From: Escherichia coli
GTDB taxonomy: Bacteria; Pseudomonadota; Gammaproteobacteria; Enterobacterales; Enterobacteriaceae
Length of the DNA stretch: 64,000 nucleotides
Assembly (NCBI RefSeq): GCF_030384885.1
Contig: NZ_CP128613.1
Direction: 5' to 3' (one strand)
A program made the translations under genes and the position numbers. The notes below the pieces were generated by a model. That model saw only the letters and a program-made list of their open reading frames with translations. It had not been told where the DNA came from and searched no databases. Positions 1 through 64,000 of this stretch are shown here, piece after piece (positions within the stretch are counted from its first letter, which is position 1; the number at the start of each line of letters is the position of its first letter).

Positions 1-528
1 TGCTGCTTCAACGGCGGGATATCCTTGCAGCAAGCCGCTGCCGGAGAATGCCCCTATTACCGTACCAAATACCCACGATGACCATGAACTGAAGGCAATG
101 CCGATCATCCAGTTCTCGCTCCAGCGGCGATTATTGCGTACCAGTTTTGCGGTTGCGGCGGCAAAAACCTCATCCGTCAGGCCAAACGCCCACAGGGCAG
201 TTTTCGATTTTTGCAGACGCTGAATAATACGGCTACGCAGTGACGGGCCATACAAAACATGGCGAACATCCATTGCCATGACGGTCAGTGCAGCAACCCA
301 CAAACTACTCCCGGCTGCCAGCATCGCGGTAATGACGAACTGGCTCGCGCCTGCATAAATGATGCAGGAGAAAAAAACGCTTTCGAGAGGAGAGAATCCC
401 AGACGGGTCGCATTCAGACCAAACGCAAAGGCCACCGGAATATAACTAATAACAATCGGTAAACTGTCTTTGCATCCTTCCATGAAGGTCGCCGAACCAG
501 GAGCAGGCTGTGGAGTAGGGCTTTCCAT
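1..528 (-). CDS. ygaZ: AzlC-family L-valine/branched-chain amino acid exporter subunit YgaZ, N-terminal 176 codons (3' end lies outside the window)
   Basis: Read by eye on the minus strand: ATG at 528-526, MESPTPQPAPGSATFMEGCKDSLPIVISYIPVAFAFGLNATRLGF...PAVEAA. It is open to the window edge, so it is absent from the ORF track. Matches recalled E. coli YgaZ and the expected position next to ygaY/proX. Confidence 0.85.
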   Translation of the reverse strand, partial: MESPTPQPAPGSATFMEGCKDSLPIVISYIPVAFAFGLNATRLGFSPLESVFFSCIIYAGASQFVITAMLAAGSSLWVAALTVMAMDVRHVLYGPSLRSRIIQRLQKSKTALWAFGLTDEVFAAATAKLVRNNRRWSENWMIGIAFSSWSSWVFGTVIGAFSGSGLLQGYPAVEAA

Positions 529-651
529 AGAGTGTACGCTTAACGATTGTTAATATTATAAATAGACTGAATGAATATCTTAACCTTATCAGACTGATGG
601 GCTTCTTAACACCCTTATAAGTGTAAAGCCACGAAAACGGTTGCTGATTGC

Positions 652-1836
652 TTAAATTGCGGCTTCCTGACGATGAAAACCTCGCCACCAGACCAGTAAG
701 TTAACCAGGGCAATCGTCGCGCCAGCCAGACAAACGCCAGCCCAACCGCCATGTTGCCAGGCTGAGGCTGAAATTAGCGAACCGGCGGCACCGCCAATGA
801 AGTAGCTGGTCATGTAACCTGCGGTCAGGCGATTACGCGCATCAGGGTGTATTCGATAAATTACCGTCTGGTTAGTGATATGCACGCCCTGCACGGTGAG
901 ATCCAGCACCAGGATGCCGATAATCAAGGCCAGTACGGAAGTGTGTCCAAACCAGATAGCCAGCCATGAAAGTAACAGCAGCAGCAGGCCGAAAGTTGTG
1001 GTGAGGTGTGATTTGCCCTTATCGGCAAAACCGCCCGCCGGACGAGCGCCCAACGCTCCGGCAGCTCCCGCGAGTCCAAACAGACCAATTACGCCATCGC
1101 TGTAATTAAAAGGCGGAGCGGCGAGCAAAAAGGCCATTGAGGTCCAGAGAATGCTGAAGTTGGCAAAGGTCAGGCAGCCCAGCAACGCGCGGGTGCGCAG
1201 AATTTTATCGCTGATAAACATGCTGAAAACGGAACCAAGCAACTGTGGGTAGTTGAGGTGGGTTTCTGATTTCATTTGTGGCAGACCACGCCATAATGCC
1301 AGCGCCATCAGTGCCATTAACACCGAGGCAACCCAAAAGACGGTGCGCCAGCCGCCGAGGTTTGCCAGCAACCCGGCAACGGTTCGTGCCAGCAAGATCC
1401 CCAACAGCAGCCCGCTCATAATGGTGCCGACCACTTTGCCGCGTTTGTCCGGTGAAGCCAGCGTCGCTGCCAGCGGAACCAGAATTTGTGCCACGACCGA
1501 GAATAAACCGGTTAATGCCGTACCGAGGATCATCATCGCCAGCGACTGACTGCTGGCGGTAATCAACATACCGCCCGCTGCCAGTAAGGTCATCGAGACA
1601 ATCAGGCGGCGGCGTTCAAACATATCACCGAGGGGAACAAGAAACAGCAGACCTGCGGCATAGCCCAACTGCGCGGCGGTAACAATAAAGCCCGCCGAAC
1701 TGGCGGAAAGGGAAAAGTTACGCGCGATGGTGTCGAGTAATGGCTGGGCGTAATAGTTACTGGCTACCGCCAGACCGGTGGCGATAGACATCAGCACGAT
1801 CAGTGCCGGGCTAAGCTCATGATTAGGTTTAGTCAT
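652..1836 (-). CDS. ygaY: MFS transporter YgaY (intact 394 aa)
   Basis: ORF track 394 aa, hydrophobic multi-helix protein (12-TM-like) with MFS-type loop GDMFERRRL. Lies between ygaZ and proX as in E. coli. Confidence 0.8.
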   Translation of the reverse strand: MTKPNHELSPALIVLMSIATGLAVASNYYAQPLLDTIARNFSLSASSAGFIVTAAQLGYAAGLLFLVPLGDMFERRRLIVSMTLLAAGGMLITASSQSLAMMILGTALTGLFSVVAQILVPLAATLASPDKRGKVVGTIMSGLLLGILLARTVAGLLANLGGWRTVFWVASVLMALMALALWRGLPQMKSETHLNYPQLLGSVFSMFISDKILRTRALLGCLTFANFSILWTSMAFLLAAPPFNYSDGVIGLFGLAGAAGALGARPAGGFADKGKSHLTTTFGLLLLLLSWLAIWFGHTSVLALIIGILVLDLTVQGVHITNQTVIYRIHPDARNRLTAGYMTSYFIGGAAGSLISASAWQHGGWAGVCLAGATIALVNLLVWWRGFHRQEAAI

Positions 1837-1936
1837 TATTTTTGTTCATCAGGTGATGATTAAGCTGGAAATCAATAATAGCGGATGTTGATGAATATGG
1901 GATGAAAGATAGATTGTTGAAATGTGCGGTGTGGTT

Positions 1937-2020
1937 TGCAGGCATGATAAGACGCGGCCGCGTCGCATCAGGCATTGTGTACAGAGCGGCGGATGAGGCA
2001 AAAGCGCCTTATCCGCCCGA
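1937..2020. repeat. REP/BIME extragenic palindromic elements
   Basis: tgcaggcatgataagacgcggccgcgtcgcatcaggca and ggcggatgaggcaaaagcgccttatccgcc are typical E. coli REP consensus-like imperfect palindromes in the ygaY-proX intergenic region. Confidence 0.7.
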
Positions 2021-2027
2021 ATAAAAA

Positions 2028-3020
2028 TTACTTCTGCGCTGCCAGCGCCTCATTCACCCAGCCATCGAACTGCTGCTGGTGGGCTTTGATCCAGCCATCA
2101 ACGTGGCCCTGGATATCGCCTTCTGAGGCTTTGCCGTCATGCATGATGGCGTTCTGGGCGTTAATGTCTGCCACCGGCAACTGCATAATGGCAAATAGTT
2201 TGGCTGCCGCCGGGTTTTTCTCGGCCCAGGCTTTGTTGGCAACGATATGCATGGTGCTGACCGGGAAGCCATAATTCGCACCATTCGGCAGTTTAGTGTC
2301 GGCGTTTTTATCGCCCGGCAGTGCGGAGAACGGCACCTGCAACCAGACGACATCTTTGCCCGGCTTCAGTTCGTTACTCACCCAGTACGGCGTCCAGGTG
2401 TAGTAAAACACCGGCTTACCCTCTTTGTAACGACTGATGGTGTCAGCCATCATCGCTGCGTAGTTCCCCTGATTATGCGTCACGGTATTGGTCAGTTCAT
2501 ACGCTGCAAGCTGGTGGTTGATCGCACCTTCGCAGCCCCAGCCTGGGTTACAGCCAGTCAAATCTGCTTTACCGTCGCCGTTGGTATCGAACAGTTTGGC
2601 GATCTTCGGATCTTTCAGTTGCGCGATGTTGGTGATTTTGTACTGGTCGGCGGTTTTCTTATCGATCAGGTAACCCTGTGCCGCGCCGTTAACGAATACC
2701 CCTTCACGATAAAATTTCTTATCGCCACCGGCAGCTTCGTACATGTTGTCATGCAGCGGCGTCCAGTTCACGGCGGTGAAGGTTGCATCGCCGGAAGCAA
2801 GTGAGGTGTAGCCAACGTTGTAATCCACTTCGCTGGGTTTATTGACGGTATAACCTAATTTCTCCAGCGCGCGGCTGACCAGCAGCGTCTGGAAAGTTTC
2901 TTCGGTGATGGTGCTCTGAACCGGATTAACAGTAATGCCTTTGCCCGGCAGGTCGGCAGCAAAAGTTTGTGTAGAGATAAGCGTGGCAAACGCTGTCGCA
3001 AAAAGTACGCTATGTCGCAT
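2028..3020 (-). CDS. proX: Glycine betaine/proline betaine ABC transporter periplasmic binding protein ProX
   Basis: ORF 2028..3062; the internal Met gives [31 protein letters not shown] (signal peptide), 330 aa as in E. coli ProX. Confidence 0.95.
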
Positions 3021-3077
3021 TGTTATTCCTTTTTTTGGCAGGGTGATAATGCCCGGCGTCACCGGGCAAGTGCAGAG

Positions 3078-4142
3078 TTACTTAATGAATGGGCGGGTCA
3101 GCAGACCGACAGGGCCAGTGGTGTACCAGCGACGGTTGCCGCGACTGCGTGAGTCGCGCCCAACGGCCTGCGTCAGGCGGTCGAGGATAATGGCGAGGAT
3201 CACAATCCCGACGCCGCCAACGGTGGCAAGGCCCATATCCAGACGACCGATACCGCGTAGTACCATCTGACCCAGCCCGCCGACGGCAATCATCGAGGCG
3301 ATGACCACCATAGAAAGGGCCAGCATCAGCGTCTGGTTAACGCCCGCCATTATGGTCGGCATCGCCAGCGGTAACTGAACTTTGAACAGCATTTGACGCG
3401 GGCTGGCACCGAATGAGCGCGAGGCTTCAATTAAATCCGCCGGAACCTGATTAATACCAAGAATCGTCAGACGGATAATCGGCGGCAGAGCAAAGATTAT
3501 AGTCACCACTACGCCCGGCACGTTGCCGATACCAAACAGCATGACGATTGGCACCAGATAAACAAACGCTGGCGTGGTCTGCATGGCATCAAGCAGTGGA
3601 CGAATAATTTTCGCCGCTCGCGGACTTCTCGCGAGCCAGATCCCCAACGGCAAACCTATGACGATACAGAACAGCAGGGCGGTTAACACCAGCGCCAGGG
3701 TAACCATGGCCTGCGACCAGGCACCGATTGCGCCGATGGCAATCAGCGAAACCAGCGTCGCCACGCCCATTCCGACCCCGGAAATCTGCCAGGCGATGAG
3801 AGCGAAAACGATAATCGCCACCGGCGCGGGCATACCCAGCAGCAATTGCTGGAAACCGTTGAGGATGTAATCGACCGGAACGCGCACGCCCTGAAAGACG
3901 GGACGAAAATGGGTAACGACCCAGTCGATCCCTTCAGTGACCCAACTGTCGAGCGGGATCAGCGTTTTATGGAACGGATCGAGAATATTAAAATGTTCGA
4001 CATTTGGCGCAGGCGTACTGGTCAGCCAGTCAGCGCCACCGCCGTCAGTCGGTGCAGTCGCCGGTGTACCCCAGGCGTCTGCGGATTGTGCAGCACTGTC
4101 CGCCGCTGGCGTGGTATCCCACGGATTATTTTGATCAGCCAT
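3078..4142 (-). CDS. proW: Glycine betaine/proline ABC transporter permease ProW
   Basis: 354-aa ORF, polytopic permease. Overlaps the proV stop by 8 nt (4135-4142), the classic proVWX arrangement. Confidence 0.95.
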
Positions 4143-5337
4143 TATTTACCCCCTCACGATCTAAAGCGCGCAGCAGCATTCCTTTCGAAATGATGCCGAC
4201 ATACTGTTGGTCCTCGTCGACCACGGGCACCGCACAGGGCGCTTGTCCGACATGAGAGAGCAACTCGCTAAGAGGCGTTTGCGCATCGACTGCTAATGGT
4301 GCATCAATCAGCGCCGCATCAAGACCTTGCTGCTGCGTTAACGCGGTTTTAAGCGAATCGATAGACACAGCGCCGACAAACTTATTACCGCGTTCGATAA
4401 CGTAGCCATATTCGCGGTCTTCATCCTGCAATAATTTCAATGCCGAACGTGGGCCGAAGCCAGGGGTTTTACGAATTAAGCCATTCGGTGTCCGACGGGC
4501 AATATCTTTCGCACTGAATACCTGACTAATATCAACGCCACGGAAGAAGGTACGGACATAATCATTCGCCGGATTATTGAGAATTTCATCCGGTGTGCCA
4601 ACCTGCACCACTTCACCATTTTGCATAATGGCAATTCGGTCGCCAATACGCATAGCTTCGTCGAGATCGTGAGAAATAAAGACAATGGTACGTTGATGTT
4701 TCGCCTGTAATTTTACCAGCTCATCCTGCATCTCAGTGCGAATTAATGGATCAAGCGCCGAGAAGGCTTCGTCCATTAATAATATATCCGGATTAATTGC
4801 TAATGCGCGTGCTAATCCGACGCGTTGACGCATCCCACCAGAGAGCTCGTCCGGGTAGCTATGGGCATAATTTTCCAGCCCGACCTGACGCAGTGCATCA
4901 AGGGCTTTTTCCCGACGTTCTTCGGCATTAATTCCGGCCAATTCCATACCGAATGCAGTATTGTCCAGCACGGTCATATGCGGCATTAAGGCAAAGGACT
5001 GGAAGACCATCGCAATCTTTTTTCTGCGCACCTCACGGAGTTCGGCGTCGGATATTTTGGCAATATCCACACCATCAATCAGCACTTGCCCGCGGGTGGG
5101 TTCAATCAGGCGATTGAGAAGGCGTACCATTGTGGATTTACCCGAACCGGATAATCCCATGATGACAAATATCTCGCCTTCTTCAATGGCCAGACTGGCG
5201 TCTTTTACGCCAAGCGATAGCCCGGTTTTTTCCAGAATTTGTTCTTTTGAAAGTCCTTGTTCGATATATTTGAACGCTCGCTGAGGATGCTCGCCAAATA
5301 TTTTATAGAGATTTTTAATTTCTAATTTAATTGCCAT
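4135..5337 (-). CDS. proV: Glycine betaine/proline ABC transporter ATPase ProV (with C-terminal CBS domains)
   Basis: 400 aa. Walker [10 protein letters not shown], signature [14 protein letters not shown], Walker [13 protein letters not shown]. Confidence 0.95.
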
Positions 5338-5405
5338 GCAATAGAAAGATTCCTGTTATTTGTTTATGTCGATACATTACCCAATGGAAATAGTCACTTT
5401 TTTCT

Positions 5406-5433
5406 ACCCTAACATACTGAGAATCTGAGGCAA
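5406..5433 (-). promoter_or_regulatory. proU (proVWX) sigma70 promoter P2
   Basis: Minus strand reads TTGCCT (5433-5428) - 16 nt - TAGGGT (5411-5406), about 70 nt upstream of the proV ATG. These hexamers match the published proU P2 promoter as I recall it. Confidence 0.7.
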
Positions 5434-5692
5434 CCCCTGATGGTAAATGTGGCATGAATATTGATGCGAGCAAATCGCCGGAATTTCCCGTGATATAAGG
5501 GCTGAGAGCGAATCGAGAAAAGTTGATATTTTTTGTCATAGATAGCGAAAAAACGCCTGAATATTGTGGTTTCAGGCGAATAATGCAACAGAGTATCAGT
5601 GTAGATCACCACAAAATATTTGCGTGATAAAAAGCTATTTGGCAGGAATTATTTCCCTACTGTGGTTGGTGATATTTTTGAAAATAACACAC

Positions 5693-6661
<969 letters not shown>

Positions 6662-8806
6662 TTAAAGCGCGCAGGAGACGCAGCCTTCAATTTCAGTACC
6701 TTCCAGCGCCATCTGACGCAGGCGGATGTAGTAGAGCGTTTTGATACCTTTGCGCCAGGCGTAAATCTGCGCTTTGTTGATATCGCGAGTGGTGGCGGTA
6801 TCGGGGAAAAACAGTGTCAGCGACAGCCCCTGATCGACATGGCGAGTCGCTTCGGCGTAGGTGTCGATGATCTTTGCTGCGCCGATTTCGTAAGCGTCCT
6901 GATACAGCGCCAGATTCTCGTTAGTCATAAACGGGGCAGGGTAGTAAACGCGTCCTGTTTTGCCCTCTTTGCGTATCTCTACTTTCGCCACAATCGGATG
7001 AATACTCGACGTGGCATGGTTGATATAAGAGATGGAACCGGTTGGCGGCACCGCCTGGAGATTTTGGTTGTATATGCCATAGCGCATCACGTCGTCGCGC
7101 AGCTGCGCCCACATCTCACGGGTAGGTAACGTAATACCGCTGCGGGCAAACAGTTCGCCAACTTTCGCCGTTTTCGGCTGCCAGTTCCCTTGCAGATATT
7201 GGCTGAAATATTCACCATTGGCATAGCGTGACTGTTTGAACCCGGCGAAGGTTTCACTGCGTTCGCGCGCCAGCAACATCGAGGTACGCAGTGCGTGCCA
7301 GGTGATGGTATAGAAATAGAGATTGGTGAAATCCAGTGCTTCCGGCGAACCATAGGCGATGCCTTCTCGCGCCAGATAACCGTGTAAATTCATCTGCCCC
7401 AGACCGATAGCGTGTGAGGCGGCATTTCCGGCTTCGATGGACGGCACGCTGCGAATATGACTCATATCTGACACCGCAGTTAAACCGCGCACGGCGATCT
7501 CTACCGTGCGGGCAAAGTCGGGGGAATCCATGGTGTGGGCAATATTCAACGAACCTAAATTGCAGGAAATATCATGGCCTGTGCGGGCATAGTCGAGATT
7601 CTCGTCATACTCTGAGGCGCTGTTAACCTGTAAAATTTCTGAGCAGAGATTGCTCATATTTATGCGCCCGGCGATAGGGTTAGCACGGTTAACCGTGTCT
7701 TCATACATGATGTAGGGATAGCCGGACTCAAACTGGATTTCTGCCAGTCGCTGGAAGAAATCACGGGCGTTGATGTATTTTTTGCGGATTCGCTCATCGG
7801 CAACCAGTTCGTCATAGTGTTCACTGATGGCGATATCGGCAAACGGCTTGCCATAAACACGCTCAACGTCATAGGGCGAAAACAGTGCCATCTGCGCATT
7901 CTCTTTTGCCAGATGGAAGGTGATATCCGGGATAACCACGCCCAGCGACAGCGCTTTAATGCGGATTTTCTCGTCGGCATTTTCCCGCTTTGTATCGAGA
8001 AAACGCAGAATATCGGGATGATGGGCATGTAAATAGACTGCGCCAGCACCCTGACGAGCGCCGAGCTGGTTGGCATAGGAAAATGCGTCCTCCAGCATTT
8101 TCATCACCGGAATCACGCCAGAAGATTGATTTTCAATACGTTTAATTGGCGCGCCCGCTTCCCGCAGATTCGACAGCAAAAATGCCACGCCGCCGCCGCG
8201 TTTCGACAGTTGTAGTGCGGAATTTACCGCCCGGCCAATCGACTCCATATTGTCTTCAATACGCAGCAAAAAACAGGAAACCAGTTCGCCGCGCTGCCGC
8301 TTACCGCAGTTGAGGAATGTCGGTGTTGCAGGCTGAAAGCGTCCTGACAGCATCTCATCGGTCAGTTGCGTAGCCAGTGTTTTATCGCCTTGTGCCAGCG
8401 TCAGCGCCACCATCGTGACTCGATCGGCAAAATCTTCCAGATAATGCTTACCGTCGAATGTCTTCAACGTATAGCTGGTGTAAAACTTCCATGCTCCGAG
8501 GAATGTCTGAAAACGAAAACCGCTGGCGTGTGCGTGGGCAAACAGCGTAATGACAAAATCGCGAGAGTAGCGGTTGAGGACGTTTTCATCATAGTAACCT
8601 TCGTTGACCAGCCAGTTCAGGCGCTGCTGCTGGCTACTGAAGGTCACACTGTTCGGACGCACATGTGTCGCCATAAAGGCGTCAACGGCCTGGCGATCTT
8701 TATCGAACTGAATGCGACCTGCGCTATCGTAAAGGTTAAGCATCGCATTCAGAGCGTGGTAATCCATCGTTTCCTGCGTCAGGCGTTCTGCGGTTGTCGT
8801 TGCCAA
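6662..8806 (-). CDS. nrdE: Class Ib ribonucleotide reductase alpha subunit NrdE
   Basis: 714-aa ORF; RNR large-subunit motifs (SNLCSEI, C-terminal CVSCAL). Confidence 0.95.
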
Positions 8807-9189
8807 AATTCGGTTACTCCTTTACGAACGTTTTCGATATCGCTTTGCGTACCCATGAGTTCAAAGCGGTACAGCCACGGCACGCCGCATTTCCGGGCAA
8901 TCACATCTCCGGCGCGGCCATACGCCTCACCAAAGTTGCGATTACCCGAAGCAATAACGCCGCGAAGCAACGCCCGGTTATGCTCGTCGTTTAAAAAGCG
9001 AATGACCTGTCGTGGCACCGCGCCAGCTGTACCGCCGCCGCCGTAAGAGGGCACGATCAGGATGTAAGGCTCGTCTACCTGAATCCGTTCCCGCTCATTG
9101 AGCGGGATGCGCACCGCGGGCAGCCCTAAACGTTCGATAAAACGCTGCGTATTTTCGGAGCTGCTGGAAAAGTAGACGAGCTGGCTCAT
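8779..9189 (-). CDS. nrdI: Flavodoxin-like RNR maturation protein NrdI
   Basis: 136-aa [20 protein letters not shown]. Overlaps the nrdE start (8779-8806) and the nrdH stop. Confidence 0.95.
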
Positions 9190-9431
9190 GCACTGGCCGC
9201 GTGTGGCGCTGAATGCAGACGATTGATCATGTCCGGGCGGAAACCAGACCAGCTAAGATCGCCTGCAATCACTACCGGCAACTGACGAAAGCCCTGAGCA
9301 CGTAACGCTTCCGCCGCTTCAGGAACGCGATCGACATTAATCATTTCAAAATCAAAGCCCCGGTTTTCCATCGCCCGTTTGGTGGCGTGGCACTGAACGC
9401 AATCGTTACGAGTGTAAATAGTAATGCGCAT
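9186..9431 (-). CDS. nrdH: Glutaredoxin-like protein NrdH
   Basis: 81 aa; redox motif CVQC ([18 protein letters not shown]). Confidence 0.95.
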
Positions 9432-9639
9432 GATTCGTATTTCCGTTTAAAATGAAGATACGGCGCGATGATACGCGTCGGGTTGTCTCTCTGCTGATAC
9501 AGAGATACTAGATGTAGTTGAAAAAAGATTCAACCATACAAGATATGGGAATTTTAGATTGATTACACCACCGATGAATGGCTCAACGGGGTAGGGGATT
9601 TTGTGTTTTTTTGCCGGGCGATTGCCCGGCATCAGGAAG

Positions 9640-10071
9640 TTACATCCGCATGGAAACGGCCAGGCGGTTAAAGCAATTCATCAGCCCGATGGCAAATGTT
9701 AAGTCGCTGATTTCTGCTGCGCTGAAATGCTCAAGCAAAGGCTGATAAACGTCGTCCTCCGCATGGGTTCGGGCAATATCGGTCACCGATTCCGCCCATG
9801 CCAGCGCCGCCCGCTCGCGATCGTCAAAATGATGGCTTACGCGCCAGCCTGCCAGGGCATCCAGCTTATGCTGCGGCACACCGGATTTGCGTAATGCTTT
9901 GCTGTGCATCTCCAGACAAAATGCGCAACCATTGATTTGCGAGACGCGCAAATAAACTAACTCCATCAGCGTAGTTTCCAGCGTGCTATTTTCCAGCGCC
10001 GTTTTGGCCTGCACCAGCGCGTTATATACCGTTGGGCTAAGTTCGTAGTAAGGCTGACGTAATGTAGTCAT
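9640..10071 (-). CDS. Carboxymuconolactone decarboxylase / AhpD-like family protein
   Basis: 143-aa ORF with the AhpD-type CxxC motif in NGCAFCLEMH. Divergent from a MocR-type regulator. I do not recall it at this position in K-12. Confidence 0.7.
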   Translation of the reverse strand: MTTLRQPYYELSPTVYNALVQAKTALENSTLETTLMELVYLRVSQINGCAFCLEMHSKALRKSGVPQHKLDALAGWRVSHHFDDRERAALAWAESVTDIARTHAEDDVYQPLLEHFSAAEISDLTFAIGLMNCFNRLAVSMRM

Positions 10072-10158
10072 ACAGTTTCTCCTCTTATTAACGCCCGCAA
10101 TGTAGCACTATAATGGACTGCTAAAGAGAGCCATAAATTACCTAAAAAAGCAGACCAT

Positions 10159-11493
10159 ATGCCGCGCTATCAGGATATCGCCCGTCAGTTAAAAACGGCT
10201 ATTGAGCAAGGGGAACTGAAACCCGGCGCAAGGCTACCTTCAAGTCGTACCTGGTCGCAGGAACTGGGGGTGTCTCGATCCACTGTCGAAAATGCGTATG
10301 CTGAGCTGGTGGCGCAAGGATGGCTGATCAGGCGGGGACAGGCTGGCACATTTGTCAGTGAGCAGATATATCCGCAACAATCTACTGTACAAGTTGTGGC
10401 TTTTGCCGGTGAAAGTCAGCAACCGTTGCCATTTCAAATGGGATTACCCGCACTCGATCTCTTTCCGCGAGAGCTGTGGGCGCGGGTGATGGGGCGTCGC
10501 CTTCGTACCCAGACGCGCTTTGATTTGGCGTTAGGCGATGTCTGCGGTGAGGCGGCGTTGCGTGAGGCAATAGTTGATTACTTACGCGTTTCACGTGGGA
10601 TTGATTGTCAGCCAGAGCAGGTCTTTATCACTCACGGTTATGCGGCCTCAATGGCTTTAATTCTGCACGCGCTGGCGAAACCGGGAAACGGGATGTGGAT
10701 GGAAGATCCCGGCTTTCCACTGATTCGCCCGATTGTCACTCGCCACGGTGTGGAAATTTTGCCTGTGCCGGTTGATGACAACGGACTGGATATCACAAGA
10801 GGAATACAAAATTATCCTGATGCGTGTTTTGCCCTGATAACACCAGCACACCAAAGCCCGCTGGGTGTGGCGCTCTCTTTAGCGCGCAGGCATCAGATAC
10901 TGGAATGGGCAGAGCGTAGTCAGGCATGGATTATTGAAGATGATTATGACAGTGAGTTTCGCTATCACGGTAAGCCGTTACCGGCGTTAAAAAGTCTCGA
11001 TGCACCGCAGCGGGTAATTTATGCCGGAACATTCAGCAAAGCACTATTTCCTGCATTGCGCTGTGCGTGGCTGGTGGTGCCGGTGAAGCAAATTGCACAA
11101 TTCCGCCACCAGGCGTCACTGGCTCCATGTGCGGTACCTGTTCTATGGCAGAACACACTGGCAGACTTTCTTCGCGAGGGGCATTTCTGGCGGCATCTGA
11201 AGAAAATGCGTCAGCATTATGCTCAACGTCGGCAATGGATTGAGCAAGCGTTGACGCAGCAGGGATTTCAGGTTGTGCCGCAGAAAGGTGGTATCCAGAT
11301 GGTGATCAGAATGATGGGCGATGATATTGCCCATGCGCGTAAAGCCAATGCTGCAGGCCTTGCGGTGCAGGCACTTAGCGACTGGCGTATCCGCTCAAGT
11401 GGGGAAGGTGGATTACTTCTCTCTTTTACCAATATCGTTAACGAAGGTATGGCGCGACAGGTAGCACAACAATTACGTAAAGCCTTAAGCTAA
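10159..11493 (+). CDS. MocR/PdxR-type regulator (GntR wHTH fused to a class I aminotransferase-like domain)
   Basis: 444 aa. N-terminal GntR HTH (LPSSRTWSQELGVSRSTVENAYAELVAQGWL) and an aminotransferase-fold C-terminus with the PLP-lysine context (AGTFSKALFPALR). Confidence 0.75.
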   Translation: MPRYQDIARQLKTAIEQGELKPGARLPSSRTWSQELGVSRSTVENAYAELVAQGWLIRRGQAGTFVSEQIYPQQSTVQVVAFAGESQQPLPFQMGLPALDLFPRELWARVMGRRLRTQTRFDLALGDVCGEAALREAIVDYLRVSRGIDCQPEQVFITHGYAASMALILHALAKPGNGMWMEDPGFPLIRPIVTRHGVEILPVPVDDNGLDITRGIQNYPDACFALITPAHQSPLGVALSLARRHQILEWAERSQAWIIEDDYDSEFRYHGKPLPALKSLDAPQRVIYAGTFSKALFPALRCAWLVVPVKQIAQFRHQASLAPCAVPVLWQNTLADFLREGHFWRHLKKMRQHYAQRRQWIEQALTQQGFQVVPQKGGIQMVIRMMGDDIAHARKANAAGLAVQALSDWRIRSSGEGGLLLSFTNIVNEGMARQVAQQLRKALS

Positions 11494-11518
11494 AAAACCC
11501 CGAAATCAGGCTTCGGGG
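11492..11518 (-). terminator. Rho-independent terminator downstream of ygaM
   Basis: Stem ccccgaa (11498-11504)/ttcgggg (11512-11518). On the minus strand the hairpin is followed by a T-run (complement of aaaaaa 11492-11497). Confidence 0.7.
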
Positions 11519-11549
11519 TCAAAGACGCGTATTTATTATCATTGTTGCA

Positions 11550-11879
11550 CTACGATTTGCGCATGCTTAACAGTGCGCCGATAAAAATACCTACCGCAGC
11601 TGCTGTACCCACGCTACACCAGGGTCTTTCACGAACAAAAGAATCCGCGCAGCCAACGGCATCGCGCGCGGCTTGCTGGACGCGAGTACGACCATGCATT
11701 CGCGCTCTGGTTTCTTTCAGTAGAGCCTGCGCTTTACTACGAGCGGCTTCGGCTTCCCCTTTGGCGTCGCTGCCCCAGGACTTCAATACAGACTCGAGAC
11801 TGTCAGCCAATTGATTGACATCATTCTGGATATCCTGCACGCCATCATCAACGTCGTTGCGGTTCGGTCGGTTAAACAT
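11550..11879 (-). CDS. ygaM: ElaB/YqjD/YgaM-family ribosome- and membrane-associated stress protein YgaM
   Basis: ORF 11550..11891; the internal Met gives MFNRPNRNDVDDGVQDIQNDV... 109 aa with a C-terminal TM anchor (GTAAAVGIFIGALL). Confidence 0.85.
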   Translation of the reverse strand: MFNRPNRNDVDDGVQDIQNDVNQLADSLESVLKSWGSDAKGEAEAARSKAQALLKETRARMHGRTRVQQAARDAVGCADSFVRERPWCSVGTAAAVGIFIGALLSMRKS

Positions 11880-12030
11880 ATGATCCCCCATTAGAATTCG
11901 ATGTAATTTTCAGTGTAGACCATAATTTTCTTAACTGAGGTTCATCGCGGCTTTATGGACTTTTCTGAAAGCGTTGTGAATGCGCAATCAGGTAAGGTAG
12001 GACCGCAGTTGATAATAACGAGGATCAAAT

Positions 12031-12375
12031 ATGTATTTACGACCAGACGAGGTGGCGCGCGTACTTGAAAAAGTCGGTTTTACTGTCGATGTGGTAACCC
12101 AGAAAGCTTATGGCTACCGCCGTGGGGAAAATTATGTCTATGTTAATCGCGAAGCGCGAATGGGACGTACCGCCCTGGTGATTCATCCAACATTAAAAGA
12201 ACGTAGTTCAACACTGGCTGAACCCGCTTCCGATATTAAAACGTGCGACCATTACCAGCAATTTCCGCTCTATTTAGCGGGTGAACGTCATGAGCATTAC
12301 GGTATCCCACATGGCTTTAGTTCGCGTGTTGCGCTTGAACGTTATTTGAATGGTTTATTTGGCGAAGCCAGTTAA
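12031..12375 (+). CDS. ygaC: DUF2002 protein YgaC
   Basis: 114-aa [24 protein letters not shown]; conserved position between ygaM and alaE. Confidence 0.85.
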
Positions 12376-12379
12376 AGAC

Positions 12380-12400
12380 GCGACTGGCGATGCCAGTCGC
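12380..12400. terminator. Perfect 9-bp hairpin between convergent ygaC and alaE (putative bidirectional terminator)
   Basis: gcgactggc-gat-gccagtcgc. There is no strong U-run on either side, so function is uncertain. Confidence 0.4.
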
Positions 12401-12411
12401 GAAAAGAAGGG

Positions 12412-12861
12412 TCAGGCTTTTACCTGCTGGTAACGGCTGACTTTAAACAGTCGGCGGCAATAATCGAGGAAGTAGCCATAAACCGCCCCCATCAACATCG
12501 AAACAACGATGTTTGAACTGACCGCCGCCATAATCTGATGCCAGTCTGCGCCCACCACTAACAAGATCGCCACATACACCGGTGACTGGAACGTCACATA
12601 CGCCAGGATATCCGCCAGATTTTTTACCCAGCCCGACGGACTAACTTTGCGTGCCGCGCGCATAAACAGATCGCGGTACATACCGTATGGCCATGCAATT
12701 AAGATGTTTACCGGAATCGCTACCAATCTGGAATAAATAGACTGTTCGAAGCTCATTCCGGAGAGGAAAACTTCAATACACATGTTCACGACAGAACAGT
12801 AAACAACCATCGCGAACGTATCTGCAACTGCATGACGCAAGCGTGACTGCGGTGAGAACAT
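12412..12861 (-). CDS. alaE: L-alanine exporter AlaE
   Basis: 149-aa [30 protein letters not shown], small 4-TM protein. Position next to stpA. Confidence 0.9.
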
Positions 12862-13528
12862 GCTAATGCTCCTTAATAAAAGCGTAATGGGACGTTAATA
12901 GAGATGAAAGCAGTGGATCTCATTGCCATCTGCATTTTCGCATAGCGTATATCGCTGGCTATGACTAATCAATTAGTGAAAAATTTTTATTTAATCTGTT
13001 TTTGTAGATAAAATATTCCGTAGCGGCGCGTTTTTTGTACATTGTGGATTTTTACATGCTGATATGATTTATTTTCAATTAAATCAATTAGATATGCACG
13101 TATCTTTATTTTCACTAATGAAAGTTTGGGGGTGAGGTAACGCTATAAGCGTAGAGAGTTCGGTGTATGCAGTGACTGGGTCATTTTCAGCATTTTTTAT
13201 GCCAGACAATGTACATTAACAGCAGAAAGCACCAGTGAGTGATGTTTATTTTTATTCGTATATATTGCATTTTTATTCGATTTGGTTTTATCAGGCTTGC
13301 GGGATTAGCGAGCGGCGAGCGCCGCTCTGTTCACCAATAACCGAAATTACTCATCAAATTGGCTAATATATAATCTTGAAATTATTCTGAGAGTTTCAGA
13401 AAATAACAGCTGAAATAATCTCGTGCAGGACTGTAAATAGATTAAATTTTGTGGAAATATAATAAGTGATCGCTTACACTACGCGACGAAATACTTTTTT
13501 GTTTTGGCGTTAAAAGGTTTTCTTTATT

Positions 13529-13933
13529 ATGTCCGTAATGTTACAAAGTTTAAATAACATTCGCACTCTCCGTGCGATGGCTCGCGAATTCTCCATTGAC
13601 GTTCTTGAAGAAATGCTCGAAAAATTCAGGGTTGTCACTAAAGAAAGACGTGAAGAAGAAGAACAGCAGCAGCGTGAACTGGCAGAGCGCCAGGAAAAAA
13701 TTAGCACCTGGCTGGAGCTGATGAAAGCTGACGGAATTAATCCGGAAGAGTTACTGGGTAATAGCTCTGCTGCTGCACCACGCGCTGGTAAAAAACGCCA
13801 GCCGCGTCCGGCAAAATATAAATTCACCGATGTTAACGGTGAAACTAAAACCTGGACCGGTCAGGGCCGTACACCGAAGCCAATCGCTCAGGCGCTGGCA
13901 GAAGGTAAATCTCTCGACGATTTCCTGATCTAA
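13529..13933 (+). CDS. stpA: H-NS paralogue StpA
   Basis: 134 aa [33 protein letters not shown]...[16 protein letters not shown]. Preceded by a long AT-rich curved-DNA-like intergenic region. Confidence 0.95.
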
Positions 13934-13979
13934 TTACTGAGGCCGGATGTCGCTGCTATGGCGCGTCCGGCGTCGCTTC

Positions 13980-14504
13980 TCAAGCTTGTTGGTTCCACGG
14001 CATCTTATCTAACAACCTTGCCATCCCACAAAAACCGCTAATTCCTGCAAACAGTAACCCGGCACCAACAAAGCCACTTAATAAGAAGAAACCACTATTT
14101 ACGGTATAACCCAGTACAACGCCGATTAATATTAAACCACCCGCGGCGATCTGCACCTGGCGCATTAACGGCAAGGGTTGAGACTTATTTACCGCAACTG
14201 GCAATCCTGCTTTTTTCCAGCCATCAATCCCATCTTCGAGTAAAAAGATTTCTGCGGGTGCGGCAATCGCTGCTAATTTATCGGCGTTATTACTGGTGCG
14301 TTTACCTGCCTGGCAGTGGAATATAATTTGCTCGCGACGTAATTTAGCCGGAAGACCTGACTGTTCGAGCACGGATAATGGAGCCAGATCTGCTTCAGGA
14401 ATATGTTCACGAAGATATTCATCAGCATCACGAATATCGATTAACTTTGCGCCGCGTGCGATTAATTCTTGTGCATCATGCGGCGAAATGGTTGTCAAAG
14501 CCAT
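13980..14504 (-). CDS. ygaP: Membrane-anchored rhodanese (thiosulfate sulfurtransferase) YgaP
   Basis: 174 aa; rhodanese active-site loop CQAGKRT and two C-terminal TM helices. Confidence 0.9.
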
Positions 14505-14513
14505 AGTGACTCC

Positions 14514-14813
14514 TTACGGACAATAGACATTTTTCAGGGTGGCGATAATGGCATTTACCGCCTCATTTTTAATGGAATATAGAATGCGTTGGGCATCCCG
14601 TTGGCTGTCGAGAAGCCCTTCGTCTCGCATACGAGCGAGATGCTGTGATGTCGCAGAGGCACTCAATCCGGTAATGCGCGTCAGCTCTCCCGCGCTGGTG
14701 CCGGGTGAACCGCTAAGCATGCACAGAATCAGCAACCGTTTGGGGTGGCTCATTGCTTTCAGTAAGGCTGCTGCCTGTTCGGCACTGGCCTGTAATTGCG
14801 CGAGTTCAGTCAT
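14514..14813 (-). CDS. ygaV: ArsR/SmtB-family transcriptional repressor YgaV
   Basis: 99 aa; HTH LKAMSHPKRLLILCML...ELTRITGLSASATSQHLARMRDEGL. Operonic with ygaP. Confidence 0.9.
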   Translation of the reverse strand: MTELAQLQASAEQAAALLKAMSHPKRLLILCMLSGSPGTSAGELTRITGLSASATSQHLARMRDEGLLDSQRDAQRILYSIKNEAVNAIIATLKNVYCP

Positions 14814-14995
14814 AGTTATTTAAGTGTTTTCTAAATTAAGAAAACTCTAAACTAAAAATACAACATATGCCAGCATCAGCCGCGTAAATGAGAGTAAAAG
14901 CGTAAGCTGAAACTGGCAGGCTCCGCTAAAATTACTACGCTTAAGAGATAAAATCTCTTTTTAAACAATGAGTAATTTTCTTATAGGGAGTACAT

Positions 14996-15154
14996 ATGGG
15001 TTTTTGGAGAATCGTCATCACCATCATTCTGCCGCCGCTCGGCGTGCTGCTCGGTAAAGGGTTCGGTTGGGCGTTCATTATTAATATTCTGCTGACACTG
15101 CTTGGGTATATCCCCGGTTTGATTCACGCATTCTGGGTGCAAACCCGCGATTAA
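14996..15154 (+). CDS. yqaE: Pmp3/UPF0057-family small membrane protein YqaE (52 aa)
   Basis: Found by eye (below the track cutoff): MGFWRIVITIILPPLGVLLGKGFGWAFIINILLTLLGYIPGLIHAFWVQTRD, with GGGAG Shine-Dalgarno 7 nt upstream. Confidence 0.85.
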   Translation: MGFWRIVITIILPPLGVLLGKGFGWAFIINILLTLLGYIPGLIHAFWVQTRD

Positions 15155-15237
15155 ACCTGTCCTCACCCCCGCGGCGTTAACGCGCCGCGTTCCTCTGCTA
15201 CACTTTCTGAGTGTTTCCGTTAACGAATGAGGTAGCT

Positions 15238-15687
15238 ATGGGTCTGTTCAATTTTGTGAAAGATGCCGGAGAAAAACTCTGGGACGCGGTTACAGGTCAG
15301 CACGATAAAGACGATCAGGCGAAAAAGGTGCAGGAGCATCTGAATAAAACCGGTATACCTGATGCCGATAAAGTGAACATTCAAATTGCCGACGGCAAAG
15401 CGACGGTCACTGGTGACGGCTTAAGTCAGGAGGCGAAGGAGAAAATCCTTGTTGCGGTGGGGAATATTTCCGGTATTGCCAGTGTCGATGATCAGGTGAA
15501 AACGGCGACACCAGCCACTGCCAGCCAGTTTTATACCGTTAAGTCTGGCGATACTCTGAGTGCCATTTCCAAACAGGTCTACGGTAACGCCAATCTGTAC
15601 AATAAAATCTTCGAAGCGAATAAACCGATGCTGAAAAGCCCGGATAAAATTTACCCGGGGCAGGTGTTGCGTATTCCTGAAGAGTAG
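15238..15687 (+). CDS. ygaU: BON + LysM domain potassium-binding protein Kbp (YgaU)
   Basis: ORF 15211..15687; the internal Met gives [18 protein letters not shown]..., 149 aa. C-terminal LysM ([30 protein letters not shown]). Confidence 0.9.
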
Positions 15688-16350
15688 TTAATTGCCAGCC
15701 ATCGCCTGCTGGATAATGGGAATTGGCGTCAGTAAATGTTGGCGCATTAACTCACTGGCGCGCGCGGTATCTCGCGCCAGTACCGCCGCTGTCAGGGTCT
15801 GGTGCTGATCGTGTTTATCCTCCAGCATTTCTACCGAAAGCACTGTTCGCCGCAGCCAGATAAATCGATAACGCGCCGCCAGATCAAACAACCGTTCACG
15901 CATTTGCAGCAAATAGTGAGAACCACAGCCCGCCACAATTGCAGTATGAAACGCCTGATGACGCAGATCCCACTCATCAAGCATTTTCTCACTGGCGTCA
16001 CAGGCCTCAAGCTTACTGAGCAGATGCGCCTTCGCAAGAACGTCAGCCTCCCACTCATCGCCACCGCGGGCAATCGCCAGACTCACCAGCATCGCTTCCA
16101 TATTGGCGCGGGCGTCGAAAATATCGAGCAGCTCCTGCTCTGACATAGAAGCCACCCGATACCCTTTTTGATTCACCACCGTGACCAGTCGTTCTGCTAC
16201 CAGTTGCGAAAGCGCTTCCCGCAACGGCCCAACGCCAAGTGCATAACGCGATGTCAGCAAACTCATCCGTAATTTTTCATCCGGTTGAAAATTACCGCGA
16301 ATAATATCGTTCTTCAGCCAGCGATAGCCATCCAGAGACGTAATGGTCAT
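15688..16350 (-). CDS. csiR: GntR/FadR-family repressor CsiR (GabC)
   Basis: ORF 15688..16368; the internal Met gives MTITSLDGYRWLKNDIIRGNF..., 220 aa. Its stop abuts the ygaU stop (15687/15688). Confidence 0.9.
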   Translation of the reverse strand: MTITSLDGYRWLKNDIIRGNFQPDEKLRMSLLTSRYALGVGPLREALSQLVAERLVTVVNQKGYRVASMSEQELLDIFDARANMEAMLVSLAIARGGDEWEADVLAKAHLLSKLEACDASEKMLDEWDLRHQAFHTAIVAGCGSHYLLQMRERLFDLAARYRFIWLRRTVLSVEMLEDKHDQHQTLTAAVLARDTARASELMRQHLLTPIPIIQQAMAGN

Positions 16351-16370
16351 GGTGTGACTCCTGATCATTA

Positions 16371-17771
16371 TTAGCGCGTATTATGAACGGGTGTTTTTTG
16401 CCACAATACCAGTTTTTTCCAGCGCGCCATAATCGGCACGGTACAGATTATCCCTATCGCTAATAAACCGGTGGAGATCACTTCTAACTGTTGCGCCGGG
16501 CGGAATAGCATCACTACCAACACAAAGGTAATAAAGCCGATTACCAGCCAGGTGAGCCACGGATAAAGCCACATCCGCAGGCGAATTTCGCTTCCTTCTG
16601 CTCGCAGAATTTTGCGCATCCGCAATTGTGAAACGGCGATGACTAAATAAACCAGCAGGGCGATAGCGCCGGAGCTGTCGATCAGAAATTTAAACACTTT
16701 CGCAGGCGCGTAATAGTTAACCACCACCGTTAAAAATGCCGCGCCGGTGGAGAGTAATACCGCCACATACGGGGTTTTACTGCGGTTGATTTTACCCATT
16801 ACCGCGGGAGCATCACCGCGACGGCTTAAGGAGTAGAGCATTCTGGAAGCGGTATACAGCGCCGAGTTCAGGCAACTGGTTACGGAAAGTAATATCACGC
16901 AGTCCATGATTAATTTCGCATGGGGAATATTGAGCAATTCCAGAACCGAGCGATAAGATCCAACGGCTTTCAGCCCCGGCATATTCCACGGTATTAATGC
17001 CACGACGACAAAAATAGAGCACAAATAGAAGATAGAAATACGCCAGATAACCGAGTTGGTGGCGCGGACAATATGTTTTTCCGGCGTGTCGGATTCCGCG
17101 GCGGCAATGGTGACAATTTCTGCGCCCATAAACGAGAACATGGTGATCAACATCGCGCTTAATACCGCACCGAAGCCATTGGGCATAAAGCCGCCGCTAT
17201 CCCACAATCTTGAGATCCCGCTCACTTCGGCATAAGGGTAAAAACCGCTAATTGCGACTGCACCAAGGAAAATAAAAGCCAGGATAGCGATGACTTTGCA
17301 CAGCGCCAGCCAGAACTCAAATTCGCCGTAGTTTTTAACGCTTAATAAATTACTGCCAGTTAAGGCGAGGGTAATGACGAGGGAAAATAACCAGATGGGA
17401 ATGCCTGGAACCCACGAGTGCAGGATCATGGCGGCGATGTTGGCTTCCAGCGGGATAACCAGTACCCAAAACCACCAGTACAGCCAGCCGATGGTATAAC
17501 CCGCCCAACGGCCAATAGCTTTATCGGCATAGGTGGAAAACGAACCCGTGTCGGGCGTGGCAACCGCCATTTCCGCCAGCATCCGCATAATCATAACTAC
17601 CAGTAATCCGGCGAACAAATAGGCCAGCAATACCGCCGGGCCCGCTTCGGCGATGGCGACGCTGGAACCAACAAACAGACTTGCGCCGATAACACCTGCA
17701 ATAGACAACATGGTGACGTGGCGTGACTTCAGCCCGCCGCCTAACTCATGTGGTTGTGATGATTGCCCCAT
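16371..17771 (-). CDS. gabP: GABA permease GabP (APC family)
   Basis: ORF 16371..17834; the internal Met gives MGQSSQPHELGGGLKSRHVTMLSIAGVIGASLF, 466 aa. Confidence 0.95.
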   Translation of the reverse strand: MGQSSQPHELGGGLKSRHVTMLSIAGVIGASLFVGSSVAIAEAGPAVLLAYLFAGLLVVMIMRMLAEMAVATPDTGSFSTYADKAIGRWAGYTIGWLYWWFWVLVIPLEANIAAMILHSWVPGIPIWLFSLVITLALTGSNLLSVKNYGEFEFWLALCKVIAILAFIFLGAVAISGFYPYAEVSGISRLWDSGGFMPNGFGAVLSAMLITMFSFMGAEIVTIAAAESDTPEKHIVRATNSVIWRISIFYLCSIFVVVALIPWNMPGLKAVGSYRSVLELLNIPHAKLIMDCVILLSVTSCLNSALYTASRMLYSLSRRGDAPAVMGKINRSKTPYVAVLLSTGAAFLTVVVNYYAPAKVFKFLIDSSGAIALLVYLVIAVSQLRMRKILRAEGSEIRLRMWLYPWLTWLVIGFITFVLVVMLFRPAQQLEVISTGLLAIGIICTVPIMARWKKLVLWQKTPVHNTR

Positions 17772-17860
17772 CCTGAATCCTCTCGAAAGTGTGACACTTG
17801 GGAGAGCGGCCCGACATTTCCCGCGTCGGGTCACGCGTTTAATTGTTATTGGTTCTTTTT

Positions 17861-17999
17861 GCCGGAGAGCGGCTCCGCCTTATCCGGCCGACATAGATTT
17901 ATTCCTGTTCACGTACAGATTGTTGGATGCGGCGTAAACGCCTTATCCGACCTGGATTCTCGTAGGCCGGACAAGACGCGAAGCGTCGCCTCCGGCATG
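17861..17999. repeat. Cluster of three REP elements (BIME) between gabP and gabT
   Basis: gccggagagcggctccgccttatccggcc, ggatgcggcgtaaacgccttatccgacc, gtaggccggacaagacgcgaagcgtcgcctccggcatg. Confidence 0.8.
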
Positions 18000-18008
18000 G
18001 GTGCGGTG

Positions 18009-19289
18009 CTACTGCTTAGCCTCATCAAAACACTGGCTGATGATCTCCAGACCCTGACGGATCTGAGCGTCTTCAATGGTGAGCGGTACAAGGATGCGCA
18101 GCACGTTGTAATACGGGCCGCAGGAGAGAAGAATCAGGCCTTTATCGCGGGCGCGAGCCACGATCTCGGCGGTGAGTTTTGCGTCCGGTTTACTGTGATC
18201 GCCACCTTCAAACAGCTCTATAGCGATCATCGCCCCCAGCCCGCGAACGTCGCCGATCTCGGTGTGTTTTTCGGCGATCGCCAGCAATCCGTCTTTCAGC
18301 TTTTGCCCCAAATCGTTGGCTTTTTGCAGCAGATTTTCCTGCTCGAATACCTTCAACACTTCCAGCGCTGCCACGCAGGCAATCGGGTTACCCGCATAGG
18401 TACCGCCCAGACCGCCTGGAGCGACGGTATCCATCACTTCGGTGCGCCCGGTGACGCCCGCCAGCGGGAAACCGCCTGCGATCGATTTCGCAAAGGTGGT
18501 GAGATCCGGCGCGACGCCCATTTGCTCCATCGCAAACAGTGTGCCGGTACGCCCCGCGCCGCTTTGCACTTCATCGGCAATCAACATGATCCCGTGCTCG
18601 TCACACAGCGCGCGTAAACGCTGCATAAATGCAGGTGTCGCGGCGTAGAAACCGCCTTCACCCTGAACCGGCTCAATCACGATGGCGGCGATATCTTCCG
18701 GCGCAGCGTCATTTTTGAAGATCCGATGAATACTGGCGATAGCGTCATCTTCACTGATGCCGTGCAGCGGGCAAGGATAAAGCGCGCGATAAACATGGCC
18801 CGGCATCAGGCCCATGCCAGCAGAGTACGGGTTCACCTTACCAGTCAGCGCCAGCGTGTAGTGCGTGCGCCCGTGATACGCGCCGCTAAAGGCGATGGTA
18901 CCGCTACGTTTGGTGGCGGCGCGGGCGATTTTCACCGCGTTTTCCACCGCTTCGGAGCCCGTGGTGACCAGCAGCGTTTTTTTGGCGAAATCGCCTGGCA
19001 CCTTCTGATTCATAATCTCGCACAGCGCCAGATACGGCTCGTAGGCCAGCACCTGGAAGCAAGTGTGCGACAGCTTTTTCAACTGCGCTTCCACAGCCGC
19101 CACCACTTTCGGATGCAGGTGCCCGGTATTGAGCACCGCAATCCCGCCCGCGAAATCAAGATACTCACGGCCTTCAACGTCCCACACCCGGCAGTTTTCT
19201 GCGCGATCAGCGAAAATCGGGTGAATTTGCCCAACGCCACGGGGAATCGCCTGACTGCGGCGTTGCATTAACTCTTTATTGCTGCTCAT
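18009..19289 (-). CDS. gabT: 4-aminobutyrate aminotransferase GabT
   Basis: 426 aa MSSNKELMQRRSQAIPRGVGQIHPIFADRAENCRVWDVEGREYLDFAGGIAVLNTGH; PLP-lysine context TFAKSIAGG. Confidence 0.95.
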   Translation of the reverse strand: MSSNKELMQRRSQAIPRGVGQIHPIFADRAENCRVWDVEGREYLDFAGGIAVLNTGHLHPKVVAAVEAQLKKLSHTCFQVLAYEPYLALCEIMNQKVPGDFAKKTLLVTTGSEAVENAVKIARAATKRSGTIAFSGAYHGRTHYTLALTGKVNPYSAGMGLMPGHVYRALYPCPLHGISEDDAIASIHRIFKNDAAPEDIAAIVIEPVQGEGGFYAATPAFMQRLRALCDEHGIMLIADEVQSGAGRTGTLFAMEQMGVAPDLTTFAKSIAGGFPLAGVTGRTEVMDTVAPGGLGGTYAGNPIACVAALEVLKVFEQENLLQKANDLGQKLKDGLLAIAEKHTEIGDVRGLGAMIAIELFEGGDHSKPDAKLTAEIVARARDKGLILLSCGPYYNVLRILVPLTIEDAQIRQGLEIISQCFDEAKQ

Positions 19290-19302
19290 TCGCGTTCTCC
19301 AG

Positions 19303-20751
19303 TTAAAGACCGATGCACATGTATTTGATTTCTAAATAATCTTCGATGCCATACTTCGAACCTTCACGACCCAGCCCCGAGGCTTTTATGCCGCCGAACG
19401 GGGCCACTTCATTGGAAATAATGCCGGTATTGATGCCGACGATGCCGTACTCCAGCGCCTCGCCCACGCGGAAGACGCGGCTTAAATCACGGGCGTAGAA
19501 ATAGGCGGCAAGACCAAACTCGGTGTCATTGGCCTGCGCAATCACATCGGCTTCATCTTTAAAGCGGAACAGCGGGGCGAGGGGGCCGAACGTCTCTTCT
19601 TTCGACACTTTGGCGTTGGCAGGAACATCCACCAGAATGGTTGGCTGGAAGAAGTTGCCGCCGCGTTCATGCGCTTTACCGCCGCAAACCACGCGCGCGC
19701 CTTTCTCCAGCGCATCGGCGATATGCTCTTCCACTTTTGCTACCGCTTTTTCATCGATCAGTGGCCCAATGGTGACGCCTTTTTCCAGCCCATCACCGAT
19801 GTACAGTTTGCTCACCGCCTGCTGCAATTTTTCAGCAAAGCGGTCATACACGCCGTCCTGTACATACAGGCGGTTGGCGCAGACGCAGGTTTGCCCGGCG
19901 TTACGGAATTTCGAGGCCAGCGCACCTTCCACGGCTTTATCGAGATCGGCATCGTCAAAGACGATAAACGGCGCGTTGCCGCCCAGCTCCAGCGACACTT
20001 TTTTGATGTCTTTCGCGCACTGTTCCATTAACTGGCGACCAATTTCGGTCGAGCCGGTAAACGACAGCTTGCGCACCAGCGGGTTGCTGGTCAGTTCGTT
20101 ACCGACCGCGCCCGCCGAACCGGTCACCACGTTAAATACGCCAGCCGGAATGCCCGCGCGAATCGCCAGCTCTGCCAGCGCCAGCGCAGAGAACGGCGTC
20201 TGACTGGCGGGCTTCAGCACCATCGTGCAGCCTGCCGCCAGCGCCGGACCGGCTTTACGGGTAATCATCGCCGCCGGGAAGTTCCACGGCGTGATAGCGG
20301 CGGTAACACCAATCGGCTGCTTGATGACAATCAGGCGCTTATCGGCCTGATGACCGGGAATGGTGTCGCCATAAATGCGTTTGCCTTCTTCGGCAAACCA
20401 CTCAATAAATGAGGCGGCGTAGCTGATTTCGCCTTTCGCTTCCGCCAGCGGTTTGCCCTGTTCGAGGGTCATCAGGCGCGCTAAATCGTCCTGATGCTCC
20501 ATCATCAAATTGAACCAGTTACGCAGAATGTTGGCGCGTTCTTTGGCGGTAAGGGCACGCCAGGCGGGCAGGGCGCGGTTGGCGGCGTCGATAGCGGCGC
20601 GGGTTTCATCTGCGCCCATTTTGGGTACGCTACCCAGCTTGTCGCCATTCGCCGGATTGGTGACCTCGATGACTTCGCCATTGTTGGCGTCCAGCCATTC
20701 CCCGTTAATTAACGCCTGCTGGCGGAATAAGTTACTGTCGTTCAGTTTCAT
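19303..20751 (-). CDS. gabD: NADP-dependent succinate-semialdehyde dehydrogenase GabD
   Basis: 482 aa; aldehyde dehydrogenase motifs (ELGGNAP, FRNAGQTCVCANR). Confidence 0.95.
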   Translation of the reverse strand: MKLNDSNLFRQQALINGEWLDANNGEVIEVTNPANGDKLGSVPKMGADETRAAIDAANRALPAWRALTAKERANILRNWFNLMMEHQDDLARLMTLEQGKPLAEAKGEISYAASFIEWFAEEGKRIYGDTIPGHQADKRLIVIKQPIGVTAAITPWNFPAAMITRKAGPALAAGCTMVLKPASQTPFSALALAELAIRAGIPAGVFNVVTGSAGAVGNELTSNPLVRKLSFTGSTEIGRQLMEQCAKDIKKVSLELGGNAPFIVFDDADLDKAVEGALASKFRNAGQTCVCANRLYVQDGVYDRFAEKLQQAVSKLYIGDGLEKGVTIGPLIDEKAVAKVEEHIADALEKGARVVCGGKAHERGGNFFQPTILVDVPANAKVSKEETFGPLAPLFRFKDEADVIAQANDTEFGLAAYFYARDLSRVFRVGEALEYGIVGINTGIISNEVAPFGGIKASGLGREGSKYGIEDYLEIKYMCIGL

Positions 20752-20773
20752 CGCTACATCCTGTTTTCAAAGG

Positions 20774-22042
20774 TTATTGATTAAAGGCGGCGTGTAAGGC
20801 ATCCACACTACGTGCCGCTCGCAGCGTGCGTCCGGGGTTACTCTGGCTTGCCAACAGCGTTTGTACCTTGCTGACAATATGCGCACCAATAGGAATTGCT
20901 GATGTCGCTGCCGGGGAGGGCGCATTGCAGGTGTGGATCGTGCGCGGGGTGGTGACAAACAGAAAATCGTCAATCAGCTTGCCGTCCGGCGATACTGCCT
21001 GCGCCCGCACACCGGCGGGCCAGGGCTGGAGATCGCTTAACGAAAGCCCGGGACAATACTTTTGCACCAGCCGCAGATAGCCGCTTTTGCACAGCGAGTT
21101 TTTCATCTCGCCCAGTCCTGAGCGTAGATGGTTTTGCAGCACCCGGCGAATCCCCGACGAGCCCAAAATTTCCAGCGTGTCGCTAAATGAGAAGTCGCGC
21201 TTGCGATAGCCTTCGCGTTTGAACGCCAACACCGCGTTTGGCCCAACGGTCACGCTGCCGTCGATCATCCGGGTGAGATGAACGCCTAAAAATGGCATTG
21301 CCGGGTCGGGAATGGGGTAAATCAGGTGGTTAACAATCTGGTTATGCGCCGGGGCAAGGCGGAAATATTCACCGCGGAACGGGCAGATGATAAAGCCCGG
21401 TTCGAGGCCGAGCATTTTCACCAGCCGGTCAGCCATCAGCCCGGAACAGCTAATCAGCGTCGATGCTTCATATTCACCGCCCTGACGGGTCCGTATCACC
21501 ACGCCGTTTTTATGCTCACTGAGGGCGCTGACTTCGGCGTTATAAATAATCTCACCGCCTCTGGCCTGGAAGATTTTTGCCATCGCCGCTGTCACTTCGC
21601 GGTAGCTGACAATACCGCTGGACGGCACAAAAATGCCGCCAAGCCCGGTGATATTCGGTTCGCGCTCGCGCAGTTCCTCGGCGTTTAACCACTCGCGCTC
21701 GATCCCGTTCGCCGCCGTGCGTTCCCATAAAGCGCGCATCCGTTCCATTTCGAGTTCAGACGTGGCGACCAGCATCTTGCCGCAGTTGTCGTAGCGAATG
21801 CCGTTTTGATCGCAAAAGGCTTTAGTGGCGCGGTTTCCCGCCAGGCAAAACTGCGCCTTCAGGCTGCCGGGCGTGTAATAGACCCCGGCATGGATCACGC
21901 CGCTGTTGTGGCCCGTCTGGTGACAGGCCGGGCCGGACTCTTTTTCCAGCAACGCAATACGGGCGTCCGGATAGACATCAATCAGTTGCATGGCGGTCGA
22001 CATGCCGATGATGCCGCCGCCAATAATCACAAAATCATACAT
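20774..22042 (-). CDS. lhgO: L-2-hydroxyglutarate oxidase/dehydrogenase LhgO (YgaF)
   Basis: 422 aa; N-terminal FAD fold MYDFVIIGGGIIGMSTA. Confidence 0.9.
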   Translation of the reverse strand: MYDFVIIGGGIIGMSTAMQLIDVYPDARIALLEKESGPACHQTGHNSGVIHAGVYYTPGSLKAQFCLAGNRATKAFCDQNGIRYDNCGKMLVATSELEMERMRALWERTAANGIEREWLNAEELREREPNITGLGGIFVPSSGIVSYREVTAAMAKIFQARGGEIIYNAEVSALSEHKNGVVIRTRQGGEYEASTLISCSGLMADRLVKMLGLEPGFIICPFRGEYFRLAPAHNQIVNHLIYPIPDPAMPFLGVHLTRMIDGSVTVGPNAVLAFKREGYRKRDFSFSDTLEILGSSGIRRVLQNHLRSGLGEMKNSLCKSGYLRLVQKYCPGLSLSDLQPWPAGVRAQAVSPDGKLIDDFLFVTTPRTIHTCNAPSPAATSAIPIGAHIVSKVQTLLASQSNPGRTLRAARSVDALHAAFNQ

Positions 22043-22061
22043 CCGCTCAATTCCTTTGCGC

Positions 22062-23153
<1,092 letters not shown>

Positions 23154-23373
23154 TTATTGTGATCAAAAGCAACAAATTAGTAACATTTAATGTAGGGTAT
23201 TAAGGCAAAGGAGACAGGAAATGAATAACTAAAGCAACAGGTTAGGGAGAGCTACCATCAGAGAACAGATTATCTGGTCGATAAAAAACAGTAAATGGCT
23301 TCACTGCAAAATGACCGTTAGTAAACTAAACATATCATCTGCCCCGTTTTAGCGGGGCAGATATAACATTAAA

Positions 23374-25626
23374 TTACAAATAGAAATAGTTCGGCGGTTC
23401 TCCTGTTTTCCCTAAAAGAAGAGCGCTGCGCCCAGGAATATTGATATTTAGAGCTCCGCCTCTAAGCGTAAATACTTTACCTGGGGGAATACTTTTGCGT
23501 GTATTATTATTATTAATGGTAACGCTATTACTCCCCATGTTTTTATATATTCCTGGTTGCAATTTGTTAGGCCAGGTACCTTCAACTTCTTCGTTTCCTT
23601 TATTTATTATAACTAGTCCATCATGAGGAGAGTGATTAATGTTCACAGAATCCCCACGACTAAAGGCCAGAACATTTTTAGTTGCAAATACACCCTCAAA
23701 TGCGCTCCATATTCCTTCTTTATCTATATATAATGCGTGGAATTCATTGTAGAGCTGCTGATAGGTAGAGCAACCTTTATTAAGCCACGCCTCACCGCCG
23801 ACACGAGTGGACCCATCATCATTTTTAATCTCAGTCGTTGATTTTAATACCTGACCATCCCAGTAAACTAAAGGCCTGCTGAACGGGAGAGCGGCCATAT
23901 ATGCCATTGCTAATTGTTCATCTTGCTGATGGTTAAATAAAAAGTCATTGAAAAGATTACCATTGTTAGGGAAATCGTGGTTGATGTTAATCAATATCCG
24001 TCTTTCTGATGGGATGCTTGAGATTGCGGAACCCGGTTTTGATGCAAGGGTTTGGAGATCTCCACCGAATGAAAAGGCTTTTATCGTCTTCATGAGCAAT
24101 GAAAAATCAATGGCGCTTAAATCATCTCTTTCATAAAGCAGCGATGACATTTGTTGTTCATCTAACGGACAAGTTACCAGGTATTCCATGTAATTCATAA
24201 CAGCTTTTTTTTGATATTTTGGATTAAATAAATTTGTATTGTGCAACCGCTCATTATAATTTTTAAGCGGTGGGGTTATCGACCTCTCTATTTGTTCATG
24301 TTTTGAGTGTTTTGCTGCATCATAACGTAAACCTCGTACGCCATATTTTCGCATTTCACGAACGTATTGATTTTGCAACATAATAACCTGGTCACTTTTG
24401 GGTGTTGTTTTAGGCATTCCATTTAAACGCTTTTCTTTTAATGCATGGAGGTTTTCCCATTCATCCTTAGAAATATTATCTTTACTTGCTTCGAAGTCTT
24501 TTGCAGTGAGATGTATATCTTCTGGATGGATTTGGTCACGTTCTTTTGTTACTGGATCTATAATAAAGGGAATCAAGACCTGACCTTGCCAATAGCCAGG
24601 GATACCACTTTCTATATCTTTACTAATCTTCGCTCGTATATCGGCAGAGGGATAATCCAGATCATTTTTACCACTTCCTCCGATCCCCATAAAGTTAAAT
24701 GTATAATCAGGAATGATATCGATGCCAAATTTTTTGGCATCTTTAACCAATGCGATAAAATCCTGCAAATCTCCCATTGGATTATGGATGGTACAAAGAT
24801 CTTCGGGTTGATAAGCGTGATACCAGTAACCTTTTTCTTCTTCAGGTGTTTCTGGTCCGTCGGCGCGGAAAGTTGTTACGGGAGGGATTTGTATATAACC
24901 ATAATGGCAACGTGCAAACTCGGCCATATTTTTCCTGATTTGCTGGTAGGTGGCATTAAAAGCATGAAGAATCGCCTCGCCAGGTTTTTTGGGTGTGATG
25001 ATTTCACATTGTGATTTCTGATCAGCAGTAAGAGATTTACGCTCAAGTGTTTGCCGTAGATGTTCTGGATTGATTAATATTTTAAATGTTTCTTGCTGGC
25101 CGGAAGGTGACGTTACGTTAATATTATATACATCAGCTGCCAGTTCATAGTCAGGAATGTTAATAGCATATGCAACATACTTATCTTTTGGAGACGGTTT
25201 GTCAGATATAATGTGAGTGAAATGTTCAGCTGGACCATACTGATGAACACCGCTGTTATCACCTCTTTCAATCATTGTATCTCGTTGATAAACCCATGTT
25301 TTTCCTTCTCCTATCCTGTCTGGCGCTGTAATGCTACGCTGTGCTGCTTTATTCAACTCTCGGTAAGTTGTATCTGGAAAAAGGGAAATTTTATAATCGT
25401 TTTTTAACAGATCATTAATGACTTTTTCTGCGTGAAAAGTTGATATAATTTCTCTGTCTTTTAAATCCTGAGGATAAACTCCACAAGAATTAATAATATT
25501 TGTTATACAGTTTAGATATTCTAATGTATTTAATTTGGAATTTAGAACCCCGTCAGTAATGTTCCATGATAACAATGTGGGGTTGTCGATAGGTAAATTT
25601 CTTGGTCCTGGTTTTATAGAAAACAT
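23374..25626 (-). CDS. ygaQ: YgaQ-like alpha-amylase (GH13)-family protein, intact 750 aa
   Basis: 750-aa ORF in a strongly AT-rich tract. GH13 region-II-like motif GVRGLRYDAAKH (nucleophile Asp) and IDIIPDYTFNFMG (region I-like). No obvious signal peptide. This locus is recalled as a pseudogene in K-12. Confidence 0.65.
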   Translation of the reverse strand: MFSIKPGPRNLPIDNPTLLSWNITDGVLNSKLNTLEYLNCITNIINSCGVYPQDLKDREIISTFHAEKVINDLLKNDYKISLFPDTTYRELNKAAQRSITAPDRIGEGKTWVYQRDTMIERGDNSGVHQYGPAEHFTHIISDKPSPKDKYVAYAINIPDYELAADVYNINVTSPSGQQETFKILINPEHLRQTLERKSLTADQKSQCEIITPKKPGEAILHAFNATYQQIRKNMAEFARCHYGYIQIPPVTTFRADGPETPEEEKGYWYHAYQPEDLCTIHNPMGDLQDFIALVKDAKKFGIDIIPDYTFNFMGIGGSGKNDLDYPSADIRAKISKDIESGIPGYWQGQVLIPFIIDPVTKERDQIHPEDIHLTAKDFEASKDNISKDEWENLHALKEKRLNGMPKTTPKSDQVIMLQNQYVREMRKYGVRGLRYDAAKHSKHEQIERSITPPLKNYNERLHNTNLFNPKYQKKAVMNYMEYLVTCPLDEQQMSSLLYERDDLSAIDFSLLMKTIKAFSFGGDLQTLASKPGSAISSIPSERRILININHDFPNNGNLFNDFLFNHQQDEQLAMAYMAALPFSRPLVYWDGQVLKSTTEIKNDDGSTRVGGEAWLNKGCSTYQQLYNEFHALYIDKEGIWSAFEGVFATKNVLAFSRGDSVNINHSPHDGLVIINKGNEEVEGTWPNKLQPGIYKNMGSNSVTINNNNTRKSIPPGKVFTLRGGALNINIPGRSALLLGKTGEPPNYFYL

Positions 25627-26187
25627 AATAAAGTTCCTCTAATGGTAGAGTAATATGGTGTATACGGAAACATAAAAATGTTTAATTGTTGTGAAAGTAA
25701 TTGCAAACAGATGTCCTACTTTTATCCAATATTTATATGGAAAAGGATAATGCTTAAATCTGTTTTTTTTAATTATCGATGTGGTCTGGAGAGGCAACTG
25801 TCAAAAATCGCTCATACGAAACTAATGATTAGCAGAATAAGATCTATGAAAGAATATATTGCTATATGAAGTTTATTTTTATGGGGTGAAAAGTAACAGA
25901 TATCATAATGATGCGAAAACTCTTCAGTTAATGTAATAAACTTATATTATTAGATACAAAATCATTACAAAGTATCATTGAATCGATGATAACTATAGAT
26001 TGTGCTAATTATTAACATTTGCTTGTTGACTGCGAGTATCGACTTTGCGAATGGAGGTGGTGTCGGGTTTTATGTCGCAGGTATTGACGACCCAGGATGG
26101 ATGAGAACGCATAAAAAATCTGTTATTTACATCATAAGATCATCATGTTTATTGCGTGATTTATAAGTATTGTTATTGCATACTCAA

Positions 26188-26263
26188 GGCCCTTTAGCTC
26201 AGTGGTTAGAGCAGACGACTCATAATCGCCTGGTCGCTGGTTCAAGTCCAGCAAGGGCCACCA
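26188..26263 (+). tRNA. ileY: tRNA-Ile2 (anticodon CAU, lysidine-modified)
   Basis: 76 nt ggcccttTAGCTCAGTGGTtAGAGCagacgaCTCATAAtcgcctggtcgctGGTTCAAGTCCagcaagggccACCA. Cloverleaf with 7-bp acceptor stem (ggccctt/aagggcc), CAT anticodon, encoded CCA. Confidence 0.95.
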
Positions 26264-27019
26264 AATCATTATTCACGTATCAGGAAGAGTTAAGGTTACA
26301 AGGGGGACTCGATGGCGGTCAATATTTCACGACTAACGCCATTTTAAAGAAGCAATGCGGTAGGTGGTTTCGAATGAGGGCTGGTGTTTTGGTACGTGGC
26401 ACGCCACTGCAATGTATTTATCCATCAGTACTCATTCAAAAGTACCTGGAAAAAATGCCCGCTATGCCAAGCGGGCAAATTGCTTACATGTGGAATTAAG
26501 TAATTAACGATAAAGCCAGAGTATTATCATTTATCATGCATCTTCATTTAATCAGGTTAATTACTCAAATCACTGAACTATTCTCTGTTCGCTCACTGAT
26601 GATAAGTGAAGTGTCACAACCACGATTTGTATGTGGACCAATGCCGTAGAGTAAGGATGAAATGTCTCTGCCACGCCTTAAACATCTACTACTGACTAGA
26701 ACCGCCGTCGAATGCAGAAGAGTCTTGTGAGCGTTACAGGAGTCTGGCTTTGGTCATTAATCAACGCTATTTAGATATAAATTTCTAACACTCAAAAAAC
26801 GATTCTCACGAATAAATTATAACGGGTGGTTTTTATCATACAGTGAAATAACCTTTTGCTTATTAAATTTAACATTCTTGTGCTAAATTAATTAAAAGTA
26901 CCATGTATAGCATATGAAGCTGTTAATGCCAGCAATTGTCTCAAATGAGCGATTTTTTATAGTGACAAACAATAATAACATTAAAAATAGCCATGTAGAC
27001 ATTAACTGAGGAATAGACA

Positions 27020-28456
27020 ATGTTAGTTAGTAAAAGCAACGAAATTAACACTAGCACATTTATAAATAGTGGAAATTGTAATGAAAGAAAATCTTCTAAA
27101 TCCATGGAGTTACTAGCTTATAGTATTATAAAATTAATTTGTAAAGAAGCTGCCTCAGGGACGTATAACGGTGCTCTTGAAATTTTACAAAAAATGATGT
27201 CTGAATGTAAATATCATGAAGGCAATGCTTTTGTCATTATGGGAGCCGGAGAACAATTAAAACGTATTAAATATGATGCTAATGAAAATAAATTAAAAGT
27301 ATACAACGTACACTTTGATAATAATCAAGAGTTAGTTGCTGATGGTGAGCCTGACGTCGTATGTTTAAAAAAAACGGTGTGGGAAGACCTTCTCGTTAAA
27401 CTAAAGCTGGAGAACAAAGAAAATGCGGTTTCTGAAATTAACCTGTCATCTAATAAAAATAATGTTGATCAGTTTATTGAATGCGCTAAGAGAAATGAAC
27501 AGACCCTATTCGACAATATAAGAAAAAGTGATTTTCATGTTGCTTCACTTCAGCCAGGTAGAACGCGTAGTGTTATTTCAGAAACGCCGCCAAATGACTG
27601 TATGGAATCACATAATTTATATGAAAACCACACAGATAAGGTTGCAACTGTAACTAAAAATTCTCAGCAAGTTAAAGGTCACTATGGAGATAAGTTGAAA
27701 GAAATGCAGTTGTTCCTCAACCAGATGAGCAATGCACTTCAACAGGATTCATCTTTGTTAGAGTCAAAGGAACACACCATAGATATTCAAGAAAAAACGA
27801 ATAAGTTTGTGCAGCATTTTCAGCGGGTATTATTTGATAAAAATGGAAGGTCATCAGAGTTTCTACTTAATTTTTATGAGTGTTGCTATAAGTTTTTACC
27901 AAGAGCGCAGCCTCAAGATAAAATCGATAGCTATAATTCAGCACTGCAAGCTTTTTCCATATTTTGTTCATCTACGTTGACACATAATAATGTAGGGTTT
28001 AATTTCAAATTATTTCCAGAAGTCAAGCTGTCTGGAGGAGATCTTGAAACGGTATTCAAATACAAAAATGGCAATTTTGTCTGGGAGATAGCCAGAATTA
28101 AAATTACTCTCCCAAAAGAAGAGGGGGGGGTATATAATTTAGGTGGATTGGACTTTAAGGGGTGCTTCTTTTCTGGACAGAACTTCAGTAACTATGATAT
28201 TAAATATGTGAACTGGGGGACGTCATTGTTTGATGTTGATACTCCGTGTATTTTTAATACGCCTGCTAACAATGAGAGTTATGAAAAATCATTAAAGCCT
28301 GTGAGCGAAAACGGTTTAAATGGAGTCTTATCTGATCGTAATAAAAAAATAAAAATGATCACGGGCGTGTCACCATTCGATGGTATTTCATCTATGGATG
28401 ATGACTTTGATGATAGTTCCTCTGAGGATGAGCCCGTTGAGAATAGTCTGTTGTGA
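27020..28456 (+). CDS. ypjC: YpjC-like hypothetical protein (478 aa) with a pentapeptide-repeat-like segment and acidic Ser/Asp tail
   Basis: ORF with GAGGA SD; very AT-rich. C-terminal third contains GGLDFKGCFFSGQNFSNYDIKYVNWGTSLFD (pentapeptide-like) and ends DDDFDDSSSEDEPVENSLL. Position next to ileY matches my recollection of ypjC. Confidence 0.55.
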   Translation: MLVSKSNEINTSTFINSGNCNERKSSKSMELLAYSIIKLICKEAASGTYNGALEILQKMMSECKYHEGNAFVIMGAGEQLKRIKYDANENKLKVYNVHFDNNQELVADGEPDVVCLKKTVWEDLLVKLKLENKENAVSEINLSSNKNNVDQFIECAKRNEQTLFDNIRKSDFHVASLQPGRTRSVISETPPNDCMESHNLYENHTDKVATVTKNSQQVKGHYGDKLKEMQLFLNQMSNALQQDSSLLESKEHTIDIQEKTNKFVQHFQRVLFDKNGRSSEFLLNFYECCYKFLPRAQPQDKIDSYNSALQAFSIFCSSTLTHNNVGFNFKLFPEVKLSGGDLETVFKYKNGNFVWEIARIKITLPKEEGGVYNLGGLDFKGCFFSGQNFSNYDIKYVNWGTSLFDVDTPCIFNTPANNESYEKSLKPVSENGLNGVLSDRNKKIKMITGVSPFDGISSMDDDFDDSSSEDEPVENSLL

Positions 28457-28590
28457 CTAGGCCCCTTGTATAAAGTTCTAAAAGCAGTTTTCAATGATAA
28501 ATAAATGGCGATTTTTACAAAGAGATAATAACGTAGATTGAAATAATATGTATTATTGATTGAGTAAACGGGATTATTCTTCACACTGCA

Positions 28591-28690
28591 TCCATTTTGC
28601 TGTCACTACCAAAGTAAAAGGGGCTATGATTTCACGTAACCCCTTGATTTATTTGATGAGTTGGCGGTGTCTGAACTGGTGCTGTAATTG
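28591..28690. repeat. Relic prophage right end plus degenerate tmRNA 3'-end (old att site), paralogous to 48436-48525
   Basis: ccattttgctgtcactaccaaagtaaaaggggctatgatttcacgtaaccccttgatttatttgatgagttggcggtgtctgaactggtgctg aligns with ccattttgccgccactaccaaagaaaaaggggctacgctttcacgtaaccccttgatttatttggtggagctggcgggagttgaacccgcg next to the real ssrA. Confidence 0.7.
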
Positions 28691-28789
28691 GTTGAAATAT
28701 TTCATCTAATGTCTGGTTCAACTTTCCTTAGCTGCCTGAAAGTTTTTTTGATATTACCCATCAATAATAGGGTTACGGTGTACCACGCC

Positions 28790-29070
28790 TGACTGATGAA
28801 CTGCGTGCTCAGAGTTACCACTTCAGCGCATAACCGTGGCAGCAGGCCCGGACAGAACAAACGGCTCAGGACATTATCGGTAGGGGACGTACTGGTAGTC
28901 TGTAAACTAAACCGACTGGGGCGCAGTATGCGGCATCTTGCCGTGCTGTTGGAGGAGCTGTGAGAACGTGGTATTAACTTTCGTGCTCTGACTCTACCAA
29001 TATTTGCCCAACAATCGGTGGACGAAAGCTGTAAAAGTAAAACAATCTGCAATCTCAATATTATTGCGTG
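28790..29070 (+). pseudogene. pinH: Serine recombinase (Pin/Hin-family DNA invertase) pseudogene fragment
   Basis: Plus-strand translation gives ...RPGQNKRLRTLSVGDVLVVCKLNRLGRSMRHLAVLLEEL*ERGINFRALT..., matching the resolvase/invertase N-domain (GDTLVVWKLDRLGRS...ELRERGINFRSLT). It has an in-frame stop, an upstream frameshift and no C-terminal HTH. Confidence 0.8.
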
Positions 29071-29410
29071 ATTTTTATGTGAGCAGAAGATATTCATCAG
29101 AAACGATTATGTAAATCATTTTATTTTTCCGACGGCTTCAATGTCGAAAGAAAAGAATACGCCCGTATTTCCTGAATAGATTGACTTTTTTATCCAACCA
29201 CACTTCAGCTCACTGTGTTTAAAAAATGCCTCTTTCTTATGCGGAATATCATCATTTCATCATGATGTCTTTGATGAGCGGTGAACACAATACACTTGCG
29301 CTGTCTCTTCAGGATGAATCCCCTTGGTCTGGTGCCTGTGGGCTGATGTTGCAGCAGAGCTAAGGTTGCTTAAACGCTACTCAGTATTCACTTTTCAGAG
29401 GATGAAATTT

Positions 29411-32400
29411 ATGAACAGGACCAGTCCCTATTATTTTCGCCGCTCAGTACTTTCCTTATTGATATCTGCTTTGATATATGCCCCACCAGGGATGGCAGCT
29501 TTTACTTCAACCGTTATTGGCGTGGTAAACGATGAGACTGTAGATGGCGTCCAAAGAGTGGATGAACGAGGTACAACAAATAACACTCATATTATCAACC
29601 ACGGTTATCAGGATGTTTATGGCGGGGTATCTAATGGAAGTATTATTGAATCTGGTGGATATCAAGATGTAGGAGGTCATTACAATTTTGTGGGGCAGGC
29701 TAATAATACAACCATTAACGGGGGCAGACAGACAATTCATGACGGGGGTATTTCCACAGGTACGATAATCGAGAGTGGCAATCAGGACGTTTATACGGGT
29801 GGTATCAGCAATGGAACGACAATTAAGGGGGGTAATTCACACATAAGTGGGGGGACTGCGAATGGAACAATCATTGATGGTGGCAGCCAACGAGTAACAA
29901 CTCAGGGGCATGTCGACAGTACAACAATAAATAAGTCTGGCTCTCAGGACATCACGCAAGGAAGTCTGGCAACGAACACAACCATAAATGGTGGTCGACA
30001 GTATGTTGAACAGAGCACAGTAGAAACAACCACCATTAAAAATGGCGGTGAGCAAAGAGTATATGAAAACCATGCGCTGGACACGACGATTGAAGGTGGA
30101 ACTCAGTCTTTGAATAATAAGTCAACGGCAAAATATACTCAGATCTATTCTGGAGGTACTCAAATTGTTGATTACACCAGCACCTCGGATGTTATTGAAA
30201 TTTATTCCGGTGGCGTGCTTGATGTTAGTGGTGGTACGGCAACAAATGTTACCCAGCACGATGGTGCAATTTTAAAAACAAACACTAACGGTACGACGGT
30301 GAGCGGTACGAATAGTGAAGGGGCATTCTCTATTCACAATAACGTGGCAGACAATGTGTTGCTGGAAAACGGTGGTCATTTAGACGTATATGGTTCGGCA
30401 AACAAGACAATTATTAAAGATAACGGAACAATGTCAGTTTTAGCGAATGCTAAAGCTGATGCGACCCGAATAGATAATGGCGGCGTTATGGATGTTGCCG
30501 GAAACGCGACAAATACCATAATTAATGGTGGCACACAGAATATAAATAATCATGGTATTGCCACGGGAACCAATATCAACAGCGGAACACAAAATATCAA
30601 GAGCGGCGGGAAAGCTGACACGACAAATATCTCCTCCGGGAGCCGGCAGGTTGTTGAGAAAGATGGTACGGCAACTGGCAGCAATATTAGTGCCGGAGGC
30701 TCGCTGATTGTCTATACCGGTGGTATCGCACATGGGGTTAACCAGGAGACGGGTAGTGCTTTAGTTGCCAACACGGGCGCAGGGACTGATATTGAAGGAT
30801 ACAACAAGCTCTCTCACTTCACTATTACCGGAGGGGAGGCTAATTATGTTGTGCTGGAAAATACCGGCGAACTGACGGTAGTGGCTAAAACCACGGCGAA
30901 AAATACTACCGTTGATGCTGGCGGTAAGCTGATTGTCCAGAAGGAGGCTAAAACAGATAGCACCAGACTTAATAATGGTGGCGTTCTGGAGGTTCAGGAC
31001 GGTGGTGAGGCTAAGCATGTTGAGCAACAATCCGGCGGCGCATTAATTGCTTCCACGACTTCCGGAACACTTATCGAAGGAACTAACAGTTATGGTGATG
31101 CTTTCTACATCAGGAATTCAGAAGCTAAAAATGTAGTGCTGGAAAACGCTGGCTCATTAACAGTCGTTACTGGTTCCCGGGCAGTTGATACGATTATTAA
31201 TGCCAACGGCAAAATGGATGTTTATGGAAAAGATGTTGGCACTGTACTCAATAGTGCGGGCACCCAAACAATATATGCCAGTGCCACTTCTGATAAAGCA
31301 AATATCAAAGGTGGCAAGCAAACGGTATATGGTTTAGCCACTGAGGCAAATATCGAAAGTGGTGAACAAATTGTTGATGGTGGGTCAACAGATAAAACGC
31401 ACCTCAAAGGCGGCACGCAAACCGTTCAGAATTATGGTAAGGCGATCAATACCGATATCGTCTCTGGCCTACAACAAATTATGGCAAACGGGACAACGGA
31501 AGGTTCCATTATTAATGGCGGTTCACAGGTAGTTAATGAGGGCGGTCTGGCTGAAAACTCGGTACTTAATGACGGCGGCACACTCGATGTGCGGGAGAAA
31601 GGCAGCGCTACGGGGATACAGCAGAGTAGCCAGGGCGCGCTGGTGGCAACCACCAGGGCGACGCGGGTCACAGGGACACGCGCTGATGGCGTCGCGTTCA
31701 GCATCGAGCAGGATGCGGCGAACAATATCCTGCTGGCAAATGGCGGCGTGTTAACCGTGGAGTCAGACACCACTTCCGCCAAAACACAGGTCAATGCGGG
31801 CGGACGGGAGATCGTCAAAACAAAAGCCACTGCGACTGGCACGATGCTTACCGGCGGTGAACAAATCGTCGAGGGTGTGGCGAATGAGACAACGATTAAC
31901 GACGGCGGAATACAAACAGTTTCGGCTAACGGTGAGGCAGTAAAAACAACGATTAATGAAGGCGGTACGCTGACAGTCAACGATAATGGCAAAGCGACAG
32001 ATATCATCCAGAACAGCGGTGCCGCTCTCCAGACGAGCACGGCTAACGGTATTGAAATCAGCGGTACTCACCAGTACGGCACCTTTTCCATTGCCGGAAA
32101 TTTAGCGACCAATGCGTTGCTGGAAAATGGCGGTAATTTATTGGTATTAGCAGGTACCGAAGCTCGCGATTCCACGGTTGGCAACGGTGGGGCAATGCAA
32201 AACCTGGGTCAGGACTTCGCCACAAAGGTTAATTCCGGTGGGCAATATACCCTTGGTCGGTCAAAAGATGAGTTTCAGGCTCTGGCCCGGGCAGAAGATC
32301 TACAGGTCGCTGGCGGGACGGCAATCGTCTACGCAGGTACGCTGGCGGATGCATCGGTCAGTGGCGCGACAGGAAGCCTGTCGTTAATGACGCCACGGGA

Positions 32401-33979
32401 TAATGTTACGCCAGTTAAACTTGAAGGGGTGGTCCGGATTACCGATAGCGCGACATTAACTATCGGAAATGGCGTCGATACGACGCTTGCCGACCTGACG
32501 GCTGCCAGCCGGGGCAGTGTCTGGCTTAACAGCAATAATTCCTGTGCAGGCACCAGCAACTGCGAATATAGAGTAAACAGTTTGCTCCTCAACGACGGTG
32601 ATGTTTATTTATCAGCACAAACAGCAGCGCCTGCCACAACTAACGGTATCTACAATACGCTGACCACCAGTGAACTTTCCGGCAGCGGTAATTTCTACCT
32701 GCATACCAACGTTGCAGGCTCCCGGGGCGATCAACTGGTCGTCAACAACAACGCCACTGGCAATTTTAAAATCTTTGTTCAGGATACCGGCGTCAGCCCT
32801 CAGTCTGACGACGCGATGACGCTGGTGAAAACAGGGGGAGGGGATGCTTCGTTTACGCTGGGTAATACCGGCGGTTTCGTTGATCTTGGGACCTATGAGT
32901 ATGTCCTGAAAAGCGACGGCAACAGCAACTGGAACCTGACCAATGATGTCAAACCCAACCCGGATCCCAACCCAAATCCGAAACCGGATCCAAAACCAGA
33001 CCCAAAACCGGATCCGAAACCAGACCCGACTCCCGATCCAACGCCGACACCCGTCCCGGAGAAACGCATCACGCCTTCTACGGCAGCCGTACTCAATATG
33101 GCAGCAACATTACCGTTGGTCTTTGATGCTGAGCTAAACAGTATTCGCGAGCGGTTGAACATAATGAAAGCGAGTCCACACAACAATAATGTCTGGGGGA
33201 CGACGTATAACACCCGTAATAATGTCACCACCGATGCGGGTGCCGGGTTTGAGCAGACGCTGACCGGAATGACGGTGGGGATCGATAGCCGTAATGATAT
33301 TCCTGAGGGGATTGCGACGCTGGGCGCTTTTATGGGTTATTCCCATTCACATATCGGTTTTGATCGTGGAGGACATGGCAGTGTGGGCAGTTATTCTCTG
33401 GGGGGCTATGTCAGCTGGGAACATGAAAGTGGTTTCTATCTGGACGGTATCGTGAAGCTGAACCGCTTTGAAAGTAACGTAGCCGGTAAAATGAGCAGCG
33501 GTGGAGCCGCCAACGGCAGTTATCGCAGCAACGGGCTGGGTGGTCATCTTGAAACCGGGATGCGATTTACCGATGGTAACTGGAACCTGACGCCGTATGC
33601 ATCGTTAACGGGGTTCACCGCTGATAACCCCGAATATCATTTATCCAATGGTATGGAATCGAAATCAGTCGATACCCGCAGTATATATCGTGAACTGGGC
33701 GCAACGCTGAGTTACAACATGCGTCTGGGGAACGGCATGGAAGTTGAGCCGTGGCTGAAGGCGGCTGTGCGCAAAGAATTTGTCGATGATAACCGGGTGA
33801 AAGTGAATAATGACGGTAATTTTGTCAATGATTTGTCGGGCAGACGTGGAATATACCAGGCAGGTATTAAAGCCTCATTCAGCAGTTCGTTAAGCGGGCA
33901 TCTCGGGGTAGGGTATAGCAATGGTGCTGGTTTGGAATCCCCGTGGAACGCGGTGGCTGGTGTGAACTGGTCGTTCTGA
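29411..33979 (+). CDS. ypjA: AIDA-I/YpjA-type autotransporter adhesin (~1,522 aa)
   Basis: ORF 29324..33979. Likely start MNRTSPYYFRRSVLSLLISALIYAPPGMAA (signal peptide). Long degenerate ~19-aa beta-helix repeats (GGxQxVxxGGxAxxTxI), a Pro-rich linker, and a C-terminal beta-barrel ending ...AVAGVNWSF. Confidence 0.9.
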   Translation: MNRTSPYYFRRSVLSLLISALIYAPPGMAAFTSTVIGVVNDETVDGVQRVDERGTTNNTHIINHGYQDVYGGVSNGSIIESGGYQDVGGHYNFVGQANNTTINGGRQTIHDGGISTGTIIESGNQDVYTGGISNGTTIKGGNSHISGGTANGTIIDGGSQRVTTQGHVDSTTINKSGSQDITQGSLATNTTINGGRQYVEQSTVETTTIKNGGEQRVYENHALDTTIEGGTQSLNNKSTAKYTQIYSGGTQIVDYTSTSDVIEIYSGGVLDVSGGTATNVTQHDGAILKTNTNGTTVSGTNSEGAFSIHNNVADNVLLENGGHLDVYGSANKTIIKDNGTMSVLANAKADATRIDNGGVMDVAGNATNTIINGGTQNINNHGIATGTNINSGTQNIKSGGKADTTNISSGSRQVVEKDGTATGSNISAGGSLIVYTGGIAHGVNQETGSALVANTGAGTDIEGYNKLSHFTITGGEANYVVLENTGELTVVAKTTAKNTTVDAGGKLIVQKEAKTDSTRLNNGGVLEVQDGGEAKHVEQQSGGALIASTTSGTLIEGTNSYGDAFYIRNSEAKNVVLENAGSLTVVTGSRAVDTIINANGKMDVYGKDVGTVLNSAGTQTIYASATSDKANIKGGKQTVYGLATEANIESGEQIVDGGSTDKTHLKGGTQTVQNYGKAINTDIVSGLQQIMANGTTEGSIINGGSQVVNEGGLAENSVLNDGGTLDVREKGSATGIQQSSQGALVATTRATRVTGTRADGVAFSIEQDAANNILLANGGVLTVESDTTSAKTQVNAGGREIVKTKATATGTMLTGGEQIVEGVANETTINDGGIQTVSANGEAVKTTINEGGTLTVNDNGKATDIIQNSGAALQTSTANGIEISGTHQYGTFSIAGNLATNALLENGGNLLVLAGTEARDSTVGNGGAMQNLGQDFATKVNSGGQYTLGRSKDEFQALARAEDLQVAGGTAIVYAGTLADASVSGATGSLSLMTPRDNVTPVKLEGVVRITDSATLTIGNGVDTTLADLTAASRGSVWLNSNNSCAGTSNCEYRVNSLLLNDGDVYLSAQTAAPATTNGIYNTLTTSELSGSGNFYLHTNVAGSRGDQLVVNNNATGNFKIFVQDTGVSPQSDDAMTLVKTGGGDASFTLGNTGGFVDLGTYEYVLKSDGNSNWNLTNDVKPNPDPNPNPKPDPKPDPKPDPKPDPTPDPTPTPVPEKRITPSTAAVLNMAATLPLVFDAELNSIRERLNIMKASPHNNNVWGTTYNTRNNVTTDAGAGFEQTLTGMTVGIDSRNDIPEGIATLGAFMGYSHSHIGFDRGGHGSVGSYSLGGYVSWEHESGFYLDGIVKLNRFESNVAGKMSSGGAANGSYRSNGLGGHLETGMRFTDGNWNLTPYASLTGFTADNPEYHLSNGMESKSVDTRSIYRELGATLSYNMRLGNGMEVEPWLKAAVRKEFVDDNRVKVNNDGNFVNDLSGRRGIYQAGIKASFSSSLSGHLGVGYSNGAGLESPWNAVAGVNWSF
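32951..33058 (+). repeat. Tandem Pro-rich coding repeat (PNPDPNPNPKPDPKPDPKPDPKPDPTPDPTPTPVP) in the autotransporter linker
   Basis: Direct 6/12-nt repeats ccaaaaccagac/ccaaaaccggat/ccgaaaccagac visible in the DNA. Confidence 0.85.
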
Positions 33980-33990
33980 CCATCAACGAA

Positions 33991-34012
33991 AAAGCCCACA
34001 TCTGTGGGCTTT
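33991..34012 (+). terminator. Hairpin terminator after ypjA
   Basis: aaagcccac-atct-gtgggcttt, 12 nt after the stop codon. Confidence 0.6.
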
Positions 34013-34139
34013 CATATCACCAGGAGCCGCGGCTCCTTTGCGTATCCTTTTATGTCTCCTCACCGTCTGGTCGGTGTCTTGCTGAGACTTCTAACTTCCT
34101 GTTTTTGTTGGTGTTGTCCTTACACCGTCCAATCATGAT

Positions 34140-34183
34140 TGGTGGGCTGGCGGGAGTTGAACCCGCGTCCGAAATTCCTACAT
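34140..34183 (-). repeat. Displaced copy of the tmRNA 3' end (att core) - left boundary of the ssrA prophage
   Basis: tggtgggctggcgggagttgaacccgcgtccgaaattcctacat. The 38 nt at 34146-34183 are identical to 48505-48542 inside ssrA. One base (a) of the acceptor region is missing relative to the functional copy. Confidence 0.9.
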
Positions 34184-34304
34184 ACTAATAATATATCTTT
34201 AAAATCAAAATATTCTATTATTTATCAATGTATTATGTTTATGTGGTGTTAAGGGGTTTATATGGGTTTTAGTTCTCTGCCGCCAAAATGCCGCCAAAAA
34301 AATT

Positions 34305-34336
34305 GAATGGTAAAACGCCAGTTCGTTGAACTGGCG
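34305..34336 (-). terminator. Putative terminator of the thyX-like/dcd-like cargo operon
   Basis: Stem cgccagttc (34316-34324)/gaactggcg (34328-34336) 10 nt after the stop. T-rich on the minus strand afterwards (ttttaccattcaattttttt). Confidence 0.55.
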
Positions 34337-34346
34337 AGATCTTGTC

Positions 34347-35114
34347 TTATTGTTTTATTATCTTAACGTGCGCCGTTCCTCCATTGACTTTTTCGAAATC
34401 TTGGAACAAGGCAGGGGCATCTTGAGTTACAATATCGTAAAGTTTTTCTGAAACTGTTCTCATTTCATAGTCACCCTGTATTGCTCCTCTCATTTCGAAG
34501 AAGTGTCGAATTGCGCGAGCATTTGCTGTGACGATTATTTTTGTCTCGGTTGCATTAGGCAATATAGAGCGAGAAGCGCTTCTTAAGGCCCGCATTTTTT
34601 CTTTTTTGTTCTCATACGATTGGTTTTCACGGATTTTTTTCAAGGATTGCTTATAAAAATCCAGACTACTTTCAATATGTTGGCACCATGACTTAAACAA
34701 TTCTGGGTCATTTTTTACTTCTATAGGGGCTACGAATTCAGCATCGGATTCATCATGATACTGTTGGGATAACTGGCTATATGAAAAACCAGCTCTATGC
34801 CGAACTAGCTGGTGTGTAAATGCACGAGATACCCCAGTAATTAAAAAGGTCCAGTTCAAATGTTCTAAGACACTTTCATGCCCTTGAATAATTAAATTGT
34901 TGATATATTGACTTGTAGTCCGTGGAGACTGCTTATCCTCTCCAAAAGACATATAACATAGCCTGCCAGCGGCCTCTACCAGAAGCTCAGCTTCGGTCGC
35001 CTGCCCTTTGCGAACCCATTGCAATGATGATGTGTTTAAAAAATCATCAAAAACATTACTTTCAAATGAAGGGTGTGATATGCATTTTACTGATAAATCA
35101 GAGATTTTTATCAT
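34347..35114 (-). CDS. ThyX-like (flavin-dependent thymidylate synthase fold) protein with a variant ThyX motif
   Basis: 255 aa. GHESVLEH, THQLVRHRAGFSYSQLSQQY (compare RHRxxSxxxxSxRY) and LPNATETKIIVTANARAIRHFFEMR resemble ThyX. AT-rich. Starts 2 nt after the upstream ORF stop. Confidence 0.7.
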   Translation of the reverse strand: MIKISDLSVKCISHPSFESNVFDDFLNTSSLQWVRKGQATEAELLVEAAGRLCYMSFGEDKQSPRTTSQYINNLIIQGHESVLEHLNWTFLITGVSRAFTHQLVRHRAGFSYSQLSQQYHDESDAEFVAPIEVKNDPELFKSWCQHIESSLDFYKQSLKKIRENQSYENKKEKMRALRSASRSILPNATETKIIVTANARAIRHFFEMRGAIQGDYEMRTVSEKLYDIVTQDAPALFQDFEKVNGGTAHVKIIKQ

Positions 35115-35116
35115 TT

Positions 35117-35902
35117 TTACTCCCGTATAGCTTTTGGGGTGCTTACTTTAGCATCAACCTTTGGTTCGTTTGATTTAGCATTTTTTAGTAATTCAACGGT
35201 GCTTTTTAGGCTATTTATTTCATTTTGTTGAACTTTTATTGTTAATTCAAGATCTTTTGTACTACTGACATTACTGGATACTATTTGAAATAAGAAAGGA
35301 ATTGCTAGGGTTATCAACGTTAGCATTAAGGCTGCTATCGCAATTATAAAGCCAGTTTTTTTCGCAATGATTTTATTGATTTCTTTCGGAAGTCGTTTAT
35401 CAAGTCCTGCAAAATCCTTTCCCATTCTAGAAAGTTGATCATCATCCAATTTATTTACGATTTTTCCTTGGTAACCTTTAGTCGGTATTATTGTTTTAAA
35501 TAATAACATTCGGGCTACTGCTGAATTTTGTGTCAATGAGAATGGTTCTTTTGACATATTTACAAGATATATTGAAATTATGCCATTATATCCAGGGTCA
35601 ATATGCCCTGGATTCGTCATGATAATTCCATTTTTTGATAGTGTGTTTCTTGGAAATATTACACCAGCTAAATTTTTTGCAAGTTGGAATTTTTCATTTA
35701 ACTCTAATATTACAGTTTCCCCTGGCATCAGGATATGGTTGTTACGTGTTTTTTTATTGTCTTGACAGTCTGGTATATGTATTGTTTTTACAGAGAGATC
35801 AATGCTTGCAGATTGAACTTTAAATGTTCCATTTAATACCGTTAATGGATCAAAAATGTTGCCTCGCTGAATTTCATCATTGATTTCTATTTCAGACAGC
35901 AT
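35117..35902 (-). CDS. dCTP deaminase/dUTPase-superfamily domain protein with C-terminal TM helix and coiled-coil tail
   Basis: 261 aa. SIDLSV, PGETVILELNEKFQL, FPRNTLSKNGIIMTNPGHIDPGYNGIISIYLVN align by eye with E. coli Dcd (DGRSSLARLG...HRIDPGWSGCIVLEFYN) and Dut motif III (GLIDSDYQG). TM segment GFIIAIAALMLTLITLAIPFLFQIV. Confidence 0.7.
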   Translation of the reverse strand: MLSEIEINDEIQRGNIFDPLTVLNGTFKVQSASIDLSVKTIHIPDCQDNKKTRNNHILMPGETVILELNEKFQLAKNLAGVIFPRNTLSKNGIIMTNPGHIDPGYNGIISIYLVNMSKEPFSLTQNSAVARMLLFKTIIPTKGYQGKIVNKLDDDQLSRMGKDFAGLDKRLPKEINKIIAKKTGFIIAIAALMLTLITLAIPFLFQIVSSNVSSTKDLELTIKVQQNEINSLKSTVELLKNAKSNEPKVDAKVSTPKAIRE

Positions 35903-35928
35903 ATCAAAATCCTATATTTGTAAAGTTA

Positions 35929-36942
35929 TTATAAATTAGCCAGAGGGTTTTTTATTACTGCATCTTCAAGATGCTCTGGGGAAAAATGTGCATAAATCAT
36001 AGTCATTTTTATATCAGAGTGGCCTAAAATATCTCGTAAAACCAAAATATTACCACCATTCATCATAAAATGGCTGGCGAATGTATGGCGCAGAACGTGA
36101 GTGCATTGGCCCTCTGGTAACTCAATGTCAGCTCGCTTTACTGCTCGTTCAAAGGCTTTTCTGCAAGGAGTGAATAACTTCCCTCTGTTCTTAGGGAGTT
36201 CGTCATACAGATCCTGAGATATCGGCACGGTACGGTTTTTCTTGCCCTTAGTCTTGGTATAGGTGATCCGGTATTTCGATAACTGATGGCCCTGCAGATT
36301 TTCGGCTTCACTCCAGCGCGCGCCGGTGGCCAGGCATATTTTTGTAATTAAAAGTAGACTGGGGCTTTGAGAATCAGCACAGGCATCCAGCAGACGTTTA
36401 ATTTCTTCCGGGGTCAGGAACGACAGTTCACCCTCAGCAATTTTAAATGTTGGCAGCCCGGCAAGCGGATTGGGGGCTGACCAGTGGCCCAACTTTTTCA
36501 GTGTGCCAAAAACAGATGATAGGTTGCGCTGTTCAAGGTTTACAGTGCGGGGCTTAACGGGCGACATAAGCGTGCCCTCTTCATTTCGCACTTCACCTTT
36601 TAGCCGCGCTTCTCGGTATTTAGTAAAATCACCGGCTGTCAGCTCTGAGGCGATGGGATCGCCTAGACCATTACAGATAATTCTAAGTTTCGCCATGAGG
36701 CGCTTGGGGTCTGCGAGTGTTTGACCATACAGGGAATACCACTGCTCAATTAATTCTGATAGGTGTCGCCGATCTTCCTTTTCCCCCAGCCATGGCTTTT
36801 TGTTCACTTCTTCCATTGTGAAGCTTTCAAAAGCAATGGCTTCGCCTTTCGTAGCAAATTGCTTACGCACGCGCTTGCCATTGCGTCCATGGGGATAGCA
36901 CTCGCACAACCATTTACCGTTTGGCTGTTTTCTGACAGTCAT
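35929..36942 (-). CDS. int: Phage tyrosine integrase (P2/186 family)
   Basis: 337 aa. Box I ATGARWSEAENL, box II HVLRHTFASHFMMNGGNILVLRDILGHSDIKMTMIYAH (R, H-x-x-R, H, Y). Confidence 0.9.
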   Translation of the reverse strand: MTVRKQPNGKWLCECYPHGRNGKRVRKQFATKGEAIAFESFTMEEVNKKPWLGEKEDRRHLSELIEQWYSLYGQTLADPKRLMAKLRIICNGLGDPIASELTAGDFTKYREARLKGEVRNEEGTLMSPVKPRTVNLEQRNLSSVFGTLKKLGHWSAPNPLAGLPTFKIAEGELSFLTPEEIKRLLDACADSQSPSLLLITKICLATGARWSEAENLQGHQLSKYRITYTKTKGKKNRTVPISQDLYDELPKNRGKLFTPCRKAFERAVKRADIELPEGQCTHVLRHTFASHFMMNGGNILVLRDILGHSDIKMTMIYAHFSPEHLEDAVIKNPLANL

Positions 36943-36944
36943 GT

Positions 36945-37577
36945 TTAGATACTCTTTATTACTTTGACTGCACGCCCAATAACTTCCACATCATCAGTAG
37001 AGCACTCGAAAGACGCTTCATCTTGATTTACTACAATCTTATTGCCGGGAATCCGCATGATTTTTGCAACAATAATCATTCCATCAATATTGATAAGCCA
37101 GAATCCATTGCTGACCTGTTTAATTGATTTATCGATGAGATAACAATTAGTAGGGGTTTCTAAGAACATCAATTCTTCATAATCTGCAGGTAATATGCTG
37201 TGGTCTAGGAAAATCTCTTCATCAATACTGAGTTGTCCATTCTCCAGGGTTCCTTTAGGAATAGCTGGAGTTATGAGTTTGGATAACGGTTTAATTGCTT
37301 GTTTGTTCTCATTATGAGAACTTTTCTCAGGCTCAGCTCCTCCTTTCATGCTTCCCTGTCCTGTAGCTAACCAAAGCAACGAAACACCGGTTTCTAGTGC
37401 GCACTGAATTATCCAGTCAGCAGGAAAGCTGTCACGTAACACTCTGTTTGCCATAGTGCTTTTTGAGACATTCAGGTGCTCGCTTAATGCCTGCTTAGTT
37501 GTGAATCCATAAGCCTCAAGCAGCCTTTCAATAGCTGCCTTACCTCCCGTATCGGAACCCATTCTGATGTTTAACAT
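36945..37577 (-). CDS. cI: 186-type CI immunity repressor
   Basis: 210 aa. N-terminal HTH (TKQALSEHLNVSKSTMANRVLRDSFPADWIIQCALETGVSLLWLATGQG), typical of the phage 186 CI family. Divergent from the apl-cII lytic operon. Confidence 0.8.
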   Translation of the reverse strand: MLNIRMGSDTGGKAAIERLLEAYGFTTKQALSEHLNVSKSTMANRVLRDSFPADWIIQCALETGVSLLWLATGQGSMKGGAEPEKSSHNENKQAIKPLSKLITPAIPKGTLENGQLSIDEEIFLDHSILPADYEELMFLETPTNCYLIDKSIKQVSNGFWLINIDGMIIVAKIMRIPGNKIVVNQDEASFECSTDDVEVIGRAVKVIKSI

Positions 37578-37590
37578 TGGTGATCTCCAT

Positions 37591-37619
37591 TTGACAATCT
37601 TGAATCAAGATCGTAATGT
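37591..37619 (+). promoter_or_regulatory. Putative lytic promoter (pR-like) with embedded palindromic operator
   Basis: TTGACA (37591-96) - 17 nt - TAATGT (37614-19). The spacer is the perfect 15-bp palindrome atcttgaatcaagat (37597-37611). Lies between divergent cI and apl. Confidence 0.55.
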
Positions 37620-37698
37620 CTTCATGTCTCTTGATGTGAGAGTTTAAGAGACGGGCTAAAACGAACTAACACGCACACAAAGTAAGAGATACTGCACT

Positions 37699-37941
37699 AT
37701 GAGTACTGATATTTCAATTCGTGTACCAAAAGAGATGGCTACGCCTGCAGAGTTCGCAGAGTGGGAGGGTATTTCCCGCGGCTCTGTTTACCAAAAAATT
37801 CACCATGGTCAACTTGCTAAGTACATGGTCAAGAAAGAAAAAAACAAAGGCCGCGTAAGCCTGCGTTATCTGATGTACAAAACCGATCAGGTCCGTGAAT
37901 CCCTCGGTCATTCCAACTTCCGCGTCATTGTTGGTAAGTAA
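37699..37941 (+). CDS. apl: Apl/Cox-like excisionase-transcriptional regulator
   Basis: 80 aa; HTH ATPAEFAEWEGISRGSVYQKIHHGQL. First gene of the rightward early operon. Confidence 0.7.
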   Translation: MSTDISIRVPKEMATPAEFAEWEGISRGSVYQKIHHGQLAKYMVKKEKNKGRVSLRYLMYKTDQVRESLGHSNFRVIVGK

Positions 37942-37973
37942 GTTCAATTATGGGAACTTTCTAAGGGGGCACC

Positions 37974-38483
37974 ATGTTTGATTACAAGATTTCCAAACAT
38001 CCGCATTTCGATGAAGCCTGTAGGGCTTTTGCACTGCGCCACAACCTGGTGCAACTGGCAGAACGTGCAGGCATGAATGTGCAGATTCTGCGGAACAAGC
38101 TGAACCCAGCTCAACCTCATTTATTAACTGCACCAGAAATCTGGTTGCTTACCGATCTGACTGAAGATTCAACGCTGGTAGATGGTTTTCTGGCTCAGAT
38201 TCACTGCCTGCCATGTGTACCGATTAATGAGGTGGCAAAAGAGAAACTGCCACATTACGTCATGAGTGCAACCGCAGAGATCGGGCGTGTCGCGGCAGGT
38301 GCGGTTTCTGGCGATGTAAAAACCAGTGCAGGCCGTCGTGATGCGATCAGCAGCATTAACTCTGTTACACGACTGATGGCGCTGGCTGCTGTTTCATTGC
38401 AGGCCCGTTTACAGGCTAATCCTGCGATGGCGAGTGCGGTTGATACCGTGACTGGCCTCGGTGCTTCATTCGGTTTGCTGTGA
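37974..38483 (+). CDS. cII: 186 CII-like lysogeny establishment activator
   Basis: 169 aa [49 protein letters not shown]. Same length and N-terminus as recalled phage 186 CII. Confidence 0.75.
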
Positions 38484-38490
38484 GGTGCTT

Positions 38491-38787
38491 ATGCTGATGA
38501 AAGAACCATCATTTGCATCGCTCCTGGTAAAACAAAGTCCGGCAATGCACTACGGTCACGGCTGGATCATGGGTGAGGATGGTAAACGCTGGCATCCGTA
38601 CCGTTCACAAGATGAATTGCTGTCTGAATTGACCACGAGGAAACGGAGAAAGTCCAAATGTATGCGGCAGAAAATAAAGTGGTTTATCACTTTCGTTACA
38701 GAGGGGAGAATTATTCAGTACCTGAAGATGATTTGCTCTGTTGCTATCCGTCGTTGTCGGGCGATGGTAGCTACTTTTTCACGCTAA
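38491..38787 (+). CDS. Hypothetical early-operon protein (Fil position)
   Basis: ATG at 38491 preceded by tgaGGTGc. MLMKEPSFASLLVKQSPAMHYGHGWIMGEDGKRWHPYRSQDELLSEL. The 3' third overlaps the next ORF by 130 nt, so the true end is uncertain. Confidence 0.45.
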   Translation: MLMKEPSFASLLVKQSPAMHYGHGWIMGEDGKRWHPYRSQDELLSELTTRKRRKSKCMRQKIKWFITFVTEGRIIQYLKMICSVAIRRCRAMVATFSR

Positions 38788-38882
38788 AGGATGGAACCTT
38801 TATACGTGGTGAAAAAGTACAAGAAGTGATGCGTATAAAGACATCACCTCTTGAACGTTATCGGCGAAATATTTATCGGTAA
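38658..38882 (+). CDS. Hypothetical phage protein (74 aa)
   Basis: ATG preceded by GGAGAAAG SD. MYAAENKVVYHFRYRGENYSVPEDDLLCCYPSLSGDGSYFFTLKDGTFIRGEKV. Confidence 0.5.
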   Translation: MYAAENKVVYHFRYRGENYSVPEDDLLCCYPSLSGDGSYFFTLKDGTFIRGEKVQEVMRIKTSPLERYRRNIYR

Positions 38883-39121
38883 CGATCTATCAGTGTCTGT
38901 ATCAGATGAGTGAATTCTTGTTGTTTAACCGAACCTAAAGGAAGTTTGTTTAATTCTTCGCGGAGGAGCTCAAAAAATGCTGATTGATTTGCTGAGTCAG
39001 TTCGAAATAAGGAGTGGATCAGACCTGAAACAAGAATTCGTTGAACAGCAACCTCATCGCGAAGACTGGAGATCTCGTTTTCAAGTTGCTCTATACGCTC
39101 TCTTTCAACCGGGTTCAACAT
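38873..39121 (-). CDS. Hypothetical coiled-coil protein encoded antisense to the early operon (moron-like)
   Basis: 82 aa MLNPVERERIEQLENEISSLRDEVAVQRILV...; AAGGAA SD 8 nt upstream on the minus strand. More coding-like than the overlapping plus-strand ORF 38977..39213. Confidence 0.45.
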   Translation of the reverse strand: MLNPVERERIEQLENEISSLRDEVAVQRILVSGLIHSLFRTDSANQSAFFELLREELNKLPLGSVKQQEFTHLIQTLIDRYR

Positions 39122-39202
39122 TGATGATTCCTTCTAGCTATCAATATGTTGGTAATGGATCATATCAAAAATTTTTTAGTAGATGTGTTGTGGGATGCAT
39201 AA

Positions 39203-39544
39203 ATGGCTATTGAAGGCACTGCGGCGACTGTTCCATTAAGCCCCGGTGAACGCCTGAATGGACTTAATCACATTGCGGAGTTAAGGGCGAAAGTTTTTGG
39301 CCTGAATATTGAGTCAGAGCTTGAGCGGTTTATTAAAGATATGCGTGATTCACGGGATATTAATAGCGAACAAAATAAACGGGCACTGGCTGCCATATTC
39401 TTTATGGCAAAAATTCCAGCTGAACGTCATAGCATCAGCATTAATGAGCTGACCACTGACGAAAAGCGGGAGTTGATTAAAGCAATGAATCATTTTCGTG
39501 CAGTGGTGAGCTTATTTCCCAGACGGCTAACCATGCCGAATTAA
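39203..39544 (+). CDS. Hypothetical phage protein (113 aa)
   Basis: ORF-track ORF in early-operon orientation; no recognisable motif. Confidence 0.5.
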   Translation: MAIEGTAATVPLSPGERLNGLNHIAELRAKVFGLNIESELERFIKDMRDSRDINSEQNKRALAAIFFMAKIPAERHSISINELTTDEKRELIKAMNHFRAVVSLFPRRLTMPN

Positions 39545-39611
39545 CCAACTAATGAAATTAATGGCGTAAACCCGCCGGGCATCCCTTTATCTAAATTCAG
39601 GAGAATTGATT

Positions 39612-39845
39612 ATGCGTAATATTGAAACCCTCTCGACCAAAACCGGACCGGATGACGCAGGGCTTAATATTTTACTGACAGAGGCTCGTCTGGAAGAACG
39701 CCGGGCAAGGGCTGAAGCAATGGCAGCTCGCCTTGATAGCCTGGCGTGTCATATCACATCCCGCCAGCTAACCCACGTCGAAGCGGCAGAACTGCTTCGT
39801 GTGACTGCTGAAGCAATCCAGAACGAAGCGCAGGAGATCCACTGA
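39612..39845 (+). CDS. Hypothetical phage protein (77 aa)
   Basis: ATG at 39612 with AGGAG 9 nt upstream. Stop overlaps the next start (ATGA-type coupling at 39842-39847). Confidence 0.55.
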   Translation: MRNIETLSTKTGPDDAGLNILLTEARLEERRARAEAMAARLDSLACHITSRQLTHVEAAELLRVTAEAIQNEAQEIH

Positions 39846-40072
39846 TGGCTGATGCAATGGATCTCGTACAGCAGCGCGTTGAAGAAGAACGCCAACGCCA
39901 TATCCGTGCTGCCCGTGCCAAAACGCCGGGCGTGTCCCGCGTGCTTTGCATTGAGTGTGAAGCGCCAATTCCGCCAGCACGCCGCCGTGCCATTCCGGGT
40001 GTGCAGCTTTGCATTACCTGTCAGGAAATCGCAGAGCTGAAAGGCAAACATTACAACGGAGGTGCTGTATGA
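39845..40072 (+). CDS. TraR/DksA-family C4 zinc-finger protein
   Basis: 75 aa with CIECEAPIPPARRRAIPGVQLCITCQ (CxxC-N17-CxxC), typical of P2/186 early operons. Confidence 0.8.
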   Translation: MADAMDLVQQRVEEERQRHIRAARAKTPGVSRVLCIECEAPIPPARRRAIPGVQLCITCQEIAELKGKHYNGGAV

Positions 40073-40926
40073 GCACCATCCTGAAATGGGCGGGAAATAA
40101 AACTGCCATAATGTCCGAACTGAAAAAACATCTTCCTGCTGGCCCGCGACTGGTTGAACCTTTCGCGGGTTCCTGTGCTGTGATGATGGAGACGGATTAT
40201 CCCAGCTATCTGGTTGCGGATATTAATCCTGATTTAATCAACCTCTATAAAAAGGTTGCCGCTGATTGTGAATCGTTTATATCTCGCGCCAGAGTTTTAT
40301 TTGAGATCGCAAACAGGGAGGTGGCTTATTACAACATAAGGCAGGAGTTTAATTACTCAACTGAAATTACTGATTTCATGAAAGCGGTATATTTCCTGTA
40401 TCTCAATCGTCACGGTTACCGTGGTTTATGTCGCTATAACAAGAGCGGGCATTTCAACATTCCCTACGGTAATTATAAAAATCCGTATTTCCCTGAAAAA
40501 GAAATTCGCGCATTTGCAGAAAAGGCCCAGCGAGCAACGTTTATCTGCGCCAGCTTTGATGAAACGCTGGCGATGTTGAAGGCGGGGGATGTGGTGTATT
40601 GCGATCCGCCGTATGACGGTACGTTTTCCGGCTATCACACTGACGGCTTCACTGAAGATGACCAGTATCACCTGGCATCTGTTCTTGAACATCGGTCATC
40701 AGAAGGACATCCGGTCATTGTTTCTAACAGTGACACATCCCTGATCCGTTCGCTGTATCGCAATTTTACTCACCACTACATCAAGGCAAAACGCAGCATC
40801 GGTGTGGCAGCTGGCGAGGGTAAATCAGCAACAGAAATCATTGCTGTTTCCGGGCCGCGCTGCTGGGTGGGATTTGATTATTCGCGTGGCGTGGATAGTT
40901 CTGCCGTGTACGGAGTACGTGCATGA
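40069..40926 (+). CDS. dam: Phage DNA adenine methyltransferase (Dam, GATC-type, N6-MTase)
   Basis: ORF 40009..40926; the internal Met gives [11 protein letters not shown]...[10 protein letters not shown] (SAM motif) and VYCDPPY (catalytic DPPY). Start overlaps the upstream stop. Confidence 0.85.
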
Positions 40927-43337
40927 GTCATGCCGATATGAACAACTGCTGCGGCTTTAACGAAGCTGCCGCATCGTTCTCATGGAACAGCCCGAAAAAG
41001 GCCATTAACCCTTATCTGGACCCGGCGGAAGTTGCGCCGGTTTCTGCGCTTTCAAACCTGATCACTCTGTACGCTACTGATAACGAGCAGGAACAACTGC
41101 GCCGCGAGGCACTGAGTGATCAGGTCTGGGAGCGTTATTTCTTTAATGAATCCCGTGATCCTGTCCAACGCGAAATGGAGCAGGATAAGCTCATTAGCCG
41201 GGCAAAGATGGCGCATGAGCAGCAGCGTTTTAATCCAGACATGGTCATTCTGACTGACGTCAACGCCCAGCCTTCCCATATCAGCAAGCCGCTGATGCAA
41301 CGTATTGAATATTTCAGCAGCCTGGGCAGGCCAAAGGCTTATTCCCGCTATTTGCGTGAGACGATTAAGCCATGTCTGGAACGACTGGAGCATGTACGCG
41401 ACAGCCAGCTATCTGCATCTTTTCGTTTTATGGCAAGCCATGAAGGGCTGGACGGTCTGCTGATCCTGCCTGAAATGAGTCAGGATCAGGTGAAACGCCT
41501 GTCTACCCTTGTCGCTGCGCATATGAGCATGTGTCTTGATGCCGCTTGTGGTGATTTGTACGCCTCCGATGATGTTAAGCCAGAAGAAATCCGCAAGACA
41601 TGGGAAAAGGTGGCTGCAGAAACCCTGCGACTGGATGTCATACCGCCTGCGTTTGAGCAACTCCGCCGGAAAAGAAACCGCCGCAAACCTGTGCCTTATG
41701 AACTCATTCCGGGTTCGCTGGCGCGTATGCTGTGCGCCGACTGGTGGTATCGGAAATTATGGAAGATACGTTGCGAATGGCGGGAAGAGCAGTTGCGTGC
41801 TGTCTGCCTGGTCAGCAAAAAAGCATCTCCCTATGTCAGCTATGAAGCCGTGATGCATAAACGTGAGCAGCGCCGTAAGTCGCTGGAGTTTTTCCGTTCT
41901 CATGAACTGGTGAACGAAGACGGCGACACGCTGAACATGGAGGATGTGGTAAACACCAGCAGCAGCAACCCGGCGCATCGCCGCAACGAGATGATGGCCT
42001 GTGTTAAAGGCCTAGAGCTTATCGCGGAAATGCGTGGTGACTGCGCCGTTTTCTACACCATCACCTGTCCGTCACGTTTCCATTCCACGCTAAATAACGG
42101 CAGGCCAAACCCGACCTGGACCAACGCGACAGTAAGACAAAGCAGCGATTATCTGGTCGGCATGTTTGCTGCATTTCGTAAGGCTATGCACAAAGCCGGG
42201 TTGCGCTGGTATGGCGTGCGGGTGGCTGAGCCGCATCATGACGGCACAGTTCACTGGCACCTGTTGTGTTTCATGCGCAAAAAAGACCGCCGCGCCATTA
42301 CTGCATTGTTGCGTAAGTTTGCCATCCGTGAAGACCGCGAGGAGCTGGGCAATAACACGGGGCCACGCTTTAAGTCTGAGCTGATAAACCCGCGCAAAGG
42401 AACGCCGACAAGCTACATTGCGAAATATATCAGTAAGAATATTGACGGGCGTGGTCTGGCTGGCGAGATCAGTAAGGAAACGGGTAAATCCCTGCGTGAT
42501 AACGCTGAATACGTTAATGCCTGGGCGTCTCTGCATCGTGTTCAGCAATTCCGCTTCTTTGGCATTCCGGGGCGTCAGGCTTACCGTGAACTGCGATTGC
42601 TGGCTGGTCAGGCGGCAAGGCAACAGGGTGACAAAAAAGCAGGTGCGCCGGTACTGGATAACCCGCGCCTTGATGCCATCCTGGCTGCTGCTGATGCTGG
42701 TTGTTTTGCCTCCTACATCATGAAGCAGGGCGGCGTACTGGTTCCCCGCAAATATCACCTCATCAGAACCGCTTATGAAATCAACGAAGAGCCGACCGCC
42801 TATGGCGATCACGGTATTCGTATTTATGGCATCTGGTCACCCATTGCAGAGGGCAAGATCTGCACTCATGCAGTGAAGTGGAAAATGGTTCGTAAGGCCG
42901 TTGACGTTCAGGAGGCGGCAGCCGACCAGGGCGCTTGCGCCCCTTGGACTCGTGGCAATAACTGTCCCCTTGCTGAAAATTTGAACCAACAGGAGAAAGA
43001 TAAATCAGCTGATGGGGACACCAGAACGGACATTACCCGCATGGATGACAAGGAGTTGCACGATTACCTGCACAGTATGAGCAAAAAAGAGCGCCGGGAA
43101 CTGGCTGCAAGGTTACGCCAGGTGAAACCGAAACGGCGTAAAGACTACAAACAGCGAATTACAGACCATCAGCGACAGCAGCTCGTCTATGAACTGAAGT
43201 CCAGGGGATTTGATGGCAGTGAGAAAGAAGTCGATTTGCTCCTTCGCGGTGGCAGTATTCCGTCAGGAGCAGGCCTGCGTATTTTCTATCGGAACCAGCG
43301 TCTGAAGGAAGATGATAAGTGGCGGAACCTGTATTAA
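40923..43337 (+). CDS. A: P2 gpA/186 A-type rolling-circle replication initiator endonuclease
   Basis: 804 aa. HUH-type region [16 protein letters not shown] and active-site Tyr region [15 protein letters not shown]. Position after dam. Confidence 0.85.
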
Positions 43338-43429
43338 TTACGCGGGTTAACAATTCGTGCCCTTAATAATACCAGGCATATCAGGCTGATGAATGTAAAA
43401 AAACGTTTTACATCAGTAAGATTATTATA

Positions 43430-43449
43430 TACTGTAAATATAAACAGTG
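43430..43449. promoter_or_regulatory. LexA (SOS) box upstream of the tum-like operon
   Basis: tACTGtaaatataaaCAGtg = CTG-N10-CAG with an AT-rich core, 40 nt upstream of the ATG at 43490. Phage 186 tum is known to be LexA-controlled. Confidence 0.8.
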
Positions 43450-43489
43450 GTTATCTATACAGTATTGCTTTGGTGTCATAGGAGGAAAG

Positions 43490-43678
43490 ATGCAGGACTA
43501 TTTTTTGGAGTCTTTGAAGCTCCAGCGCATTGATTTTTTTCTTAAGCTTGTAGCGGCTAGTGAGTGTAGTGATGAAGAGAAGGGGCTGGCTCTGCAGTGG
43601 GTTTCTGAACTGACAGATGAACTCATGGCAAAAATCAGAACCCACGAATACAACCGCTCAATGGATGTCATCAGCTGA
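43490..43678 (+). CDS. Small protein at the Tum N-terminal position (putative antirepressor part)
   Basis: 62 aa; GGAGGA SD. Immediately downstream of the LexA box and 10 nt upstream of the DinI-like ORF. Confidence 0.55.
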   Translation: MQDYFLESLKLQRIDFFLKLVAASECSDEEKGLALQWVSELTDELMAKIRTHEYNRSMDVIS

Positions 43679-43688
43679 GGTGACTTTT

Positions 43689-43922
43689 ATGCGCATTGAA
43701 ATAATGATCGATAAAGAGCAGAAGATTAGCCAGTCTACCCTGGACGCCCTTGAATCCGAGCTTTACCGCAATCTGCGCCCCCTGTATCCCAAAACGGTAA
43801 TCCGTATCCGTAAAGGTAGCTCTAACGGTGTGGAACTGACCGGACTGCAACTGGACGAAGAAAGAAAACAAGTGATGAAAATTATGCAGAAGGTGTGGGA
43901 AGACGACAGCTGGCTGCATTGA
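43689..43922 (+). CDS. DinI-family protein (Tum C-terminal-like)
   Basis: ORF 43617..43922; the internal Met at 43689 (SD tGAGGTGa) gives MRIEIMIDKEQKISQSTLDALESELYRNLRPLYPKTVIRIRKGSSNGVELTGL...VWEDDSWL, a DinI-like sequence. Confidence 0.75.
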   Translation: MRIEIMIDKEQKISQSTLDALESELYRNLRPLYPKTVIRIRKGSSNGVELTGLQLDEERKQVMKIMQKVWEDDSWLH

Positions 43923-44035
43923 TTTTGTCAATAGACGCTTGTTTTTACTAATCAAAAAGGGTTACATATGAGTGAGAGGCGATGTCAATCAGATATCGCC
44001 TTGTTTTTTGTCAAGAAAAGAATAATAGGCTAAAA

Positions 44036-44713
44036 ATGAAAATTAATAATGTAGCGTTACCAATATCTCTTGCTGTAATCCTAACTGGTTGCGTGCCACA
44101 TGCTTCTAACCGAAATATCACTGCTATTGAAGTGGTGAAGCCTGCTATTGGGCAAAGTGCTACCGCCTACATGGGCGATCCCATTATCACATCTGCTACT
44201 GGATTTAAAACGGACGTACTAGAACTTGGTGCGGCTAATGGTGCATTGTCTTCTATCGCTGCTGGTACATATTGCAGTGAGGGGAATGGAATTTACCGCA
44301 ATTATCATAACCCTCAAGCTGTTGCGTTAAAAAATCTCTATGGGCAAATCGGTAACTATGTTGATTATGTTAGTTACGATGCTGCAAAAAATGAGATATC
44401 ACCGCCAAATGGTACTTCTTATACTGCATCAGAAATTTCTATCAAACGTGTTCCTGATGGGCTGTGTCGAGTTAGTAACTCATTGGTTAAGACTATCGAA
44501 TACAATGGAAATGCAGGCGGTGTAATGAAGTTCACCTATCGTGAATTTGCAAACGATATGGCTCGTGCAGCATTTACAACAGATTTTTCTGTAGATTCTA
44601 AGGGAAGTGACGTTATCGCTTACAAAGGTGCCAAGTTCAAAGTGAACAAGGCTGATAACTCGTCTATTTCTTATACAATTATTTCTGGCTTTGACAAGGC
44701 TGTCACGTTCTAG
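44036..44713 (+). CDS. Prophage cargo lipoprotein (225 aa)
   Basis: ORF 43982..44713; the internal Met gives MKINNVALPISLAVILTGC (lipobox LTGC). No recognisable domain. Confidence 0.65.
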   Translation: MKINNVALPISLAVILTGCVPHASNRNITAIEVVKPAIGQSATAYMGDPIITSATGFKTDVLELGAANGALSSIAAGTYCSEGNGIYRNYHNPQAVALKNLYGQIGNYVDYVSYDAAKNEISPPNGTSYTASEISIKRVPDGLCRVSNSLVKTIEYNGNAGGVMKFTYREFANDMARAAFTTDFSVDSKGSDVIAYKGAKFKVNKADNSSISYTIISGFDKAVTF

Positions 44714-44817
44714 GTTTCACGCTTACTGAGTATGTTACGATTTTGCACATTCTGCATAAACGCGCATGTCTATGCTGCATGAGATCGCATGATCGTTTGA
44801 GGATCTTTTGTGTTAAG

Positions 44818-44841
44818 GCCCGCCAGTTCTGGCGGGCTTTT
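44818..44841 (+). terminator. Rho-independent terminator after the lipoprotein gene
   Basis: gcccgccag-tt-ctggcgggc followed by tttt. Confidence 0.75.
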
Positions 44842-45038
44842 GCGTAGATCATGCAGGTGCATGAAAACCACTACATAAAGCGGGCAGGCGTGGCGGGGAT
44901 ACGAGCGCGCGTTATGACAAATAGATGATTAGCCTGATTTATTCACAGCTGTATAAATGATCACCTTGTAATTAGGTAAGTAATGTCTTCTATTATCATT
45001 GATTTGATAGGATTAATCTGTTTTTTGAGGATTAGAGG

Positions 45039-47375
45039 ATGATTGAAGAGGTAGTTATTGACAAAGTAGGCTCATATAATGGCCCTACTCAGCTTTTACA
45101 TGGGCTTTCTAAATTTAACTATTTATATGGAGCTAATGGTGCAGGTAAAACAACTATAAGTAAAATTATTAATGACCCTGAACAATATCCAACATGTCCG
45201 ATTAAATGGAAAAATAATATATCTTTAATAAGCTACGTATATAATAAAGATTTTGTTGAAAGAAATTTTAGTCAAGATAAAATTAAAGGTGTATTTACCC
45301 TTGGTAGCGATCTTAAGGAGGATGAAGAGAAATTAATATCTCTTGAAGAAGAAAAAAATAAGCTAATAGAATCTATTATAGCAAAGGAAAAGCTAATAGA
45401 TGGTGGTGATAATATATTAGGCGTTGTTAAACAAATCGAAGACCATGAAAAATCTTTTAAAGATTCATGTTGGAAGCAAAAAGTAAAACATGATAATGTG
45501 TTCTCAAAGGCTTTTGAGGGATTAAGGAATAGTAGTGAAAAATTTAAAGCTAGAGTGTTGGCTGAGTATGAAAATAACACATCAGAAGTTTGCTCAATAG
45601 CAGAGCTAATTGAGAAAGCAAAAATTGTTTTTTCTACTGAATTGACATCACATGTATCAATTACAATTCCATCCTTCAATGGGATAGATGATATTTTGAG
45701 TAGGGAGATTTGGAGTGAGCGTATTCTAGGGAAAAAAGACGTTAGTGTTTCAGACTTAATTACAATGCTCAATAACAGTGATTGGGTTAAGGAAGGTTTA
45801 ACATATTTCAGTAAATCTAATCCCAAGTGCCCATTCTGCCAGCAGGATGTAAATGATAATATATTTGATAATCTATCATCATATTTTGATAAAACATATG
45901 AGTTAAAAAAAAGAGAAATCGATGCATTGGTTTTACAATATGAACATCAACTTAATAATATCTTGCAGGCGATAGATGATATAAGGGCGATTAAATCTCC
46001 ATTCATAAATTATGAAGTGTTTGAGGATAAGGCTAAGATAGTATTATCTGAATTAAACAAGAATTTTGAATTGGCAAAAAATAAACGCAATTTTTTAAGT
46101 GAATCAGTTCATTTTAGTGACTTAAGTGAAGTTGTTGATGATTTTATTTCTTTTTTGAATGATTCAAATCTATTGATAGATAATAATAACAAAATACACA
46201 GTAATAGAAAGGTAGAGGCTAGTAATCTTTCTAATCAGATATGGGCATATATCGTAAAGGTGGAGTTAAAGTCTGAAATAACTTCTTACCGTAGCGAATC
46301 TGATAAATTTAATAGGAAGTTACAAGGGCTTAAATCTGGGTTAGAGGAAGACAAAAAGAAGTTAATGTTAAATGCTTCGGCTATTGAGGCAATTGAGTCT
46401 AATAAAACCAGTACTCTTCCAACTATTACAAAAATTAACAAGATTCTGGATTCTTATGGCTTCAAAAATTTTTACTTAAAACCCTCCGAAGATAAAAAGC
46501 ATTATATGATAGTGAGAGATAGTGGAGATAATGCTCGTACAACCCTTAGCGAGGGAGAAAAGACATTTATCACTTTTTTGTATTTTTATAGCCTTGTTAG
46601 AGGGAGTGATAATGCATCAGGTGTTTTAGATGATCGTGTTGTAGTATTTGATGATCCAATTTCAAGTTTAGATAGTGATATTCTGTTTATTGTAAGTTCG
46701 TTGATTAAAGATTTAATGGAGGATGTTCGTAAGGATGAAGGAAATATTAAGCAAATTATATTCCTTACACATAATATTTATTTTCATAAAGAGTTGACTT
46801 TTAATACTAAAAGATCCGGTAATCAAGCAATGAAAGAGGAGACTTTTTGGATTGTAAGGAAAAAAGGGAAGGTCTCATATCTTGAAAAGTGCGAATCAAA
46901 CCCAATAAAAACGTCTTATGATTTGCTCTGGTGCGAATTGAGAAGAACAGATATTAATAATAATACTATACAAAATACAATGCGAAGGATTTTGGAGAAT
47001 TACTTTAAGATATTAGGTGGGATGGATATTAGGAAGCTTGAATGTCATTTTTATGGTGATGAAAAAATCATATTTAAATCTTTAGTGTCATGGATTAATG
47101 ATGGTTCTCATTTTGCAGGTGATGATCTTTATATGAATTTAGATACGGAGTCTGTGCAAAAATATTTAATTGTTTTTCAGAAGATATTTGAGTGTAGTGA
47201 GCATACTGCCCATTACAAAATGATGATGGGTGAGTTTTATAGACCGTTAAATGAGTCACTTCATCTACAAGATGAGTTTGATATTGATGATAGTGCGAAT
47301 GATGAGTATGCTTCGTCAAAAATTGAGATAGAAGATGGAATAAACACATCTCTACATAGTAATACATATTTGTAA
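45039..47375 (+). CDS. RloC/PrrC-like ABC-type ATPase (AAA_13-like) with coiled-coil CxxC hook and putative C-terminal anticodon-nuclease region
   Basis: 778 aa, AT-rich. Walker A GANGAGKTT, signature LSEGEKTF, Walker B VVVFDDPISSLD, H-loop FLTHN, a long Lys/Glu-rich insert containing KCPFCQQ, and a C-terminal MRRILENYF...NDGSH motif. Confidence 0.65.
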   Translation: MIEEVVIDKVGSYNGPTQLLHGLSKFNYLYGANGAGKTTISKIINDPEQYPTCPIKWKNNISLISYVYNKDFVERNFSQDKIKGVFTLGSDLKEDEEKLISLEEEKNKLIESIIAKEKLIDGGDNILGVVKQIEDHEKSFKDSCWKQKVKHDNVFSKAFEGLRNSSEKFKARVLAEYENNTSEVCSIAELIEKAKIVFSTELTSHVSITIPSFNGIDDILSREIWSERILGKKDVSVSDLITMLNNSDWVKEGLTYFSKSNPKCPFCQQDVNDNIFDNLSSYFDKTYELKKREIDALVLQYEHQLNNILQAIDDIRAIKSPFINYEVFEDKAKIVLSELNKNFELAKNKRNFLSESVHFSDLSEVVDDFISFLNDSNLLIDNNNKIHSNRKVEASNLSNQIWAYIVKVELKSEITSYRSESDKFNRKLQGLKSGLEEDKKKLMLNASAIEAIESNKTSTLPTITKINKILDSYGFKNFYLKPSEDKKHYMIVRDSGDNARTTLSEGEKTFITFLYFYSLVRGSDNASGVLDDRVVVFDDPISSLDSDILFIVSSLIKDLMEDVRKDEGNIKQIIFLTHNIYFHKELTFNTKRSGNQAMKEETFWIVRKKGKVSYLEKCESNPIKTSYDLLWCELRRTDINNNTIQNTMRRILENYFKILGGMDIRKLECHFYGDEKIIFKSLVSWINDGSHFAGDDLYMNLDTESVQKYLIVFQKIFECSEHTAHYKMMMGEFYRPLNESLHLQDEFDIDDSANDEYASSKIEIEDGINTSLHSNTYL

Positions 47376-47424
47376 TTTTATTGCAATTGCCAGTAGCAAC
47401 AATACGGTACTGGCAACTAATATT

Positions 47425-47965
47425 TTAGTTAAGCTCATATGGAGAAAATTCTATAAGTTTCTCCCCGAGCCATGCGTTTATTTCCATAAATCGTTTTTGC
47501 AAAGGAATTAATTCATTTATCACAAAAACCTTACTAGCCTTCTCCACATCCCCAAACCCCCCAACATTATTAGGCATTATCCCCATCATTTGCGGCGGCA
47601 CACGGTGTGCCGCCATCATGTCGTCCCGGCTCACGTTCTTGATATTCAGAAACTCATCCTTCGCCGCGACTTCTGACAACGGGATAATCTGAAGCCCGTC
47701 CTTTTTGCCGTTAGGAGAGTACATAAACAGGTTGCGGAAGTTGCCTGGCCCTTTGGCACTTTTCATTGCGTTGCGGAGGTTGTTCACATCTTCTTGGTTC
47801 TGTGCGGCATCGGTCATGTACATGATGAAACCTGCATGGCTGCCGTTGATGTAATACTTACGGCGGAACAGTGTGGCGGACTCGTTGAGCAGGGCTGACG
47901 GGATGGCAGAGAGATAACCTGGCAGGCCGTAGATCTCCTGGTTGATGTCCGGTTCCGCCCTTAAT
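47425..47965 (-). pseudogene. P2 gpQ-type portal protein, C-terminal ~180 codons only
   Basis: Minus-strand frame reads ...AEPDINQEIYGLPGYLSAIPSALLNESATLFRRKYYINGSHAGFIMYMTDAAQNQEDVNNL...PPQMMGIMPNN, matching recalled P2 Q. The N-terminal half is missing (junction near 47965). Confidence 0.7.
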
Positions 47966-48335
47966 CATCTCAACCATGCGTTACAGCTCGATCCCCGCTG
48001 TGGCGTGAAAAAAGACAAACAGCAGCTGGAGCGCAGACTGCGCAATGACAGCCGCTGACAGAACGTGCCCCCGCGCACGGGCGGCACGGGGTGGCGAAAG
48101 GCACAGCCACATCAAAACCCCGTCCACCGCCCTTTATTTCAGGAGAAAGCAGCATGAAGTTTGTTGCGCCAGAACAGGCACCGGAACAGGCGGAAATCAT
48201 CAGAAACACGCCGTTCTGGCCTGATGTGGACCTGTCGGAGTTTCGCAGTGTCATGCGCACTGACGGCACGGTGACGCAGCCGCGTTTAAAGCAGGTTGCG
48301 CTGTCGGCAATTTCGGAGGTCAACGCACCGATACG
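47966..48335 (+). pseudogene. Late-gene relics: C-terminal tail of a gpM-like gene (tentative) and N-terminal ~60 codons of gpL head-completion protein
   Basis: ...LDPRCGVKKDKQQLERRLRNDSR* ends at 48058. Then AGGAGA SD and MKFVAPEQAPEQAEIIRNTPFWPDVDLSEFRSVMRTDGTVTQPRLKQVALSAISEVN (ATG 48154), gpL-like, which loses similarity after ~48330. Confidence 0.5.
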
Positions 48336-48497
48336 ACCATTTGCATTGATGTAAACAAAGTGAAGTTCTTCCATGTGAAACCTCTTTGCATGATTTCAAG
48401 ATGGCGACAGGCAAGATGGACGCAAAAGTCTGTCGCCATTTTGCCGCCACTACCAAAGAAAAAGGGGCTACGCTTTCACGTAACCCCTTGATTTATT

Positions 48498-48860
48498 TGG
48501 TGGAGCTGGCGGGAGTTGAACCCGCGTCCGAAATTCCTACATCCTCGGTACTACATGCTTAGTCAGTCTTTACATTCGCTTGCCAGCTGCGGACGGACAC
48601 GCCACTAACAAACTAGCCTGATTAAGTTTTAACGCTTCAACCCCAGGCAGGGCTTCCACGCGATCTCTTTTGGGTTTGACCTCTCTTGATCCCCGTCCTA
48701 AGAGCGGAGGCTAGGGAGAGAGGGCTCTAAGCAGGTTATTAAGCTGCTAAAGCGTAGTTTTCGTCGTTTGCGACTATTTTTTGCGGCTTTTTACGAGGCC
48801 AACCGCCCCTCGGCATGCACCTTGGGTTTCGCAAATCCCGTCGAATCCAGAATCAGCCCC
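48498..48860 (-). ncRNA. ssrA: tmRNA (SsrA), 363 nt
   Basis: Reverse complement starts ggggctgattctggattcgacgggatttgcgaaaccc and ends ...ggacgcgggttcaactcccgccagctccacca. Tag reading frame gcaaacgacgaaaactacgctttagcagcttaa (ANDENYALAA*) is present at 48739-48771. Confidence 0.97.
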
Positions 48861-49074
48861 AATGTGTAACGGTAAGTATACCAGATTCATGAGTGCCATG
48901 ACCAGCCTCAATGGCGTTATCGTTAAAGATTTAGCACCCGTGTAGCCTGATATTTATTCGATTAAGCAATGGGATGGCAACATTTGGGTCGGATGTGATA
49001 GCCAATAAGATGTTCATTCGCGCCGCCGGAGAGGGTGGCGCGGTGAGGAACTGGTCAATAATTGGAGTGCAGAT

Positions 49075-49557
49075 TTAACGGTGGGCGTTTTTCATGATAC
49101 GCGCTTTATCCACCTGCCATTCGCGTTCTTTGATGTCTGAACGTTTATCGTGCTGTTTCTTACCTTTAGCGACGCCGATTTTCACTTTGCACCAGGCATT
49201 TTTCCAGTACAGGGAGAGCGCCACTACGGTATAGCCTTCTCGATTGACGCGACCGTACAATGAGTCCAGTTCGCGCTGGTTGAGAAGTAACTTGCGGGTA
49301 CGGGTAGGATCGCACACCACATGCGTGGATGCCACAGCCATTGGCGTGATGTTAGCGCCAAACAGAAATGCTTCTCCATCACGTAGAAGGACGTAGCTGT
49401 CGCTGATATTGGCTTTTCCTGCGCGCAGGGATTTAACCTCCCAGCCTTGCAGGGCAAGTCCCGCTTCGAACTCTTCTTCGATAAAGTATTCGTGACGGGC
49501 GCGCTTGTTAAGCGCGATGGTCGCTGAACCAGGTTTATGTGCTTTTTTCTTCGTCAT
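49075..49557 (-). CDS. smpB: tmRNA-binding protein SmpB
   Basis: 160 aa [48 protein letters not shown]. Confidence 0.97.
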
Positions 49558-49688
49558 AAGCGTCGTGAATCATCGGTAATCTGAAATCGAAAACACCCCA
49601 TATCAATCCTGCGGGGGACAAGGCTCTATCTTAGCATGAACCCGATGTTACCCAGCGCCGGGATAGCGTTTTTTTTACAGCAGGATAA

Positions 49689-50165
49689 ATGATATTATTT
49701 GTTGGATTTTTGTTGATGGAAATTGTTATGCCTCAGATTAGCCGGACCGCACTGGTACCCTACAGCGCGGAGCAAATGTATCAGTTAGTGAATGACGTTC
49801 AGTCTTATCCTCAGTTTTTGCCGGGTTGTACCGGAAGTCGGATTCTGGAGTCCACTCCTGGGCAGATGACCGCGGCGGTAGATGTCTCTAAGGCTGGGAT
49901 CAGCAAAACGTTTACTACCCGCAACCAGTTGACCAGTAACCAAAGTATTCTTATGAATCTGGTGGATGGGCCGTTCAAGAAATTGATCGGTGGATGGAAG
50001 TTTACGCCGCTGAGCCAGGAGGCGTGTCGTATCGAGTTTCATCTCGACTTTGAGTTTACCAATAAGTTGATTGAACTCGCCTTTGGCCGCGTGTTTAAAG
50101 AGCTGGCGGCTAATATGGTCCAGGCTTTTACGGTTCGTGCGAAAGAGGTTTACAGTGCCAGGTAA
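49689..50165 (+). CDS. ratA: RatA/PasT (SRPBCC/CoQ-binding-type START-fold protein)
   Basis: 158-aa ORF; [34 protein letters not shown]. The true start may be the internal Met at 49728. Confidence 0.9.
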
Positions 50166-50445
50166 AATTGCCGTTGAGGTGGCTTATGCTCTACCTGAGA
50201 AGCAGTACCTGCAGCGCGTGACGCTGCAGGAGGGCGCGACGGTTGAAGAAGCTATTCGCACCAGTGGCTTGCTGGAATTGCGTACCGATATCGATTTAAC
50301 TAAAAACAAAGTCGGCATTTACAGCCGTCCGGCAAAACTGAGCGATACCGTGCATGATGGCGATCGGGTGGAGATTTATCGTCCTCTCATTGCCGATCCG
50401 AAAGAGCTTCGCAGGCAACGAGCAGAAAAATCAGCGAATAAATAA
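50155..50445 (+). CDS. ratB: RatB/PasI (RnfH/UPF0125 family)
   Basis: GTG start at 50155 overlapping the ratA stop; (M)[39 protein letters not shown], 96 aa. Confidence 0.85.
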
Positions 50446-50452
50446 CAGACAG

Positions 50453-50481
50453 AAAAAAGGTGCTCATTGAGCACCTTTTTT
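50453..50481. terminator. Bidirectional rho-independent terminator between ratB and bamE
   Basis: aaaaaa-ggtgctc-att-gagcacc-tttttt. Confidence 0.85.
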
Positions 50482-50506
50482 AACGTCTTTGAGAGCAACT
50501 TTATTA

Positions 50507-50848
50507 TTAGTTACCACTCAGCGCAGGTTTGTTATCAATGTTGGTCAACACCCCGCTACTGTTAAAGGTCAGCGTCAGCGTTTGCTGCGTTACACCTTCA
50601 TGACCTGGTTGCTGGCGGAAGACATAGAACCAGGTATTCGTACCAAATGGATCGGACATCAGCGGTGTACCCAATGCGTACGCAACTTGTTGTTGCGTCA
50701 TGCCAACACGTATTTTGGATACGTCGTTAGCGGTCAGATAGTTCCCCTGGTTGATGTCAGGACGGTAAACCACTCGCTCCAGAGTGGAACAGCCTGCGGT
50801 CAACATCAATAGTACTGCTGCTGCAGCAGTCAGCGTTTTACAGCGCAT
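50507..50848 (-). CDS. bamE: Outer-membrane protein assembly lipoprotein BamE (SmpA)
   Basis: 113 aa; lipobox MLTAGC. Confidence 0.95.
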
Positions 50849-50996
50849 AGTGATTTGATTCCTTTTCGGGCCCGAGCAGTACGTGGCTCATCTGTAATAT
50901 GCCGATGATAATAGACCTTTCATCACTTTAAAACCTTTTGCTTTCCGGTCTTACGGCGTTTTGCTGTTTACTCTGACCGTGAAGCAGGAAAAAAGT

Positions 50997-52658
50997 TTAC
51001 GCCGCAAGCAGTTCTTTCGCATTCGCCAGTGTGTTACGTGTGACTTCACTGCCACCAAGCAGGCGCGCCAGCTCTTGTAACCGCGCTTTTTTGTCCAGCG
51101 ACTCCATATGCGTTTCTGTCATCGCACCATCGGTTTCTTTGCTGACAAAATAGTGTTGATGACCACATCCCGCGACTTGTGGCAGGTGGGTAACACACAT
51201 CACCTGAGTTGATTCGCCGAGTTGACGCAGCAGTTTGCCGACAACTGCCGCTGTTGGACCGCTAATCCCTACATCCACTTCATCAAAAATCAGTGCCGGG
51301 GTTTCCATTTTACGCGCTGTGATGACCTGAATTGCCAATGCGATGCGGGACAATTCACCACCAGATGCGACTTTGGCAATAGGCTGCATTGGCTGACCTG
51401 GGTTGGTGGTTACCCGAAACTCAATACGATCAGCGCCGTCAGCGCCCAGGTGATGCTCGTCAAATTTAACATCAATCGTAAACTGCCCATGCGGCATAGA
51501 GAGTGCATGCATACTGTCGGTGATCAGCTGTGCCAACTCATTTGCATAATGCTGGCGTTGCTGGTGTAACGCGCGCGCCGTTTCCAGTGCCTGCTGATGA
51601 TGTTTCGTTACCGCCAGCGCGAGCGTTTCTTGTGAGTCGGCCTGATCGTCCAGTTGCTGCTGTTCTTCCAGTAGCGACTGGTAATACTGTGGCAATACCT
51701 CAGGGCTGACGTGATGTTTACGTGCCAGCGAAATCTGTTTTGAGATGCGCTGTTCAAGTTCAAACAGTCGGTTGGGATCAAGATCCAGACGATCGCAGTA
51801 GTGGCGCAGTTCGTCGCTGGCTTCAGCAATCTGGATGGTAGCCTCTTCCAGCATATCAAGTACGCCGGACAGTTTGCTGTCCATGCCAATCAATTCGCTC
51901 ACCAGTTGTTTAGCCGTGTAAAGCTGGCTTTGCAGGTTTGCGTCTTCGCCGTCGGCCATTAATGCCAATGCATTCTGGCTGGTGGTCAGCAATTGACCGC
52001 TGTTCGCCAGACGTTTGTACTCTTCGTCGATTTGCTCAAACTCTCCGGGCTGCGGATTAAATTCGTTCAGTTCTTTTAATTGGTATTGCAGCAGCTCCGC
52101 ACGAGCGGCGCGTTCCTGACTTAACTGTTGATGATGCGCGAGGTCGCGGCAGCTTTGATGCCACAACTGATAACGTGCGGTCATTTCCTGAAGCAGAGAG
52201 GTTTCATTGGCATAGCCATCAAGCAGGAATTTTTGGTGCTCGGGTTTGGTGAGTAATTGATGGGCGTGCTGACCATGGATCTGAATGAGCAACTGGCCCA
52301 GTTCGCGCAGTTGTGACAGTGGAACAGCTGTACCGTTGATAAAACCACGAGAGCGACCATCGCTACTGATTACGCGACGAAGCAGGCATTCACGGCCATC
52401 TTCCAGTTGGTTTTCTTCCAGCCAGCGCAGTGCTGCGGGTGTATCTTTCAGAGAAAAACGGGCGCACAGATCTGCGCGAGCAGCGCCGGTACGCACCATG
52501 TCGGCTTCAGCGCGACCGCCGAGACAAAGGCCCAGGGCATCTATTGCAATAGATTTACCCGCGCCGGTCTCGCCGGTGATTACGGTCATGCCGCTGTGAA
52601 AATCAATCTCAAGCTCACGAACGATAGCAAAGTTGCTGATGGTCAGTTGTGCCAACAT
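50997..52658 (-). CDS. recN: DNA repair protein RecN (SMC-like)
   Basis: 553 aa; Walker A GETGAGKS, coiled-coil middle, signature ASGGELSR, Walker [11 protein letters not shown]. Confidence 0.95.
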
Positions 52659-52684
52659 AGTTGTTTTCCTGTATGAAAAACCAT

Positions 52685-52726
52685 TACTGTTATTGTGTAC
52701 AGTATAAACTGGTTTTATATACAGTA
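52685..52726. promoter_or_regulatory. Two LexA boxes in the recN promoter
   Basis: tACTGttattgtgtaCAGta (52685-52704) and aaCTGgttttatataCAGta (52707-52726), 27-68 nt upstream of the recN ATG. Confidence 0.9.
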
Positions 52727-52743
52727 AAGAGGCTGGCGTAAAA

Positions 52744-54336
<1,593 letters not shown>

Positions 54337-54343
54337 ATGTCTG

Positions 54344-54372
54344 ATGGCCGACGTGAAGTCGGCCATTTTTTT
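54344..54372 (+). terminator. grpE rho-independent terminator
   Basis: atggccgac-gtgaa-gtcggccat followed by tttttt. It overlaps the stop of the convergent ORF 54371..55012. Confidence 0.85.
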
Positions 54373-55012
54373 AGCTTAAAAAATCCTGTACTTCCAGCCA
54401 CGGCGTGTTGAAATCATCTATTTTTTTATAGTCGTTCATTGGCAGAACGACCACGTTATAGGTGTCAGAACCTTCATTCAGATCAAAAATCTGAAAGCCT
54501 CTCTTATTGAGTTCGGTCTGGATGCGTTCAAAGATCTCGTCAAGGTAGCGGTCTCCGGCTTCACAGACATCGGAGATTTCATCCTCTTGGGTTATTTCGA
54601 CAAGAAGATTCCTTAATTCCTCAGAAGCTGTCAGGTTTTTTGTGAGTTCATAAAAGCGATCTGCAGCAAAATTAGCCAGCTCACCTTCTTCATCTTCACC
54701 TTTCCAGTCAACGAGTTGAATTAATCCTTCACTGCGTAGAACCTGTAAAAATGCCTGCGCCAGGTCATGATTTCCGAGATCGCCTCCACTGCAATCGAGA
54801 ACGTCTTGCAATCCATATTCGTCTTCATCTTCGTCTTCAAAGATTTCAGGTTGCGTCGAAAGTTGAGAGAAAATAGTGGGCCATAAGGTTGGGGTGTGCT
54901 GTAAAAAAACGCTGGCGACGACGTTGAGGTCGTCGGAAAAATCCTTATCCCATTCAATTACATAATCTTCTGACATAACATCAATATCCTTTCCGAATGC
55001 TTGAAAAGACAT
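54371..55012 (-). CDS. Hypothetical highly acidic cytoplasmic protein (213 aa), accessory insertion between grpE and corB
   Basis: ORF-track ORF, lower GC than its neighbours. Asp/Glu-rich runs ([31 protein letters not shown]). Flanked by the grpE terminator and the corB terminator. I recall no K-12 gene here. Confidence 0.55.
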
Positions 55013-55065
55013 TATTACATTGCTAAGTAAATGACAGGAATTGATGGAATCCTAAAAGATGGCGA

Positions 55066-55090
55066 TAAAAAAGGCGAACCGGAGTTCGCC
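55066..55090 (-). terminator. corB rho-independent terminator
   Basis: On the minus strand ggcgaac-tccg-gttcgcc followed by tttttt (complement of 55067-55072), 7 nt after the corB stop. Confidence 0.8.
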
Positions 55091-55096
55091 ATTGTG

Positions 55097-56359
55097 TTAC
55101 TCCGCCACACTCTCGCGCAGCGGTTTCACAGGAAAAACTTTTACCTGCTTAATCATATTGTCCTGTACATCGAGAATATCGATATCGTACTCGCCAATAC
55201 GCACGCGAGTTCCTGCGACAGGAATCTCTTCCAGTGCCTCAAGAATGACGCCATTAACCGTTCGTGCATCATCTTCCGGTAGATGCCAGTTAAAGGCTTT
55301 GTTGATTTCCCGCACGTTGGCAGTGCCATCGATAATCACCGAACCGTCGTTTTGCGGCGTGACCTCTTCGGCGAGCGTTGGCGACATCGACGTGGTGAAA
55401 TCACCAACAATCTCTTCGAGAATATCTTCGACCGTCACCAGACCCTGAATATCTCCATACTCGTTGACGACCAGGCCGACTTTCTTTTTGTTGCGCTGAA
55501 ACTTCACCAGCTGCGTGCTGAGCGGCGTACCTTCCGGGACAAAATAGATTTCGTCCGCGGCGCGTAGCATGGTTTCTTTGGTGAACTCTTTTTTCTCCGA
55601 CATCAACCGCCAGGCTTCACGCACACGCAGCATACTGATGGCGTCGTCCAGCGAGTCACGGTAGAGCACGATGCGTCCGTGAGGTGAGTGGGAGAGTTGG
55701 CGGAGAATCGATTTCCAGTCATCGTTGATATCAATACCGATAATTTCACTGCGCGGCACCATGATGTCATCGACAGTCATTTTTTCCAGATCGAGTACCG
55801 ACAACAGCATATCCTGATTGCGACGGGAAATTTGTGACCTCGATTCGTGCACAATGGTGCGTAATTCTTCTTTGCTTAAAGAGCCACTGACCACAATATC
55901 GGTTTTGATGCCCATCATGCGCATTAACATGCGGGTAATAGCGTTCAGCAACCAGACCAGCGGCATCATCAAAATTTGCAGCGGCGCCAGCAGAAAACTA
56001 CTTGGATAGGCGACTTTTTCCGGGTACAGCGCGGCAATGGTTTTCGGCAATACTTCAGCAAAAACCAGTACGACAAAAGTAAGCACACCAGTCGCAATTG
56101 CCACGCCCGCATCCCCGTACAAACGCATCCCCACAATAGTGCCGAGCGCGGAGGCAAGAATATTGACCAGGTTATTGCCGATTAACACCAGGCTTATCAG
56201 GCGGTCTGGCTTACGCAGCAATTTTTCGACACGTTTGGCCGAGCGATTACCCTGTTTCGCCATATGCCGCAGACGATAGCGGTTGAGGGTCATCATTCCG
56301 GTTTCGGACCCGGAAAAATAGGCTGAAATGACCACCATGATGATCAGAATAATGATCAA
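55097..56359 (-). CDS. corB: CNNM/CorB-family Mg2+/Co2+ efflux-related membrane protein (DUF21-CBS-CorC_HlyC), YfjD
   Basis: 420-aa ORF from a TTG. The frame stays open upstream (LEHISTTT) to a CTG at 56383 that sits 6 nt after AAGGAG. The recalled K-12 protein starts MEHISTTTLIIILIIM (428 aa), so the true start is probably 56383. Confidence 0.9.
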   Translation of the reverse strand: MIIILIIMVVISAYFSGSETGMMTLNRYRLRHMAKQGNRSAKRVEKLLRKPDRLISLVLIGNNLVNILASALGTIVGMRLYGDAGVAIATGVLTFVVLVFAEVLPKTIAALYPEKVAYPSSFLLAPLQILMMPLVWLLNAITRMLMRMMGIKTDIVVSGSLSKEELRTIVHESRSQISRRNQDMLLSVLDLEKMTVDDIMVPRSEIIGIDINDDWKSILRQLSHSPHGRIVLYRDSLDDAISMLRVREAWRLMSEKKEFTKETMLRAADEIYFVPEGTPLSTQLVKFQRNKKKVGLVVNEYGDIQGLVTVEDILEEIVGDFTTSMSPTLAEEVTPQNDGSVIIDGTANVREINKAFNWHLPEDDARTVNGVILEALEEIPVAGTRVRIGEYDIDILDVQDNMIKQVKVFPVKPLRESVAE

Positions 56360-56403
56360 CGTGGTAGTAGATATGTGTTCCAGGGGAAACTCCTTTTCTG
56401 GGG

Positions 56404-57195
56404 TTAGCTGATTAACTGCTGGACAATTCGGCTACCGAAGTAGGCCAGTGTCAGAATGACCGCACCCGCAACGTTAAACCAGACGACGCGGCGTCCACGC
56501 CATCCTTCATGATAATGTCCCCACAGCAGCACAATATAGACAAACCACGCCACGATAGAGAGCACGGCCTTGTCGATATTTTCCATGCTAAATAAGTTGT
56601 GCATGTAGAAGAGACCAGTGCAAAGAGTGAGCGTTAACAGCACCACGCCAATCTGCGTGATGTGGAACATTTTACGCTCGATACTCATCAACGGCGGCAT
56701 TTCCTGGTTAAACGCCAGCTTCTTGTTCTTCAGTTGGTAATCAATCCACGCCAGTTGTAATGCATACAGAGCGGCGATAATCAGCGTGGCATAGGAAAAG
56801 AGCGATAAGCCAATGTGAACCAGCATCCCAGGCGTTGCTTCCAGATGGGTGATGTATTCATTGGGCATAAAGGTGGCCAGCGCCAGGTTGATAAGCGCAA
56901 AGGCATAGACAATGGGTAGCAGCAACCAGCCACGATTGCGAGAAGCCACGATGGTCATTACCGTACAGATCATCAAACTGACCAGCGAACCAACGTTCAG
57001 CAGGCTGAGGTTTTGTCCGCTATCACCGTCGGGCAAGATACGGGCTTCCAGAGCGATTGCGTGGCAGACCAGCGCGATGACCGCAGAAATAATAGCCATG
57101 CGCCGCCAGCCGCCGTTTTTTTGCAGCAGACCGGGAACAATCAGCGCAAGACTGACGGAGTAGGCGACAAGCGCGAGCAGAGCAAAAACGGGCAT
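56404..57195 (-). CDS. ypjD: CcsA/cytochrome c assembly-family inner membrane protein YpjD
   Basis: ORF 56404..57270; the internal Met gives MPVFALLALVAYSVSLALIVPGLL, 263 aa, polytopic. Confidence 0.9.
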   Translation of the reverse strand: MPVFALLALVAYSVSLALIVPGLLQKNGGWRRMAIISAVIALVCHAIALEARILPDGDSGQNLSLLNVGSLVSLMICTVMTIVASRNRGWLLLPIVYAFALINLALATFMPNEYITHLEATPGMLVHIGLSLFSYATLIIAALYALQLAWIDYQLKNKKLAFNQEMPPLMSIERKMFHITQIGVVLLTLTLCTGLFYMHNLFSMENIDKAVLSIVAWFVYIVLLWGHYHEGWRGRRVVWFNVAGAVILTLAYFGSRIVQQLIS

Positions 57196-57361
57196 AGTAA
57201 TGTCGACAGTTTGAGCAATAAGAAAGAGAAGCAGTATAGCGTCAGGTGAACGCTGCTCCAACCGTTGCATAACAACAAAGACGCCTTCATGTTATACTGC
57301 GGCAAAATACTGATGATGTGTCGCGATTGCGGCCAACCGTTTCCACCCCAGGCGAGAGACA

Positions 57362-58723
57362 ATGTTTGATAATTTAACCGATCGTTTGTCGCGCACGCTG
57401 CGCAATATCAGTGGCCGTGGACGCCTCACTGAAGACAACGTAAAAGATACGCTGCGCGAAGTGCGCATGGCGCTGCTGGAGGCGGACGTCGCCCTGCCGG
57501 TAGTGCGTGAGTTTATCAATCGCGTAAAAGAGAAAGCGGTTGGTCATGAAGTTAATAAGAGCCTGACGCCGGGGCAGGAGTTCGTCAAAATCGTCCGTAA
57601 CGAACTGGTTGCGGCGATGGGCGAAGAGAACCAGACCCTGAATCTGGCTGCGCAACCGCCAGCGGTGGTACTGATGGCGGGCCTGCAAGGTGCCGGTAAA
57701 ACAACCAGCGTGGGCAAGCTCGGTAAGTTCCTGCGTGAGAAGCACAAGAAAAAAGTGCTGGTGGTTTCTGCCGACGTTTATCGTCCGGCGGCAATCAAAC
57801 AGCTGGAGACGCTGGCAGAGCAGGTGGGTGTCGACTTCTTCCCTTCAGATGTTGGTCAGAAGCCGGTTGATATCGTTAACGCGGCGCTGAAAGAAGCCAA
57901 ACTGAAATTCTACGACGTGTTGCTGGTGGATACCGCCGGTCGTTTGCACGTTGACGAAGCGATGATGGACGAGATCAAACAGGTCCATGCATCGATTAAT
58001 CCGGTTGAAACCCTGTTTGTGGTTGATGCCATGACTGGTCAGGATGCGGCCAATACGGCAAAAGCATTCAATGAAGCGTTACCGCTGACCGGTGTGGTAC
58101 TGACTAAAGTCGACGGCGATGCTCGTGGCGGTGCGGCGCTCTCGATTCGTCACATCACTGGCAAACCGATCAAATTCCTCGGCGTTGGCGAGAAAACCGA
58201 GGCGCTGGAGCCGTTCCATCCGGACCGTATCGCTTCCCGTATTCTCGGCATGGGCGACGTACTGTCGCTGATCGAAGATATCGAAAGCAAAGTTGACCGC
58301 GCGCAGGCAGAGAAATTAGCCAGCAAGCTGAAAAAAGGCGACGGCTTCGATCTCAACGACTTCCTTGAGCAACTGCGCCAGATGAAAAATATGGGCGGCA
58401 TGGCTAGCCTGATGGGCAAACTGCCGGGTATGGGGCAGATCCCGGATAACGTCAAGTCGCAGATGGACGATAAAGTGCTGGTGCGTATGGAAGCCATCAT
58501 CAACTCGATGACGATGAAAGAGCGCGCTAAGCCAGAAATCATCAAAGGTTCGCGTAAACGCCGTATCGCTGCCGGTTGCGGTATGCAGGTGCAGGACGTT
58601 AACCGTCTTCTGAAACAGTTCGACGACATGCAGCGCATGATGAAGAAAATGAAGAAGGGCGGAATGGCGAAGATGATGAGAAGCATGAAAGGGATGATGC
58701 CGCCGGGATTTCCTGGTCGCTAA
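57362..58723 (+). CDS. ffh: Signal recognition particle protein Ffh
   Basis: 453 aa MFDNLTDRLSRTLRNISGRGRLTEDNVKDTLREVRMALLEADV; GTPase motifs GLQGAGKTT, DTAGR, TKVDG; Met-rich C-terminus. Confidence 0.97.
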   Translation: MFDNLTDRLSRTLRNISGRGRLTEDNVKDTLREVRMALLEADVALPVVREFINRVKEKAVGHEVNKSLTPGQEFVKIVRNELVAAMGEENQTLNLAAQPPAVVLMAGLQGAGKTTSVGKLGKFLREKHKKKVLVVSADVYRPAAIKQLETLAEQVGVDFFPSDVGQKPVDIVNAALKEAKLKFYDVLLVDTAGRLHVDEAMMDEIKQVHASINPVETLFVVDAMTGQDAANTAKAFNEALPLTGVVLTKVDGDARGGAALSIRHITGKPIKFLGVGEKTEALEPFHPDRIASRILGMGDVLSLIEDIESKVDRAQAEKLASKLKKGDGFDLNDFLEQLRQMKNMGGMASLMGKLPGMGQIPDNVKSQMDDKVLVRMEAIINSMTMKERAKPEIIKGSRKRRIAAGCGMQVQDVNRLLKQFDDMQRMMKKMKKGGMAKMMRSMKGMMPPGFPGR

Positions 58724-58781
58724 ATGACCTTATGCGACAGAGTTATTAACTGCTGATTGCATTTTCTCCAGAAATCAGTAA

Positions 58782-59108
<327 letters not shown>

Positions 59109-59126
59109 TCTGTCACGGTGGTCATG

Positions 59127-59675
59127 ATGAGCAAACAACTCACCGCGCAAGCACCTGTTGATCCCATCGTTTTGGGAAAAATGGGTTCGTCTTACGGTAT
59201 TCGTGGGTGGCTCAGAGTGTTTTCTTCCACCGAAGACGCCGAAAGCATTTTTGACTATCAGCCCTGGTTTATCCAGAAGGCGGGTCAGTGGCAGCAAGTC
59301 CAGCTGGAAAGCTGGAAGCACCACAATCAGGACATGATCATCAAGCTGAAAGGCGTTGACGATCGTGATGCGGCGAACCTGCTGACGAATTGTGAAATTG
59401 TCGTGGATTCATCGCAGTTGCCTCAGCTTGAAGAGGGTGACTACTACTGGAAAGACCTGATGGGCTGCCAGGTAGTAACCACTGAAGGCTACGATCTCGG
59501 TAAAGTCGTCGATATGATGGAAACCGGATCTAATGACGTTCTCGTCATTAAGGCAAACCTGAAAGATGCGTTTGGTATCAAGGAACGTCTCGTACCGTTC
59601 CTCGATGGGCAGGTTATCAAGAAAGTCGATCTCACTACTCGTTCAATCGAAGTAGATTGGGATCCTGGTTTTTAA
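59127..59675 (+). CDS. rimM: 16S rRNA processing protein RimM
   Basis: Within ORF 59118..59675; [36 protein letters not shown], 182 aa. Confidence 0.95.
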
Positions 59676-59705
59676 ACCACCGGATAAACGGTAAAAGACG
59701 GCGCT

Positions 59706-60473
59706 ATGTGGATTGGCATAATTAGCCTGTTTCCTGAAATGTTCCGCGCAATTACCGATTACGGGGTAACTGGCCGGGCAGTTAAAAATGGCCTGCTGAG
59801 CATCCAGAGCTGGAGTCCTCGTGACTTCACGCATGACCGGCACCGTACCGTGGACGATCGTCCTTACGGCGGCGGACCGGGGATGTTAATGATGGTGCAA
59901 CCTTTACGGGACGCCATTCATGCAGCAAAAGCCGCGGCGGGTGAAGGCGCAAAGGTGATTTATCTGTCACCGCAGGGGCGCAAGCTTGATCAAGCAGGCG
60001 TCAGCGAACTGGCAACGAATCAAAAATTGATTCTGGTGTGCGGTCGCTACGAAGGTATAGATGAGCGCGTGATCCAAACCGAAATTGACGAAGAATGGTC
60101 AATCGGCGATTACGTTCTCAGTGGTGGTGAGTTACCAGCAATGACGCTGATTGACTCCGTTTCCCGGTTTATTCCGGGAGTACTGGGACATGAAGCTTCG
60201 GCAACGGAAGATTCCTTTGCTGAAGGATTGCTGGATTGCCCGCACTATACGCGGCCTGAGGTGTTAGAAGGGATGGAAGTTCCGTCAGTGTTACTGTCGG
60301 GCAACCATGCTGAGATACGTCGCTGGCGTTTGAAACAGTCGCTGGGCCGTACCTGGCTTAGAAGACCTGAACTTCTGGAAAACCTGGCTCTGACTGAAGA
60401 GCAAGCAAGGTTGCTGGCGGAGTTCAAAACGGAACACGCACAACAGCAACATAAACATGATGGGATGGCGTAA
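59706..60473 (+). CDS. trmD: tRNA (guanine37-N1)-methyltransferase TrmD
   Basis: 255 aa [31 protein letters not shown]. Confidence 0.97.
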
Positions 60474-60511
60474 GCCCCCGAGATATCAGTTTACCCAGGA
60501 TAAGAGATTAA

Positions 60512-60862
<351 letters not shown>

Positions 60863-60887
60863 GATTTCGCTTAAGCGACATCCTGTT

Positions 60888-60921
60888 AAGAAGGGCTGGC
60901 CAATTGGCTGGCCCTTTTTTT
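60888..60921 (+). terminator. Terminator of the rpsP-rimM-trmD-rplS operon
   Basis: aagaagggctggccaattggctggccc followed by ttttttt. Outer stem aagggc/gccctt around a GC-rich imperfect palindrome. Confidence 0.75.
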
Positions 60922-60938
60922 ATCTGTTTGATCGTGTT

Positions 60939-61421
60939 TTAAGGTGTAGTAATCACCACTGCGACGCGGCGGTTCTCGGCTCTGCCCTGAGCGGTCTTGT
61001 TACTGGCGATGGGATATTTTTTTCCTAAACCCTGTGTGGTGAGGTTGCTGCGCGGAATTTGTCCACCTATAGCCCATGCATCGGCCACAACATTCGCCCG
61101 TTTCAATGATAAGGCTTCGTTGTAACTGTCTTCACCATAGTTGTCGGTGTGTCCATCCATACGGGCATGCGTTAGCCCTGTCGAGGCCAATTTGGCTGCC
61201 ATGGTTTGGATCTGTTGCTGGCTTTCCGGGAGCAATTTGTAGTCATTTTTTGCGAACAGAATGGCATCTGATAATCCCAGCGACCAGTCGCCGGCGGATT
61301 CAGTAAATCCATAAGATTGCATAGCGGCAACTTGCTCAGGAGTAAACTTTCCCTGAGGGGACTGGCAGCCAGTCAGTACTAGCGAGGTGAAAATCAGGGG
61401 TGCTACCAAGTGCTTTATCAT
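60939..61421 (-). CDS. yfiB: OmpA-domain outer-membrane lipoprotein YfiB
   Basis: 160 aa; lipobox VLTGC; OmpA-like peptidoglycan-binding motif (GHTDNYGEDSYNEALSLKRANVV...NRRVAV). Confidence 0.95.
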   Translation of the reverse strand: MIKHLVAPLIFTSLVLTGCQSPQGKFTPEQVAAMQSYGFTESAGDWSLGLSDAILFAKNDYKLLPESQQQIQTMAAKLASTGLTHARMDGHTDNYGEDSYNEALSLKRANVVADAWAIGGQIPRSNLTTQGLGKKYPIASNKTAQGRAENRRVAVVITTP

Positions 61422-61436
61422 ATCGATATATCCTTG

Positions 61437-62663
61437 TTATCTCACCAGCTTTTCGGCACGCTGGTGTTTGGCCTGATACATATTGTGATCGGCCAGCTCT
61501 TGTAATTTTTCCGCAGAGGCATGCTCAATGGTCATCGCGTAACCAATGCTTAATGTCATGGTGGTCTGATGACCATTATGAAGATCAAACGGGCGATTAA
61601 AGATTTGTGTCAGTGCTGAGCAAATCCGATGTACTTCGGATTCCGACTGTACACCAAAGAGGACCATCGCAAATTCATCGCCGCCTATGCGGTATGCTTT
61701 ATGTTGCAGCCCGCCAAATTCAGCTAACCGTTTTGCTACCTCAATCAAGACACGATCGCCCGTCGCATGACCCCAGGTATCATTGATATATTTGAAATTA
61801 TCGCCATCAAGAAATAGTAACGCCGACGTTTTTCGGGCGTCGGAACTGCTCATCAACGTGTTGATGCCGCTACGAAACGCAGCCCGGTTCGCCAGCCCGG
61901 TTAATGGGTCATGTAGCGCGGTACGTAGAAGCTGCGCATTTTTGGCCTGTAAACGAAGCTGCCACTCTTCCATTTCATCCAGCAGACTGTTGAAGTCGAG
62001 AGCGAAGCGGTGAAACTCAGCGATACGTTCTTCCGAAACTCGTCGGGAAAAATTGCGGTTGGAACGCACATCATGTACGACATCGGTGATATTTTTCAGC
62101 GCTTCCACCAGGCCATTGTGCAAATGGCGGGTGAGGGTAATTGCGATGCCTGATGCCAGCAGAATACAACCGGTCAGGACAGCGAGCGAAAACCAGATAA
62201 AATGGCTGATTGAACTGTCGCGAGCGGTTAAGCGTACTTCGCCAATGGTTTCACCATTGTGACGAATCGGCTGAGTGATGGGGGCAGGGAAGAGCCAGTG
62301 GCTTATGAAATTGCTGAAAGTATCGCCTGGATCCTTACGGGTGTAATGCCAGGATGCCAGAATATTTTGCTGCTTATCACGCACTTCTGCAGTTGAAAAT
62401 TGCCCTTGCTTCCCCAGCGCTGCCAGTGTTTGAGTTGCTGCAGGGCCATCGGCAAAAACGACCGCTGCTTCCAGACTGTAAGTCATTGTTGCTGCTGTCA
62501 GTGCCAGGTTTTTTTGCGCGTACTGTTTCAGGGTCAGCACCGAGGTCACGGAAAGCAGCAACCAGATCAGCATCATAGTGATAAATATGCTGGTCATACT
62601 GATGTTGCGTAATGCTCTTTTAAACGTGGGGCGCTTATTAAGAGAATTATCGTTATCCATCAT
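61437..62663 (-). CDS. dgcN: Diguanylate cyclase DgcN (YfiN): TM-HAMP-GGDEF
   Basis: 408 aa; active-site RIGGDEF. Confidence 0.95.
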
Positions 62664-63171
62664 TTTTCTTCCGTGCGAGCATTAAGACATCTGGGTTCAC
62701 CTTTACACCGCTACGCGATAAGGCATCCAGGTTTACGGCAAATCTGACGTCATTATTGTGGATGATCAGACAAAAGGCGCTGCCAATAATGCACTCGGCA
62801 TTTTGTTCGGCAATTAATAATAACGCCTTTGACGGATATTGTTCGGTTAATTCCATCTGGAATGTTGGTGACTCGTTGCCAAAATAAAAACCATTGCAGC
62901 CTGATATCATCGCCTCTTGTTGAGAGTGAATGATGACAGGCAGATAAGGCAAAGATGTCGCGCCATTCTCTTGTAGGGCGGTACTAAAACGTGAAGATGA
63001 AAAGATACATAACTTTGGTAGGCCTGATAGCGCAGGCCAGCGAGTGTAACTGACAATACCGGAAACCATCGTACGCACGTTTTTCGCAACGTCTGAAGGT
63101 TCCTGAGCGAGTATTGGTGCTCCCGTCAGGAGGAGAATCAGCAGTAAGAACAGACGATGAGAAAAACGCAT
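62653..63171 (-). CDS. yfiR: Periplasmic DgcN inhibitor YfiR
   Basis: 172 aa with signal peptide [22 protein letters not shown]. Overlaps the dgcN start by 11 nt. Confidence 0.95.
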
Positions 63172-63320
63172 TCAGGGATCCTCACCATCTTCGCTTGCAA
63201 TGCATCGATAATTTTTCAGAATGCTCATTAAAATATCATTCTTTCATGCGGTCGTCATCAATGTGAGAAATAAAACACAATGAGTAGAATCTCATGTTTA
63301 ATTTATTTGTGGGGGGGTAA

Positions 63321-63686
63321 TTAATTTAATCGTATTGTGCTGGCATTTTCATCAGCCCCTTTTTGCCATACTTCATGCAGTTGGCTGGCATTTTCAACAT
63401 TGTTGCAGCTGGCAGGAAAGCTTTTACCGGAAAGTCCTCGGGCATAAGTAAAATCGGTCTGGCAAGTTTTCTTTTGTCCTTCGGCATATCCTTTAAGGTA
63501 TAGACCGCGATCCGCCTGTGAATCGCTAAATGCATCGTCATCTTTTATGGCGTTGCCCGATATCGCATCTTCCATACCAACATCATACCAGTCGGTGCTG
63601 GTCAAGGTTGGCGCGTGAGTATAAGGATCAATCTGACATCCGCTAACCAGTAAAGCCAACAAGGGGGCGATAAACTTTTTCATCAT
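63321..63686 (-). CDS. yfiL: DUF2799 lipoprotein YfiL
   Basis: ORF 63321..63725; the internal Met gives MMKKFIAPLLALLVSGC (lipobox), 121 aa. Confidence 0.9.
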   Translation of the reverse strand: MMKKFIAPLLALLVSGCQIDPYTHAPTLTSTDWYDVGMEDAISGNAIKDDDAFSDSQADRGLYLKGYAEGQKKTCQTDFTYARGLSGKSFPASCNNVENASQLHEVWQKGADENASTIRLN

Positions 63687-63731
63687 TTCTTTCTCCTTTT
63701 TCAAAGCATAGCGGATTGTTTTCAAAGGAGG

Positions 63732-63824
63732 TGTAAATTTATTTATACATAAACAAGGGTTAAAAGCGCGAATAAATTGCCTGTGTAAAGAAAAATGTAC
63801 GAAATATGGATTGAAAACTTTACT
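63732..63824. promoter_or_regulatory. aroF regulatory region with three TyrR boxes
   Basis: TGTAAAtttattTATACA (63732-49), TGTAAAgaaaaaTGTACG (63784-801), TGGATTgaaaacTTTACT (63807-24), against the TyrR consensus TGTAAA-N6-TTTACA. Located 70-165 nt upstream of aroF. Confidence 0.8.
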
Positions 63825-63895
63825 TTATGTGTTATCGTTACGTCATCCTCGCTGAGGATCAACTATCGCAAACGAGCATAAACAGGATCGCCATC

Positions 63896-64000
63896 ATGCA
63901 AAAAGACGCGCTGAATAACGTACATATTACCGACGAACAAGTTTTAATGACTCCGGAACAACTGAAGGCCGCTTTTCCATTAAGCCTGCAACAGGAAGCC
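63896..64000 (+). CDS. aroF: Tyr-sensitive DAHP synthase AroF, first 35 codons (runs off the window)
   Basis: Read by eye: MQKDALNNVHITDEQVLMTPEQLKAAFPLSLQQEA. Confidence 0.9.
   Translation, partial: MQKDALNNVHITDEQVLMTPEQLKAAFPLSLQQEA

Follow-up and report, generated by a model that had tools for sequence, protein, structure and literature searches.

Two adjacent genes in a prophage remnant of Escherichia coli, one for a Dcd/Dut-fold protein with a predicted membrane anchor and one for a ThyX-like protein, form a conserved operon. Going by alignments and models, neither product is a canonical enzyme. The genes lie in a stretch of 64,000 nucleotides (hereafter "the window"), and we see about an even chance that they constitute a two-step module for processing deoxypyrimidine nucleotides, most likely an accessory anti-phage one, which a decayed 186-like prophage would express as part of its lysogenic cI-int transcript. 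Genomic context makes an anti-phage role of the pair probable; catalysis by either protein is predicted from sequence. Should the pair be defensive, two housekeeping folds (Dcd/Dut and ThyX) would enter bacterial immunity.

Table 1. Features of the cargo operon and its surroundings (window positions)
Feature	Position	Strand	Evidence
Gene 1, 261-aa Dcd/Dut-fold protein, predicted to be membrane-anchored	35117..35902	-	ORF list, Pfam, AF2
Gene 2, 255-aa homologue of ThyX-family flavoenzymes	34347..35114	-	ORF list, Pfam, AF2
Intrinsic-terminator-like hairpin, operon end	34316..34336	-	sequence and fold
Spacer between int and gene 1, 26 nt, with AGGA ribosome-binding site	35903..35928	-	sequence, promoter scan
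Upstream co-directional 186-like genes (integrase and CI repressor; 2-nt gaps)	35929..37577	-	ORFs, RefSeq annotation
Integrase	36942..35929	-	
CI repressor	37577..36945	-	
Distal att repeat, copy of ssrA 3′ end, bounds the cargo slot	34146..34186	.	

The ORF list places the two genes 2 nt apart, and both have good ribosome-binding sites as read from the sequence (AGGA and GGGAG, respectively). Ten nt past the stop codon of the ThyX-like gene stands a hairpin (CGCCAGTTC-GTT-GAACTGGCG) with a 9-bp stem and a 3-nt loop, followed on the minus strand by UUUU (MFE -14.1 kcal/mol, z = -2.0). The GC content of the pair is 31-39%, as against 45-50% for int and about 50% for the flanking chromosome. 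The ORFs, their spacing, the hairpin and the AT-richness had all been part of the original prediction and are borne out by the ORF list, the fold and the GC values; the peptide motifs quoted there were likewise all found in the two proteins. Annotation of int and cI was taken from the RefSeq TUM12355 locus, which is 99.8% identical. The promoter scan found no promoter-like site in the gap between int and gene 1 and no dedicated promoter for the pair, suggesting that the two genes are probably co-transcribed with cI-int by read-through. An Rfam scan of positions 33900-37700 returned only a tmRNA fragment. The att repeat of Table 1 has a counterpart at 48505-48545 (41-nt direct repeat, 98% identity), situated within ssrA (tmRNA 48498-48860, minus strand).

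The two genes are co-conserved. The survey comprised 51 species-level loci, of which 45 are paired, five end at a contig edge and one is a truncated fragment; a ThyX-like partner accordingly adjoins the Dcd/Dut-fold gene at 45 of the 46 evaluable loci, spread over at least six phyla. The partner lies downstream on the same strand at 40 loci and overlaps by 4 nt at 20. In a reverse look-up starting from the ThyX-like genes, the Dcd-like gene was present every time. Homologues of both proteins with the same peculiarities number in the hundreds, which speaks against a chance origin of these features, and the family amounts to some 490 clusters at 50% identity. Apart from the source genome, the pair occurs in one of 5426 complete E. 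coli genomes. PLSDB plasmids gave no match to it.

Among 50,697 phage genomes, there was no match to the DNA of the pair and no full-length homologue of either protein, distant domain-level matches being the only ones returned; phage ThyX proteins are at most 38% identical to gene 2 and carry the canonical motif. These data bear on the idea that the pair is part of the phage backbone, serving nucleotide metabolism for 186-like phage replication or counter-defence against host nucleotide depletion. Although the genes do sit in a prophage, and PHROG 1663 and 85 bear the annotations dCTP deaminase and thymidylate synthase, this idea appears very improbable: besides being missing from phage genomes, the pair is replaced by other cargo in the same slot of sister prophages, occurs outside prophages as well (ICE, chromosomal islets, many phyla), and has been retained in a remnant that is incapable of phage replication. 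The window prophage has lost its late genes and kept both of its cargo slots, one holding the pair and the other PDC-S06 (45039-47375). A phage-backbone identity was rejected on these grounds.

The slot between att and int was originally thought to be devoid of genes in this phage family. This is wrong, since all six sister E. coli 186-like prophages examined carry cargo there. In two sister strains the slot is filled by an anti-phage dCTP deaminase (PADLOC dCTPase, 4.2e-145); the remaining cargo proteins of the sister slots have no PADLOC match. The att-int slot of 186-like prophages is thus a cargo hotspot with several further unannotated candidates. A 186-like prophage of Klebsiella has the pair itself in this post-int slot, and the pair also follows the integrase gene of a marine integrative element, where NERD and PLD-helicase genes form the flanks. 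Elsewhere it is found on a Citrobacter ICE, or beside GmrSD and AAA_15/DUF3696, and in P. aeruginosa between a giant NYN/DEAD-UvrD helicase and an nSTAND NTPase; GajB-like, DRT, PDC-S07 and PDC-S68 genes are among its other neighbours. In an actinobacterium, an alphaproteobacterium and an acidobacterium, a gene for the anti-phage dCTP deaminase adjoins the pair in the same direction. This repeated juxtaposition suggests a functional link, for example the handling of the dU nucleotides that the deaminase produces. The placement originally proposed, as prophage cargo, is therefore confirmed and extended to cargo slots of mobile elements, where the pair lies beside known defence genes or alternates with them. 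In environmental genomes, most of the 125 pair neighbours scanned are ordinary metabolic or transport genes; judged by these raw counts, enrichment in defence islands appears modest. Extended loci add genes for NUDIX-WGR, MazG-like, PfkB and P-loop kinase proteins, and these additions look more like a metabolic pathway than like a sensor-effector pair.

The gene 1 product comprises a β-barrel (residues 1-150), a conserved KDFAG..R segment, a transmembrane helix (185-208) and, at its end, a coiled-coil tail of low conservation. It matches the Pfam families DCD (5.9e-15) and dUTPase (1e-12) and does not reach the cut-offs of dCTP_deam (TIGR02274; 56.2 bits, cut-off 92.8) or dut (TIGR00576; 40.7 bits, cut-off 102.6). 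The AF2 model (pLDDT 80) joins the barrel to a single continuous helix (154-243), and the best Foldseek matches are the bifunctional dCTP deaminase-dUTPases 4xjc (2.5e-12), 2qlp and 4a6a. Alignment to 4xjc reproduces the replacement of Dcd Ser111, Arg115 and Glu138 by Asn, Lys and Tyr that had been aligned by eye: the RSS..R segment (Ser111, Arg115) reads RNT..K, and Tyr111 stands in place of the catalytic Glu (E. coli E138). The latter position holds Y, C, T or A in the 50 family members compared, never E. DUTPase motifs I and III are present, II is altered, and IV and V are absent; where the last two are missing, residues 150-183 form a helix that bears the KDFAG..R segment. Loss of the deaminase Glu, the motif IV Gln and motif V indicates that gene 1 does not encode a dCTP deaminase. 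The canonical dCTP-to-dTMP pathway was rejected for the pair because the deaminase Glu is missing. Residues of the deoxyribose and pyrimidine pocket that are kept include Asp35 of motif I and His100-Ile-Asp102-Pro-Gly-Tyr105 of motif III, and the family as a whole is invariant at S33, D35, G61, E70, P84, T96-N-P-G-H100, D102-P-G, G107, N115, M116, D163 and F164. The protein may be a pyrophosphatase for dUTP/dCTP whose catalysis has changed, or else a subunit that binds nucleotides and serves in regulation or anchoring. No extra Pfam domain, and hence no clue from gene fusion, was found in longer members of the family (e.g., the 611-aa P0308).

Hydropathy analysis (Kyte-Doolittle mean 2.65 for the transmembrane helix, with a Lys/Arg-rich flank on its N-terminal side) agrees with the single C-terminal hydrophobic helix seen at the outset, as the alignment does with the reported absence of motif V. 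The protein is probably a trimer anchored in the inner membrane with its barrel in the cytoplasm. A transmembrane helix and coiled coil are found at the C-terminus of nearly all full-length members of the Dcd-like family, and enzyme-like sensors are coupled to transmembrane effectors in many defence systems. One could thus imagine an abortive-infection pair, in which one protein senses a phage nucleotide or enzyme and the transmembrane protein oligomerises, damages the inner membrane and kills the cell. The continuous helix of the AF2 model would fit such an arrangement, as would the faint similarity that PHROG shows between residues 185-243 and Rz-like spanins (E = 0.03). We hold this explanation to be improbable, as each chain has a single transmembrane helix and conservation, poor in the periplasmic tail, is strongest in the two enzyme-like cores, which fits catalysis better than pore formation.

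Gene 2 matches Pfam Thy1 (PF02511, 2.6e-48) and exceeds the cut-off of the thyX equivalog model (TIGR02170; 154.8 bits, cut-off 87.9). Its nearest solved structure is Mtb ThyX (7e-42), and the AF2 model (pLDDT 91) gives a Foldseek TM-score of 0.83 to 3hzg. Residues Y54, H79, S116, Y119, R182 and R209 correspond to Mtb Y44, H69, S105, Y108, R172 and R199 and are invariant; equivalents of the residues that contact FAD, the dUMP phosphate and uracil N3/O4 are kept, including Mtb R95-H-R97. Between phyla the ThyX-like proteins still share 50-80% identity, a level suggestive of selection for a working enzyme. The ThyX motif, RHRX7S, is canonical in the aligned Mtb and phage proteins (RHR-HxSYSxLSQRY in phage ThyX), whereas gene 2 has RHR-AGFSYSQL-S, that is, RHRX8S with a one-residue insertion after RHR. 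Moreover, Gln118 takes the place of the conserved Arg (T. maritima R90, Mtb R107) with which canonical ThyX contacts dUMP and tunes the catalytic Tyr. The subfamily signature, RHRAGFSYSQLSQQY (residues 105-119), shows no variation in its RHRxG..SQLSQQY form among the 120 top homologues or the 45 partner genes. The original prediction was thus right about the ThyX fold signatures, the insertion and the Arg to Gln change, and both changes prove to be invariant in the subfamily. Neither protein of the pair is a canonical, motif-complete Dcd or ThyX.

In T. maritima ThyX, dUMP is hydrogen-bonded by Arg78, Arg80, Ser88 and Arg90, all of which are conserved among ThyX proteins (PMC3498832). R90 also hydrogen-bonds Y91. 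With R90, S88 or Y91 replaced by Ala, the flavin carbinolamine is consumed more slowly, and in R90A methylene transfer is slowed (PMC8316439). The Gln in place of Arg, together with the insertion at RHR, implies that gene 2 would perform one-carbon chemistry at C5 of a dUMP-like nucleotide, its kinetics, substrate or product differing from those of canonical ThyX. What a ThyX does with an invariant Gln at this dUMP contact makes the family of interest to enzymology.

An alternative that we regard as unlikely is that the pair acts as a metabolic moron, offering another dUTP to dUMP to dTMP route with no part in phage defence. The benefit would be thymidylate made without folate oxidation, useful under antifolate, folate or thymine stress. 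Gene 2 scores above the equivalog cut-off and retains the residues of the extended motif except one, and the retention of nearly all catalytic residues counts against a defence reading. Gene order is also metabolic order, housekeeping genes are among many neighbours, and some loci add nucleotide kinases and pyrophosphohydrolases. Against this, the Arg to Gln change and the insertion are invariant, and an Ala mutant at that residue slows methylene transfer (PMC8316439); the Dcd-like partner, apparently tied to the membrane, has neither dUTPase motifs IV and V nor the Dcd Glu; the pair is sporadic, as its frequency in E. coli shows, and resides in cargo slots of mobile elements; and isolated phages have canonical ThyX, never this pair. 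Furthermore, hosts such as E. coli already possess ThyA and Dut.

Alternatively, gene 2 could use another pyrimidine nucleotide, supplied by the Dcd-like subunit, or release another C5 product (e.g., hydroxymethyl), the outcome being an antiviral analogue or a nucleotide that marks DNA. The invariant changes fall exactly in the nucleotide-contacting loop while flavin and phosphate ligands are kept (PMC3498832; PMC8316439). At some loci the pair is also accompanied by NUDIX, MazG-like and kinase genes, as is typical of nucleotide-modification sets, and the validated systems of DefensePredictor include nucleotide-modification enzymes such as the ThyA-type synthase of DS-4. However, the Arg that serves as uracil O4/N3 ligand (Mtb R199) is kept, arguing for a uracil-type substrate, and only two genes are universally conserved, so that any later kinase or polymerase steps would be left to the host. 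We rate such a synthase as quite unlikely.

In the interpretation that we favour, the deoxypyrimidine-processing module would have been acquired horizontally and would be transcribed in the lysogen with cI and int. The gene 1 protein, held at the inner membrane, would use its cytoplasmic barrel to bind or process a deoxypyrimidine nucleotide. Gene 2, translationally coupled to gene 1, would act as a ThyX-type flavoenzyme performing the C5 chemistry, and the pair would manipulate or sense pyrimidine dNTP metabolism to the detriment of the phage. A bolder version, which we judge to have a rather small chance of being right, is a new ThyX-based anti-phage system, whose rewired site would act on a non-canonical substrate or yield a non-canonical product, the nucleotide being gated by a deaminase-dead Dcd/Dut membrane trimer that senses infection. 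With it, a flavin-dependent thymidylate-synthase-fold enzyme and a Dcd/Dut-fold protein would each be seen to act in immunity for the first time. Because annotation pipelines call the family plain "dCTP deaminase" and "FAD-dependent thymidylate synthase", it is systematically misread.

Known defences acting on nucleotide pools comprise zinc deaminases, HD dGTPases, NADases and ATP nucleosidases. PADLOC v2 (database of 2023) returned no match for either window protein, while recognising the sister-prophage dCTP deaminase used as positive control (4.2e-145), and NCBIfam (June 2026) has no defence-named model matching either. Among the full texts searched, no paper describes the pair, nor does any connect defence with ThyX or with a membrane-bound Dcd/Dut protein. 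In line with the original view of an undescribed module, no PADLOC model and no named system in the literature thus matches the pair. In Table S3 of DefensePredictor, "FAD-dependent thymidylate synthase" is among the neighbour annotations tabulated for known-defence-gene predictions, as we interpret the columns.

Dcd and the DCD-DUT enzymes (M. jannaschii, M. tuberculosis, B. halodurans 4xjc) have the same β-barrel as gene 1, are its best Foldseek and phmmer matches, and share with it motif III (N-[AP]-G-x-[IV]-DPG-[FYW]) and the motif I Asp. They differ in that their catalytic Glu is Tyr in gene 1 (Cys, Thr or Ala in its relatives), their RSS is RNT (PNS in the family), and their C-terminal lid gives way to the KDFAG..R segment, transmembrane helix and coiled coil; unlike them, the gene 1 family comes paired with a ThyX-like gene. 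Trimeric dUTPases resemble gene 1 in fold, in the motif I Asp and in the motif III Asp and Tyr, and neither has Glu at the deaminase position. In contrast to these enzymes, gene 1 lacks the R..Q of motif IV and the P-loop-like motif V (RGxxGFGS), its family does not conserve the motif II Arg, and the protein is predicted to be membrane-anchored and scores under the dut cut-offs. ThyX of the Mtb type (3gwc, 2af6, 3hzg) shares the fold of gene 2, which stands above the TIGR02170 cut-off and also keeps the equivalents of Mtb R87 and H91 besides those given above. The differences, in addition to RHRX8S and the Gln, are that TGNxRAW has become TANARA, that the subfamily is encoded on mobile elements with a Dcd-like membrane protein, and that the hosts already possess a thymidylate synthase.

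Among defence systems, DS-4 of DefensePredictor, validated in E. coli, contains a thymidylate-synthase-type enzyme alongside a dNMP kinase, a base-hypermodification protein and a TIR protein. Its synthase is of the ThyA type (PF00303), with a fold unrelated to that of gene 2 (PF02511), none of its different partners is found in the window, and it has no Dcd-like or transmembrane component. Identity with DS-4 was rejected because of the ThyA-type synthase and the different partners. The AvcD/DcdV-type dCTP deaminase (PADLOC dCTPase) resembles the pair in acting on deoxypyrimidine nucleotide metabolism, in using the same att-int slot in sister prophages and in adjoining the pair in three phyla. 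It is, however, a single soluble protein with a zinc cytidine-deaminase domain and an N-terminal kinase-like domain, a fold unrelated to the window proteins, which fail the PADLOC dCTPase model.

The two minus-strand genes in the cargo slot between the distal att repeat and int, gene 1 (a Dcd/Dut-fold membrane protein) and gene 2 (a ThyX-like protein), lie exactly where the original prediction placed them, as do the 2-nt gap that separates them and all peptide motifs quoted for both products. Each gene is preceded by a plausible ribosome-binding site. The predicted AT-richness is equally apparent, GC content being 31-39% over the pair, whereas int has 45-50% and the chromosome on either side about 50%. 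The hairpin anticipated downstream starts 10 nt past the gene 2 stop codon (-14.1 kcal/mol, z = -2.0). Given the short gaps on this strand (cI-int, 2 nt; int-gene 1, 26 nt; gene 1-gene 2, 2 nt) and the failure of a promoter scan to find a promoter-like site in the 26-nt gap, the pair is probably co-transcribed with cI-int in the lysogen.

Features of the pair, its prophage and related loci (L-numbers denote retrieved genome loci with their own coordinates)
Feature	Location	Remarks
Gene 1	35902..35117 (-)	261 aa
Gene 2	35114..34347 (-)	255 aa
Hairpin	34316-34336	9-bp stem, then UUUU
Distal att repeat	34146-34186	41-nt direct repeat
Second att repeat	48505-48545	41-nt direct repeat; ssrA 3' end
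Small ORF	38873-39121 (-)	82 aa; between truncated Fil gene and DUF5347
AAA_13 ATPase	45039-47375 (+)	778 aa; second cargo position; PADLOC candidate PDC-S06 match, 1.5e-266
Portal fragment	47425-47823	sole late-gene remainder
Sister att-int cargo	L064:3803-4471, L067:3803-4471	222 aa, unannotated
Sister att-int cargo	L066:2107-4482	397+375 aa, unannotated
Sister att-int cargo	L068:3453-4484	343 aa, unannotated
dCTP deaminase beside pair	L026:10122-11729, L051:5797-7563, L056:9558-11126	co-directional with pair
NUDIX-WGR and MazG-like genes	L017:8873-10855, L020, L022, L024, L025, L035, L041	acidobacterial
PfkB kinase added	L030, L045, L050	
Protein after marine int-pair block	L070:5815-6792	325 aa, conserved; no Pfam domain

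The pairing is obligate. A scan with an invariant gene 1 peptide as query, limited to one genome per species, returned 51 loci from Pseudomonadota, Acidobacteriota, Actinomycetota (including a Mycobacterium), Cyanobacteriota, Verrucomicrobiota, Myxococcota and Bacteroidota. The original prediction had asked whether the genes always occur together: a ThyX-like gene is present at 45 of these loci, and the other six either stop at a contig end (five) or hold a truncated gene fragment (one). Look-ups from the gene 1 or the ThyX side found the partner every time DNA past the gene existed. The genes are translationally coupled; in 40 loci the ThyX-like partner lies downstream on the same strand, with a 4-nt overlap in 20 of these. 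It is also far more conserved (50-80% identity) than the Dcd-like protein (25-65%). Searching 1.84 billion representatives with a profile gave 492 clusters at E <= 1e-30.

Gene 1 matches Pfam DCD and dUTPase, with a score of 56 bits against NCBIfam dCTP deaminase (cut-off 92.8) and a score also far under the NCBIfam dUTPase cut-off. The closest solved structures, by sequence and by fold, are bifunctional dCTP deaminase-dUTPases (AF2 model pLDDT 80; Foldseek to 4xjc, the B. halodurans enzyme, 2.5e-12). Alignment with 4xjc bears out the suspected loss of Dcd catalytic residues, RSS..R reading RNT..K and the catalytic Glu falling on Tyr111. The change is lineage-wide: in 26 relatives that were aligned and 50 copies from genomes, Y, C, T or A occupies this position, never E. 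The dUTPase motif V is missing as predicted, and motif IV (R..Q) was sought in gene 1 and is likewise absent. With the deaminase Glu replaced and both motifs lacking, the gene 1 product is neither a dCTP deaminase nor a canonical dUTPase. Membership of the Dcd or Dut family was ruled out, their defining catalytic features having been tested and not found. The deoxypyrimidine pocket is kept, and the family invariants comprise T-N-P-G-H-[IV]-D-P-G, motif I Asp35, N115-M116 and, before the transmembrane helix, D163-F164.

The gene 1 product has a strongly hydrophobic helix at residues 185-208 (Kyte-Doolittle mean 2.65), with a stretch rich in Lys and Arg ahead of it; by the positive-inside rule, the N-terminal domain would be cytoplasmic. 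In the AF2 model, residues 154-243 form a single long helix passing through the membrane into a coiled-coil tail, which is poorly conserved. One rival explanation is a membrane-effector abortive-infection pair. In the reading that we favor, the gene 1 product would bind, and perhaps hydrolyze, a deoxypyrimidine triphosphate at the membrane. One family member from the representative-library search (P0308, 611 aa) carries an N-terminal extension of about 340 residues that Pfam does not match; this extension may represent a fusion partner and might give a clue to function.

Gene 2 encodes a bona fide ThyX-family protein (Thy1, 2.6e-48; TIGR02170, 154.8 bits versus a cut-off of 87.9; TM-score 0.83 to M. 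tuberculosis ThyX). The M. tuberculosis residues Y44, H69, R87, H91, R95-H-R97, S105, Y108, R172 and R199 have identical counterparts in the HMMER alignment, invariant throughout the subfamily. The ThyX motif is altered as predicted: one residue is inserted directly after RHR, and the last Arg is replaced by Gln118, at the position of M. tuberculosis R107 (T. maritima R90). That Arg is among the conserved ThyX residues that hydrogen-bond dUMP (PMC3498832); R90 also forms a hydrogen bond with the catalytic Tyr91, and flavin carbinolamine is consumed more slowly in R90A (PMC8316439). The signature RHRxG[FW]xxSQ[LM]SQQY occurs in 120/120 top database homologues and in all 45 genomic partner genes, whereas canonical actinophage ThyX reads RHR-HxSYSxLSQRY. 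Gene 2 is an atypical member, agreeing with ThyX in HMM match and fold but not in motif spacing or the conserved Arg. Two further rivals are a plain alternative dTMP route and a modified-nucleotide synthase. On the preferred reading, the gene 2 product would carry out C5 chemistry that depends on flavin and folate and is altered in specificity or kinetics.

The att repeats bound only 14.4 kb (34146-48545), in which cI, int, early genes including cII and Fil, replication gene A, a DinI-like gene, the cargo and a portal fragment remain. The short span and gene list identify a decayed 186-like prophage, its late genes lost and both cargo positions intact, which suggests that the cargo has been domesticated. 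Phage-backbone metabolism, a fourth rival, is largely excluded. The pair is mobile-element cargo of sporadic distribution, present in only one (TUM12355) of 5426 complete E. coli genomes and found neither in isolated phages nor in PLSDB plasmids. The autotransporter gene upstream in the window is ypjA/EhaD. The AAA_13 ATPase, located after gene A and DinI in a P2 tin/old-type hotspot, shows weaker similarity to LmuB, PrrC and AriA. The 82-aa ORF is a small early-region insertion; RefSeq has a hypothetical protein at the corresponding position in both TUM12355 and F374, and other sister prophages lack it.

All six sister E. coli prophages examined carry other cargo in the att-int slot. In two it is an anti-phage dCTP deaminase (PADLOC 4.2e-145); the 222-, 397+375- and 343-aa slot proteins gave no PADLOC match. 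The slot looks like a cargo or defense hotspot in 186-like prophages, and its unannotated proteins like further candidates. In Klebsiella variicola the pair directly follows int of a 186-like prophage; in a marine integrative element it follows the integrase, with NERD and PLD-DEAD helicase genes on its flanks. The marine element is widespread (81 contigs, including Tara samples), and in it a Phage_GPA replication gene comes after the 325-aa protein. Other copies are carried by a conjugative element of Citrobacter koseri or sit next to GmrSD together with AAA_15/DUF3696. In P. aeruginosa the genes on the two sides of the pair encode a DEAD/UvrD protein of 1708 aa, itself NYN-neighbouring, and an nSTAND protein of 1598 aa.

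Among 125 neighboring ORFs from 39 species loci, PADLOC matched dCTPase (8e-154), GajB-like helicases, DRT, PDC-S07 and PDC-S68, and Pfam matched NUDIX, PfkB, dCMP deaminase and integrases; many other neighbors are ordinary genes of transport and metabolism. NUDIX-WGR and a weakly MazG-like protein of about 330 aa recur in seven acidobacterial loci; in four, they separate the two core genes and the ThyX-like gene is inverted. An anti-phage-type dCTP deaminase (PADLOC dCTPase; dCMP_cyt_deam_1) adjoins the pair in an actinobacterium, an alphaproteobacterium and an acidobacterium, lying upstream of it in one case and downstream in two. This repeated adjacency to a known nucleotide-depleting defense gene, in three phyla, may reflect a functional link. 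One of these loci (L026) has an extra small P-loop kinase-like ORF. DefensePredictor Table S3 tabulates "FAD-dependent thymidylate synthase" (27 at +/-1, 31 at +/-2) and "dCTP deaminase" among neighbor annotations (PMC13092281). Taking its columns, whose meaning we infer, as the annotations' contribution to predicting known defense genes, the table independently hints at such genes lying beside defense genes.

Most economically, the pair is read as a two-step deoxypyrimidine-nucleotide module with an accessory function, most likely anti-phage. No published description of it was found in the literature searched, mostly outside subscription journals, or in the 2023 version of PADLOC. Neither the AvcD/DcdV-type dCTP deaminases nor DefensePredictor system DS-4, whose synthase is of the ThyA type, is related to it. 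If the pair is defensive, its strategy, nucleotide-pool interference, is already known, but its components would be new.

What the first reader, a model, noticed from the sequence alone, without database searches (positions are those of the whole stretch)
45039..47375. RloC/PrrC-like 778-aa ABC ATPase with CxxC hook occupying the P2 tin/old-equivalent cargo slot
**Seen in the sequence**
- A stand-alone AT-rich ORF with its own upstream region; the preceding gene is terminated at 44818-44841.
- It has all ABC/SMC-head motifs: GANGAGKTT, LSEGEKTF, VVVFDDPISSLD, FLTHN.
- A ~350-aa Lys/Glu-rich, probably coiled-coil, insert splits the head and contains KCPFCQQ.
- The C-terminal region carries MRRILENYF...WINDGSHF. 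This resembles the Arg/Glu/His anticodon-nuclease constellation of PrrC and RloC.

**Established knowledge**
- RloC is a zinc-hook-containing tRNA wobble-nucleotide-excising nuclease implicated in phage and DNA-damage responses.
- The locus after gene A in P2-like prophages (tin/old) is a known defence-cargo hotspot.

**Inference**
- This is a defence-type translation-disabling nuclease. It has no adjacent type I R-M partner, unlike PrrC.
- It is not novel as a family, but it is unvalidated here, and it is one of only a few genes the decayed prophage has retained.
Basis: partly seen in the sequence, partly recalled or inferred. Interest (0 to 1): 0.55.

Follow-up and report, generated by a model that had tools for sequence, protein, structure and literature searches.

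The report
RloC-type tRNA nuclease in P2 prophage
This is an intact, well-conserved member of the known RloC family (a Rad50-like ATPase fused to a tRNA-cutting domain) sitting in the known defence-cargo slot of a decayed P2-like prophage, so it is a correct but ordinary annotation that has not been tested experimentally.

Summary
The ORF is real: 45039-47375 (+), 778 aa, about 30% GC in a roughly 50% GC background, bracketed by two hairpin terminators.
- Walker A G31-T38
- C264-P-F-C267
- LSEGE 503-507
- VVVFDDPISSLD 534-545
- LTH578
- R649-x3-E653-x37-S690-H691

It matches Pfam AAA_13 end to end (E=6e-164) and PADLOC candidate family PDC-S06 (E=1.5e-266). It meets all three sequence criteria of the original RloC definition. 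It is collinear (27% identity, E=1e-45) with the E. coli APEC O1 protein listed as an RloC orthologue in 2008, which I found in the same slot of an intact P2-like prophage.

In 20 of 5426 complete E. coli genomes the same gene lies next to the portal gene. In the two loci inspected it sits between gene A/DinI and portal gene Q of intact P2-like prophages. A 51%-identical relative sits in a P4-satellite hotspot. Rousset et al. (2022) already list "RloC-like" AAA_13 as the fifth commonest P2-hotspot cargo.

tRNase activity and phage defence remain inferred. The HEPN fold of the C-domain could not be confirmed structurally. Novelty and interest are low.

The parts
44764..44817 (+). Left edge of the shared cargo cassette
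   Evidence: Nucleotide homology with the 20 E. coli genomes that carry the gene starts at query position 65 of 44700-47500, i.e. about 44764. Upstream of that point the cargo differs between strains.
44817..44841 (+). Intrinsic-terminator-like hairpin upstream of the gene (11-bp G+C-rich stem, then TTTT)
   Evidence: Sequence read. The fold gives -22.3 kcal/mol, z=-5.3, with 0 of 200 shuffles folding as well.
44842..45038 (+). AT-rich 197-bp upstream region with GAGGA/AGAGG Shine-Dalgarno-like sequences before the ATG; the promoter is not identified
   Evidence: Sequence. The consensus promoter scan found no site on the + strand in this stretch.
45039..47375 (+). RloC-family gene, 778 aa plus stop. 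The protein is identical to RefSeq WP_040072399.1 ('AAA family ATPase').
45039..45314 (+). ABC-ATPase head, N-terminal half (residues 1-92), with Walker A GANGAGKT at residues 31-38 (nt 45129-45152)
   Evidence: Foldseek matches to Rad50/SMC heads.
45315..46406 (+). Helical, Lys/Glu-rich insert (residues 93-456), read as the coiled-coil arm
   Evidence: DSSP on the AlphaFold model shows long helices at 93-121, 129-151, 285-318, 325-351, 363-388, 390-409 and 411-456. K+E is 20-25%. Twelve of the 14 allelic amino-acid differences fall here.
45828..45839 (+). C264-P-F-C267, putative zinc-hook half-site near the middle of the insert
   Evidence: C264, P265 and C267 are invariant and F266 and Q268 are over 90% conserved in 128 sequences. 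The motif sits in a short beta-hairpin between helices.
46407..46829 (+). ABC-ATPase head, C-terminal half (residues 457-597): signature LSEGE 503-507 (nt 46545-46559), Walker B/D-loop VVVFDDPISSLD 534-545 (nt 46638-46673), H-loop LTH 576-578 (nt 46764-46772)
46830..47243 (+). C-terminal anticodon-nuclease-type domain (residues 598-735): R649 and E653 (nt 46983-46997), S690-H691 (nt 47106-47111), and also invariant H725
   Evidence: Motif spacing, conservation. The PADLOC PrrC model aligns through residue 703. The domain model has pLDDT 82.
47244..47372 (+). Clade-specific acidic, disordered tail (residues 736-778) with the SANDE motif (752-756)
   Evidence: pLDDT is below 50 for 744-778.
47387..47416 (.). 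Hairpin between the convergent RloC-type gene and the portal remnant; a likely bidirectional terminator
   Evidence: -15.7 kcal/mol on the + strand and -16.4 kcal/mol on the - strand, z=-4.4 and -3.6.
40923..43337 (+). Context: P2 gene A-type replication endonuclease, the left landmark of the cargo slot
   Evidence: ORF. The same gene order is annotated in intact prophages.
47425..47823 (-). Context: truncated portal (gene Q) remnant, the right landmark of the cargo slot
   Evidence: Pfam Phage_portal, partial match to profile positions 200-277 of 321.

Best explanation
The gene encodes a member of the RloC family. The protein is a single-chain, self-regulated, translation-disabling nuclease. 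It has a Rad50/SMC-like ABC-ATPase head split by a long helical arm, a CxxC zinc-hook half-site near the middle of that arm, and a C-terminal PrrC/RloC-type anticodon-nuclease domain.

It is carried as a stand-alone cargo cassette in the variable slot between gene A/DinI and portal gene Q of P2-like prophages, the slot that holds tin and old in P2 itself.

Proposed mechanism (inferred from work on Geobacillus and Acinetobacter RloC):
1. The protein is made at a low level and kept silent by its own ATPase/zinc-hook switch.
2. DNA ends or aberrant replicating DNA, produced by an infecting phage or by genotoxic stress, are bound by the head and arm and stimulate ATP hydrolysis.
3. This releases the nuclease, which cuts tRNA anticodon loops using Arg649, Glu653 and His691.
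4. Translation stops and the infection aborts, which protects the lysogen population.

What is shown here: the architecture, the motifs and their conservation, the genomic slot, purifying selection, and the lack of a fixed partner gene. What is inferred: zinc binding, DNA sensing, tRNA as the substrate, and the defence phenotype.
For: - Family assignment: Pfam AAA_13 covers residues 10-718 of 778 at E=5.8e-164. PADLOC PDC-S06 is full length at E=1.5e-266, and the PrrC model covers residues 459-703.
- All three published RloC criteria are met. These are the ABC motifs; the helical insert with an invariant CPFC; and R649-x3-E653-x37-S690-H691, which is invariant or over 90% conserved in 128 sequences at 33-66% identity.
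- Structure: the confident AlphaFold model (pLDDT 89) finds its best solved matches in Rad50, SMC, AriA, LmuB and PtuA heads.
- Link to a listed orthologue: the protein is collinear (27% identity, E=1e-45) with APEC O1 WP_000423308. That protein is the 738-aa orthologue no. 51 in Table S1 of the RloC paper, and it lies in the same P2 slot. Both proteins hit PDC-S06.
- Naming: homologues at 42-45% identity are named 'wobble nucleotide-excising tRNase' by JGI.
- Genomic slot: the gene is found in 20 of 5426 complete E. coli genomes, always next to the portal gene. The two loci inspected are intact P2-like prophages. A 51%-identical relative lies in a P4-satellite hotspot.
- Selection: dN/dS is 0.12 between alleles, and no substitution falls in the head or the nuclease domain.
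- Neighbours: across 78 species there is no universal partner. A minority of loci lie inside type I R-M operons (12 HsdS and roughly 6-10 HsdR among 121 neighbours). This matches the published description of rloC.
- Literature: ATPase, DNA and zinc-hook control of the nuclease (PMC3458546). Activation by DNA-break inducers and tRNA-Glu/Gln cleavage in Acinetobacter baylyi (PMC3874168). 'RloC-like' AAA_13 listed as a common P2-hotspot cargo (PMC9122126 supplement).
Against: - No experiment exists for this subfamily.
- Identity to the only literature-listed orthologue I could retrieve is 27%. Identity to the biochemically studied Geobacillus and Acinetobacter proteins is unknown, because I could not obtain their sequences.
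- The literal HEPN Rx4-6H motif is absent next to His691; the sequence there is W-I-N-D-G-S-H.
- In the papers I read, RloC is cited as an antiviral system, but I saw no plaque or other phage-challenge assay for any RloC.
- No promoter was identified, and expression from this decayed prophage is unknown.
Confidence: 0.75

Rival explanations
1. It is a Rad50/SMC-like DNA-sensing ATPase whose C-terminal domain is a nuclease with a different target, such as mRNA, rRNA or DNA. The outcome would still be abortive infection, but not through anticodon-loop cleavage.
For: - The C-domain has no recognisable solved structural neighbour.
- The literal HEPN Rx4-6H motif is missing.
- Substrate preference differs even among characterised RloC and PrrC enzymes.
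- Many ABC-ATPase defence proteins pair the same kind of head with other effectors.
Against: - The Arg-X3-Glu-X37-Ser-His constellation matches the mutationally validated RloC/PrrC catalytic triad and its spacing.
- The PADLOC PrrC profile aligns across this region.
Confidence: 0.12
2. In this strain the gene is a silent passenger of a dead prophage. The ORF is intact, but it is not expressed or no longer contributes to fitness.
For: - The prophage has lost its late genes.
- No promoter-like site was found in the 197-bp upstream region.
- No complete E. coli genome shares this exact remnant arrangement; the best coverage is 68%.
Against: - The protein is 100% identical to the allele in an intact prophage, with only two synonymous differences, so there has been no time for decay or decay has been selected against.
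- dN/dS between alleles is 0.12.
- The cassette keeps its own flanking terminators.
Confidence: 0.08
3. It is a DNA repair or chromosome-maintenance factor (a Rad50/SbcC analogue) that serves prophage or host DNA metabolism, and the C-terminal domain is regulatory rather than catalytic.
For: The best structural matches are Rad50 and SMC heads. The zinc-hook-like CxxC is a hallmark of Rad50.
Against: - No Mre11/SbcD-type nuclease partner is adjacent here, and none appeared among the 25 most frequent neighbour families in 78 other loci.
- The gene sits in a known defence hotspot beside changing defence cargo such as DarTG and a KAP NTPase.
- It has a patchy, horizontally transferred distribution, including 104 plasmids.
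- The catalytic-type residues in the C-domain are invariant.
Confidence: 0.05

Closest known systems
RloC (Davidov & Kaufmann 2008; COG4694; Pfam AAA_13); studied examples are Geobacillus kaustophilus GkaRloC and Acinetobacter baylyi AbaRloC
   Same: - Single polypeptide of about 700-900 aa.
- ABC-ATPase motifs, a helical insert with CxxC, and a C-terminal Arg-X3-Glu-X36-52-(Ser)His motif.
- Usually stand-alone and occasionally inside type I R-M loci.
- Horizontally mobile.
   Different: - This is a different subfamily (PADLOC model PDLC04890).
- Identity to the characterised enzymes was not measured.
- It has a 43-aa acidic tail that most members lack.
- No biochemistry exists for this subfamily.
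E. coli APEC O1 RloC orthologue (YP_852004 / WP_000423308, 738 aa). Probably the prophage-borne ABC-HEPN protein APECO1_4465 of Anantharaman et al. 2013, though that identity was not verified.
   Same: - Same P2-like prophage slot between the replication endonuclease and the portal gene.
- Same architecture and motifs, collinear over the full length, and the same PADLOC family.
   Different: - Only 27% identical.
- Opposite orientation in the slot.
- Best PADLOC sub-model is PDLC04886 rather than PDLC04890.
- INRGSH instead of INDGSH around the catalytic His.
- No acidic tail.
PrrC anticodon nuclease (EcoPrrC)
   Same: ABC-ATPase regulatory domain plus the same type of C-terminal nuclease with an Arg/Glu/His triad. 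The PADLOC PrrC profile matches residues 459-703 at E=2.5e-11.
   Different: - PrrC is about 400 aa and has no coiled-coil or zinc-hook insert.
- It is always embedded in a type Ic hsd locus that silences it.
- It is triggered by the T4 Stp peptide. None of these features is present here.
P2 Old (the native occupant of this slot)
   Same: Same genomic slot. According to a 2026 preprint, Old has the same logic: an ABC-ATPase sensor coupled to a tRNA-cleaving effector, triggered by aberrant DNA or compromised RecBCD.
   Different: The Old effector is a TOPRIM domain, not a PrrC/RloC-type domain. Old has no long CxxC-bearing insert. No sequence relationship beyond the ABC head was seen; no Old or TOPRIM family appeared.
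Rad50/SbcC and the defence ABC ATPases LmuB (Lamassu), AriA (PARIS) and PtuA (Septu/retron)
   Same: The head fold and helical insert give the best solved structural matches, at Foldseek E=1e-8 to 1e-4. Weak PADLOC hits to LmuB and AriA were also seen.
   Different: Those proteins work with separate nuclease partners (Mre11/SbcD, LmuA, AriB, PtuB). Here the effector is fused, and no partner gene is conserved.

Membership tests
RloC family (sensu Davidov & Kaufmann 2008) | [quoted passage not shown] | tested here: met
   GANGAGKT 31-38, LSEGE 503-507, VVVFDDPISSLD 534-545 and LTH578 are present and invariant or nearly so in 128 sequences. The head fold matches Rad50/SMC.
RloC family (sensu Davidov & Kaufmann 2008) | Long, largely alpha-helical insert in the ATPase domain with a central CX2C (zinc-hook) motif | tested here: met
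   The insert spans residues 93-456 and is helical in the pLDDT-89 model. CPFC 264-267 lies near its midpoint, with arms of about 171 and 189 aa. C264, P265 and C267 are invariant.
RloC family (sensu Davidov & Kaufmann 2008) | C-proximal Arg-X3-Glu-X36-52-His motif, with Ser often preceding His | tested here: met
   R649-x3-E653-x37-S690-H691. R649 is invariant, and E653, S690 and H691 are over 90% conserved.
RloC family (sensu Davidov & Kaufmann 2008) | Detectable homology to a protein listed as an RloC orthologue | tested here: met
   27% identity, collinear 4-733 against 2-731, E=1e-45, to APEC O1 WP_000423308 (Table S1 no. 51). Both fall in the same Pfam and PADLOC families. Not tested against GkaRloC or AbaRloC, whose sequences I could not retrieve.
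RloC family (sensu Davidov & Kaufmann 2008) | Wobble-nucleotide-excising tRNase activity, inhibited by Zn2+ and activated by DNA-dependent ATP hydrolysis | not testable with these tools
   This is a biochemical property, known only for GkaRloC and AbaRloC.
PrrC | Compact protein of about 400 aa with an uninterrupted ABC domain (no coiled-coil or zinc-hook insert) | tested here: not met
   The protein is 778 aa with a 364-aa insert. The PADLOC PrrC model aligns only to residues 459-703.
PrrC | Gene embedded in a type Ic hsd (R-M) locus that silences it | tested here: not met
   The neighbours here are a 243-aa ORF with no family hit, a DinI-like gene, gene A and a portal remnant. No hsd domain was found in the ORFs scanned.
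HEPN superfamily (as assigned to PrrC/RloC by Anantharaman et al. 2013) | Helical-bundle fold with an Rx4-6H active-site motif | tested here: inconclusive
P2 hotspot cargo (tin/old slot; Rousset et al. 2022) | Located between gene A/DinI-like and portal gene Q of a P2-like prophage, in a segment whose content varies between otherwise related prophages | tested here: met
   The gene order is the same in intact prophages L001, L002 and L084. The co-resident cargo varies: DUF2971, KAP NTPase, ComF, DarT/macro, or none. The supplement of PMC9122126 lists AAA_13 'RloC-like' among the top P2-hotspot systems.

The most novel reading that the evidence does not exclude
The RloC-type cassette may be a functional replacement for Old in the same P2 slot. 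Both would be ABC-ATPase DNA-state sensors fused to a tRNA-cleaving effector, and both would respond to DNA ends, hairpins or a compromised RecBCD.

In addition, the enterobacterial clade's acidic tail carries a conserved SAND[DE] motif. In sister sequences it ends in [DE][DE]xPF, which resembles the SSB C-terminal tip. The tail could be a regulatory handle that docks the protein onto the SSB-interaction network or onto a phage protein that targets it. The window allele, which lacks the PF tip, would then be wired differently.
Probability: 0.15. Interest if true: 0.5.

Novelty: already known. Interest (0 to 1): 0.25.

Why it matters
If it is active, this gene gives the host a single-gene, self-regulated abortive-infection tool that survives the death of the prophage that delivered it. 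It would be one more example of prophage remnants retained alongside their defence cargo.

For the field the value is modest. In the papers I read, RloC is treated as an antiviral system, but I saw no plaque or other phage-challenge assay for any RloC. No family member turned up in my searches of solved structures. An E. coli allele in a well-understood P2 context would therefore be a convenient system for phage-challenge, tRNA-seq and cryo-EM work. It would also allow a direct comparison with Old, the ABC-ATPase tRNase that normally occupies the same slot.

Tried and rejected
- **PDB sequence search.** The full protein gave no meaningful hit; the best was E=0.45 to an unrelated protein.
- **NCBIfam.** No family reached its cut-off. 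The best PHROGs family, phrog_2801, has unknown function.
- **Getting a PrrC or GkaRloC sequence for direct alignment.** tblastn of residues 459-735 against plasmids returned 104 family members, all annotated 'AAA family ATPase', 'hypothetical protein' or unannotated, and none as an anticodon nuclease. The 2008 supplement holds only residues 121-540 of GkaRloC.
- **P2 cos sequence** (GGCGAGGCGGGGAAAGCAC, recalled from memory, up to 3 mismatches). Not found in the window. I did not pursue where cos lies in this prophage lineage.
- **Promoter scan.** It gave no more sites than shuffled sequence and none in the 197-bp upstream region.
- **Rfam scan of the whole window.** Only the tmRNA and one tRNA were found, and nothing is associated with the gene.
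- **Antisense ORFs inside the gene** (for example 45272-45826, 184 aa). I treated these as artefacts of the Lys/Glu-rich coding strand and did not test them.
- **The paper on P2/P4 hotspot evolution (PMC13586616).** It does not mention RloC in its text, and no supplement is held.
Full report

Yes. The ORF listing gives a single ATG-initiated ORF at 45039-47375 on the + strand, encoding 778 aa. The two 1-kb bins covering it have 30-31% GC, against roughly 41-54% on either side.

It folds at -22.3 kcal/mol, and none of 200 shuffles folds as well. A second hairpin at 47387-47416 separates the gene from the convergent portal remnant.

A regular-expression scan places every quoted motif:
- Walker A GANGAGKT at 31-38
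- C264-P-F-C267
- LSEGE at 503-507
- VVVFDDPISSLD at 534-545
- LTH at 576-578
- R649-x3-E653
- S690-H691

The segment between the two ABC half-domains spans residues 93-456 and is 20-25% Lys+Glu.

**2. What is it?**

*Profile searches.* These are unambiguous. Pfam AAA_13 matches residues 10-718 to profile positions 2-713 of 713, at E=5.8e-164. The PADLOC candidate single-gene family PDC-S06 matches end to end at E=1.5e-266. The PrrC model matches only residues 459-703, at E=2.5e-11. NCBIfam has no specific model, and the best PHROG has unknown function.

*Family size and naming.* The family is large. A search of 1.84 billion representative proteins found 1121 clusters at E<=1e-30, and nearly all of the top 150 are collinear proteins of about 730-750 aa. 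Homologues at 42-45% identity are named 'wobble nucleotide-excising tRNase' by JGI.

*Conservation.* I aligned 128 sequences at 33-66% identity.
- Invariant: G31, N33, G36, K37, C264, P265, C267, S504, G506, E507, D538, D539, P540, H578, R649 and H725.
- Over 90% conserved: E653, S690 and H691.

*Full-length structure.* An AlphaFold model built on that alignment is confident (mean pLDDT 89, pTM 0.74). It shows:
- a two-lobed ABC head;
- an almost entirely helical insert;
- the CPFC in a short beta-hairpin near the midpoint of the insert;
- a helical C-terminal domain;
- a disordered tail from residue 744.

Foldseek against the PDB returns Rad50 first (E=1e-8). SMC heads follow, then the defence ATPases AriA, LmuB and PtuA. 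No RloC or PrrC homologue appeared in either the sequence search or the fold search of solved structures.

*Test against the published RloC definition.* Davidov & Kaufmann (2008) defined RloC by three features. They are PrrC-like ABC motifs; a coiled-coil/CX2C zinc-hook insert like that of Rad50; and a C-proximal Arg-X3-Glu-X36-52-His motif, often with Ser before the His. In GkaRloC the corresponding R692, E696 and H737 are each essential. The window protein has R649-x3-E653-x37-S690-H691, so all three sequence criteria are met.

Table S1 of that paper lists, as orthologue no. 51, a 738-aa E. coli APEC O1 protein flanked by 'phage replication initiation' and 'capsid' genes. I located that gene in the APEC O1 chromosome as WP_000423308. 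It lies between the replication endonuclease and the portal gene of an intact P2-like prophage. It aligns with the window protein over the full length, at 27% identity and E=1e-45. The CPFCQ, LSEGEKT, DDPISSL and LTHN motifs, the R-x3-E motif and the GSH motif are all aligned. It also falls in PADLOC PDC-S06. The window protein is therefore a member of the RloC family, in a sister subfamily to the APEC O1 type.

**3. Genomic context**

*This locus.* The window lies next to ssrA (tmRNA at 48498-48860) and smpB. Reading left to right, the ORFs with Pfam support are a P2-type integrase (35929-36942), a DinI-like gene and then the cargo. ORFs in the positions of CI (36945-37577), Dam (40009-40926) and gene A (40923-43337) lie between the integrase and the DinI-like gene. 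I named CI and gene A by comparison with the annotated intact prophages. A strong orphan-methyltransferase hit supports Dam.

The cargo consists of a 243-aa ORF with no family hit, followed by the RloC-type gene. After it come a truncated portal fragment, a gpL fragment and then ssrA. So the late genes are gone, but the early arm and the cargo remain.

*Other E. coli genomes.* Megablast finds the full gene at 97.5-99.7% identity in 20 of 5426 complete E. coli genomes, always next to a portal gene. In the two loci I inspected it lies in intact P2-like prophages, between the DinI-like gene and portal gene Q. Homology begins at about 44764, so the hairpin and the upstream region travel with the gene. 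Upstream of that point, different strains carry DUF2971, a KAP NTPase, ComF, or DarT plus a macro-domain protein.

*Satellite and plasmid relatives.* A 51%-identical relative (WP_001615855) sits between psu and int of a P4-like satellite. In addition, 104 plasmids carry family members.

*Neighbours across species.* In 78 loci from GTDB species representatives, spanning Proteobacteria, Bacteroidota, Firmicutes, Planctomycetota and Acidobacteriota, the immediate neighbours show no universal partner. Of 121 neighbours, 12 are HsdS, roughly 6-10 are HsdR-type and 9 are DUF2130. This is the 'rarely R-M-linked' pattern published for rloC.

*Selection.* The window protein is identical in amino-acid sequence to the allele in prophage L001, with two synonymous differences. 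Against the L002 allele, dN/dS is 0.12. All 14 amino-acid differences fall in the helical insert or the tail, and none in the head or the nuclease domain.

**4. Mechanism**

What is shown here is the architecture: sensor/switch (ABC head, arm and CxxC) fused to an effector (the Arg/Glu/His domain). Also shown are its conservation, its autonomy as a cassette, and its place in a defence hotspot.

What is inferred comes from work on GkaRloC and AbaRloC:
- The ATPase activates the nuclease, and this activation requires DNA.
- Zinc-hook mutations short-circuit the switch.

The most likely model is therefore as follows. DNA ends or aberrant DNA generated during infection or genotoxic stress trigger ATP hydrolysis. 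This unmasks the anticodon nuclease and arrests translation. I put family membership at about 0.9 and the full mechanism at about 0.6.

**5. Comparison with what is known, and novelty**

Everything that matters about this finding is already in the literature or in databases:
- The RloC family, including a P2-borne E. coli member, was described in 2008.
- Prophage-borne ABC-HEPN proteins were noted in 2013.
- Rousset et al. (2022) list AAA_13 'RloC-like' as rank 5, with 420 instances, among P2-hotspot systems. Their tables include both WP_000423308 (P2) and WP_001615855 (P4).
- PADLOC holds a model that this protein matches at E=1.5e-266.
- The exact protein is in RefSeq as a generic 'AAA family ATPase'.

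A 2026 preprint reports that P2 Old, the native occupant of this slot, is itself an ABC-ATPase-controlled tRNase triggered by aberrant DNA. That makes the RloC-type gene a plausible like-for-like replacement. This is an idea, not a result.

What remains open is experimental. In the papers I read I saw no phage-challenge assay for any RloC. My searches of solved structures found no member of the family.

**6. Verdict**

This is a catalogued member of a known kind in a known hotspot. Interest is about 0.25. The only mildly unusual feature is the clade-specific acidic tail. It carries a SAND[DE] motif, and in sister sequences it ends like the SSB C-terminal tip. I did not follow this beyond tabulating it.

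Noticed in passing
window 34347-35902 (- strand): Two AT-rich (about 32% GC) ORFs lie immediately beside the P2-type integrase. One is a 261-aa dCTP-deaminase/dUTPase-like protein (35117-35902). The other is a 255-aa ThyX-type (Pfam Thy1) thymidylate synthase (34347-35114). They have no PADLOC hit. They could be a nucleotide-pool or DNA-modification cargo pair at the int end of the prophage.
   Followed up: partly
window 43982-44713 (+): A 243-aa ORF shares the cargo slot with the RloC-type gene. It has no Pfam or PADLOC hit and carries an internal lipoprotein-like signal (MKINNVALPISLAVILTGC). It lies outside the cassette shared with other strains, where the homology starts at about 44764.
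   Followed up: partly
window 47244-47372 (residues 736-778) and homologues P0002-P0022, P0175: The enterobacterial clade has a 25-50-aa acidic, disordered tail with a conserved SAND[DE] motif. Ten of 262 homologues end in [DE][DE]xPF (for example ...SDDAPF and ...KNDIPF), which resembles the E. coli SSB C-terminal tip (from my own knowledge). The window allele ends ...HSNTYL. Most family members have almost no tail.
   Followed up: partly
L003 4514-6799 (E. coli WL164): A 761-aa relative, 51% identical to the window protein, sits in the psu-int hotspot of a P4-like satellite at tRNA-Leu. The same RloC subfamily therefore occurs in both P2 and P4 hotspots.
   Followed up: yes
window 45345-46376 and 47241-47333 (allelic differences against L002): All 14 amino-acid differences between two E. 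coli alleles fall in the helical insert (12) or the tail (2). None falls in the ATPase head or the nuclease domain. Overall dN/dS is 0.12.
   Followed up: yes
window 47425-48497: The prophage late region is reduced to a portal fragment (47425-47823, -) and a gpL head-completion fragment (48091-48354, +), which abuts the 3' end of ssrA. None of the 5426 complete E. coli genomes covers more than 68% of 43400-48900, so this remnant arrangement is not represented there.
   Followed up: partly
loci L029, L050, L059, L060, L073, L074, L080 and others: In 9 of 78 family loci from other species, a neighbouring ORF matches Pfam DUF2130. Several loci have a tightly coupled same-strand ORF of 417-478 aa (gap -3 to +16 nt) just downstream of the RloC-type gene. 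These are the likely DUF2130 members, but I did not map hits to loci. This could be an accessory partner in some subfamilies.
   Followed up: no
window 23374-33979: An AT-rich island lies between glaH and the prophage. It holds an alpha-amylase-family ORF (23374-25626, -), a tRNA-Met (26188-26263), a DUF5507/DUF5508 protein (27020-28456) and a 1551-aa AIDA-type autotransporter (29324-33979).
   Followed up: no
E. coli genomes H39-H46 (same slot as window 43923-45038): In other strains the RloC-type cassette is preceded in the same slot by a KAP-family NTPase, a ComF-family protein, or DarT plus a macro-domain protein (DarTG). The slot is therefore modular, with the RloC-type gene always at the portal-proximal end.
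   Followed up: partly
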